The translations under genes were made by a program, and so were the position numbers. Below, piece after piece: positions 1-32,000 of a DNA stretch of 32,000 nt; position 1 is the stretch's first letter; every line of letters begins with the position of its first letter. The stretch is from Ktedonobacterales bacterium (lineage in GTDB: Bacteria; Chloroflexota; Ktedonobacteria; Ktedonobacterales; JADMIN01): NCBI GenBank assembly GCA_030167145.1, contig CP126532.1, positions 1,410,001 through 1,442,000 of the forward strand, in the 5' to 3' direction. The notes beneath the pieces are model-generated. The model was not told the origin of the DNA, ran no database searches, and saw only the letters and a program-made list of their open reading frames with translations.

Positions 1-445
1 CGCGGCGGCGACATCGTTGCCAATCTCGCGCTCCAGGCCGGCGTCAAGGCCGTGGGGGATGCCTTGCAGCAGTGCGGGCACGCGTTGCAAGGCGTGCAGG
101 CTCTTTTGACGCTTGCGAATGGGCATGAAATCGAGCAGGCGCATACGGCCATGCTCGCTGCTGAAGGTCGTTTCGAGGACGTTGGTTTCGGGCAGGTAGG
201 TCATCGAAGCCTGTGCCTGGTCTGTGGGGCTGATGCGGAAGTAGCCGCCTTTGTCGGCATCGAGCAGGCGCAGAAAGATCGCCGGACTATCGAAATGGGG
301 GAAGCAGAGCCAGTCAATCGAGCCATTCGGCGCGACCAGCGCGGCGGTGCGGCAGTCGCCGATAGCGCCATACGCGCCGATGGGGTAGTAGCGCGGCTCA
401 TGGTCTGCCCCAATCTGAGCCTCCACACGTCCTGACGGTCGCATC
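1..445 (-). CDS. Glycoside hydrolase family 15 (glucoamylase/trehalase-like), N-terminal part; gene continues beyond the left edge
   Basis: Absent from the ORF track because it runs off the window. The reverse complement from ATG at 445..443 (GAGGAGG RBS at 453..459) reads MRPSGRVEAQIGADHEPRYYPIGAYGAIGDCRTAALVAPNGSIDWLCFPHFDSPAIFLRLLDADKGGYFRISP... The IGDCRTAALV..G.IDWLC.P.FDSP block is the characteristic N-terminal motif of GH15 enzymes. Confidence 0.8.
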
Positions 446-671
446 CGCACGCCTCCTCTCCACACCGGTTGTGATAGGTATACCATCCCATGGGCGTCCG
501 TCGAACGCCCGTGCAAACAGAATGCGTTTATGCCTGAAGGGCTGCACGCACCCGGCGGTCTTTGCGTGGCGCATATACTATATCGAGTACATACGACTCT
601 ATGGACAGCATACCGCATCGCGCACCTATCTCATACTGCGAGATTGTCGCGGAGACGAAGGTGGAGACCGA

Positions 672-1055
672 GTGAGCATCGTAAGCCGCTATGTTTGGTG
701 GCCGGGGCATGATGCGGGCGGTTTGCTGCCGCCGGTGGATGTGCTGGCGGGTGTGCTGGCTCCGGCGATGTGGCGTGTGCCGTCTTCGTGGCCGCCGCTG
801 ACCGCCGATGAGGCGCTGGTGTATGTGCCGCCGCAGTGGATCGGCGATTGGGAGCACGGGCACGCGCTCGCGCCAGGCTACCAGCATGTGTGGCGTGTAG
901 CGGTGGCGGCGCTGCTGCCGCTGTCGTCCGCGCCACGAACTGCGCCGTATCGGCCCGCGACCCTGCCAGAGACGGCGACGGGGCCACGGCGCATTGGGGT
1001 ATGGAGCCGTGCGCGGCGGAGTCGTGGTGAACGGGGTGGTGATGGTAGTAGGTAA
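672..1055 (+). CDS. Hypothetical small Trp/Pro-rich protein (127 aa) upstream of and overlapping the FHA-PrsW gene
   Basis: In-frame GTG at 672 lies 5 nt after GAAGGTGGAG (657..666). Third codon positions are strongly G/C, with the same ccg/gtg/ctg/gcg usage as the downstream gene. The stop at 1053..1055 overlaps the next gene start. I recognise no homology. Confidence 0.4.
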   Translation: MSIVSRYVWWPGHDAGGLLPPVDVLAGVLAPAMWRVPSSWPPLTADEALVYVPPQWIGDWEHGHALAPGYQHVWRVAVAALLPLSSAPRTAPYRPATLPETATGPRRIGVWSRARRSRGERGGDGSR

Positions 1056-2835
1056 GCGGTTGCGATTGGGGTGGCGACACGAGTCGTTGCCTACGCTAGA
1101 GGTGCTGGGGACGCCCAGCGTTGCGGTGCTGCGGGCGCGTGAATACGGTATCGGCATCGCCGATAGCGCAGACGTGCGCGGGCTGCGTGGTGGACGGGTG
1201 TTTCTGGCGGGCGGGCGTGTCTTTGCCATCTCTGGTGATGTGGCGACCCTGGGCCGCGACCTAAAGAATAGCGTGGTGCTGCTCGATCCCGCCGTCTCGC
1301 GCGAACACGCGCGGCTGCGACGCATCGCCGGCGGCTGGCTGGTCGAGAATGCGTCGGCGCGCGGGCCGGTCTGGGTGGGTGAGCGGCGGCTCGCGCCCGG
1401 CGAGATGACGGAGATTTTGCCAGGGGAATGGCTGACACTCGGCGACACGCAACTGCAATTCCTCGCGCCGGAGCTACGCGCCAGCGCAGCGGACACACCA
1501 GGTGAAGCGCCAGCGGGCAGCAGCGGGACGCGCGTGCTGGGGCTGGGGATCACGCTGCAATTCGCGCTGCGCGAGAAGCGCGGCGCACGCGCGTGGTGGG
1601 CCTTCGCGCTGGTCGTTCTGGGACTGCTGCTGGCGAGCGCGCTGGTGACGTTGGGCACGGTGGCTCTGGTGGGGCGCGACGCGGCGGCGGCCAGTGGCGT
1701 TGGGCATGTGCTGGCGGCGCTGACGATTCCGCTAGCGCCCGCGCTGGGCGCGCTCCTGTTGGTCGCGGCGTTCGACCGCTACGAGCGCGAGCCGTGGCTG
1801 CTGCTGCTGGGCGCATTCGTGTGGGGCGCGCTGGTGGCTATCCCACCGGCGTTTTTCGTGGAGCATGCGGTGAGCGGGCTGCTGCTGGGGATAGTTCCCA
1901 CTGCGGCGGGACCGCTGCCAGGGTTGGGCGCGGCGGCGGCGCAGGCGCTGAGCGCGGGCCTGACGGAAGAAGTGACCAAGGGCGCTGGGCTGCTGCTGCT
2001 GATCTGGGCGCTGCGCGATGAATTCGATAATGTCACCGATGGCATTCTCTATGGATTGCTGATCGGCGCGGGGTTTGCGATGGTGGAGAACTTCGTGTAT
2101 TTCGCGCAGAGTCCCGGTGGCAGTCTTCCGGTGCTGATTGCGGGGCGGGTGGCGCTTGGCTGGCTGAGCCATTCGACATTTACGGCATTCTTCGGCGCGG
2201 GGCTGGGCTATGCGCGCGAGCAGAAGCGGCGATGCATCCTGTGGCTGGCGCCGCTCGGTGGGCTGGCGGTAGCCGTGCTATTGCATATGGAGTTCGATTT
2301 TGTGGCGTTCGCGGCGGATGTGCTGGCGCGACAACCGTTGAGCGCGCAGGATATGCATCTGCTGGCGCTCTGCGCGACGACGCTGGCGTATCTGCCGCTC
2401 TTTGGGGCGCAGGCGGTGCTCTTGTGGCTGCTGCTGGGCGCGCTCCGGCGCGAAGCGGCGATTGTGCGGGAGTACCTTGCGCCAGAGGTGGTGGCAGGCA
2501 CGGTGCTGCCCGATGAGTACGCGCTGATGCAGCGGGCGAAGCTGCGTGGGCGGGCAGAGCGGCGGGCGCTCTTCGAGTTTGGCGCGCGCCCATATCTGAC
2601 GGCGCGGGCGCTGCACCAGACGATCACGGGGTTGGCGTTTCGCGCGTGGCACGTGGCGCAGGGCGATCCGCCCAAGCGCGGGACGATCCAACCCGAAGAC
2701 GCCTACCGCACGCGCATTGCCAGGCTGCGCGCGTCGCTGCTGCGGCAGACGCTGGCGGCATATGCGGCGGATGAAGCGAATGGGGCGGGCGACGATGCGC
2801 TTGAGGACACCATCGGCGAAGAGGCGGACGATTAG
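994..2835 (+). CDS. FHA domain fused to a PrsW-family intramembrane protease
   Basis: 613-aa ORF; the start may instead be ATG 1042. The FHA core is at about nt 1200..1470 (ATLGRD...VSREHARL...WLVENASARGPVWVGERRL...LTLGDTQLQF). It is followed by about 8 TM helices carrying PrsW motifs: LTEEVTKGAGLL (EExxK), GFAMVEN, HSTFTAFFG and LLHMEFDF (HxxxD). Confidence 0.9.
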   Translation: MGYGAVRGGVVVNGVVMVVGKRLRLGWRHESLPTLEVLGTPSVAVLRAREYGIGIADSADVRGLRGGRVFLAGGRVFAISGDVATLGRDLKNSVVLLDPAVSREHARLRRIAGGWLVENASARGPVWVGERRLAPGEMTEILPGEWLTLGDTQLQFLAPELRASAADTPGEAPAGSSGTRVLGLGITLQFALREKRGARAWWAFALVVLGLLLASALVTLGTVALVGRDAAAASGVGHVLAALTIPLAPALGALLLVAAFDRYEREPWLLLLGAFVWGALVAIPPAFFVEHAVSGLLLGIVPTAAGPLPGLGAAAAQALSAGLTEEVTKGAGLLLLIWALRDEFDNVTDGILYGLLIGAGFAMVENFVYFAQSPGGSLPVLIAGRVALGWLSHSTFTAFFGAGLGYAREQKRRCILWLAPLGGLAVAVLLHMEFDFVAFAADVLARQPLSAQDMHLLALCATTLAYLPLFGAQAVLLWLLLGALRREAAIVREYLAPEVVAGTVLPDEYALMQRAKLRGRAERRALFEFGARPYLTARALHQTITGLAFRAWHVAQGDPPKRGTIQPEDAYRTRIARLRASLLRQTLAAYAADEANGAGDDALEDTIGEEADD

Positions 2836-3443
2836 GGCTTCGCGGCGGGAGCAAACGCCAGGGTAAGGCTGCCATCGGTTGAGGTGATACCAGTGAGAAG
2901 GTAGCGTGCGGAGCCGATCTTCAGGCTGTTGGCCACATCGCCGATCTTGCTATCCAGCGCCGATGCGAGCGCGTCGTCTACGGCGGCGGGCAGGGGCAGA
3001 CCGCCGACGGTGGCGCTGAGGATGCGCGCGGCGGGCGCGCCATTCGCCACACTGAGTTGCGCCGTGACGGCGAGGCGGCGCGTGGGCGTGCCAGGGAGCA
3101 GTGTGGCGTCGCCGGAGATAGCAATCATATCGTTGGCGGCGATATGCGCCTGAAGATGACTGACGCTGAACGGCAACCCGGCCTGCGCGATGGCGGCGGA
3201 GCCGACGCTGGTGAGAAAGGCGTCATCCACGGTGAGGGTGGCCGCGCCGGAAGTGGCCGCGGAGACCTGCGTCGCGGGGGTGGGCTGCGGCGCGAGGTAG
3301 ATCAGCCCAACCACCGCCAGCAAGATACCACAGAGCAGGCCGCCAACCGCCCAGAACGCGTTCGTCCACCAGCGGCGCGGGCGCTGCTGGGGCGCGGGCG
3401 CGTTGCGGTCAACGCGGGTGGTCTGTTGGTTGGCGGTCAGCAT
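2832..3443 (-). CDS. Single-pass membrane-anchored hypothetical protein (possibly DUF2993/LmeA-like); last gene of the operon
   Basis: 203-aa ORF with AAAGGGAA RBS upstream of ATG 3443. It has a basic N-terminus, one TM helix (FWAVGGLLCGILLAVVGLIYL) and an Ala/Ser/Thr-rich beta-type ectodomain. The family assignment is only a weak impression. Confidence 0.7.
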   Translation of the reverse strand: MLTANQQTTRVDRNAPAPQQRPRRWWTNAFWAVGGLLCGILLAVVGLIYLAPQPTPATQVSAATSGAATLTVDDAFLTSVGSAAIAQAGLPFSVSHLQAHIAANDMIAISGDATLLPGTPTRRLAVTAQLSVANGAPAARILSATVGGLPLPAAVDDALASALDSKIGDVANSLKIGSARYLLTGITSTDGSLTLAFAPAAKP

Positions 3444-3502
3444 GGCGGTTCCCTTTCATACAGGCGCCCTGGATGGTGTGTGGCGCGCGTGGCAGCGCAC
3501 CG

Positions 3503-4774
3503 CTAGCGCCCGACGAGCGGCGGACGCGGACCGTAGCCGCCGCGCGATGTGATGTAGAGCGCGGTGGCCAGCAGCGCGAAGAGCAGCGCCAGCGCCGAGA
3601 AGGTGTCGAGCAGTGGCGGTGTTTTGCGCGGGATCGTGACGGTGAGCGGCGATTTCTGCGTGCCGTTTGCCGGGAAGGTGACGGCGCCAGCTTTGGCGCA
3701 GACGCCGTATGCGGCGCCGTTGGCGAGCACGGTGAAGGTCACCTGGAAGTTTCCTGACCCGTCGGTTTTCGCCGTTCGCTGCTGTACTGCCGTCGTGGTA
3801 CATGGCTGGTTGGAAGGCACGACAAAGACGGTGATCTGTGTCCCGTTGGGCCAGTGTTGCCCGGTCACCGTGATAGATGTCTCCTGGGTGGTGATAGGCG
3901 TGGACTGGCGCGTTACGGAAGCAGGCACGCAACTCGACTTCGCGACCGAGAGACACGGCGTGGGGACGATGATGACCAGCGGCGATGGCTGTGTGCTTTT
4001 CGATGGGAATATCGTTATGCCATCGGTGGTCTTGGCGCAGACGCCGAAGTTCCCTCCGGTCGCGGGCGCGATGAGTGCGGTAGTGAATGTGGCGTCAGTG
4101 CCTACCGTCGCCGCTTGAGATGATGCTGATGTTGGGACGCTGCATGGCTGACCACCAGGCACGAGGAAGACGGTGACTTGTGCGTCGCTTGGCCAGTATT
4201 GTCCCGCCACATTGACCGTTGTCCCCGGCGGGACAGTGGGGGATGATTGCTGCGTTGTGTTAGCAGGTATACAATCCAAATCCCCGATGGCCAGACAGGG
4301 CATGGGAAGTTCGACGGTCAGCGGCGATGCCTTTGTGTTATCTGCTGGGTATATCGTTGCGCCATCAGTAGTTTTGGCGCAGACGCCGTATACGACGCCG
4401 CTCGCGAGCGCGCTGAAGCTCGCGCTGAAAGTCTCTTTTCCGTCAACTTGCTCCAACTGGGATGTTCCCAATGGTGGGGTACTGCATGGCTGACCACCAG
4501 TGACAAGGAAGACAGAGACTTCTGAGCCGACTGGCCAGCGTTCCCCCTTCACGACGAAATTGGGCGTGGGCACCTTAACGAGTTTGGAGTTCGTTTCCGT
4601 ATTGTCTATGCACCCCGAGTCCCCGATAGACAGGCAGGGTGCGGCGGAATTTGACCCACGCATGGATGCATGCGGGTGATGCTGGGTCGCGGGCGCCGCA
4701 AAACCCGACCCAACCGCCAACACGAAGGTCAAGAGCAACAGCACGCTAAATGAGAGCAGCGACCGTCTGAACAT
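3503..4774 (-). CDS. Secreted, C-terminally membrane-anchored protein with three tandem ~113-aa Cys-containing Ig-like repeats
   Basis: GAGGAGG RBS before ATG 4774. Signal peptide MFRRSLLSFSVLLLLTFVLAVGSGFA. Three repeats share PCL-x5-C ... G-x-W/YWP ... VFLV..GQPC ... YGVCAKTTDG.TI.P....SPL. The C-terminus has a TM helix (FSALALLFALLATALYI) and a basic tail. Confidence 0.85.
   Translation of the reverse strand: MFRRSLLSFSVLLLLTFVLAVGSGFAAPATQHHPHASMRGSNSAAPCLSIGDSGCIDNTETNSKLVKVPTPNFVVKGERWPVGSEVSVFLVTGGQPCSTPPLGTSQLEQVDGKETFSASFSALASGVVYGVCAKTTDGATIYPADNTKASPLTVELPMPCLAIGDLDCIPANTTQQSSPTVPPGTTVNVAGQYWPSDAQVTVFLVPGGQPCSVPTSASSQAATVGTDATFTTALIAPATGGNFGVCAKTTDGITIFPSKSTQPSPLVIIVPTPCLSVAKSSCVPASVTRQSTPITTQETSITVTGQHWPNGTQITVFVVPSNQPCTTTAVQQRTAKTDGSGNFQVTFTVLANGAAYGVCAKAGAVTFPANGTQKSPLTVTIPRKTPPLLDTFSALALLFALLATALYITSRGGYGPRPPLVGR
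3629..4639 (-). repeat. Three tandem intragenic repeats (period 339-342 nt, 113-114 aa) inside the surface protein gene
   Basis: The identical 15-mer TTGGCGCAGACGCCG recurs at 3693, 4032 and 4374 on the + strand, with spacings of 339 and 342 nt. At protein level, 4 Cys per unit are conserved in register. Confidence 0.8.
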
Positions 4775-4820
4775 GGTACGCCTCCTCTGAGTCTTTGGTA
4801 TCTCGGAGCGATAGCGATGG

Positions 4821-6134
4821 TTAGATCACGTGGAACGCCGACAGGATGATGAGCAGGGCGATGAAGATGGCGATAGACCAGACCACCACCGTGCCTACCG
4901 AACCGCTGCGCTTAGCTTTGGTTGCGGGGACTGGCGGCAAGGGCTGCGAGTAGGGCTGCGCGGGCCAATTTGGGTTGGGACGGGGTGTTGCGGGACTGAC
5001 TGGTAGCTGATATTGCGCCCGGCCCGGCTGCGCCGTGGAATTGCTGGGCGCGGGTCCGGCCGTCGCGATGGGCACCCTCGCGCCAAGTGGCTTGGACATC
5101 TCCGCGGGTGGCGGCGGCACGAAGGCACGCGGCGTAGCGGTCAGCGGCACACTGGCCGCAGCCCCTTTGCCGCTAGCGATGTCGGCGAGCGAGCGCGGCA
5201 TGCGGCGCTGCTCCAGCGCGGCGCGCAACTCGCGGACATAAGGTTCCACTGGAGCGCCGCATTTGGCGCGCATGCGCTCGATGTTGCTGGTGGCCAGGGT
5301 GGGGTTGTCGTAGTCGTCGCGCGAGAAGAGCAGCCGCTCGTCTTCGCGTGCGCCCAATTCGTTGTAGAGCGCCGGACGGATGGAGATCGCCAGCAGCGAG
5401 AGGTAGATCACCAGCGCAGAGAAGCGGTCCATCTCGGCGTCGAAGGGGCGGTTCGCGGGGTTGGGCTTGTCGCCCGGCCGGAAGAACTGCGGATGCTGAA
5501 ACGGCTTGTGGCCGCATTCGGTCTGCGCCTTGCCCGCCAGCAGCGGCACCCACATGTTGTCGTAGTCAATCAGCCGCAGTTGGGGTTGTCCGCCCGCCTC
5601 CTGGATCAGCACATTGGTCAGGTCGAGGTCGCCGTGCGCGATGCCCACCGCTTCAAGCTGGCCGATCATCTGCCGCCATGCCTCGCCGAGCGTGCGCATG
5701 CGGTTGGTATCGTTATAGTAGTCCGCGATGTAGCTGCCCAGCCGTCGGGTGTTATTGAGCCACTGCGTTTTGATGACCGGACGCCAGTTTTTGGCGACGT
5801 AGATACCATGCTCGACATAGGTCGTCGGGATGAGCGCGGGAACCTCGGCCTGTTTCGCGGTAATGTACTGGCTGATCCGCTGATAGCGCTCGACAATATC
5901 AGTGGGCGGATTGATATGCTCATCAATATTGGAGCAAAAGCAGCGGGCCTGAAAGTTGCCAAGCTTATAGAAGGTGATGTAGAGGCCTGCGCCGCCGTAG
6001 CGCGCGGGGCCACCGGTGGGCATCGTCGCGAGATTGGCGGCTTTCAGCTCGGCGTCGTTGACGTTGGTGCGCCACTGCTTGATGGCCTCGTCGTATTCCG
6101 GCCGGGTGGGCCAGGTTGGCTTCCAGTCAGCCAT
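4821..6134 (-). CDS. Protein-kinase-like (PKL) fold phosphotransferase with Pro-rich linker and C-terminal tail anchor
   Basis: 437 aa. Catalytic loop HGDLDLTNVLI (HxDxxxxN) and metal-binding LIDYDNMWVP (DFG-equivalent Asp). Gly-rich YGGAGLY near the N-lobe. The C-terminal ~110 aa are Pro/Ala-rich and end in the TM helix VVVWSIAIFIALLIILSAF. Confidence 0.85.
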   Translation of the reverse strand: MADWKPTWPTRPEYDEAIKQWRTNVNDAELKAANLATMPTGGPARYGGAGLYITFYKLGNFQARCFCSNIDEHINPPTDIVERYQRISQYITAKQAEVPALIPTTYVEHGIYVAKNWRPVIKTQWLNNTRRLGSYIADYYNDTNRMRTLGEAWRQMIGQLEAVGIAHGDLDLTNVLIQEAGGQPQLRLIDYDNMWVPLLAGKAQTECGHKPFQHPQFFRPGDKPNPANRPFDAEMDRFSALVIYLSLLAISIRPALYNELGAREDERLLFSRDDYDNPTLATSNIERMRAKCGAPVEPYVRELRAALEQRRMPRSLADIASGKGAAASVPLTATPRAFVPPPPAEMSKPLGARVPIATAGPAPSNSTAQPGRAQYQLPVSPATPRPNPNWPAQPYSQPLPPVPATKAKRSGSVGTVVVWSIAIFIALLIILSAFHVI

Positions 6135-6168
6135 GCGTTTCTTCTCTCTATCGCATCACATCGGCGCG

Positions 6169-7491
6169 CTATTCGATGGGGATGACGAGCAAGGTGTAGT
6201 CATCTTTGTCCATGCGGCCGGTCTGGTATTCGCGCTCCACGAGCTGTTCGAACTCTGCCTGGTCGCGCATGGTAAGCGCGAGGTGCCAGTCGGGCGTGAA
6301 GGCGTCCGCGCCGTTGCTGGTGACATGTTTCGCGCGTTTGCCATTCGCGGCCAGGGATTGCGCGAGCAGCCACTTGGCGACGCTATCGGTGGCGAGCACC
6401 ACCAGATCGCCGCGCTGCACATCTTCGTCGTACACCTTGACCGACGACACCATGCGCTTGACTATATCGGACGAGTTGTCGGTGATGAGCGTGCTGGGGG
6501 TGTCGTTGAATTGCCCAGGGTCGTTCAATGGCCTGGCGGCTTTGAGTCGCCAGTCGCCGCCACGTCCGCTGAAGATCAGGCATTCAGAGTCGCCGACGGC
6601 GGTGACTGCCACATGTTTGCCGTTCAGGGCGCAGGCGACCAGCGTAGTCTGCGCGTTGCTCTTCCAGACTTCGCTGAGCCAGTAGGTCAGGGTGGGGTTG
6701 CCTGATGGCTCAGTGGAGAGCTTTGCCGCCCAGTGTTCATACATCCACAGACGCCAATCGCGCCTGCACGCGGAGAGCCAGCGAGCGAAGTCTTTCGAAT
6801 CGCTAAACGTTGGCTCGCGCTGGACGAAGTTGCGTGCGACAATGCGCGCCCACGGCGCAGGCATTCTACTATTGCTCACGCCATCGGTGACGGCGTAGAT
6901 ACCCCGGCTGCTATCGCAGGCGAAGCCATCCTGGCAGAGTTGTGATTTGTCTTTCGATACCCTGAACAGACGAACGTTGTTGCCCAATTGCTCGCCCGAC
7001 AGATCGAAGAGTTGGTCGTTCTCGAAGGGCGACCTGGGATCAGGAGGGGTGGCGCTCGTGGGGCCAGTCATCGGCGCCCGCTGATTGGGCAACGTCCGTG
7101 GCGCTTCGGGCAGCACCGGCATCGGCGCGGGCATCGGCATGTACGGATTGGTGGCGTTGGGATCAGCGCCGCCGTTGCGCTGGCCAGGCTGTTTGCTGCT
7201 CATGACGACGATTGGCGCTGACACGTCACTCCACACCCAGCGGATGAAGATGATGATGCCCCAGAGCATGGCGATGATGGCGAGCAGGCGCACGGGTCTC
7301 TGCGTATTATCAGCAGTTTGGTTATTGAGCAGGCTGGCCAGCGCGCAGGCGATGGTGGCGCAGGCGAGGATCAATCCCACACGCTTGGTGGCCAGCAGCC
7401 GCTTGCGCTGGGCGGGTGATAGCTGCGGTGGTGGGGGCAGAGTCGCGGGGGGATTGGCCCGCGATGTAGGTGGAAGATGCGATAATGACAT
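6169..7491 (-). CDS. Membrane-tethered PP2C (PPM)-family phosphatase-like protein
   Basis: GGAGG RBS 6 nt before ATG 7491. The N-terminus has a two-helix TM hairpin (VGLILACATIACALASLL; LLAIIAMLWGIIIFIRWVW), then a Pro/Met-rich linker. The PP2C-like blocks are CQDGFAC..GIYAVTDGVSNS, TTLVACALNGKHVAVTAVGDSECLIF, GDLVVLATDSVAKWL and DDYTLLVIPI. Confidence 0.85.
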   Translation of the reverse strand: MSLSHLPPTSRANPPATLPPPPQLSPAQRKRLLATKRVGLILACATIACALASLLNNQTADNTQRPVRLLAIIAMLWGIIIFIRWVWSDVSAPIVVMSSKQPGQRNGGADPNATNPYMPMPAPMPVLPEAPRTLPNQRAPMTGPTSATPPDPRSPFENDQLFDLSGEQLGNNVRLFRVSKDKSQLCQDGFACDSSRGIYAVTDGVSNSRMPAPWARIVARNFVQREPTFSDSKDFARWLSACRRDWRLWMYEHWAAKLSTEPSGNPTLTYWLSEVWKSNAQTTLVACALNGKHVAVTAVGDSECLIFSGRGGDWRLKAARPLNDPGQFNDTPSTLITDNSSDIVKRMVSSVKVYDEDVQRGDLVVLATDSVAKWLLAQSLAANGKRAKHVTSNGADAFTPDWHLALTMRDQAEFEQLVEREYQTGRMDKDDYTLLVIPIE

Positions 7492-7536
7492 GAAGCGCCT
7501 CCTACGGTGTCGAGAGCGCGTAGCCGCGCGAGACGA

Positions 7537-8454
7537 TTACCAGCCGCCGACGGTGCCCTGGGTGCCCCAGCGCAAGAATTCGGCGAGGAGTTGGGCATTG
7601 GCGTTGTAGACAAACGTGTGCGCGCCCGGCGGCACCTGGCGCCCGTGGGTGATGCGCGCGGCTTTCTCGCGCAACAGATCGGGCATGATGCTGCTCATGT
7701 TGAACATCGTGACGGCGGTAGGGTGCAACTGCACGAGTTCGGCGGGACTGGATGGGAAGACGAGCGGCTGCCGCCGATCTTTGGTGATGTGGCAGGTGAA
7801 GATCAGGCAGTTGCCCTGGCTAGTGCCCTGGCTGCGAATCGCGGCGGCGACCGCCTCAGGATCGCCCTCGCCGTTGTGCTCGGCGTCGGTGATGTTGATG
7901 ACGACGGGCGGAAAGCATTCATGCCGCGCGGCTTGCCCTGGCTCTTGCGGCGGCAGCGGCATGGCGGTATCGAGCCAGCGCTGGATGATGAACTGCGCCT
8001 GCTGCAACGCTTTGGCCATCTGGGTGCGGCCCTCGGCCTTGGGCTGGTCAATCCAGTAGGGCGCGGTGACGATGGCGGTGCGGTAGGTGTTGGCGCCACT
8101 ATCAAAGATGGCGCGCTGCACCTCTTGTGTGCCGACGAAGTGCTGCGAGAGGTAGCGAATATCCAGCGGTTCTCCCGGAGGGCCTCCGGGGCGGTTGAGA
8201 ACCGACATAACCGAATCGTTGTAGCCGAAGACGCTGATATAGGCGAGCTTCTTGACCTGATTGCTGTCGTCCACGCCCGCCGCGTCACACATCGTGGCGA
8301 TCAGCTCGTTGACGGCGGCGGTGGCGTAGTCGGCTTTGGTGAGCTGCTCGCCTTCCACCTGCTCGCTCATCGAGCCAGATTGATCGAGCAGCACGACGAA
8401 CAAGCCCGGACGCTGCCGGGTGAGCCGCTCAGTGTAGTATGCGCGAGTTTCCAT
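7537..8454 (-). CDS. von Willebrand factor A (vWA) domain protein with intact MIDAS (TerY-like)
   Basis: The track ORF starts at 8481, but AAGGGGGGA precedes ATG 8454 (METRAYY...). MIDAS residues are VVLLDQSGSMS (DxSxS), EGRTQMAKAL (Thr) and VVINITDAEHNG (Asp). No TM segment or other domain is visible. Confidence 0.9.
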   Translation of the reverse strand: METRAYYTERLTRQRPGLFVVLLDQSGSMSEQVEGEQLTKADYATAAVNELIATMCDAAGVDDSNQVKKLAYISVFGYNDSVMSVLNRPGGPPGEPLDIRYLSQHFVGTQEVQRAIFDSGANTYRTAIVTAPYWIDQPKAEGRTQMAKALQQAQFIIQRWLDTAMPLPPQEPGQAARHECFPPVVINITDAEHNGEGDPEAVAAAIRSQGTSQGNCLIFTCHITKDRRQPLVFPSSPAELVQLHPTAVTMFNMSSIMPDLLREKAARITHGRQVPPGAHTFVYNANAQLLAEFLRWGTQGTVGGW

Positions 8455-8523
8455 CAGTGCAATCCCCCCTTGGTGAACCATGTCAATGTTGAGCGGGCGC
8501 GAAATAATGCCAAATAATGCCGG

Positions 8524-9201
8524 TTAGCTCATATTGGGCGCAACATCAATGCGCCGGGCGAAGAAGAAGGCGATGGATGCGGTCACGCCGAAGGTGAGCA
8601 GGGTGGTGGTCGGGAAAATAGCGAAGATGTCGCCGGGGCCGGGGTGCATCGGCAGCAGCGAATCGGAATTGACGAAGGAGCAGAGGATATTCCCCGCGAT
8701 AATGCCCAGGATGCCGCCCAGTGTGCAGAGGATCAGCGACTCGCCGACGAGCATGCCGATGACTTCCTCCTGGTGATCGCCACCCTGGCGCTCGATGCCG
8801 ATGGCGCGGCGGCGCTGGCTGGTGTTGACCCACGTGACGATGCCCACCAGCGCGGCGGTAAAGCCGATAGCCAGCTTGGTGAGCAGGCTGCGCGTGGAAT
8901 CTAGCACTGACTGAATCTCATGGATGTCCACGCCCGATTGAATCAACAACTGCGCCTGCCCCGGCCTGTTGGTCTTGAGCAAACCGTCGATCTTGGTCTG
9001 AATGCCATTGCTGGCGGCGATGATGGCAATGGCGATGCACACCCCGACGAGAACGGCGATGACGATGGAAGCCGCGCGCCAGGGCTGATCTTTGATGTTG
9101 CGCAGGATGCGGTAGAGCCAGAAGCCAACCGTGCGCTGCTGCCGCGTTTTGATGGCGCGCTTGGCCGGACCGCGTGAAGGAGATGCGCTATAGGGTTGCA
9201 T
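8524..9201 (-). CDS. FtsX/MacB-type ABC permease, minimal 4-TM form with a very short extracytoplasmic loop
   Basis: 225 aa. TM1 is AASIVIAVLVGVCIAIAIIAA, followed by a ~45-aa loop. The FtsX-domain signature is SQRRRAIGIERQGGDHQEEVIGMLVGESLILCTLGGILGIIAG, and a final TM helix follows. Confidence 0.85.
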   Translation of the reverse strand: MQPYSASPSRGPAKRAIKTRQQRTVGFWLYRILRNIKDQPWRAASIVIAVLVGVCIAIAIIAASNGIQTKIDGLLKTNRPGQAQLLIQSGVDIHEIQSVLDSTRSLLTKLAIGFTAALVGIVTWVNTSQRRRAIGIERQGGDHQEEVIGMLVGESLILCTLGGILGIIAGNILCSFVNSDSLLPMHPGPGDIFAIFPTTTLLTFGVTASIAFFFARRIDVAPNMS

Positions 9202-9266
9202 AGGAGATGGCCTTTGCTGATCCGTTTCTGTCGTTCAATGCGTGCGCATGTGGGATGCGCGGCCCC

Positions 9267-10307
9267 TCATGGCTGCTGGGCGGGTCCGCGTACCAGCGGC
9301 GAGTAGCGCAGGTCGCTCTTGATATGCCCGTTTTCCAGCAGGATGACGCGGTGAAAGCGATCCATCAGATTTGGCTGGTGCGCGATCACCACCACCGTGT
9401 ACCCCTCCGCCGCGAGATCCTGAAAGAGATCTACCGTGTTGATCCGCGATTCCTCGTCCAGCGCGGGGAGAATCTCGTCGCTGAGGCAGATGGGGCGCTC
9501 GGCGGCATAGGCTTTGCCAATCGCCACACGTGCCCACTCACCACCAGAGAGCGTTTTGATGGTCGCTTCGAAACGCTCACGGAGGAGGCGCGCCTTAGTC
9601 AGCCCCACTTCAGCCCGGCGGGCGCCTTCATCCAGTGGGATACCCTCGAAATCATAGAGCAGGCGACGGATGCACTCGACCGGCGTGAGAATGTCTATCA
9701 GCCCCAGCCCTTTCTGAGGAATATAGGTGATGCCGCCGCCGCGCAGATCGTCACGCGCATGCGCTGAGAGCGCGCCGACATTGCGATCCAGGATGTGCAA
9801 CTGTCCGCGCTCAATCTCGGTTTCGAGCGCGAGCATGCGGATGAGGGTGGATTTTCCCGATCCACTGGGGCCACCGATGTAGGTCAACTCACCGGGATAG
9901 ATCCGCAGATCAGGAATAGAGAGGGTGAAGCCCGTTTTCTCAAAGTGCGAATAGAGTCCCTGGATGACGATAGTGGGCGTCTCACGTGGAGGTGTGTAGG
10001 GAACTGGCTTGACGTTTGTTCCCGCCACTACGTATCCGCCCAATTGTTGTCCCGGTCCAGTCGGAGGCATAGAGCGCCATAGTGGTACGGGAGGCTGAAT
10101 TGGGACCGGCCCAGGTCCAGTCGGAGTGAGCCTCGATCCGCCGACGGGTTTGGGCAACGGTGGCGGCGGAGGCGCGCCCCATGGCGGTGCGGCTGGCGGC
10201 TGTTGCGCGGGGTATATATTCTGCATCGGCTTGCCCAGAGGTTTTGAGAGCGGTGGTCCATTGGGATGCTGATTGTTGGGATCGTGGGCCATGTCGCTGC
10301 CTCTCAT
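9267..10307 (-). CDS. ABC transporter ATP-binding protein (FtsE/MacB/LolD-like) with ~110-aa Pro-rich N-terminal extension
   Basis: Walker A GGPSGSGKST, signature LSGGEWARV, Walker B ICLSDE, H-loop VVVIAHQ. The N-terminus is low complexity (PPAAPPWGAPPPPPLPKP...). The start may be ATG 10292 (MAHDPNN), which is preceded by GAGAGG. Confidence 0.9.
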   Translation of the reverse strand: MRGSDMAHDPNNQHPNGPPLSKPLGKPMQNIYPAQQPPAAPPWGAPPPPPLPKPVGGSRLTPTGPGPVPIQPPVPLWRSMPPTGPGQQLGGYVVAGTNVKPVPYTPPRETPTIVIQGLYSHFEKTGFTLSIPDLRIYPGELTYIGGPSGSGKSTLIRMLALETEIERGQLHILDRNVGALSAHARDDLRGGGITYIPQKGLGLIDILTPVECIRRLLYDFEGIPLDEGARRAEVGLTKARLLRERFEATIKTLSGGEWARVAIGKAYAAERPICLSDEILPALDEESRINTVDLFQDLAAEGYTVVVIAHQPNLMDRFHRVILLENGHIKSDLRYSPLVRGPAQQP

Positions 10308-10514
10308 ACAAAGAAACAGTGCTATTCGCAGTGGCGCGAATGTCTCACGCGCGCTGTGTAGCGTCTGCCGGAAGAGTTCACCAAGCGCAGTCTACACTAC
10401 AATGGTTGGGCTTGTCTAGTAGCACTGCATCGTGGCTTGAAATTGGGCGCGAGTGGCACGGCGAGCGGCACGTGTTGCAATCTATTCAGCGAGTACGCTG
10501 CAACGCGAACACAC

Positions 10515-10542
10515 TTGCGCTTGCCTCCTCTCATGCTACACT
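10515..10542 (+). promoter_or_regulatory. Candidate sigma-70-type promoter for the ornithine cyclodeaminase gene
   Basis: TTGCGC (10515..10520), a 16-nt spacer, then TACACT (10537..10542), about 70 nt upstream of ATG 10615. The same hexamer pair recurs at 17597..17625. This is pattern-based only. Confidence 0.3.
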
Positions 10543-10614
10543 AACTCTAACGAAGTTCCGTGCAGAAGTAACACATCGCGAGGTGAAACGCGCGATAGTC
10601 CAAAGGGGGCGCCT

Positions 10615-11604
10615 ATGCTGATTCTGACGAGCGCTGATCTGCGGCGAGCCATCTCGATGGCAGAGGCGATAGCAGTGACCACGGATGCTTTCGCGCAGCT
10701 TTCCAGCGGGCAGGCACGGATGCCGCTGCGCCCGCGCGTGGAGATGACCGAGCATGACGGTGTGTTGCTGCTGATGCCCGCCTATCTCGCGGGTAGCGGT
10801 GCGCTGGGCCTGAAGGCGCTCACCCTCTACCCCCAGAATCCCGCGCGGCATGGGTTGCCCGCAATCGCGGCGGTGGTGCTGCTCTTCGCGAGCGAGACCG
10901 GCCGCCCGCTGGCGCTGCTGGATGCTGGCGAACTGACGGCGCTGCGCACCGGCGCGGCCTCTGGCGTAGCGACGCAACTGCTAGCGCGAGACGATGCCCG
11001 CACGCTGGCGATCTTCGGCGCTGGCGCGCAGGCGCTACCGCAGGTGTGGGCCGTGTGTGTCACGCGCAACATTGAGCATGTCGTTGTCATCAATCGCACG
11101 CATGAGCATGCTGAGCGGCTCGCGGCGGCGCTACGCGCTTTCGGGCCGCCGGTGCCGGGCGATGTGCGGGTCGCTGCCAGCGTCGCCGACGCGTTGCGCG
11201 ATGCCGATGTCATCTGCTGCGCGACCGCATCACCCACGCCGCTCTTTGCCGATGCGGATCTCAAGCCGGGGACGCATATCAACGCCGTCGGCGCGTACCT
11301 TCCGGCGATGCGCGAGGTTCCCGGCGCGACAGTGGCGCGTGCGCGCGTGGTGGTGGATGCGCGCGACGCGGCAGGCGCCGAGGCGGGCGAGTTGGTCATG
11401 GCGCGCGAGGAAGGATTGATCGGCGCGGAGTATCCCGTGGCAGAGTTGGGCGAAGTCGCGCTTGGCCGGATGGCGGGCAGGCTGGATCCAGCTCAGATCA
11501 CGCTCTTCAAGTCGGTGGGCGTGGCCGCGCAAGACATCGCCGTGGCCCAGGTCGCCTACGCGCGAGCGCGTGAGTTGGGCCTGGGCACGGAGGCAGCTTT
11601 TTGA
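10615..11604 (+). CDS. Ornithine cyclodeaminase / mu-crystallin family protein
   Basis: The track ORF starts at 10453, but AAAGGGGG precedes ATG 10615 (MLILTSADLRRAISMAEAI...). Family features include LKALTLYPQNP, LTALRTGAASG, the Rossmann motif LAIFGAGAQA, and THINAVGAY. Confidence 0.9.
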   Translation: MLILTSADLRRAISMAEAIAVTTDAFAQLSSGQARMPLRPRVEMTEHDGVLLLMPAYLAGSGALGLKALTLYPQNPARHGLPAIAAVVLLFASETGRPLALLDAGELTALRTGAASGVATQLLARDDARTLAIFGAGAQALPQVWAVCVTRNIEHVVVINRTHEHAERLAAALRAFGPPVPGDVRVAASVADALRDADVICCATASPTPLFADADLKPGTHINAVGAYLPAMREVPGATVARARVVVDARDAAGAEAGELVMAREEGLIGAEYPVAELGEVALGRMAGRLDPAQITLFKSVGVAAQDIAVAQVAYARARELGLGTEAAF

Positions 11605-11622
11605 TACTAAGGTAGTCCGGTG

Positions 11623-12474
11623 TTAGTCCAGACCGGCGAAGATATCCGTTTCGGGGGTCGGGTAGGCACGGTCGGAGATGGGCGGCGGCACGAGTTGCAA
11701 CACCTCCGCGCCCATCATCGCGCGCAACTGCTCCGGCGGCATCTTCGCCCAGGGGCTGTCCTTGGGCAACTGCGTCGCGTGCTGGCTAAGCGCAGTGTAC
11801 TTCGCCGCGAACTCGTCGTCGGTTAGACGAATCCAGGTGGTGATGTCGCGCTCTGGTGTGCCCATCTCTTCGATGGGAAGCGTCGCCTCATCGCCGCCAG
11901 GAATGAAATCCTGGCCAGCGGCGCGCGCTTCGTCGCGCATCTTCAGGATGCGTTCGCGGGGCATCGCACCGTAGTAGACTTTGCGCGGGCGGTGTGGCCG
12001 CAAGCCATCGCGAATCTGCTCTGGATAGCGCACCGGGTCGGCGGCAGCGGCGAGCGCCGCCAGCGTCAGGCGGTGGATCGCCATGTGGTCTACGTGGCCA
12101 TAGCCGCCGTTGGGCGCAAAGGTGATCACCACATCGGGACGGAAGCGACGCAAATGATAGACGATGCGCCCGGTGGCCTCATCAACATCAGCCTCGGCCA
12201 CGTGGCCGTCAATATAGTCGAGGAACGAGACATCGGTGACGCCGACGGCGGCGCAGGCCCGGCGTAGCTCTTGCTCGCGCACCTGGCCCAGGTTCTCTGG
12301 CGTAGCCAGCGCGGGATCGGCGATCTGTCCCTCTTCGCCACGGGTGGCGCAGACCACCGCCACGGGATGCCCAGCGCTGGTCGCGCGGCGCATCAGGCCC
12401 GCCGTGCCAAAGGCTTCGTCGTCGGGGTGCGCCCAGATGCCCATCAATCGAAGCGTCGCCGCTGCCGCTGTCAT
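11623..12474 (-). CDS. PIG-L/LmbE-family deacetylase, MshB/Mca-like
   Basis: GAGGAG RBS precedes ATG 12474 (MTAAAATLRLMGIWAHPDDEAFG...). It has the zinc motifs AHPDDE and GGYGHVDH. The size (~283 aa) and the C-terminal ETDIFAGL tail resemble MshB/Mca-type enzymes as I remember them. Confidence 0.85.
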   Translation of the reverse strand: MTAAAATLRLMGIWAHPDDEAFGTAGLMRRATSAGHPVAVVCATRGEEGQIADPALATPENLGQVREQELRRACAAVGVTDVSFLDYIDGHVAEADVDEATGRIVYHLRRFRPDVVITFAPNGGYGHVDHMAIHRLTLAALAAAADPVRYPEQIRDGLRPHRPRKVYYGAMPRERILKMRDEARAAGQDFIPGGDEATLPIEEMGTPERDITTWIRLTDDEFAAKYTALSQHATQLPKDSPWAKMPPEQLRAMMGAEVLQLVPPPISDRAYPTPETDIFAGLD

Positions 12475-12608
12475 CGCGTTGCTCCTCACTGAAAAGTCTA
12501 CGCCGCCGGTTGGTGGCGGAATGGTCAATGCTATCCAGAAGGAAGTGTACCCGATGCGGTCCAGGTTGGGCTACCGACACATGGCAGAGCAAGCATTGAC
12601 GGCCGCCT

Positions 12609-13124
12609 CTACGACCCCCAGATGGTAGGCAAATGATATCCGCCCATGCCGACGGCCAGTTCGCCGCCGTGGTGCATATCGTGCCTGAGCACGTGCCAGA
12701 TGATCTCTTGTCGTGTGCTCGGGCCGAATATCTGGCGTTCCCTTTCGGTCAACGCGGCGGGTGGGGCAAATACGTGTCCGAGGTCGGCGACGGTCCAGCG
12801 GGCGAGAGCATTCTCGATCATACCCCACGTGGCCTCAAGTCCAGCGACCAGTTCGGCTGTCGAATGCGCCACCTGCCCTGTCTCCTCTTCCTCCCAGTGC
12901 ATGAAGGAAGCAGCTTCTGGACTTCCCTCACCCATCCACAGATTGAACCACCAGATCCGGTCGTTGAGGATGTGCTGGACGAGCATTCCAATCGGCCAGT
13001 GCGTAGAGGCCACGGGCAACGCCAGTTGCTCGGAAGAAAGCGGCGCGACAGCCCGGAGCAGGTCGCGTTGAAATCTGTCCCAGCCTTGAAAGACGGCAGT
13101 AAGCGGAAGCGCGGACTCTGACAT
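12609..13124 (-). CDS. DinB-family (DinB/YfiT-like four-helix-bundle) protein
   Basis: GGAGGAA RBS precedes ATG 13124 (MSESALPL...). His-triad-like residues are HWPIGMLVQHI and HVLRHDMHHGGEL. Confidence 0.8.
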   Translation of the reverse strand: MSESALPLTAVFQGWDRFQRDLLRAVAPLSSEQLALPVASTHWPIGMLVQHILNDRIWWFNLWMGEGSPEAASFMHWEEEETGQVAHSTAELVAGLEATWGMIENALARWTVADLGHVFAPPAALTERERQIFGPSTRQEIIWHVLRHDMHHGGELAVGMGGYHLPTIWGS

Positions 13125-13400
13125 AGGTATGCATTCCTCCGTAAACAAGCGATCCGCCGATGTGACGGTTCCTTCGTGACTTCTTGCTTGGCCTCTGAAA
13201 AGCGGAAAGCCTGTTCGGATTTCTCATAGGCTGGCAATTGGGGGAAGTATCAGAAATCTGCTCTCGCTTCTCGTAATAGGGCGCGCATACTGGTAAGAAG
13301 TTGCCAGCATGCGCAAGACGAGTAACCGCGAGTAGGCGTGTACTCACATTCCGTCGCATGCGGAATCGTGATGCTGTGGCTTTGCAAGGAGATCATTCCC

Positions 13401-13885
13401 ATGACCACCGGACTTCCTGACCTCTATCGGTATAACCGCTGGGCAAATCTGCGATTGCTCGACGCCTGCGCGGAACTATCAGACGCACAACTGGACACTA
13501 CCACGAAAGGCGTGTACGGAAGTGTGCGCGAGATCCTGCTGCACCTGTTCGCTGGCGAAGAAGGCTATGTGCGGCATTTTACGGGAACATCCCCTGCCCC
13601 GCGACTGAGGGAACTCACCGATTTTCCGGGCTTGGACGAACTGCGACGGCGAGCGGAGTGGTCGGGAACAGAACTGATCACCATCGCCGAACAGGGTGAT
13701 CTGAGCCAGATCTTCTCTCTGGATGAGGGAACGTATGAGGCTCCGGCGATGATCGTGCTGATCCAGGCAATCAACCACGCCATTGATCATCGGTCGCAGA
13801 TTGCCACATTGTTGAGCCAGCAGGATATCGAGCCACCAGAACTCGATGGCTGGTCCTATAACGATGCGCTGCGCGAGCGAGCGGG

Positions 13886-13889
<4 letters not shown>
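13401..13889 (+). CDS. DinB-family (DinB_2-like) protein
   Basis: AAGGAG (13386..13391) precedes ATG 13401 (MTTGLPDLYRYNRWANLRLLDA...). Typical motifs are YNRWAN, ILLHLF and INHAIDHRSQI. Confidence 0.85.
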
Positions 13890-16674
<2,785 letters not shown>

Positions 16675-16675
<1 letters not shown>

Positions 16676-17232
16676 TAGACTTCTCTCCTGGACGGAGTAT
16701 GAATAGGCTGCTTGCCAGCCTGGGTCTGTCCGGGGTCGCTCTCCGGTTCATTTGTGGAGGCGGCGTCGCCCGCATCATCTGGGCGCTTCACGGCCACTTT
16801 GGGCAGAGCGATGCGCAGGAAGCCATTTTCATAGGTAGCGGTGATGTCTTCCGCGTGGACCGGGGCGGGCAGCATGATCTCAGCGCGGAAGACACCATAA
16901 TGCACCTGCGCCTCGTGGTAGCAGAGCGCATCGTCGTGGTCGGGATCATCACGGCGCCCGGTGACGATCAGCGCGTTGTCATACAGCGTGATCTCCAGGT
17001 GCTCTTCGCGCACGCCCGCAAGCTCCAGCTTGACCACCACGGCCCCGTTGGTCTCGTGAATATCCGTCGGCGGACGCCAGACCGACGCAGGCTGGAGCAG
17101 CCCGTAGTGCCGCCCCTGGCGCAGCAGTTCATCTTGCAGTTCGCGATAGTGCCGTTCGAGGCTCTGGCTGGCGCTGGCGCTCGCGTTGCCAAAAGAATAG
17201 CTGCTGGTGACGTACCGAAATCGCATAGTCAT
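16675..17232 (-). CDS. Hsp20/alpha-crystallin family small heat-shock protein
   Basis: GAGGAG RBS precedes ATG 17232. The alpha-crystallin domain reads WRPPTDIHETNGAVVVKLELAGV..EHLEITLYDNALIVTGRR ... YGVFRAEIMLPAPV..EDITATYENGFLRIALPK. Confidence 0.9.
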
Positions 17233-17264
17233 GTCTTGTGCTCCTCACTGCCCGCCCGTTGGCA

Positions 17265-17474
17265 TCACGCCAGCGTTGTGGGCAGATCCTTCTCGCCTGC
17301 CGCCAGCGCCTCCTGGCAGTCTTTGCAGAGATACGCGAACTCTGAGCGATCTTCCAGCGCGTCACCCGGCATCAGGCTCGCGTCCTGCCTCGGCGTCACC
17401 TGACCACAGCGCGAGCAGGTTACGTATTCGATGTGACTGATAGTGCGTTGGGTGCCGATCACGTCTTCTTGCAT
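17265..17474 (-). CDS. Small zinc-ribbon protein (69 aa), first gene of the Hsp20-Lon operon
   Basis: GGCAGGAGG RBS precedes ATG 17474 (MQEDVIGTQ...). It has two CxxC pairs (CSRCGQ ... CKDCQE). It lies 32 nt upstream of Hsp20 on the same strand. Confidence 0.65.
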   Translation of the reverse strand: MQEDVIGTQRTISHIEYVTCSRCGQVTPRQDASLMPGDALEDRSEFAYLCKDCQEALAAGEKDLPTTLA

Positions 17475-17577
17475 CGCAAACCTCCTGCCGTTCTCATGCT
17501 GTTGATTCTGCCACACGAATCTGTCCGCGGATGGGACTCCTTAATTCTCGCGGCTAGAGCGCACAGATGTGTCACAA

Positions 17578-17606
17578 ATTATGCCACGAAAACCGCTTGC
17601 GCGCAA
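17578..17606 (-). promoter_or_regulatory. Candidate promoter for the zinc-ribbon/Hsp20/Lon operon
   Basis: On the minus strand: TTGCGC (17606..17601), a 17-nt spacer, then CATAAT (17583..17578). The -35 element sits inside the perfect 18-bp palindrome CCGCTTGCGCGCAAGCGG (17593..17610). Confidence 0.4.
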
Positions 17607-17625
17607 GCGGACTCTGATGTACACT
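17597..17625 (+). promoter_or_regulatory. Candidate divergent promoter for the 17840 gene
   Basis: On the plus strand: TTGCGC (17597..17602), a 17-nt spacer, then TACACT (17620..17625). It shares the same palindrome as the minus-strand promoter. If real, it implies a ~200-nt leader. Confidence 0.35.
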
Positions 17626-17839
17626 AGGCCGCAACCCATTGCCGTGCAAACGATATCCGCGCACAAAGCCGGATGTTTACTCCGCAGAAGCGCGTAGATA
17701 CTGGCGTGTGGGCGGACCGTTGTAGGTAGTGGGAAGGAGCGCAACGCGATAGAGATTCGCACACGGTAGTACGTGGAAGCTCCGACTGCATTTTTGGTAG
17801 GGTGGCCGCTTTTCCACCCATTTGAACAAAGGAGATCGT

Positions 17840-18751
17840 GTGTCTACTCCAAATACCCCGGAATATCCGCCGACCGAGCCTGGATACCCAGCGCCCCAGC
17901 CAGGGTATCCGGTTGGGCAGCCTGGGTACGCGCCCGCGCCACCACCCGTGCCCGCCGCGCCACCGAAGAAGTCGCGCAAGGGGTTGTTCATCGGCTGCGG
18001 CATCGCATTGGTCGTCGTGCTACTGGCGTGCGGCGTTCTCGGATTCCTGGGCTACTCTGCCGCGCAGGCGGCGCTCCAGCCCATCAAGGCGTCGCAGACG
18101 TTCTGTAACGACCTGAAGGCGCAGGACTACACCTCCGCCTATGGCATGCTCTCAACCACCTATCAGGGGCAGGTCACGCAGGACCAGTTTACCCAGGCGA
18201 GCCAGCTCCACGACCAGATTGATGGCAGCGTGAAGACCTGCGCGCCCGCCAGCGGCAACACGTCGAGCTTCAACTTCAGCCTGGATAGCAGCAAGACCAC
18301 CGCGTCGTTCGATGTGACGGTGACACGCAACAAAGAGTTCACCGGCAAGCTCTCGCTGGTCAAGCAGGGCAGCGACTGGAAGATTGACGCGATTGATCCG
18401 GCGCTTCAGGGCACGGACCTCGGCCCGCTGCAAGTGGCGAATACCTTCTGCCAGGCGCTGGTGAAGGGTGACTACCAGACGGCGTACAACCAATTCTCGT
18501 CCGACCGGCAGGCAGCGTTTACTGAAGCGCAATACGCCGCGCAACTGGCGCAGGCGCTGGGGACGGGCGCATCCATCACCGGCTGCACACCGAACCTGAG
18601 CACGTATAGCGTCAGTGGGACGACCGCGACGCTCGATTCGACGCTCAACGTTTCCGTGCAAGGTCAGACAGTTCCCGTACCGCAGACCGTGACGTTCACC
18701 AAAGAAAACGGTGTCTGGAAGATCAGCAACCTTCAGAACAAGGTCTCCTAA
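17840..18751 (+). CDS. Single-pass membrane protein with Pro-rich cytoplasmic tail and two tandem NTF2/DUF4878-like ectodomains
   Basis: The track ORF starts at TTG 17822, but AAAGGAG (17828..17834) precedes GTG 17840. The tail has a PGYP repeat (EPGYPAPQPGYPVGQPGYAP), followed by TM GLFIGCGIALVVVLLACGVLGFLG. Two homologous ~110-aa units each begin TFC(N/Q)-L-K-DY..AY. Confidence 0.8.
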   Translation: MSTPNTPEYPPTEPGYPAPQPGYPVGQPGYAPAPPPVPAAPPKKSRKGLFIGCGIALVVVLLACGVLGFLGYSAAQAALQPIKASQTFCNDLKAQDYTSAYGMLSTTYQGQVTQDQFTQASQLHDQIDGSVKTCAPASGNTSSFNFSLDSSKTTASFDVTVTRNKEFTGKLSLVKQGSDWKIDAIDPALQGTDLGPLQVANTFCQALVKGDYQTAYNQFSSDRQAAFTEAQYAAQLAQALGTGASITGCTPNLSTYSVSGTTATLDSTLNVSVQGQTVPVPQTVTFTKENGVWKISNLQNKVS

Positions 18752-18783
18752 CGCCGCGCAGGCAGGCCACTGAATGCCATGCG

Positions 18784-18834
18784 ACACGCATCCCCGTCTC
18801 GCGGAGCTGGCTCCGGCGGCGCGGGGATGCGTGT
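18784..18834 (+). terminator. Candidate intrinsic terminator hairpin after the 17840..18751 gene
   Basis: Perfect 13-bp arms ACACGCATCCCCG (18784..18796) and CGGGGATGCGTGT (18822..18834) enclose an inner GGAGC/GCTCC stem. The hairpin starts 33 nt after the stop. It is followed only by TATT, a weak U-tract. Confidence 0.4.
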
Positions 18835-19018
18835 TATTCGATGAAGCCTGCTGTGCGCCCGCCGGGCGTCCGCCGGACGCCCCTACGGTACGATTTGCGG
18901 CGTATCAGTCATACTACGGTGGATTGCGCGGCGTGGAAGGAGTATCATGGCGCCAGACCACGCCCACGGGGTGGCCCCGTTGTTGATCTGAACCTTCGCA
19001 AGCATCGAAGCGCTAGAG

Positions 19019-20500
19019 ATGATAGAGGAGCGTCCATTGTCAGTGCCGCGCCCTTCGCGGGCCTCCGTTTCGCCGCGCACCGTGTCGCTTGGGTTTGCCG
19101 TTGTCGCGCTCGGCGTGGCGCTCTTGCTGCTGCTGGGCCAGCGCGGCGTCTGGTCCGCCGACTTCGCGGGCAGCTATGCGGCGACGCGAGCGCTCATGGA
19201 TGCGCCATCGGCCAATGTCTACGATTACGCGACGCTCTCGCTGCTCAACGCCAGCCATCAATACGCACATGGCGCGATCTCGCCCTTCACCTATCCGCCA
19301 TTCATGCTGCTGGCGCTGCGCCCGCTGGCGCTGCTGCCCTTCGACGCGGCGCATGGCGTCTGGCTGGCGCTGATCGTGCTCTGCACGCTGGCGACGGCGT
19401 TCTTTCTGGCGCGGGCTGTCGCCGCGCTGGCCCAGCACGTAGCGCAGGCCGACAATAGCGCGGGAGCGTCGCCGTTCGCCACGTTCCTCGCCAACACGTC
19501 TGTGCTCCTGGGCCGTGTGGAATTCCCCGCCGCGCTCTTCGCGGTCTTCGCGGGCGTGCTGCTGTTGGCGCTGCCCTTGCTGGATGCAGTCTACTGGGGG
19601 CAGGCCCAGGTCATCGCGCTATTCTTGATTGCCGTAGCGCTCGACGCGCATCTGCGTCGCCGTTCGCTGCTCGCGGGCATCGCGCTGGGGCTGGCGAGCG
19701 GCTTCAGCTTTGCCGCGTTGGCCGTGCTGCTCTGCTTCGTCCCGCGCGGCGCGTGGAAGCTGCTGACGGCGGCGGTCGCCAGCGCCGTGGTGGTGGCCGT
19801 CGCGCCGCTGCCGCTCGTCTCGCTCAGCGGCTATCGCGCGCTTTTCACCGAGACGCGCTTCCTGAGCGGCGTCTACGCGACCAGCACATTTAACAACTCG
19901 CTGCGGGGCCTGTCTGCCAATGCCCTCGTCGTGACATTTCATACAGGCGCCAAGTCGTTTCTCTCGGCGGAGAAGGTCGCGACGTGGGGTGTGTATGCCG
20001 TGGTCGCGCTGACCGTCATCGTCCTTGCGTTGAGCGCCCTGCACTATGTTGCGCGGCGCAGCGTGTGGAGCGAACGCGGCATGTGGGTGGGCATCGCCGC
20101 TGTGCTGGCAGCCTGGGTGCTGGCCGTGCCAGTAAGCTGGCCGTTCGATGCGTTCCTGGTCGCCCCCGCCGCGCTGATGCTCGGCAGTATTCCGCTCATC
20201 GAGCGCCGCACTGGCGCACGCTCCTTCGCGGATGGCCTGGTGCTGTCCGCTGCCGCGCTGGCGCTGCTGCTGCTGATCGTGCCCACGGCGCTGGGCATTG
20301 ATGGCCAGGAGATCGCCCAGGGCACGCCGGGACGCTGGCTCTACCTGCTGCGCCCCATTGCAGCGTTGCTGGTCTGGGCGGGCGCGCTCTTCGCGCTGGT
20401 GGCCCCGCACATAGCTCCCGTGCTGGCGCGAGTCTTGCGCCGCCGCCCGCGCGCTCGTGGCGAGCGATCCGCGACGACGGCCACAGCCGCCGCCGAATAG
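19019..20500 (+). CDS. Polytopic membrane protein, GT87/DUF2029-like GT-C glycosyltransferase
   Basis: 493 aa with more than 10 TM helices. The N-terminal loop SADFAGSYAATRALMD...NVYDY...ISPFTYPPFMLLALRPLALLP matches the DF..YY/..F.YPP pattern I associate with polyprenol-P-mannose-dependent GT87 enzymes. An alternative start is TTG 19037, 6 nt after GAGGAG. Confidence 0.75.
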   Translation: MIEERPLSVPRPSRASVSPRTVSLGFAVVALGVALLLLLGQRGVWSADFAGSYAATRALMDAPSANVYDYATLSLLNASHQYAHGAISPFTYPPFMLLALRPLALLPFDAAHGVWLALIVLCTLATAFFLARAVAALAQHVAQADNSAGASPFATFLANTSVLLGRVEFPAALFAVFAGVLLLALPLLDAVYWGQAQVIALFLIAVALDAHLRRRSLLAGIALGLASGFSFAALAVLLCFVPRGAWKLLTAAVASAVVVAVAPLPLVSLSGYRALFTETRFLSGVYATSTFNNSLRGLSANALVVTFHTGAKSFLSAEKVATWGVYAVVALTVIVLALSALHYVARRSVWSERGMWVGIAAVLAAWVLAVPVSWPFDAFLVAPAALMLGSIPLIERRTGARSFADGLVLSAAALALLLLIVPTALGIDGQEIAQGTPGRWLYLLRPIAALLVWAGALFALVAPHIAPVLARVLRRRPRARGERSATTATAAAE

Positions 20501-20681
20501 CGCCCCGTAGAACTGCGCGCCTGCTACTGAGGGACCTGAATACAAGAACCCTGATCCTTCGTGGGAACATGCAGCGCAAGCGATTTCCACAAGATGGCTG
20601 TGTGTTCGCACGGTGATATGATGTGTGTACAGCGTCATGTGAAGCCCGCACTTGACCACTAGCGCTCGGGAGCAACGTCGT

Positions 20682-21083
20682 ATGGGAACCACCATCATTC
20701 GCCGTCCAGACAAGGGCCTCACCATTACTGGAACCCGCGTGACCCTGTATGCGCTCATGGACTACCTGCGCGCCGGATGGACCGCTGACGACATTCGCGC
20801 CTGGCTGGACCTCACTGATGAGCAATTGCGCGTTGCCCTTGACTACATCGCTGCCCACCGTGGTGCCGTCGAGGCCGAATATGCTGCCGTGCTGAGCGAA
20901 GCGCAAGAACACGAGCAATACTGGGAAAAGCGGCTGCGAGAGCATCTTGCTCGCAAAGGACGCCCAGTGCCCGCCCCTGGGAAAGTCGCGCTCTACGCCA
21001 AACTTGCGGAACAACGGGCGCGTACTATTCGCGAACTGGCTGGTGAGCCGACTGATGTGATAGACGACGTGCCCCAGTCGTGA
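20682..21083 (+). CDS. DUF433-domain protein (putative antitoxin)
   Basis: ATG 20682 lies after GGGAG. The sequence ITGTRVTLYALMDYLRAGWTADDIRAWLDLTDEQLRVALDYIAAH is typical of the DUF433 helix-turn-helix-like fold. It has a C-terminal charged helical extension. Its stop overlaps the next gene start (GTGA). Confidence 0.8.
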   Translation: MGTTIIRRPDKGLTITGTRVTLYALMDYLRAGWTADDIRAWLDLTDEQLRVALDYIAAHRGAVEAEYAAVLSEAQEHEQYWEKRLREHLARKGRPVPAPGKVALYAKLAEQRARTIRELAGEPTDVIDDVPQS

Positions 21084-21478
21084 TAACGTTGCTCGCCGAC
21101 CATAATGTGGAGGGGCAAGCGCACCTTCTTTTCGGCGCACTCCAATCACTTGGGTGGGCGGACCTGCTCGACCTCCACCTGGCGACATTCGCGGACATTG
21201 GCCTCACCGCCGCAGCGACTGATCGTGAGGTCTGGCTGCGAGCACAGGCAGATGGCATGCTCTTGCTTACCGACAATAGAAACAAAAGTGGACAAGATTC
21301 ACTCGAACAAACGCTTCTAAATGAGCCGTCAGATATGTTGCTGCCAGTACTCACCGTTGGGCGCGCACAGCGTCTCTTGATTGACCATGCCTATCGTGAG
21401 GCGTGCGCGGAGCGGATAGCCGAGATTGTGCTCGATTTGGAGACATATCGAGGCATTCCACGGCTCTACATCCCCTGA
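21080..21478 (+). CDS. DUF5615/Mut7-C-like PIN-fold protein (putative toxin nuclease)
   Basis: The GTG start overlaps the upstream stop by 4 nt. MITLLADHNVEG... and TDREVWLRAQADGMLLLTDNRN match the LLxDxN ... D.E.. ... hhhT.D pattern of DUF5615 partners of DUF433. Confidence 0.7.
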   Translation: MITLLADHNVEGQAHLLFGALQSLGWADLLDLHLATFADIGLTAAATDREVWLRAQADGMLLLTDNRNKSGQDSLEQTLLNEPSDMLLPVLTVGRAQRLLIDHAYREACAERIAEIVLDLETYRGIPRLYIP

Positions 21479-21510
21479 TCCAGTAACATATTCGTAATTG
21501 GAGCAATGTT

Positions 21511-22008
21511 GTGAACGAAACGAAAGTACATCCGCTTGTCGAAGAAGCTCTCGCACGGTATGACATGACGTATACCGTACTTGAGTGTCTGCCAGAACTT
21601 GCCGATACCGCCGCCTTCTGTGAGCATTACCACGTCGCGCTTGACCAGGCCGCCAACACGATTTTGGTCGCGTCACGAAAAGTGGAGCCAACGCGCTATG
21701 CCGTGTGTGTGGCGCTTGCCACGACCCGGTTAGACGTGAATCAGAAGGTCTGTGAATTGCTAGATGTGAAGAAAGCTTCCTTTGCTGACGCGGAAACGAC
21801 GACGCGGCGCACCAGCATGTTGGTTGGTGGCGTCACCGCCATTGGCATCAGTGATGCACCCATCTACATAGATCGCGCTGTCATGCGACAACCCAAAGTC
21901 GTCATGGGTGGTGGCAATCGCTCAAGCAAGCTCCTCCTCAATCCACAGGAACTGCTGAAGCTGCCACATGTGCAGGTCGTCGAAGGTTTGGCCCGGCCAT
22001 GGGAATGA
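21511..22008 (+). CDS. YbaK/EbsC/ProX-type aminoacyl-tRNA editing (deacylase) domain protein
   Basis: GTG 21511 follows GGAG. tRNA_edit-like features are ANTILVASRK, YAVCVALATTRLD, SMLVGGVTAIG and VVMGGGNRSSKLLLNPQELL. Confidence 0.8.
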   Translation: MNETKVHPLVEEALARYDMTYTVLECLPELADTAAFCEHYHVALDQAANTILVASRKVEPTRYAVCVALATTRLDVNQKVCELLDVKKASFADAETTTRRTSMLVGGVTAIGISDAPIYIDRAVMRQPKVVMGGGNRSSKLLLNPQELLKLPHVQVVEGLARPWE

Positions 22009-22023
22009 TAGGCGTTGCTCGCG

Positions 22024-23433
22024 TTACGCCGCTGGCAGGCTGTAGGCGTGCAGGTCGCCGGGCACGGTGCCCACGACCACCATTCCGCCGACGATGGCGA
22101 TGCCGCCCCAGAGCGGCCCGGTGAGCGGCGCGCTCCACACCTTGCGCCCGGTGTTCACGTCGAAGCCGTAGATGCCGTTGTTATCGGAGATGAAGAGCAC
22201 ATTGCCGCTGATCGCGCCGGGAGAGACCACCTGCGACGCGGTGCATTGCCGCCAGAGCGGCGCGCCGGAGCGCGCATCCAGCGCCCAGACCGCCCCCTTC
22301 GGGCAGGCATTATCGAGCGTGGGGCCACCCGCGACATAGATCACGCCGTTGCGGTAGGCCGGCGGTTGATAGATGCCGGAGAAGGAAAGATACCCCGCGC
22401 CGGTGATGCGCGTGGCCCAGGCCAGGCGCGGCTGCCCGCCGGGAGATGTGGGTGGCACAACGGAATACACCACGCCATACTTGTTGCCCGCCACGACATA
22501 CGGCACACCGCCATAGGTGAAGCTCACCGCGCCCTGGCCGAAGTCGAAGTCGTCATCATGATGAATCGCGGTATAGCGCCATTGTGTCGCGCCGGTGTCC
22601 CAGTCTAGCGCAAGTATCGCGTCTTCGTCGGCGATAACTGGGCCAAATGGACAGGCGTTGCTGGTCGTCACCAGCAGCGCATGTTGCGCGGGATCGGCGC
22701 TGATAGATGACCAGACGCCGCCGCCGAGTGTGTCTGCCGGAGTTGTCCAGTGCGTCCACTCGATAGCCCCCGTCGCCGGGTTGAGCGCGAAGACACCGCT
22801 GCGAATGCAGGGGTTATCCTCACGCGAGGCCAAGCCGATGTAGAGTTTACCGTTGACCAGCAGCGGCGAACCCCAGATAAACGCGCCTTGTTGCGGGTCA
22901 CCAAGCTGGATATTCCACACGCCTTTGCCAGTCTGCGTATCCACGCCGTAGACGCGCGCATCGGGCGTGCCGAAGTAGGCCATGTGCGTCGTCGGGTCCA
23001 CCGCGACGGATGAGGTGAGCAGCGCGCCGTAGGGGTTCTTCAGCACCTCGAAGCGCCAGCGTGGCGTGCCGGTGCGCAGATCGAAGGCGTAGAGGAACTT
23101 GCCCGTCGTCGCATAGAGCGTGTCGCCGACAATCGCCGGCGTCGAAGAGAACGGACCAACCGGGCTATGGTACGTCCAGAGCGGGGCGAGCTGGCCAGCA
23201 TTGGCGGTAGTGATGCGCGCGGTGGGATTCGCGCCTGTGCCATAGACATCGTAGCGAGACTGTGTCCAGTCGCCTGGATTGACTGGCGACACCACGTTCA
23301 CCGGCGCGCCTGTCGTGACACCAGGCGCCTGCCCCGCGAGCGCGAAGATGCCACGCGCCATCGCCGCCAGCACGACGACGCCGATCAGTCCCCACACGAA
23401 TGTATTCCAGAGTGGTTGCTTTGCAGTCCGCAT
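22024..23433 (-). CDS. PQQ-like (BamB-type) beta-propeller repeat protein with N-terminal membrane anchor or signal
   Basis: GGAAGGG RBS precedes ATG 23433 (MRTAKQPLW...). TM/signal segment FVWGLIGVVVLAAMARGIFALA. Repeated blades follow the pattern ...P.V.G..LY.....G.LYA.D..TG...W. Confidence 0.85.
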   Translation of the reverse strand: MRTAKQPLWNTFVWGLIGVVVLAAMARGIFALAGQAPGVTTGAPVNVVSPVNPGDWTQSRYDVYGTGANPTARITTANAGQLAPLWTYHSPVGPFSSTPAIVGDTLYATTGKFLYAFDLRTGTPRWRFEVLKNPYGALLTSSVAVDPTTHMAYFGTPDARVYGVDTQTGKGVWNIQLGDPQQGAFIWGSPLLVNGKLYIGLASREDNPCIRSGVFALNPATGAIEWTHWTTPADTLGGGVWSSISADPAQHALLVTTSNACPFGPVIADEDAILALDWDTGATQWRYTAIHHDDDFDFGQGAVSFTYGGVPYVVAGNKYGVVYSVVPPTSPGGQPRLAWATRITGAGYLSFSGIYQPPAYRNGVIYVAGGPTLDNACPKGAVWALDARSGAPLWRQCTASQVVSPGAISGNVLFISDNNGIYGFDVNTGRKVWSAPLTGPLWGGIAIVGGMVVVGTVPGDLHAYSLPAA

Positions 23434-23810
23434 GACCAGCCCTTCCAATGCTGCTACGTATCAGTGTTGCGTATCTCTTTATGACATACCTGCCGTGGAT
23501 GATTGCCGGTATCCTGGCCCGTGTCGCACGCTGCCAGCCACCGCGCCAGTGTATCATGAGCGTACACCGCGCGAAAGCGCCGTAGGCCACCCTGGGCCAT
23601 CGCGTCCCTAAGAGTTGATTAAGAGAATGCGCCAGAATGCGTGTTTATGCCGTCGGTTGAATTGACGCTCGCAACCGCCTATGCTACAGTTCATGTATGG
23701 AGAAGGTAGCGCGACGTGACATAATTCGCTGGCTCGTGGGGACGCGGGTGCGCGCTACTCCTGGAATGTCGGGCACGCAGTTTGACCTGTGGAACAGCGA
23801 GGATGCACTT

Positions 23811-24377
23811 ATGTTCGTGCAACGCCTCAAAAACTGGGTGAACCGCCTTCTCACCCGAATCAGGAATCGGTTCCGGTCCGTCACACCACCGGCGCGGGCG
23901 CAACAGCCCGTTCACGCGGGCGCGCAGGCCACCACTGCGCGTGCGGCCCCAGCGCCAACCCTAGGACGCTGGCTCGATGATGGGCGCCGCTTGCGTCCCC
24001 GTCTGCGCCGCGCCACGCCGAGTGAGCCGCCCCGCACCGGTCGCGCCGCAGAGTCTCGCTCTGGTGGCATGCCCGTTCCGCAGCGCGAGGCCGCGCTTCC
24101 CAGCCGCTCGCGTCCGCTCAAGGGCGACGAAAGCGCCGCCCCCGCCGCCGTGACGCCCGCTACGCAGGTGCCCGCGCGTCCAGCGCCACCCGCACAGCCG
24201 GTGATTATCTCCGCTGCGTTCGAGGAAGCCGCTGGCGCAAGCGAGGAGCAGCGCAGTCTGAGGTCGCTGAAGTACCTCGTGCGCATCGGCCTCTACAACG
24301 AGGGTTTCACGTCGTCGCAGGTTCCCGACCAGTATCAGCACAGCCTGGGACTGGACGAGACGCCGCCGGAAGCCTGA
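23811..24377 (+). CDS. Hypothetical Arg/Pro/Ala-rich protein with a short ordered C-terminal segment
   Basis: The track ORF runs 23697..24377. GAGGA lies 7 nt before ATG 23811 (MFVQRLKNWVNRLL...). GC3 bias is consistent with coding, and only the termini look ordered (LRSLKYLVRIGLYNEGF). I recognise no homology, and the start is uncertain (23697, 23766 or 23811). Confidence 0.4.
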   Translation: MFVQRLKNWVNRLLTRIRNRFRSVTPPARAQQPVHAGAQATTARAAPAPTLGRWLDDGRRLRPRLRRATPSEPPRTGRAAESRSGGMPVPQREAALPSRSRPLKGDESAAPAAVTPATQVPARPAPPAQPVIISAAFEEAAGASEEQRSLRSLKYLVRIGLYNEGFTSSQVPDQYQHSLGLDETPPEA

Positions 24378-26480
24378 TTACCAGCCAGCGCTGCCCGCTG
24401 CCGTGGCCGCGATGCGGAGCAGTTCCGCCACACTCCATGCCTGCGCGATACATCCGGCGGGCAGATATGGCGGCGCGCCCGACGCAATCTCGCTGATAGT
24501 GCCGATTCCCGCCACGTGCAGATGCGCGCGGAACGGTTCGAGCAAGCCACGCAGCAGCCGGGCATCCACCGCGCCATACACCCTGGCGTGGGCGTCAACA
24601 TAGGCCCCCAGCAGCCACGGCCAGACCGTCCCCTGGTGATATGCGCCATCCCGCGCCCGCTGGTCGCCGCCGTAGACGCCCACGAAGCGCGGGTCTTCGG
24701 GGCTGAGCGTGCGTAGCCCCAGCGGCGTCACTAGCTCGCGTTCGATGAGGCTCAGCAGCGTGCGCGCCTGCTCATCGGGAATCAGCGGGCGGGCGAGCGC
24801 CAGCGCGAAGAGCTGGTTCGGGCGCAGCGCCGCATCCACCGCGCCCGCCTGCCCGTTCACATCCACCACGTCGTAGAGATAGCCGCCCGCCGCATACCAG
24901 AAGCGCGCCAGAAAGCTCTGCTCCACCGCGCTTTTTAGCGCCTGGTAGCGCGCCGGATCGCCTCCGAGTCGCGCGGCCCACGCCGCCGCCAGCCCCAGCG
25001 CCCGATACCAGAGCGCATTGATCTCCACTGGCTTGCCCCAGCGCGGCGTCACCACCCAATCGCCTACTTTGGCATCCATCCACGTCAGTTGCACGCCGGG
25101 CGCGCCCGCGCGCAGCAGGCCATCTGCCGGGTCCACGTCGATGCCGTAGCGCGTGCCGCGCACATGCCAGTCTATGATCTCCGCGATTTTGGGGAAGAGC
25201 GTGTCGAGCAGCGGCCAATCCTGGGTCGCGTCGAGGTACGCGCTAAGCGCATGCACATACCAGAGCGTCGCGTCCACCGTGTTATATTCCGGCTCCATGC
25301 CGCTATCGGGAAAGCGGTTGGGTATCATGCCCTGGCTGAGGTAGCGCGCGAAGGTCAGCAGCAGCCCGCGCGCTTCGGCGTAGCGCCGCGTGGTGAGCGT
25401 CAGCCCCGGCAACGCGATCATCGTGTCGCGGCCCCAATCGGTAAACCACGGATAGCCCGCAATCACCGTCACCGAGGCGCCGTCTGCCGCCGTCCCCTGC
25501 GTGTCTGCGGCGTCCGGTGGCCGCGCGACGAGAAATTGGTCGGCGGCCAGCGTCAGCCGCGCCATGAAGTCATCGCTCTGGATCGTCTCGCCCGCCCGCG
25601 CCAGCAGCGCCGCCTCACGCGCACGTTCGCGCGCCAGCGCATCCGCCGTCACCGCTTCGTGCGTGTCGCCGCCGATACCCGCCAGATGCACTGGTGGCGC
25701 GGCTTCGGCGGAGAGCACGAGCGTCGCCGTGTCGCCCGGCGAGAGCGTCAGCGCGAATGTCCCTGGCATGTAGGCGTCCTCGGTAGCGGGCAGGCCGCGC
25801 GCACGCTCGGCGCGGTGGAAGAGATGCCAGTTCCACTCTCCGGTGGGCGTGAAGTGCGCATTCGGCCCGGCAATCAGCCGATAGGGATGCGCGTCCGCGA
25901 AGGCGCGGACGGTACAGGCCGACGGCGCAGCCTCCACCAGGAAATGCCAATCCGCCGCGCCCGTGGTGACGCCGTGGTGGTCGCGGTCCAGGCAGAACGG
26001 CGTAACCGCCAACGCGACCGACTGGCTAACTTCCGCCGCCATGTAGCGATACTGGACGAAGGTGATATTGTAGCCGTGTTCCATCCACACGCGCTTTTCC
26101 AGCGTCATCCCGTCGCCAAGCCGATACGTCCAGCGCGGGATACTGCCATCCAGCGCGAAGCCTGCCAGCCGCTCGTAGCCGCGTGGGTAGATGGTACCGT
26201 CGGCGTACTCGTTCGTGCCGAGCGCGATCACGCTGCCACCGGCGAGCGTCGCCGTCTCGTCCACCTTCGCCACTAGCACCGCGCGCTCCGTGGGTGGGCG
26301 CACCGCCGCCACCAGCAGCCCCGAATACGCGCGGGTCGTCGCGCCGCAGACGCTGCCCAGCGCATAGCCGCCCAGCCCGTTCGTCACCAGCCACTCGCGC
26401 GCAAGGTCCGCATCCAGGTCGCTAAGCGTGGCCGGGTCGAGCCGCAGTTCAGGGAGCGGCGACGGGGTTGGGCTGGTCAT
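24378..26480 (-). CDS. Glycogen debranching enzyme, amylo-alpha-1,6-glucosidase type (GDE_N + GDE_C, GH133-like)
   Basis: AAGGAG RBS precedes ATG 26480 (MTSPTPSPLPELRLD...). Family blocks are EWLVTNGLGGYA..TTRAYSGLL, IAGYPWFTDWGRDTMIALPGL, LTWMDAKVGDWVVTPR.GKPVEINALWY and AYHQGTVWPWLLG. The 967-aa track ORF is an artefactual upstream extension. Confidence 0.9.
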   Translation of the reverse strand: MTSPTPSPLPELRLDPATLSDLDADLAREWLVTNGLGGYALGSVCGATTRAYSGLLVAAVRPPTERAVLVAKVDETATLAGGSVIALGTNEYADGTIYPRGYERLAGFALDGSIPRWTYRLGDGMTLEKRVWMEHGYNITFVQYRYMAAEVSQSVALAVTPFCLDRDHHGVTTGAADWHFLVEAAPSACTVRAFADAHPYRLIAGPNAHFTPTGEWNWHLFHRAERARGLPATEDAYMPGTFALTLSPGDTATLVLSAEAAPPVHLAGIGGDTHEAVTADALARERAREAALLARAGETIQSDDFMARLTLAADQFLVARPPDAADTQGTAADGASVTVIAGYPWFTDWGRDTMIALPGLTLTTRRYAEARGLLLTFARYLSQGMIPNRFPDSGMEPEYNTVDATLWYVHALSAYLDATQDWPLLDTLFPKIAEIIDWHVRGTRYGIDVDPADGLLRAGAPGVQLTWMDAKVGDWVVTPRWGKPVEINALWYRALGLAAAWAARLGGDPARYQALKSAVEQSFLARFWYAAGGYLYDVVDVNGQAGAVDAALRPNQLFALALARPLIPDEQARTLLSLIERELVTPLGLRTLSPEDPRFVGVYGGDQRARDGAYHQGTVWPWLLGAYVDAHARVYGAVDARLLRGLLEPFRAHLHVAGIGTISEIASGAPPYLPAGCIAQAWSVAELLRIAATAAGSAGW

Positions 26481-26726
26481 GGCCACGCTCCTTGCAGGGT
26501 AAGCAAGCAAAACACTTAAGCGCAGTATACACTCTAGCACGTGCCTTTGCCGTGTGATAGGAGCGAGAAACGCTGACTGCTGCGGACTCCTGACCCTTTC
26601 GATTGTGTCCATCCCGCGCCCACTGAATATGTAAATCTGCAGCAGTGTGAACACTTTGCATCTGTGCCTGTATCTCATATCTTGAAGGGTGAAGATGCTG
26701 GAGTATGCGGGCGTGGGTGAAGAGCA

Positions 26727-27314
26727 ATGAACGACGAGCGAGACCTGCCGGTCACCGGGGACGCGAACAGCTTTGCTGCCATCGTGCCGCTCTATGCCGC
26801 TGCCATGCTGCGCCTCGCCGCCGCGCTCCTTGGCCCAGCGGAAGCCGAAGACGCCGTGCAAGAGGCCTCGCTGCGCGCGTGGCAAGCCTGGTCCACACTG
26901 CGCAATGTGGATGCGGTGCGCCCCTGGCTGCTGCAAATCACCCTGAACGTCTGTCGGCAGTGGCGGCGTGGCCTCAAAGGGCGGCAACAGGCGCACATGC
27001 AGCCGCTGCCCGACGATGCCGATGCCGAGCAAGTCCATCCTCTTGCTTTGCTCGATGCCGACCCTGGCACGAGCAATCATACCGGGGCGCTGGACCTGCG
27101 GGCCGCCATCAATGCGCTTCCCAGTGACCTGCGTATCGTCGTCGTCCTGCGCTTCTATGCTGGTCTCGACGCCACCGAGATTGGGCGGGTGCTCAGCATT
27201 CCGGCGGGCACGGTGCGTTCGCGGCTGCATCGCGCCTTCACGCGGATGCGCGACCAACTCCAGCCGCCTGGCCTGGCGCATACCACGTTCCCTGAGAAGG
27301 AGGGCCGCTCATGA
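26727..27314 (+). CDS. ECF-type (sigma-70 family group 4) RNA polymerase sigma factor
   Basis: Region 2 reads AEDAVQEASLRAWQAW..LRNVDAVRPWLLQITLNVCRQWRR. Region 4 reads LPSDLRIVVVLRFYAGLDATEIGRVLSIPAGTVRSRLHRAFTRMR. Confidence 0.9.
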   Translation: MNDERDLPVTGDANSFAAIVPLYAAAMLRLAAALLGPAEAEDAVQEASLRAWQAWSTLRNVDAVRPWLLQITLNVCRQWRRGLKGRQQAHMQPLPDDADAEQVHPLALLDADPGTSNHTGALDLRAAINALPSDLRIVVVLRFYAGLDATEIGRVLSIPAGTVRSRLHRAFTRMRDQLQPPGLAHTTFPEKEGRS

Positions 27315-28471
27315 GCGAAGAGCCAAACGCCCTCAACCATCATCATCGGCCTGACGAATCAACTTCTGATCTCATGCTTCCTCCTGAATTCGAGGAACTC
27401 GCAGCGCGCCTGACCGCTGACGGTGCCGCATGGCAGCGTCACCTGCCAGATTCAGCGCGAGCGGCCGGGCGTATCCGTGCCATCCCGCATACCTCACCGC
27501 TCACTGCCTCTGAAGGAGGTGTTCCTATGTCTCAAGATATGCAGTATCCGCCCACGCCTACTCGCCCAAACCCTGACAACCGACGACAGCCAACGGGCGC
27601 GCGACGCTCGCGGGGCATCCTGGCGCTGGTCGCTGCGGTAGTCGTGGTATCGCTGTTTGCTACCGTGCTGGTAACGCTGGCGAATCAACGGAGCCAAACC
27701 GCCGGGCAGCCAACGCCGTCTCTATCGGTACCGACCCAGCCCATCCCGCCCACAGGCGTCTCGCCCACGAGCACCCCGCCCGCCACACCGACCATGGCCT
27801 CAGGCGCGTTCACCGTCACATCGGTCACGATGGCGGTCACGCCCGCATCAATCGCCAATACCTATTGTGGGGCGCAGATGACCGTGACCTATACGGCAAC
27901 CATGCACGTCGCGCCCAACAGCCCCGGCGGGACCGTCCAGTTCGGCTATACCATCAACAACGGCCGTGGACAGACCAATACCAGCCTCACGTTCAACCCA
28001 GGCGACACCAGCAAAACATACACCTTTACATGGAGCGGCGCGCTGCCCGCCGATCATACCTATCCTCAGCCAGGCGGCGTACAGGTGACCAGCCCCAATC
28101 AACTAACCTCAGCCCTGCTCGCGCCCACGGGCCAGTGTACCCCTGTGACGGCCCCGACCTGCGGCGCCAATTTCTCTGGCCAGCCCTATCAGAATACGCT
28201 GACGACCGATTTTGGCACCGTGCCGCTGCCGCCATACTCGCTCACAGTGCCCGATGACGCCTCCGGCGGACAGCGCGGCGCCGATGTGTGCAGCGCGGGA
28301 ACCACCGCAATGGTCACCGCGTTCATGGAGCAAAATCTGCCCGCTTATGGCTGGACGTTCGTGAGCAAGAGCGGCGGCATCGAGACCTGGCAGAGTAGCA
28401 AAGGCACGATCAACGTGAACATTGCTGATCCGCTCAACTGGATCATCAGTTGGCGTGTGCCGCTCGGATAA
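27311..28471 (+). CDS. Single-pass membrane protein translationally coupled to the ECF sigma factor (putative anti-sigma factor)
   Basis: ATGA start/stop overlap at 27311..27314. It has a ~105-aa cytoplasmic N-terminus, TM ILALVAAVVVVSLFATVLVTLA, a Pro/Thr linker and a ~230-aa Cys-containing ectodomain. No HxxxCxxC zinc anti-sigma motif is visible. Confidence 0.7.
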   Translation: MSEEPNALNHHHRPDESTSDLMLPPEFEELAARLTADGAAWQRHLPDSARAAGRIRAIPHTSPLTASEGGVPMSQDMQYPPTPTRPNPDNRRQPTGARRSRGILALVAAVVVVSLFATVLVTLANQRSQTAGQPTPSLSVPTQPIPPTGVSPTSTPPATPTMASGAFTVTSVTMAVTPASIANTYCGAQMTVTYTATMHVAPNSPGGTVQFGYTINNGRGQTNTSLTFNPGDTSKTYTFTWSGALPADHTYPQPGGVQVTSPNQLTSALLAPTGQCTPVTAPTCGANFSGQPYQNTLTTDFGTVPLPPYSLTVPDDASGGQRGADVCSAGTTAMVTAFMEQNLPAYGWTFVSKSGGIETWQSSKGTINVNIADPLNWIISWRVPLG

Positions 28472-28494
28472 GGGGAGCGAACAGCTACCGAACA

Positions 28495-29532
28495 TCACGA
28501 GAAACGCTTGATGAGCGCCAGCGCTTGCAGCTTCACGGGTTGCCTATGGGCTGAGCGCTCACCACCGCGATAGATCTCATCGTAGTGCTGGACATACCAA
28601 TCGTAGGCGTCTATCAGCATCTGCGTGTTGGTCCTGGTGGGTCGCCACCCCAGTTCGCTCTTGATGCGTGTCGTGTCGAAGACGAAGCTCTCCGCCAGCA
28701 TCTTGTAATGATAGGGGCCAAGTGGCGACATGCCCAGCAGATGCAGCATCCGCATCGCAGCGACCGCGGGCGGTTTCGGCAGGCGGGCTACTCGCGCTTT
28801 CGTGCCCGCGTGCGTGATAACCGATTCATACATCCCGCGCAGTGTCGGCACATCATCTGACCCAATATTGAAGAGGTGGAAGCCAGGGTAGGCAATGGCG
28901 CGCTCCATTGCGTCAATCAAATCCTCAGCCGCGATGAACTGGTAGCGATTGGAGCCGTCACCCAAGATCCACACTTTGCGCCCTTCATAGATGAATTCGT
29001 AGAGAATAGAGAGCAATCCCAGTCTTCCACCCGCCATGATCGTCGGGCAGCGGATCATGGTGATGTTGATGCGGTCTTTGAATTGCTCCAACTCCTGCTC
29101 GCCGTGCCACTTGGTGACGCCGTAGATCTCCAAGGGATTGATCCGGTCGTCTTCCTTCACCGGTTGCGAGAACGGCTTGCCGACCACGCAGTTGCTCGAC
29201 GTGTAGACCAGATGCTGTACGCCGTGGCTCACCGCCGCCCGCGCGATAGTGCGCGTGCCCATCACGTTGGAATCTATCAGGTCACGTTTATCTTTGATGG
29301 CGTGGGCGAGCATGGCCGCAACATGGAAAACGCCGTCAAACGGACCATGCTGCTGGAATGCTGCTTCGACGGCTTCCGGCTGTCGCAGGTCAACCTGCGC
29401 GAACGCGAAGCGCTCTGCGAGTGCTGTATCGTAGATGCGGTCGAGAATGACGACTTCATGTCCGTGTTGCGCGAGCGTTTCGCTGAGCAGGCTACCAAGG
29501 AAGCCAGCGCCGCCAGTGACGAGATACCGCAT
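28495..29532 (-). CDS. NAD-dependent epimerase/dehydratase (extended SDR family)
   Basis: GGAGACGG RBS precedes ATG 29532 (MRYLVTGGAGFLGS...). It has the Rossmann motif TGGAGFLG, the catalytic YGVTK (YxxxK) and SSNCVVG. Confidence 0.9.
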   Translation of the reverse strand: MRYLVTGGAGFLGSLLSETLAQHGHEVVILDRIYDTALAERFAFAQVDLRQPEAVEAAFQQHGPFDGVFHVAAMLAHAIKDKRDLIDSNVMGTRTIARAAVSHGVQHLVYTSSNCVVGKPFSQPVKEDDRINPLEIYGVTKWHGEQELEQFKDRINITMIRCPTIMAGGRLGLLSILYEFIYEGRKVWILGDGSNRYQFIAAEDLIDAMERAIAYPGFHLFNIGSDDVPTLRGMYESVITHAGTKARVARLPKPPAVAAMRMLHLLGMSPLGPYHYKMLAESFVFDTTRIKSELGWRPTRTNTQMLIDAYDWYVQHYDEIYRGGERSAHRQPVKLQALALIKRFS

Positions 29533-29546
29533 AGCCACCGTCTCCG

Positions 29547-31064
29547 CTACTTCTCGACTGGGGCGAGCGTCGGCACGAGGCGTCCACTCATGTCGGCGTC
29601 GGTGATGCGGCTCTCCTCGTGGTACTCGGCGTCGGTATTGACCTTCCACGGGTCGTAGTGCGTGCCCAATGCGATATTGCGCGCGGCCAGCAGCGCCGTC
29701 ATCATCGAGTGGTCCTGGTTATTGTAGTGGTGCATGCCGTTGCGGCCCACCAAACTCAGATTCGGCAGCGCCGTGTCCAGATACTCCTTGATGACGCTCA
29801 GGTGCTGCTTGTACACATCGTCGTAGACTGGGTACGCCTTCGGCTGGCGCACCACCACGCCCCAGGCCACCTCCTCCGCCTGGCACATGCCAAGCTGCGC
29901 CAGCTCGCGCCGCGCCAGTTCCACCAGCGCCTCATCGCTCGCACTCCAGAGTCCATCGCCCTCGAAGCAGAAGTATTCCAGGCCCAGGCAGGTCGTCTTG
30001 GGGTCGGCTACCATATAGGGACTCCAGTTCTTGAAGCCCTGGATGCGGCCAACTTTCACCGTCGGGTCATGGATGTAGATCCAGTTGTCGGGGAAGACCG
30101 ACTCGCGGTTGACCACCACCGCCACCGTCAGGAAGTCCCGGTATTTCAGGCTGTTCGCCGCCTGGCGCACCGGCTCCGGCAGCGCGGGGTCCATTTTATT
30201 GATGAGTTCGCGCACCGGCAACGTAGAGATGAAATGCGTTCCGGTCACATCGCGCCGCTCGCCGCTCGCGTCCACCGCTGTCACGCGCGTCACGCGCCCA
30301 TCCACATGATGTATCGCTTCAACCGACTGCCCCAGCGCCACCTCGTCGCCGTGCGCCAGCAGCAGATCGCGCACACGCTCCCACATCTGCCCAGGACCAA
30401 ACCGCGGATAGCGGAACTCATCTATCAACGTTGTAATCACCGCGCCGCGCTGCTTGCCCTGCTTCTGCGGCAGCAGCGCGTTCTTGATCGCCTCGCTCAG
30501 GTTCAGTCCTTTGATGCGCTGCGCCGCCCAGTCCGCCGAGAGCGCGCTGGTGCTCATGCCCCACACCTTCTCGGTGTACGTCTTGAAGAAGATGCTGAAG
30601 AGCCGGTGGCCAAACTGATTGCTCACCCACTCCTCTAAGGTCTTCGGATTTTTCACCGGGCGGATGCGCGCCCAGGCGTAGCTGGACATGCAGCGCACCG
30701 TCTCCACTGGCCCCAGATTGAGCAGCGCATTCGTGGCTTTGAGCGGGTAATCGAAGTATTTGCCGCGATAGTAGATGCGCGAGAGCCGCCCGCAGGTGAG
30801 CAGCTCATCGCCCAGCACCTCGGTCCAGAGATCCTCGACCTCCTGACTCTTGCTGAAGAAGCGATGGCCGCCGATGTCGAAGCGATAGCCGCGATGCTCC
30901 ACTGTGCGCGAGATTCCGCCGACGAAGCGCGGATCCTGTTCGAGGACCACCACGGGAACGTCGTGCTTCATCAGCTCATACGCCGCCGTCAGCCCCGCCG
31001 GACCCGCCCCCATCACCACCACCCGCGTCGCCGTATCGGCCTGTGTCCGCGCTCCCGCTGCCAT
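29547..31064 (-). CDS. FAD/NAD(P)-dependent oxidoreductase (amine-oxidase / UDP-galactopyranose-mutase-like fold)
   Basis: AAGGA RBS precedes ATG 31064. Dinucleotide motif VVVMGAGPAGLTAAYEL..VVVLEQ. Conserved blocks are GGHRFFSK, FFKTYTEKVWG and LVGRNGMHHYNNQDHSM. Confidence 0.9.
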   Translation of the reverse strand: MAAGARTQADTATRVVVMGAGPAGLTAAYELMKHDVPVVVLEQDPRFVGGISRTVEHRGYRFDIGGHRFFSKSQEVEDLWTEVLGDELLTCGRLSRIYYRGKYFDYPLKATNALLNLGPVETVRCMSSYAWARIRPVKNPKTLEEWVSNQFGHRLFSIFFKTYTEKVWGMSTSALSADWAAQRIKGLNLSEAIKNALLPQKQGKQRGAVITTLIDEFRYPRFGPGQMWERVRDLLLAHGDEVALGQSVEAIHHVDGRVTRVTAVDASGERRDVTGTHFISTLPVRELINKMDPALPEPVRQAANSLKYRDFLTVAVVVNRESVFPDNWIYIHDPTVKVGRIQGFKNWSPYMVADPKTTCLGLEYFCFEGDGLWSASDEALVELARRELAQLGMCQAEEVAWGVVVRQPKAYPVYDDVYKQHLSVIKEYLDTALPNLSLVGRNGMHHYNNQDHSMMTALLAARNIALGTHYDPWKVNTDAEYHEESRITDADMSGRLVPTLAPVEK

Positions 31065-31273
31065 GTCGTATCCTTGCCTACCGTGACTAGTTGCTCGCCG
31101 CTACAACACCCGATCCAAAGTTGCATGTTCGCTGCGCCAGTATAGCACCTTTGGCAATGATGTACTCATAAATGCGTACCCCATCCACATGGCAGGGTAT
31201 AGTACATGTCGCACATGCCGGGAGAACATAGGTGACGAGTGAAGGGCAATGCTTCGTGTCTGAGCCACAACGA

Positions 31274-32000
31274 ATGAGGCATATCGTGTCCGATATGCGG
31301 CAAGGCGTGGCGCGCACTCTCGTGAGTCTGACCCAGGCGGCATTTCGCCATCTACGCGCCATGCGCTGGCATCACTACGTCTTCCTCTGCCTCTTTCTGG
31401 GGGCGGCGTTGCAGCACCTCTACGATCTCGGCCATCTCTATATCGCGCCCTGGGATGAAGCCGTACACGCCGTCGTCTCCGAGCATCTTGCGCTCCATCC
31501 GCTGCAACCCACGCTCTACGAAATCGCCGCGTTGCCGCCCCCATATCCAACAGATTGGACCTCCTTCCACATCTGGCTGCACATCCCACCTTTTGGCATG
31601 TGGGCCTCGGCGCTCAGCATGCGCCTGCTGGGCGACACACCCTTTGCCCTGCGGCTCCCCGGCGTCTTCTTCGTCCTCGGCGGCATGCTCGTCACCTATC
31701 TGCTGGGACGACGCCTGTTCCACCCCATCGTGGGGCTGGTGGGCGCGGCATTCGCTGGTTTCGCGCCGTATCCACTGCTCATCAGCCAGGGCTACGTCTT
31801 CGGCGACAACACCGAAACACCGCTGATGCTGCTGACCCCGCTGGCGATACTGGCGCTGGTCTGGGGCTACCGCAGCGGACGCTATCGCTGGCTGGCGCTC
31901 GCTGGCATATTCCAGGGACTCTGCTATCTCACCAAAGGCGCGCTGGGACTCGCCCCCACCGGCGTCGCGCTGGCGCTCATCGCGGGCGAGTGGCTTTTCC
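31274..32000 (+). CDS. GT-C fold glycosyltransferase, ArnT/PMT-like (GT39/GT83-type), N-terminal part; continues past the right edge
   Basis: Absent from the track because it is open-ended. This frame has no stop from 31232 to the window end. It reads ...MRWHHYVFLCLFLGAALQHLYDLGHLYIAPWDEAVHAVVSEH...PPFGMWASALSMRLLGDTPFALRLPGVFFVLGGMLVTYLLGRRLF..., with the first-loop WDE..H acidic motif and several TM helices. The start is ambiguous: GTG 31232 after GGAG, or ATG 31274, 31295 or 31361. Confidence 0.8.
   Translation, partial: MRHIVSDMRQGVARTLVSLTQAAFRHLRAMRWHHYVFLCLFLGAALQHLYDLGHLYIAPWDEAVHAVVSEHLALHPLQPTLYEIAALPPPYPTDWTSFHIWLHIPPFGMWASALSMRLLGDTPFALRLPGVFFVLGGMLVTYLLGRRLFHPIVGLVGAAFAGFAPYPLLISQGYVFGDNTETPLMLLTPLAILALVWGYRSGRYRWLALAGIFQGLCYLTKGALGLAPTGVALALIAGEWLF

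Follow-up and report, generated by a model that had tools for sequence, protein, structure and literature searches.

An FHA-fused PrsW-family protease of the Ktedonobacteria and its native locus beside a TerY-P-like cassette

What signal governs an intramembrane protease that carries its own FHA domain, and is that signal written by the kinase and erased by the phosphatase encoded close to it? The question is raised by a 32,000-nucleotide stretch of a Ktedonobacterales genome (hereafter the window), in which one open reading frame joins an FHA domain to a PrsW-family protease and runs convergently towards genes for a Ser/Thr kinase and a PP2C phosphatase. The first-pass annotation took these two enzymes as candidate writer and eraser of the phosphothreonine (pThr) read by the FHA domain, and the protease as a plausible output arm of their system. 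In Bacillus subtilis, PrsW (YpdC) makes the site-1 cut in RsiW, the anti-sigma-W factor. The FHA-PrsW fusion as such is not new, having been in the literature since 2012, when FHA-, PilZ-, cNMP- and Zn-ribbon-fused PrsW proteins were described as putative signalling peptidases that cleave when their fused domain senses its signal (Zhang, de Souza, Anantharaman, Iyer and Aravind 2012, PMC3482391). The protein described here belongs to the same architecture class and the same logic is proposed for it; the 2012 paper mentions the architecture only. A literature search on PrsW plus FHA returned only comparative papers of the Aravind group as relevant, and one with forkhead-associated returned none. 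New here are the Ktedonobacteria-wide spread of the fusion, an invariant juxtamembrane Thr motif, an extra transmembrane (TM) helix, a conserved C-terminal domain, and the absence of linkage to kinases.

The open-reading-frame listing places the fusion at 994..2835 on the forward strand (613 aa). This reading frame stands, with a correction to its start: TTG 994 is only the mechanical first start, and the database gene call is TTG 1087, as in a 100% identical protein (P0001) of 582 aa; ATG 1042 and TTG 994 are alternatives. Conservation among homologues sets in only near residue 10 of the 582-aa protein, whose residue numbers are used below unless the 613-aa ORF is named. The overlap of its stop with that of the convergent 203-aa gene, noted in the first pass, is borne out by the bases at 2830-2835 (gaTTAG), where 2833-2835 read TAG on the forward strand and 2832-2834 read TAA on the reverse strand. 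A scan for promoters and terminators around this convergent junction found nothing exceeding shuffle expectation. All features are collected in Table 1.

Table 1. Features of the FHA-PrsW locus and the adjoining cassette (positions in the window)
Feature	Position	Strand	Basis or remark
Conserved small gene of hypothetical product (127 aa, from GTG)	672..1055	+	Directly upstream of and co-directional with FHA-PrsW
FHA-PrsW gene	1087..2835	+	582 aa from TTG 1087; Pfam FHA and PrsW-protease
Cytoplasmic FHA beta-sandwich, residues ~40-127	1204..1467	+	Family profile, Foldseek
Low-confidence linker (residues 128-153), then conserved juxtamembrane helix	1468..1581	+	pLDDT, column counts
Extra N-terminal TM helix (TM0), residues 167-203	1585..1695	+	Hydropathy 2.47; model helix 167-203
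PrsW/CPBP-type intramembrane protease core, residues 205-469	1699..2493	+	PF13367 match
Cytoplasmic C-terminal helical domain, residues ~470-576	2494..2814	+	Conserved; no Pfam family
Convergent type-II single-pass membrane protein, 203 aa	2832..3443	-	Open-reading-frame listing; TM prediction; homologues beside FHA-PrsW
TerY-P-like cassette, six genes	3503..10307	-	PADLOC, Pfam, TM segments
Secreted, anchored 3-repeat protein (423-aa gene)	3503-4774	-	
Tail-anchored kinase	4821-6134	-	PADLOC STK_OB 2.9e-41
PP2C, two N-terminal TMs	6169-7491	-	PADLOC PP2C 7.7e-19
TerY-like vWA	7537-8481	-	PADLOC TerY 1.1e-34
FtsX-like permease	8524-9201	-	Pfam FtsX
ABC ATPase	9267-10307	-	Pfam ABC_tran

That both domains lie in one ORF, as had been proposed from the letters, is confirmed by Pfam profiles: FHA (PF00498) matches residues 85-150 of the 613-aa ORF (33.6 bits where the gathering threshold is 20.7; E=5.2e-8), and PrsW-protease (PF13367) matches residues 266-443 (E=7.9e-37, 127.1 bits against 23.5; profile positions 1-179 of 196). 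Yop-YscD_cpl (PF16697), a related family of the same clan, also matches, with 37.5 bits against a cut-off of 33.2. The profile of the FHA-PrsW family aligns without gaps to the FHA structures of GarA, OdhI, EmbR and Rv1747 (E ~1e-8), and the FHA region gives target-normalised Foldseek TM-scores of 0.66-0.73 against the FHA structures of OdhI, GarA, Ki67 and MDC1. In the AF2 model of the whole protein (pLDDT 87.4, pTM 0.88) it forms the 11-stranded beta-sandwich of the FHA fold, its strands lying within residues 45-126 at pLDDT ~88-98.

The binding residues are kept with one exception. G56-R57 (nt 1252-1257) and S71-R72-E73-H74 (nt 1297-1308) supply the GR and SxxH elements of the FHA core recognized in the first pass, and among 120 homologues R57 is found in 119, S71 and R72 in all, and H74 in 119; N88 and S90 are further key residues. 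The Asn of that core was misplaced: N88, in the string VENAS, aligns with GarA D112 rather than with GarA N117, the canonical loop Asn, which we take to be the equivalent of Rad53 N107. The loop position is Gly93 here (nt 1363-1365), a residue found in 2/120 orthologues, while 102/120 (85%) have Asn. The first-pass annotation had named loss of the conserved Arg, Ser and Asn as evidence against its proposal; Arg and Ser are kept and the loop Asn is missing, so that this objection applies in part. The loop Asn touches the peptide backbone and not the phosphate, and some working FHA domains lack it. Because Gly93 occupies its position, pThr-peptide binding by this particular domain may be weakened, and the Asn-to-Gly change makes this protein a poor first pick for biochemistry.

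Behind the FHA domain, a linker of ~25 residues with pLDDT 57-68 leads to a helix at residues 155-163 in the AF2 model, which contains the juxtamembrane motif P-G-[VI]-T-L-Q-F-A-L (LGITLQFAL in this protein, nt 1543-1569; Thr156 codon, nt 1552-1554). All 120 homologues have G154 and T156, and 82/120 also have T148, in the linker. TM0 puts the FHA domain in the cytoplasm, and both termini of the protein are cytoplasmic; the Pfam PrsW match begins well past this helix, at residue 235 (266 of the 613-aa ORF), and B. subtilis PrsW presumably has no counterpart of TM0. The protease core comprises seven helices. Its EExxK and HxxxD motifs, noted in the first pass, are indeed there as EEVTK (E294-E295-x-x-K298, nt 1966-1980) and HMEFD (H400-x-x-x-D404, nt 2284-2298), and are accompanied by FxxxE (FAMVE, F330-x-x-x-E334, nt 2074-2088) and by H362 (nt 2170-2172). 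E294, E295, K298, F330, E334, H362 and H400 do not vary among 120 homologues, at least 90% of which also keep D404. The C-terminal domain, whose helices (residues 475-576) are modelled at pLDDT >90 and whose invariant residues include W521, H522, E537, Y540 and R543, is common to FHA-less PrsW homologues of ~400 aa: residues ~170-552 of the fusion are matched by over 100 representative proteins with lengths of 370-420 aa. Among the 50 matches shown by a Foldseek search of the PDB there was no structure of the PrsW part; all were FHA-domain structures, including the four with E <= 0.001.

The polytopic core thus belongs with the family of B. subtilis PrsW, sharing PF13367 and the motifs EExxK, FxxxE, H and HxxxD (PF13367 appears as M82 in JGI annotations). 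Unlike B. subtilis PrsW itself, to which it is not orthologous (it scores 59.7 bits with the NCBIfam equivalog model NF033739, which has a cut-off of 225), the protein has an N-terminal FHA domain and a C-terminal domain of ~110 aa, and it is encoded without an adjacent sigma or anti-sigma gene. With an HMM made from ECF sigma factors, sigma-70 family genes were detected within 6 kb in 6/84 loci (83 surveyed loci plus the window), never consistently adjacent, and the sole ECF sigma gene of the window (26721-27311) lies 24 kb from the FHA-PrsW gene; a nearby anti-sigma substrate was accordingly rejected.

Relatives of the fusion occur in 161 GTDB species genomes. The 80 species retrieved are all Chloroflexota, every one named below phylum being a member of the Ktedonobacteria, and the family is spread across this class in housekeeping neighbourhoods: recurring neighbours are 2-oxoacid dehydrogenase E1/E2, LipA, a DUF697 GTPase, CCA-adding enzyme, NAD kinase and glutamine synthetase. 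Two smaller genes belong to the locus more closely. The upstream gene, the stop of which (1053-1055) precedes TTG 1087 by 32 nt, encodes a soluble product that is 58-62% identical over ~115 aa to ORFs that precede FHA-PrsW in its nearest relatives (L001, L007, L014 and L067). The product of the convergent gene consists of a short cytoplasmic tail, one TM helix at residues 26-55 and ~150 aa of extracytoplasmic domain, and its homologues stand tail-to-tail downstream of FHA-PrsW in the four closest relatives (L005, L007, L062 and L067). The cassette is missing from all four, and in two of them, L007 and L067, the gene is followed by glutamine synthetase. The gene that the first pass had counted as the end of the convergent operon is hence a native neighbour of FHA-PrsW. 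Neither small product matches a Pfam or NCBIfam family, and one homologue of the 203-aa protein has a weak DUF2140 match (E=1.7e-4). The idea that the FHA domain binds a conserved Thr in the 203-aa protein's cytoplasmic tail was rejected, the tail being unconserved among the five homologues. The native locus therefore consists of three genes (the small gene, FHA-PrsW, and the 203-aa membrane protein), and is separate from the TerY-P-like cassette.

This cassette contains consecutive genes for a TerY-like vWA protein, a PP2C phosphatase and a Ser/Thr kinase (4821-8481), as does the TerY-P triad (Anantharaman et al. 2012; for anti-phage TerY-P, Gao et al. 2020, as cited in PMC10542128 and PMC11090510). 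Unlike TerY-P, its kinase carries neither the OB fold of the defence type nor the zinc ribbon of the classical type (the STK_OB match covers profile positions 3-259 of 562 only) and ends in a Pro-rich linker with a TM anchor (residues 409-437), its PP2C bears two N-terminal TM helices, and the cassette also has ABC, FtsX and secreted repeat-protein genes. The kinase family retains the catalytic-loop motifs HGDLDLTN and DYD, and the order vWA-PP2C-kinase recurs in other contexts, intact in at least 41/58 loci of the kinase family. The cassette is a self-contained, membrane-anchored, TerY-P-like unit, apparently independent of FHA-PrsW. As for marks of a mobile insertion, no tRNA gene was found in the window, and no convincing direct repeats flank the cassette. 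A 26-nt inverted repeat (3575-3600/10865-10890, 88% complementary) lies within coding sequence and is probably due to chance.

Comparative genomics gives no support to the notion that this kinase and phosphatase drive FHA-PrsW. Orthologous FHA-PrsW loci were compared in 80 GTDB species and on three contigs of one homologue, 83 loci in all. None of them has, within 10 kb, a gene homologous to the vWA, PP2C, kinase or 423-aa gene, which is the lack of association elsewhere that the first-pass annotation had itself named as telling against its proposal. Any Hanks kinase (Pkinase) was present in 3/83 loci, 5.5-7 kb off, and any PP2C in 1/83 (a further candidate, picked by regular expression in L064, proved to be KaiC); among 241 neighbour representatives there was no Pkinase, PP2C, VWA or FHA family with two or more members. 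In the reverse direction, 58 loci bearing the cassette kinase family were surveyed, and an FHA-PrsW gene was close by in only one, the metagenomic locus L134, where a truncated kinase of the same family follows a TnpB transposase gene, 1.6 kb from FHA-PrsW and without vWA and PP2C. The cassette adjoins the FHA-PrsW locus only in this genome, and no conserved cluster of reader, writer and eraser emerges. The arrangement that suggested a writer and eraser is real: the three genes physically adjoin, all three products are membrane proteins, the kinase family keeps its catalytic loop, and L134 offers one parallel. Against this stand the survey counts, the unrelated contexts, free of FHA-PrsW, in which the full triad occurs, and the fact that the gene truly abutting FHA-PrsW is the native 203-aa gene; FHA-PrsW and the cassette are convergent and therefore not co-transcribed, and the single co-occurrence looks compatible with chance (roughly ~1% per locus, under assumed copy number and genome size). 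We consider it very unlikely that the adjoining enzymes write and erase the pThr read by the FHA domain. Cross-talk peculiar to this genome, between FHA-PrsW and its membrane-anchored TerY-P-like neighbours, is likewise improbable, much more so than class-wide regulation by phospho-gated proteolysis.

We hypothesize instead, at a probability of roughly 0.55, that FHA-PrsW is a Ktedonobacteria-wide PrsW-family (CPBP-type, glutamic) protease that gained a cytoplasmic FHA domain at its N-terminus, and that docking by this domain gates cleavage. The FHA domain would dock a pThr-bearing cytoplasmic segment, be it the linker of the same protein or the tail of a substrate or regulator in the membrane, and docking would gate intramembrane cleavage or recruit substrates for it; the writer would be one of the organism's unlinked Ser/Thr kinases. 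That the fused FHA domain governs a signalling protease is a reasonable reading of the sequence because the fusion is real and Arg57, Ser71, Arg72, His74 and the four catalytic motifs are kept, and phospho-gated proteolysis is plausible. An FHA domain may also act without phosphate, and the binding of GarA to its enzyme targets and the YscD-type FHA folds are models for this. The domain could then be a constitutive protein-protein docking or auto-inhibitory module that no longer reads pThr, a view favoured by Gly93, rare as it is in the family, by the top Pfam score falling to the YscD-type PF16697 (37.5 bits against 33.6 for PF00498), and by the pTM of 0.88, which suggests that the FHA domain packs against the rest of the protein. 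Conservation of the phosphate-contacting Arg57, Ser71 and Arg72 and of the structural His74 in at least 119/120 homologues is nonetheless hard to explain without phosphate binding, the Asn is kept in most orthologues, and its contact with the backbone is dispensable in some FHA domains; we regard loss of pThr reading as unlikely.

A sub-case of phospho-gated proteolysis is auto-regulation, in which the FHA domain would bind its own phosphorylated linker in cis or in trans, at Thr148-x-x-L or Thr156-L-Q-F, and thereby toggle the protease between a closed and an open state or drive dimerisation. Thr156 is invariant and Thr148 frequent, each is followed by a hydrophobic residue at +3, the model predicts a flexible linker, and the FHA structures matched include proteins that bind a pThr tail intramolecularly (DgcB, 6hc1; GarA/OdhI, 2kfu and 2kb3). 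Thr156, however, starts a confidently predicted amphipathic helix beside the membrane, and may be a structural N-cap out of reach of kinase and FHA domain alike, and we hold this sub-case to be rather improbable. Hardly credible is a role like that of the PrsW domains which, in some Gram-positive bacteria, free a fused C-terminal toxin (PMC3482391): the C-terminal domain here is conserved rather than polymorphic, is common to FHA-less homologues of housekeeping type and matches no toxin or immunity family in Pfam, and FHA-fused PrsW proteins were explicitly set apart from the toxin-associated ones (Zhang et al., PMC3482391).

Precedents for an FHA domain that is fused to an enzyme or transporter and binds a phosphorylated segment are found among the sequence and fold matches of the FHA region. 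In Bdellovibrio DgcB (FHA-GGDEF; 6hbz, 6hc0, 6hc1) the FHA domain binds its own phosphorylated tail, and in Mycobacterium tuberculosis Rv1747 (FHA-ABC transporter; 6cah, 6ccd) a phosphorylated segment is bound. Phospho-binding is demonstrated for these two proteins and predicted for FHA-PrsW, the output of which, unlike theirs, is an intramembrane protease.

The practical value of the analysis is to have told the native locus apart from an unrelated TerY-P-like cassette and to have flagged the Asn-to-Gly change. The Ktedonobacteria are multicellular, spore-forming bacteria, and FHA-PrsW might be a class-wide core regulator in which Ser/Thr phosphorylation gates intramembrane proteolysis through the FHA domain, perhaps by a built-in Thr156/Thr148 switch read in cis or in trans; taken as a whole, this broader proposal is doubtful. 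If the protease is indeed gated by its FHA domain, a single polypeptide would join two major signalling modes of bacteria, regulated intramembrane proteolysis and phosphorylation of the Hanks Ser/Thr type. To our knowledge, it would also be the first time that a phospho-reading FHA domain is shown to control intramembrane proteolysis by the protease to which it is fused. The family would then offer a compact, conserved model with cultivable hosts, since Thermogemmatispora, Dictyobacter and Tengunoibacter all carry orthologues.

The FHA-PrsW reading frame at 994..2835 (+) in the mechanical ORF list (613 aa, TTG start) stands as the first-pass annotation gave it, except for its beginning: position 994 is merely the first possible start, the identical database protein (P0001) is 582 residues long, which places the start at TTG 1087, and an ATG at 1042 offers an alternative. 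Conservation among the homologues starts at about residue 10 of the 582-aa form, on which all residue numbers here are given. The annotated fusion of FHA and PrsW domains in one ORF is borne out, with both Pfam domains well over their curated cut-offs (PrsW-protease PF13367, E=7.9e-37, 127 bits against 23.5; FHA PF00498, E=5.2e-8, 33.6 bits against 20.7); Yop-YscD_cpl, a clan relative of FHA, scores 37.5 bits against 33.2. Segments were delimited (see the table) from an alignment of 120 homologues, with 49-60% identity to the window protein, and from an AlphaFold2 model built on that alignment (mean pLDDT 87.4, pTM 0.88), in which the helix count predicts that both termini are cytoplasmic.

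Segments of the FHA-PrsW protein (residues) and genes of the neighbouring cassette (nucleotides of the window)
Feature	Position	Strand	Basis or description
N-terminal beta strand	residues 13-17		alignment + AlphaFold2 model
FHA beta-sandwich	residues 45-126		alignment + AlphaFold2 model
Linker, low confidence	residues 128-153		alignment + AlphaFold2 model
Short helix	residues 155-163		alignment + AlphaFold2 model
Extra transmembrane helix, long	residues 167-203		alignment + AlphaFold2 model
PrsW core, helical	residues 205-469		alignment + AlphaFold2 model
C-terminal domain, all-helical	residues 475-576		alignment + AlphaFold2 model
423-aa protein	3503-4774	-	signal peptide, three ~114-aa repeats, C-terminal TM anchor
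STK_OB kinase part	4821-6134	-	PADLOC 2.9e-41, profile positions 3-259 of 562
PP2C	6169-7491	-	PADLOC 7.7e-19
TerY	7537-8481	-	PADLOC 1.1e-34

All four PrsW/CPBP motifs are found in the window protein (EEVTK at 294-298, FAMVE at 330-334, H362, and HMEFD at 400-404), and since they are invariant or near-invariant among the 120 homologues, the protein very probably has protease activity. It belongs to the family without being an orthologue of B. subtilis PrsW, scoring 59.7 bits against the corresponding NCBIfam equivalog, under the cut-off of 225. When 1.84 billion representative proteins were searched, query residues ~170-552 (TM0, PrsW core and C-terminal domain) matched well over 100 proteins of ~370-420 aa, a length that leaves no room for an FHA domain; for this reason the ktedonobacterial proteins appear to form a PrsW subfamily with an acquired FHA domain.

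A profile of the FHA region matched the structures of GarA/Rv1827, OdhI, EmbR, DgcB and Rv1747 at E ~1e-8, with an alignment free of gaps from the SxxH motif to the beta6-beta7 loop, and Foldseek comparison with the same structures gave target-normalised TM-scores of ~0.7. The FHA core had been annotated as GR...SxxH...N, of which the first two elements hold, G56-R57 and S71-R72-x-H74 being essentially invariant among the 120 homologues. The Asn does not: N88 (in 'VENAS'), probably the residue meant, is invariant, but is equivalent to GarA D112, and the canonical loop Asn (GarA N117) corresponds to alignment position 93, which is Asn in 102 of the 120 homologues, Gly in only 2, and Gly in the window protein (Gly93, nt 1363-1365). 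The window protein is thus an outlier in its own family at this site, where Thermogemmatispora orthologues (L071, L074), for instance, carry Asn; of the pThr-binding Arg, Ser and Asn, Arg57 and Ser71 are kept and the canonical Asn is missing. Given the fold matches, the invariant motifs and Gly93 in place of Asn, the FHA fold and its phosphate-contacting residues are intact, with one conserved peptide-contacting residue missing.

Pattern scanning of GTDB, with each species represented by one genome, recovered 161 relatives, of which the best 80 were fetched with flanks of up to 10 kb, giving 83 loci with the addition of three contigs of one homologue. All 80 belong to Chloroflexota, and every one named below phylum is in Ktedonobacteria, with Thermogemmatispora, Dictyobacter and Tengunoibacter among the carriers; FHA-PrsW is conserved across Ktedonobacteria. 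The association with kinases and phosphatases in other genomes did not materialise: homologues of the window's vWA, PP2C, kinase, 423-aa and FtsX genes were found by tblastn in none of the 83 loci, a protein kinase in 3 (5.5-7 kb off; Hanks catalytic-loop regex, Pfam-verified), and a PP2C in 1 (PP2C-motif regex, Pfam-verified). Of the proteins encoded within 5 kb, 241 representatives were scanned with Pfam, and none of the families Pkinase, PP2C, VWA and FHA had two or more members. The recurrent neighbours are housekeeping genes, including those for 2-oxoacid dehydrogenase E1-alpha, E1-beta and E2 and lipoyl synthase downstream (~32/83 loci), a DUF697 GTPase upstream (20 loci), CCA-adding enzyme, NAD kinase, prephenate dehydrogenase and glutamine synthetase.

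In the ~32 loci with the dehydrogenase operon, which span Thermogemmatispora, Dictyobacter and Tengunoibacter (for example L034 10096-14504, L053, L058, L069, L071 and L074), FHA-PrsW lies ~1 kb upstream and is co-directional. The linkage is curious in that the closest solved relatives of its FHA domain are GarA and OdhI, regulators of 2-oxoglutarate dehydrogenase; the proximity could equally be inherited synteny.

At the window locus, the annotated stop overlap with the convergent 203-aa gene (2832..3443, -, in the mechanical ORF list) is confirmed, as nt 2830-2835 read gaTTAG, in which TAG on the + strand (2833-2835) and TAA on the - strand (2832-2834) have two bases in common. That gene had been regarded as the last of the kinase/phosphatase operon, and here the annotation has to be revised: each of the four closest loci (L005, L007, L062 and L067) lacks the cassette and has a homologue placed tail-to-tail with FHA-PrsW, and the gene therefore belongs with FHA-PrsW. 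Glutamine synthetase comes next in L007 and L067. The 203-aa product spans the membrane once, in type-II orientation; its tail varies, its extracytoplasmic domain is conserved, and one homologue gives a weak DUF2140 match. The upstream gene (672-1055) encodes a soluble 127-aa protein with 58-62% identity within the same sub-clade, and the cassette (3503-10307) adjoins this trio only in the window genome. An ECF-type sigma factor gene (26721-27311, +) lies 24 kb from FHA-PrsW, with no evident relation to it; the 386-aa ORF that follows with overlapping stop and start (region 26721-28471) has no Pfam family and could encode the cognate anti-sigma factor.

By its PADLOC matches, the cassette contains a TerY-P-type triad (4821-8481) of TerY-like vWA, PP2C and kinase genes. 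TerY-P is described (PMC10542128) as a metal-sensing phosphorylation switch with an anti-phage OB-fold variant. The cassette is a membrane-anchored variant: in contrast to TerY-P, the C-terminal part of its kinase is a Pro-rich linker followed by a TM helix, with no OB fold or Zn-ribbon, and its PP2C bears two TM helices at the N-terminus. The triad is preceded by genes for an ABC ATPase and an FtsX-like permease and followed by that for the 423-aa protein, with tandem repeats holding four Cys each (DNA repeat period ~340 nt) and no Pfam family, and in related cassettes the gene at its position encodes 262 to 491 aa. A 26-nt inverted repeat, 88% complementary (3575-3600 / 10865-10890), roughly flanks the cassette; its arms are coding (one within the 423-aa protein's C-terminal TM helix, the other in an ornithine cyclodeaminase gene), and it is probably due to chance in GC-rich DNA.

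The reverse survey, metagenome scan included, covered 58 loci of the cassette-kinase family, which retains HGDLDLTN and DYD. The vWA, PP2C and kinase genes occur together in at least 41 of them, most remaining contigs being truncated, and the order ABC-FtsX-vWA-PP2C-kinase-X was found in five kinase-homologue contexts with unrelated surroundings. The cassette is independent of FHA-PrsW. This seven-gene membrane-associated variant of the triad (3503-10307, -), whose gene order repeats in unrelated contexts in many Ktedonobacteria contigs, could represent a separate TerY-P subtype, so far undescribed.

With the cassette in 0 of 83 FHA-PrsW loci and FHA-PrsW near 1 of 58 cassette loci, we consider it highly improbable that the adjacent kinase and PP2C are its writer and eraser, as the first-pass annotation had proposed. 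In the single co-occurrence (L134), the kinase-like ORF is truncated at its N-terminus and lacks vWA and PP2C partners; it comes after a TnpB/IS605 gene and, as an insertion, separates FHA-PrsW from the usual E1 dehydrogenase operon. The same stretch (3015-13062) further holds genes for a RAMP protein and a TIR-SAVED protein and an unannotated 660-aa ORF, which suggests that the region downstream of FHA-PrsW can accept mobile or defence DNA. L085, L117 and L140 have FHA genes other than FHA-PrsW close to the cassette. In L085 (1655-5340) a Pkinase-FHA fusion, a stand-alone FHA protein and a Pkinase-Zn-ribbon gene are divergent from a complete ABC-FtsX-vWA-PP2C-kinase cassette, and in L117 a Pkinase-FHA gene is 3 kb away; these two may reflect background in FHA-rich genomes or a weak association of the cassette with FHA signalling. 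We read the FHA genes at all three loci as the probable background of genomes rich in FHA and Ser/Thr-kinase genes.

The phosphothreonine read by the FHA domain could lie within FHA-PrsW itself. A juxtamembrane segment absent from the first-pass annotation, P-G-[VI]-T-[LIM]-[QR]-[FY]-A-[LF], contains G154 and T156, present in 120/120 sequences, and upstream of it Thr148-x-[LV]-[LF] occurs in 82/120. Position +3 from either threonine is hydrophobic, as favoured by many bacterial FHA domains, and the FHA structures matched by the family profile or the model include GarA in its pThr22 form (2kfu), phosphorylated OdhI (2kb3), and DgcB complexed with its own phosphorylated tail (6hc1). These features make it worth proposing, as a testable idea, that FHA-PrsW regulates itself, its FHA domain reading Thr148 or Thr156, once phosphorylated, in cis or trans. 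Thr156, however, begins a confidently predicted helix, and its role may be purely structural.

In FHA-PrsW, then, the FHA domain is followed by the extra TM helix, the PrsW core and the C-terminal domain, and both the catalytic and the phosphate-binding residues are intact. We slightly favour (probability about 0.55) a mechanism in which the FHA domain would recruit or gate substrates of the PrsW core through pThr written by unlinked kinases, the auto-regulatory case included. As Zhang et al. 2012 (PMC3482391) had already noted both the architecture and its signalling interpretation, the finding is a better-described member of a known architecture.

What the first reader, a model, noticed from the sequence alone, without database searches (positions are those of the whole stretch)
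2832..10307. Seven-gene membrane-associated operon coupling a vWA-PP2C-kinase triad to an FtsEX/MacB-type ABC module and a Cys-repeat surface protein
Seen in the sequence:
- Seven same-strand genes are separated by only 34-65 nt.
- Most have their own GGAGG-like RBS.
- Gene order: ABC ATPase, 4-TM FtsX-type permease, soluble vWA with intact MIDAS, PP2C with an N-terminal TM hairpin, PKL kinase with a C-terminal tail anchor, signal-peptide protein with three Ig-like Cys repeats, single-pass membrane protein.

Established knowledge:
- vWA + PP2C + Ser/Thr-kinase triads were predicted by comparative genomics as a phosphorylation switch. As I recall, this is the 'TerY-P triad' from the Aravind group's work on Ter stress-response systems. 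To my knowledge its function has not been shown experimentally.
- FtsEX/MacB-type (type VII) ABC systems act as mechanotransmitters that drive extracytoplasmic partners, not as importers.

Inference: I do not recognise this seven-gene architecture as a described system. The physical linkage suggests one envelope-spanning signalling or conflict apparatus, in which ATP-driven conformational work at the membrane is coupled to a reversible phosphorylation/MIDAS switch and a surface receptor-like protein.
Basis: partly seen in the sequence, partly recalled or inferred. Interest (0 to 1): 0.85.

Follow-up and report, generated by a model that had tools for sequence, protein, structure and literature searches.

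The report
Membrane-tethered TerY-P switch with ABC module
A soil Ktedonobacterales genome carries a conserved six-gene cluster that tethers a known vWA, phosphatase and kinase triad (TerY-P, an anti-phage module) to the membrane, next to a stripped-down FtsX-type ABC motor and a fast-evolving Ig-like surface protein, an arrangement I found no description of.

Summary
Seven minus-strand genes (2832-10307) lie 34-65 nt apart, and every domain call is right.

- **Triad.** The vWA, PP2C and kinase match the PADLOC TerY-P models (E 1e-34, 8e-19, 3e-41). This is the Anantharaman/Aravind triad.
- **What differs here.** The kinase has no OB fold or zinc ribbon. It ends in a Pro-rich tether and a tail anchor. 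The PP2C has an N-terminal TM hairpin.
- **Fourth conserved gene.** It encodes a signal peptide, 1-3 four-Cys Ig-like repeats and a TM anchor. It follows the kinase in 11 Ktedonobacteria loci.
- **ABC module.** The ABC ATPase and a minimal FtsX (4 TM, about 45-aa outer loop, no periplasmic domain) precede the triad in at least 11 independent loci. Those loci fall mostly in one kinase clade. The short-FtsX family has about 40 clusters, and about three quarters of members with readable context sit beside a triad.
- **Seventh gene.** It has no homologue in about 30 related loci and is not part of the unit. Neither is the adjacent FHA-PrsW gene.

The closest functional precedent is the T6SS threonine-phosphorylation pathway (TagTS ABC, PpkA-vWA, PppA, Fha1). 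Verdict: a new variant of a known kind. The function is inferred, either defence or envelope surveillance.

The parts
10389..10418 (-). Promoter-like site. It lies in the 145-nt divergent intergenic region upstream of the ABC gene.
   Evidence: Consensus scan, 9/12 match. Three sites were found against 2.1 expected, so this is weak evidence on its own.
9267..10307 (-). ABC ATPase of the FtsE/LolD/MacB/DevA type. It has a Pro-rich N-terminal extension of about 110 aa (38% Pro over residues 14-73). The likely start is M6 (nt 10292).
   Evidence: Pfam ABC_tran 3.8e-18. Best NCBIfam hits are DevA, FtsE, MacB and LolD, all below their cut-offs. Walker A, LSGGE, Walker B and the H-loop are present. 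The N-terminal extension and its start (MAHDP vs MADNP) are conserved in L004 and L011. Orthologues are in L003, L004, L011, L012, L027, L030, L031 and L034-L037.
8524..9201 (-). Minimal FtsX-type permease (225 aa). It has an N-terminal amphipathic helix and 4 TM segments. The outer loop between TM1 and TM2 is about 45 aa, so there is no periplasmic domain.
   Evidence: Pfam FtsX 2.9e-13. Hydropathy. AlphaFold2 model with pLDDT 84. Top Foldseek hits are FtsX, MacB, HrtB, LolC/E, BceB and YtrF. It belongs to a tight family of about 40 clusters (E<1e-34), followed by a gap to E 5e-8 for permeases carrying MacB_PCD.
7537..8481 (-). Soluble TerY-type vWA protein with an intact MIDAS site. The likely start is M10 (nt 8454), giving 305 aa.
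   Evidence: PADLOC TerY 1.1e-34. Pfam VWA_2 3.9e-4, below the cut-off. D33/S35/S37, T153 and D199 are conserved in 23 orthologues. No TM segment.
6169..7491 (-). PP2C phosphatase with an N-terminal TM hairpin, a Pro-rich tether (about 90-170) and a cytoplasmic catalytic domain (about 175-440).
   Evidence: PADLOC PP2C 7.7e-19. Pfam PP2C_2 3.7e-4. Acidic motifs D188, D203-G, D301, D369 and D430/431 are conserved. The TM hairpin is also present in most Ktedonobacteria orthologues. GGAGG RBS.
4821..6134 (-). TerY-P-type Ser/Thr kinase (Kdo/Bud32-like) of about 320 aa, followed by a Pro-rich tether and a C-terminal tail anchor (416-434). It has no OB fold or zinc ribbon.
   Evidence: PADLOC STK_OB 2.9e-41, covering only model positions 3-259 of 562. 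Pfam Kdo 7.8e-7. HGDLDLTN and DYD are invariant in 25 homologues. The nearest solved structure is TP53RK/Bud32, only at E 0.02. The C-terminal TM segment is in most Ktedonobacteria orthologues.
3503..4774 (-). Surface protein: a signal peptide, three 113-aa Ig-like repeats with four Cys each, a C-terminal TM anchor and a short basic tail.
   Evidence: Repeat alignment. AlphaFold2 model of repeat 2: pLDDT 90, 7-stranded beta sandwich. Best PDB matches are the neocarzinostatin and macromomycin apoproteins, TM about 0.56. A home-built HMM finds the repeat directly downstream of the kinase in 11 loci, in 1-3 copies. Only 3 hits among 1.84 billion representatives, one of them a fragment of this same protein.
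2832..3443 (-). Single-pass membrane protein (203 aa). It sits 59 nt downstream on the same strand. It is adjacent but is not a conserved part of the system.
   Evidence: One TM segment at 32-50. No Pfam, PADLOC or NCBIfam family. phmmer at E<=10 finds no homologue in any other locus.
994..2835 (+). FHA-PrsW intramembrane protease fusion. It is a convergent neighbour that overlaps the gene 7 stop by 4 nt. It is not conserved with the system.
   Evidence: Pfam PrsW-protease 7.9e-37 and FHA 5.2e-8. tblastn finds it only in the window's own genome. FHA proteins lie within 10 kb in only 3 loci.

Best explanation
Genes 10307 to 3503 form one conserved six-gene unit in a Ktedonobacterales (Chloroflexota) genome. 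I read it as a membrane-tethered derivative of the TerY-P phosphorylation triad.

Shown:
- A soluble MIDAS-vWA protein, a PP2C and a Kdo/Bud32-like Ser/Thr kinase are homologous to the TerY-P defence proteins.
- The PP2C is held at the membrane by an N-terminal hairpin and the kinase by a C-terminal tail anchor.
- Each catalytic domain sits on the cytoplasmic side, on a Pro-rich tether of about 80 aa.
- A fourth conserved gene encodes a single-pass protein with 1-3 disulfide-type Ig-like repeats outside the cell. This gene evolves fastest.
- In one clade a type VII ABC pair is added upstream: a FtsE/LolD-like ATPase and a 4-TM FtsX with no periplasmic domain.

Inferred:
- The Ig-like protein, or the state of the membrane itself, supplies the input.
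- The kinase and PP2C set the phosphorylation state of the vWA protein or of another target. The MIDAS site of the vWA protein then engages or releases a partner.
- The ABC-FtsX pair has no outer domain to push on a periplasmic partner. It more likely acts within the membrane as an ATP-driven modulator or sensor of the tethered kinase and phosphatase. TagTS does this upstream of PpkA in the T6SS threonine-phosphorylation pathway, and BceAB does it with BceS.
- The most likely biological role is surveillance of phage attack or envelope damage. The output effector is unknown.
For: - PADLOC TerY, PP2C and STK_OB matches.
- Conserved catalytic and MIDAS residues.
- The triad is present in every related genome locus with enough flank.
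- The PP2C TM hairpin and the kinase tail anchor recur across Ktedonobacteria. Distant Thermotogae and Bacteroidales triads are soluble.
- The Cys-repeat domain lies directly after the kinase in 11 loci.
- ABC-FtsX-vWA-PP2C-kinase in the same order in L003, L004, L011, L012, L030, L031 and L035. L027, L034 and L036/37 are cut by contig ends but show the same order as far as the vWA or PP2C gene. Flanks are unrelated.
- ABC-bearing loci cluster in the kinase tree.
- The short-FtsX family is compact. Of about 15 members with readable context, at least 11 are followed by the vWA gene in this order.
- The FtsX model shows the type VII fold without an ectodomain.
- Window-to-L003 identity is 62-65% for ABC, FtsX and vWA, 44-51% for PP2C and kinase, and about 35% for the repeat protein.
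- Some repeat proteins carry cytoplasmic TPR tails (L018-L020), and one kinase is fused to TM segments plus TPR (L035). Both fit a receptor role.
- Kinase homologues fused to TIR domains exist.
- Literature: TerY-P as a stand-alone defence system; TagTS-PpkA-PppA-Fha1.
Against: - No experiment or transcript data exist for this locus.
- No effector gene is evident.
- The window flanks are housekeeping genes (Lon, PIG-L, ornithine cyclodeaminase, GT87, glycogen debranching).
- Ten proteins flanking six related loci gave no defence-model hit apart from a generic ABC ATPase. There is therefore no defence-island signal.
- No relatives were found on viral contigs.
- The kinase lacks the OB fold of the validated TerY-P type.
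- ABC-FtsX is absent from many loci, including L005 inside the ABC-bearing clade, so it is dispensable.
- The genome survey used two peptide patterns and one genome per species. The context counts are small samples.
- Physical contact among the membrane parts is pure inference.
Confidence: 0.5

Rival explanations
1. The unit is a housekeeping Ser/Thr signalling module for envelope homeostasis or development in filamentous, sporulating Ktedonobacteria. It would be unrelated to phage or inter-bacterial conflict, and the TerY-P similarity would reflect only shared ancestry of the triad.
For: - Housekeeping flanks in the window.
- No defence-model hits among flanking genes of six related loci.
- Frequent neighbourhood with Hanks kinases, WD40 and FHA proteins.
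- Two paralogous loci in one MAG (L010 and L011).
- No viral-contig relatives.
Against: - Strong matches to the models of a validated defence system.
- TIR-fused kinase homologues.
- Patchy presence with flanks that are never conserved.
- A rapidly diverging, copy-number-variable ectodomain with almost no detectable homologues. These features are typical of conflict systems.
Confidence: 0.3
2. The ABC-FtsX pair is the effector rather than a sensor. Once the phospho-switch fires, the ATPase-driven 4-TM bundle perturbs the membrane or exports something, giving growth arrest or abortive infection.
For: - The same short ABC-FtsX module is found beside other conflict-type proteins. In L028 it sits with a Hanks kinase-WD40 and a NERD-FHA protein, next to a ubiquitin-like E1/E2/JAB cluster. 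In L029 a short FtsX sits with TIR-TM proteins.
- No other effector is visible in the operon.
Against: - Loci without ABC-FtsX keep the triad and the repeat protein, so an effector would be missing there.
- I know of no FtsX-type ABC that acts as a toxic effector (own knowledge).
- The ATPase motifs look like those of a normal cycling NBD.
Confidence: 0.12
3. ABC-FtsX is an ordinary small exporter, for example for an antimicrobial peptide or lipid. It would merely be syntenic with the triad, with no functional coupling.
For: - JGI annotates homologues as antimicrobial-peptide or lipoprotein-release permeases.
- The module also occurs without a triad (L028, L029, L032).
Against: - The same gene order, with small gaps, is kept in at least 11 loci with unrelated flanks.
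- ABC presence tracks the kinase phylogeny.
- The family is small, and most members with readable context lie next to triads.
- It lacks the extracytoplasmic substrate-handling domain of MacB, LolCE and HrtB.
Confidence: 0.07

Closest known systems
TerY-P triad (Anantharaman, Iyer & Aravind 2012). The stand-alone kinase-OB version was validated as an anti-phage system by Gao et al. 2020, and PADLOC carries it as 'TerY-P'.
   Same: - Three adjacent genes in the same order: a TerY-type MIDAS vWA, a PP2C and a Ser/Thr kinase.
- All three match the PADLOC models.
- Catalytic and MIDAS residues are kept.
   Different: - The kinase has neither the C-terminal OB fold (Gao type) nor the zinc ribbon (CoCoNuT-associated type). 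It has a Pro-rich tether and a tail anchor instead.
- The PP2C has gained a TM hairpin.
- A fourth conserved surface-protein gene and an optional ABC-FtsX pair are attached.
- The variant is so far restricted to Ktedonobacteria.
T6SS threonine-phosphorylation pathway of Pseudomonas aeruginosa (TagQRST-PpkA-PppA-Fha1)
   Same: - It couples an inner-membrane ABC-like complex to a membrane Ser/Thr kinase carrying a vWA domain, a PP2C phosphatase and an FHA reader. The ABC complex is TagT (COG1136 ATPase) plus TagS (COG4591 LolC/E-type permease).
- It senses envelope damage.
- The domain inventory is the same as here. In the window, an FHA protein is also next door.
   Different: - PpkA is a Hanks kinase with the vWA domain fused and facing outside. 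Here the vWA is a separate cytoplasmic TerY-type protein and the kinase is Kdo/Bud32-like.
- There are no TagQ, TagR or T6SS genes.
- The FHA neighbour is not conserved.
- The host is a Chloroflexota bacterium, not a proteobacterium.
- This is an analogy of design, not demonstrated homology of the system.
FtsEX, MacB, LolCDE and HrtBA (type VII ABC mechanotransmitters)
   Same: - NBD of the same clade.
- The permease has the FtsX Pfam domain.
- Its predicted fold matches these transporters best.
   Different: - The loop between TM1 and TM2 is about 45 aa. It lacks the 100-200-aa Porter/Sabre or FtsX ectodomain that binds EnvC, PcsB, MacA, lipoproteins or haem.
- The ATPase carries a Pro-rich N-terminal extension.
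BceAB-BceRS-type transporter-kinase sensory complexes
   Same: An FtsX-domain ABC transporter controls a membrane kinase through intramembrane contact. BceB is among the structural matches. I recall this mechanism from my own knowledge of the BceAB-S cryo-EM work.
   Different: - BceB has 10 TM segments and a large ectodomain.
- Its partner is a histidine kinase.
- No response regulator is present here.

Membership tests
TerY-P triad | TerY-type vWA protein with a MIDAS motif | tested here: met
   PADLOC TerY 1.1e-34 over 16-308. DxSxS, T and D are conserved in 23 orthologues.
TerY-P triad | Adjacent PP2C-type phosphatase | tested here: met
   PADLOC PP2C 7.7e-19. Acidic metal-binding motifs are conserved.
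TerY-P triad | Adjacent Ser/Thr kinase of the TerY-P kinase family | tested here: met
   PADLOC STK_OB 2.9e-41 for the kinase half. The catalytic loop and the DYD motif are invariant.
TerY-P triad | Kinase fused at its C-terminus to an OB fold (validated defence type) or a zinc ribbon (CoCoNuT type) | tested here: not met
   The match stops at model position 259 of 562. Residues 320-437 are a Pro-rich linker plus a TM anchor.
TerY-P triad | Confers phage resistance | not testable with these tools
   This needs an experiment. No defence-island context was seen.
Type VII ABC (MacB/FtsX superfamily) | FtsE/LolD/MacB-type NBD with intact ATPase motifs | tested here: met
   ABC_tran 3.8e-18. Best NCBIfam hits are DevA, FtsE, MacB and LolD. 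Motifs located.
Type VII ABC (MacB/FtsX superfamily) | Four-TM FtsX-domain permease with an N-terminal amphipathic helix and extended TM1/TM2 | tested here: met
   Pfam FtsX 2.9e-13. AlphaFold2 model, pLDDT 84. Top Foldseek hits are FtsX, MacB, HrtB and LolCE, probability 1.0.
Type VII ABC (MacB/FtsX superfamily) | Large extracytoplasmic domain between TM1 and TM2 that transmits force to a partner | tested here: not met
   Only about 45 residues lie between TM1 and TM2 (62-106), modelled as helix extensions plus one short helix. There is no MacB_PCD hit, and homologues carrying it score only E 5e-8.
T6SS threonine-phosphorylation pathway (TagQRST-PpkA-PppA-Fha1) | LolD/LolE-type ABC complex linked to a Ser/Thr kinase, a PP2C and a vWA domain | tested here: met
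   The domain set is present and the linkage is conserved. TagS is COG4591 and TagT is COG1136 according to PMC13584744.
T6SS threonine-phosphorylation pathway (TagQRST-PpkA-PppA-Fha1) | Hanks-type kinase with a fused extracytoplasmic vWA domain; TagQ and TagR; T6SS core genes nearby | tested here: not met
   The kinase is Kdo/Bud32-like. Pfam Pkinase scores only 0.05, and hhalign against Hanks kinases covers only the C-lobe at 79% probability. The vWA is a separate soluble protein. No T6SS genes are in the window.
T6SS threonine-phosphorylation pathway (TagQRST-PpkA-PppA-Fha1) | FHA-domain reader of the phosphothreonine signal | tested here: inconclusive
   An FHA-PrsW gene is adjacent in the window. 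FHA genes occur within 10 kb in only 3 of about 36 loci. All three carry ABC-FtsX.

The most novel reading that the evidence does not exclude
The six genes would build a bacterial receptor-kinase complex for immunity or envelope surveillance. In this reading a hypervariable Ig-like ectodomain protein detects phage or surface damage. An FtsX-type ABC motor that has lost its ectodomain works purely inside the membrane as an ATP-driven allosteric gate. That gate acts on a tail-anchored kinase and a hairpin-anchored PP2C, which flip a MIDAS-vWA switch. This would be a new way of using type VII ABC machinery and the first membrane-embedded form of TerY-P.
Probability: 0.2. Interest if true: 0.75.

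Novelty: new variant of a known kind. Interest (0 to 1): 0.55.

Why it matters
- TerY-P is a validated anti-phage system, but I found no paper describing its mechanism, sensor or effector.
- A natural variant with both enzymes tethered to the membrane, a dedicated surface protein and an optional ABC motor points to the membrane as the place where the triad works. It also gives concrete partners to test.
- It defines a compact, ectodomain-less FtsX family. Its existence argues that type VII ABC proteins can act through intramembrane contacts alone, as proposed for TagTS-PpkA and BceAB-BceS.
- It fills an annotation gap in Ktedonobacteria. The repeat protein matches no Pfam, NCBIfam or PADLOC family, and one gene caller misses it entirely.

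Tried and rejected
- **Metagenome scan with the FtsX alignment** gave one locus only (L027).
- **Word-indexed homologue search with the Cys-repeat protein** returned nothing. The exhaustive search gave only 3 hits. I built my own HMM from the loci instead.
I used the three window repeats plus P0171 and P0172.
- **The Anantharaman 2012 and Casabona 2013 papers** are not held. Their content is cited second-hand from papers that are held.
- **Viral contigs** hold no relatives of the kinase. Plasmids hold only two distant soluble triads in cyanobacteria.
- **Rfam and tRNA scans** of the window found nothing.
- **Gene 7 and FHA-PrsW as system parts:** rejected for lack of conservation.
- **A BceAB-type or canonical FtsEX/MacB role:** rejected as membership because the ectodomain is missing.
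- **The kinase beta3 lysine:** I tried to locate it by profile comparison with Hanks kinases, but only the C-lobe aligned. The invariant Arg64 at the expected position stays unexplained.

Full report
**Source.** The window is part of a 5.07-Mb contig of a Ktedonobacterales (Chloroflexota) MAG. The kinase is NCBI locus tag OJF49_001304.

**Observation.** Seven minus-strand ORFs lie at 9267-10307, 8524-9201, 7537-8481, 6169-7491, 4821-6134, 3503-4774 and 2832-3443. They are separated by 65, 42, 45, 34, 46 and 59 nt.

- GGAGG precedes the PP2C gene, the repeat-protein gene and an internal vWA start (M10) that the gene callers use. The other sites are weaker.
- No internal terminators appear above chance. 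One promoter-like site lies in the divergent region upstream of the ABC gene.
- No Rfam family or tRNA gene is present.

**Domain calls.**

- Pfam supports ABC_tran, FtsX and a Kdo-type kinase. It gives only sub-threshold VWA_2 and PP2C_2 hits.
- PADLOC settles the triad: TerY 1.1e-34, PP2C 7.7e-19, STK_OB 2.9e-41.
- The STK_OB match covers only the kinase half of the model. The window protein continues with a Pro-rich stretch and a C-terminal TM helix.
- The vWA MIDAS residues D33/S35/S37, T153 and D199 are conserved across 23 orthologues. So are the PP2C acidic motifs across 20 orthologues, and the kinase HGDLDLTN and DYD motifs across 25 homologues.
- The ATPase has all its motifs. Its best NCBIfam neighbours are DevA, FtsE, MacB and LolD.
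- Its Pro-rich N-terminal extension is real coding sequence. The start (MAHDP vs MADNP) and the extension align with L004 and L011.

**The permease.** It is a 225-aa protein with four TM helices and only about 45 residues between TM1 and TM2.

- An AlphaFold2 model (pLDDT 84) shows an N-terminal amphipathic helix, long TM1 and TM2 helices, a short cytoplasmic helix, then TM3 and TM4.
- All top PDB matches are type VII ABC permeases: FtsX, MacB, HrtB, LolC/E, BceB and YtrF.
- It has the fold, but it lacks the ectodomain that defines how those machines work.

**The repeat protein.** It has a signal peptide, three 113-aa repeats with four aligned Cys each, a C-terminal TM anchor and a short basic tail.

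- Repeat 2 folds with pLDDT 90 into a seven-stranded beta sandwich.
- The best PDB matches are the two-disulfide Ig-like apoproteins neocarzinostatin and macromomycin, at TM about 0.56 and 12-16% identity. 'Ig-like' is supported. Specific homology is not.
- The protein is almost orphan. An exhaustive search of 1.84 billion representatives found 3 hits, one of them a fragment of this same protein.

**Conservation of the neighbourhood.** A pattern-based scan of one genome per species returned 24 loci.

- The vWA-PP2C-kinase order is present wherever the flank allows.
- In Ktedonobacteria the PP2C has the TM hairpin and the kinase has the tail anchor. Distant triads in Thermotogae and Bacteroidales are soluble and carry long C-terminal extensions.
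- An HMM built from the repeats finds the domain immediately downstream of the kinase in 11 loci, in 1-3 copies.
- In L018-L020 the same kind of protein has a cytoplasmic TPR tail. In L035 the kinase itself is fused to TM segments and TPR repeats.
- ABC-FtsX lies directly upstream of the vWA gene in the window, L003, L004, L011, L012, L027, L030, L031, L034, L035 and L036/37. The flanks are unrelated.
- In an NJ tree of the kinases, the ABC-bearing loci form one clade. L005 is a loss within that clade, and L012 lies outside it.

**Reverse test on the short FtsX family.** The family is compact: about 40 clusters at E<1e-34, then a jump to E 5e-8 for permeases with MacB_PCD. I could read the context of about 15 members.

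- At least 11 are in the ABC-FtsX-triad order.
- One contig appears to hold a re-ordered linkage.
- Three sit elsewhere. L028 has a Hanks kinase-WD40 and a NERD-FHA protein beside a ubiquitin-like E1/E2/JAB cluster. L029 has two TIR-TM proteins and no ATPase. L032 lies at a contig edge beside an integrase.

**What is not part of the unit.** Gene 7 has no homologue in any other locus, even at E<=10. The FHA-PrsW neighbour is specific to this genome. FHA genes occur within 10 kb in only three loci, all of them ABC-bearing. That is a lead, not a finding.

**Rates of divergence.** Between the window and L003, identity is 62-65% for ABC, FtsX and vWA. It is 44-51% for PP2C and kinase, and about 35% for the repeat protein. 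That gradient is expected if the ectodomain faces diversifying pressure.

**Comparison with what is known.**

- The triad was defined by Anantharaman et al. (2012). A kinase-OB version works as a stand-alone anti-phage system (Gao et al. 2020), and a kinase-zinc-ribbon version accompanies CoCoNuT systems. The present kinase has neither appendage.
- No held paper mentions TerY together with FtsX.
- One described pathway uses the same domain set. In the P. aeruginosa H1-T6SS, the ABC-like TagTS complex (COG1136/COG4591) acts upstream of PpkA, a membrane kinase with an outer vWA domain. PppA (PP2C) and Fha1 complete the pathway, which responds to envelope damage.
- The resemblance is one of design. 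The kinase families differ, and only the C-lobe aligns with Hanks kinases. The vWA is separate and cytoplasmic here, and no T6SS genes are present.

**Defence or signalling?**

- For defence: the model matches, TIR-fused kinase homologues, patchy distribution, and the orphan-like variable ectodomain.
- Against: housekeeping flanks in the window, no defence-model hits among ten flanking proteins of six loci, and no viral or informative plasmid relatives.
- I therefore commit to a membrane-tethered TerY-P-type switch that surveys phage attack or envelope damage, with ABC-FtsX as an accessory intramembrane modulator. I keep a non-conflict signalling role as a serious rival.

**Verdict.**

The unit is six genes, not seven. 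The triad is already known and has been validated as a defence system. A canonical mechanotransmission role for the FtsX is unlikely, and a functional precedent exists.
- The specific architecture appears undescribed: both enzymes tethered to the membrane, a dedicated Ig-like surface protein, and an ectodomain-less type VII ABC pair. It is conserved within Ktedonobacteria. I classify it as a new variant of a known kind, of moderate interest.

Noticed in passing
window 994-2835 (+): An FHA domain is fused to a PrsW-type intramembrane protease. The gene is convergent with gene 7 and overlaps its stop by 4 nt. An FHA reader next to a kinase/PP2C operon is suggestive, but the gene is not conserved with the system. 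FHA genes lie within 10 kb only in the window, L028 and L031, and all three carry ABC-FtsX.
   Followed up: partly
window 4821-6134 (-), kinase residue R64: The kinase family has an invariant Arg (VRCF motif) about 105 residues before the catalytic Asp, where the beta3 Lys of protein kinases is expected. A conserved Glu lies 18 residues later. Profile comparison with Hanks kinases aligned only the C-lobe, so the assignment is unverified.
   Followed up: partly
L028 1-13336: The same short ABC-FtsX pair sits between a CAP-domain protein and a Hanks kinase-WD40 plus a NERD-FHA protein. A ThiF/E1, JAB, YukD-like ubiquitin-like and E2 cluster lies immediately upstream, and IS110 transposases are nearby.
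   Followed up: partly
L029 7277-11057: Two proteins with an N-terminal TIR domain and a multi-TM C-terminus precede a short FtsX that has no ATPase gene. A polytopic membrane protein and an N6/N4 methyltransferase follow.
   Followed up: partly
L013 5700-7451, L014 5907-7718, L017 5772-7478, L020 5580-6911 (all -): In the triad clade that lacks ABC-FtsX, one family of proteins lies divergently just upstream of the vWA gene in all four loci. The L013 and L017 members are Hanks kinase-WD40 proteins by Pfam. L014 and L020 are assigned by clustering only.
   Followed up: partly
P0101, P0102, P0104, P0119 (kinase homologues): Some homologues of the kinase carry TIR domains (PF01582/PF13676), a typical immune effector domain.
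   Followed up: no
L018 986-3592, L019 1199-3220, L020 11824-13011, L035 4898-7936: Cys-repeat proteins with long cytoplasmic tails after the TM segment. TPR is confirmed by Pfam only in L018, and L019 gave no Pfam hit. In L035 the kinase itself is fused to TM segments and a TPR-like region read from the sequence. This suggests modular receptor architectures.
   Followed up: partly
L012 6707-7651; the same gap in L027 1357-2467: An extra six-TM protein with no Pfam family is inserted between FtsX and the vWA gene.
   Followed up: no
L001 11361-12632 (= window 3503-4774): The JGI gene calls for this contig miss the 423-aa Cys-repeat gene and list three short ORFs instead. The Logan assembly calls it correctly. 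This is an annotation gap for a conserved component.
   Followed up: yes
window 9978-10307 (-), ABC residues 1-110: The ABC ATPase carries a Pro-rich N-terminal extension (38% Pro over 60 residues). It is conserved in orthologues. It is unusual for FtsE/LolD-type NBDs and its role is unknown.
   Followed up: partly
L028 5665-7140 and L034 1879-3153: CAP-domain (PF00188) secreted proteins lie a few genes upstream of the ABC-FtsX pair in two unrelated loci.
   Followed up: no
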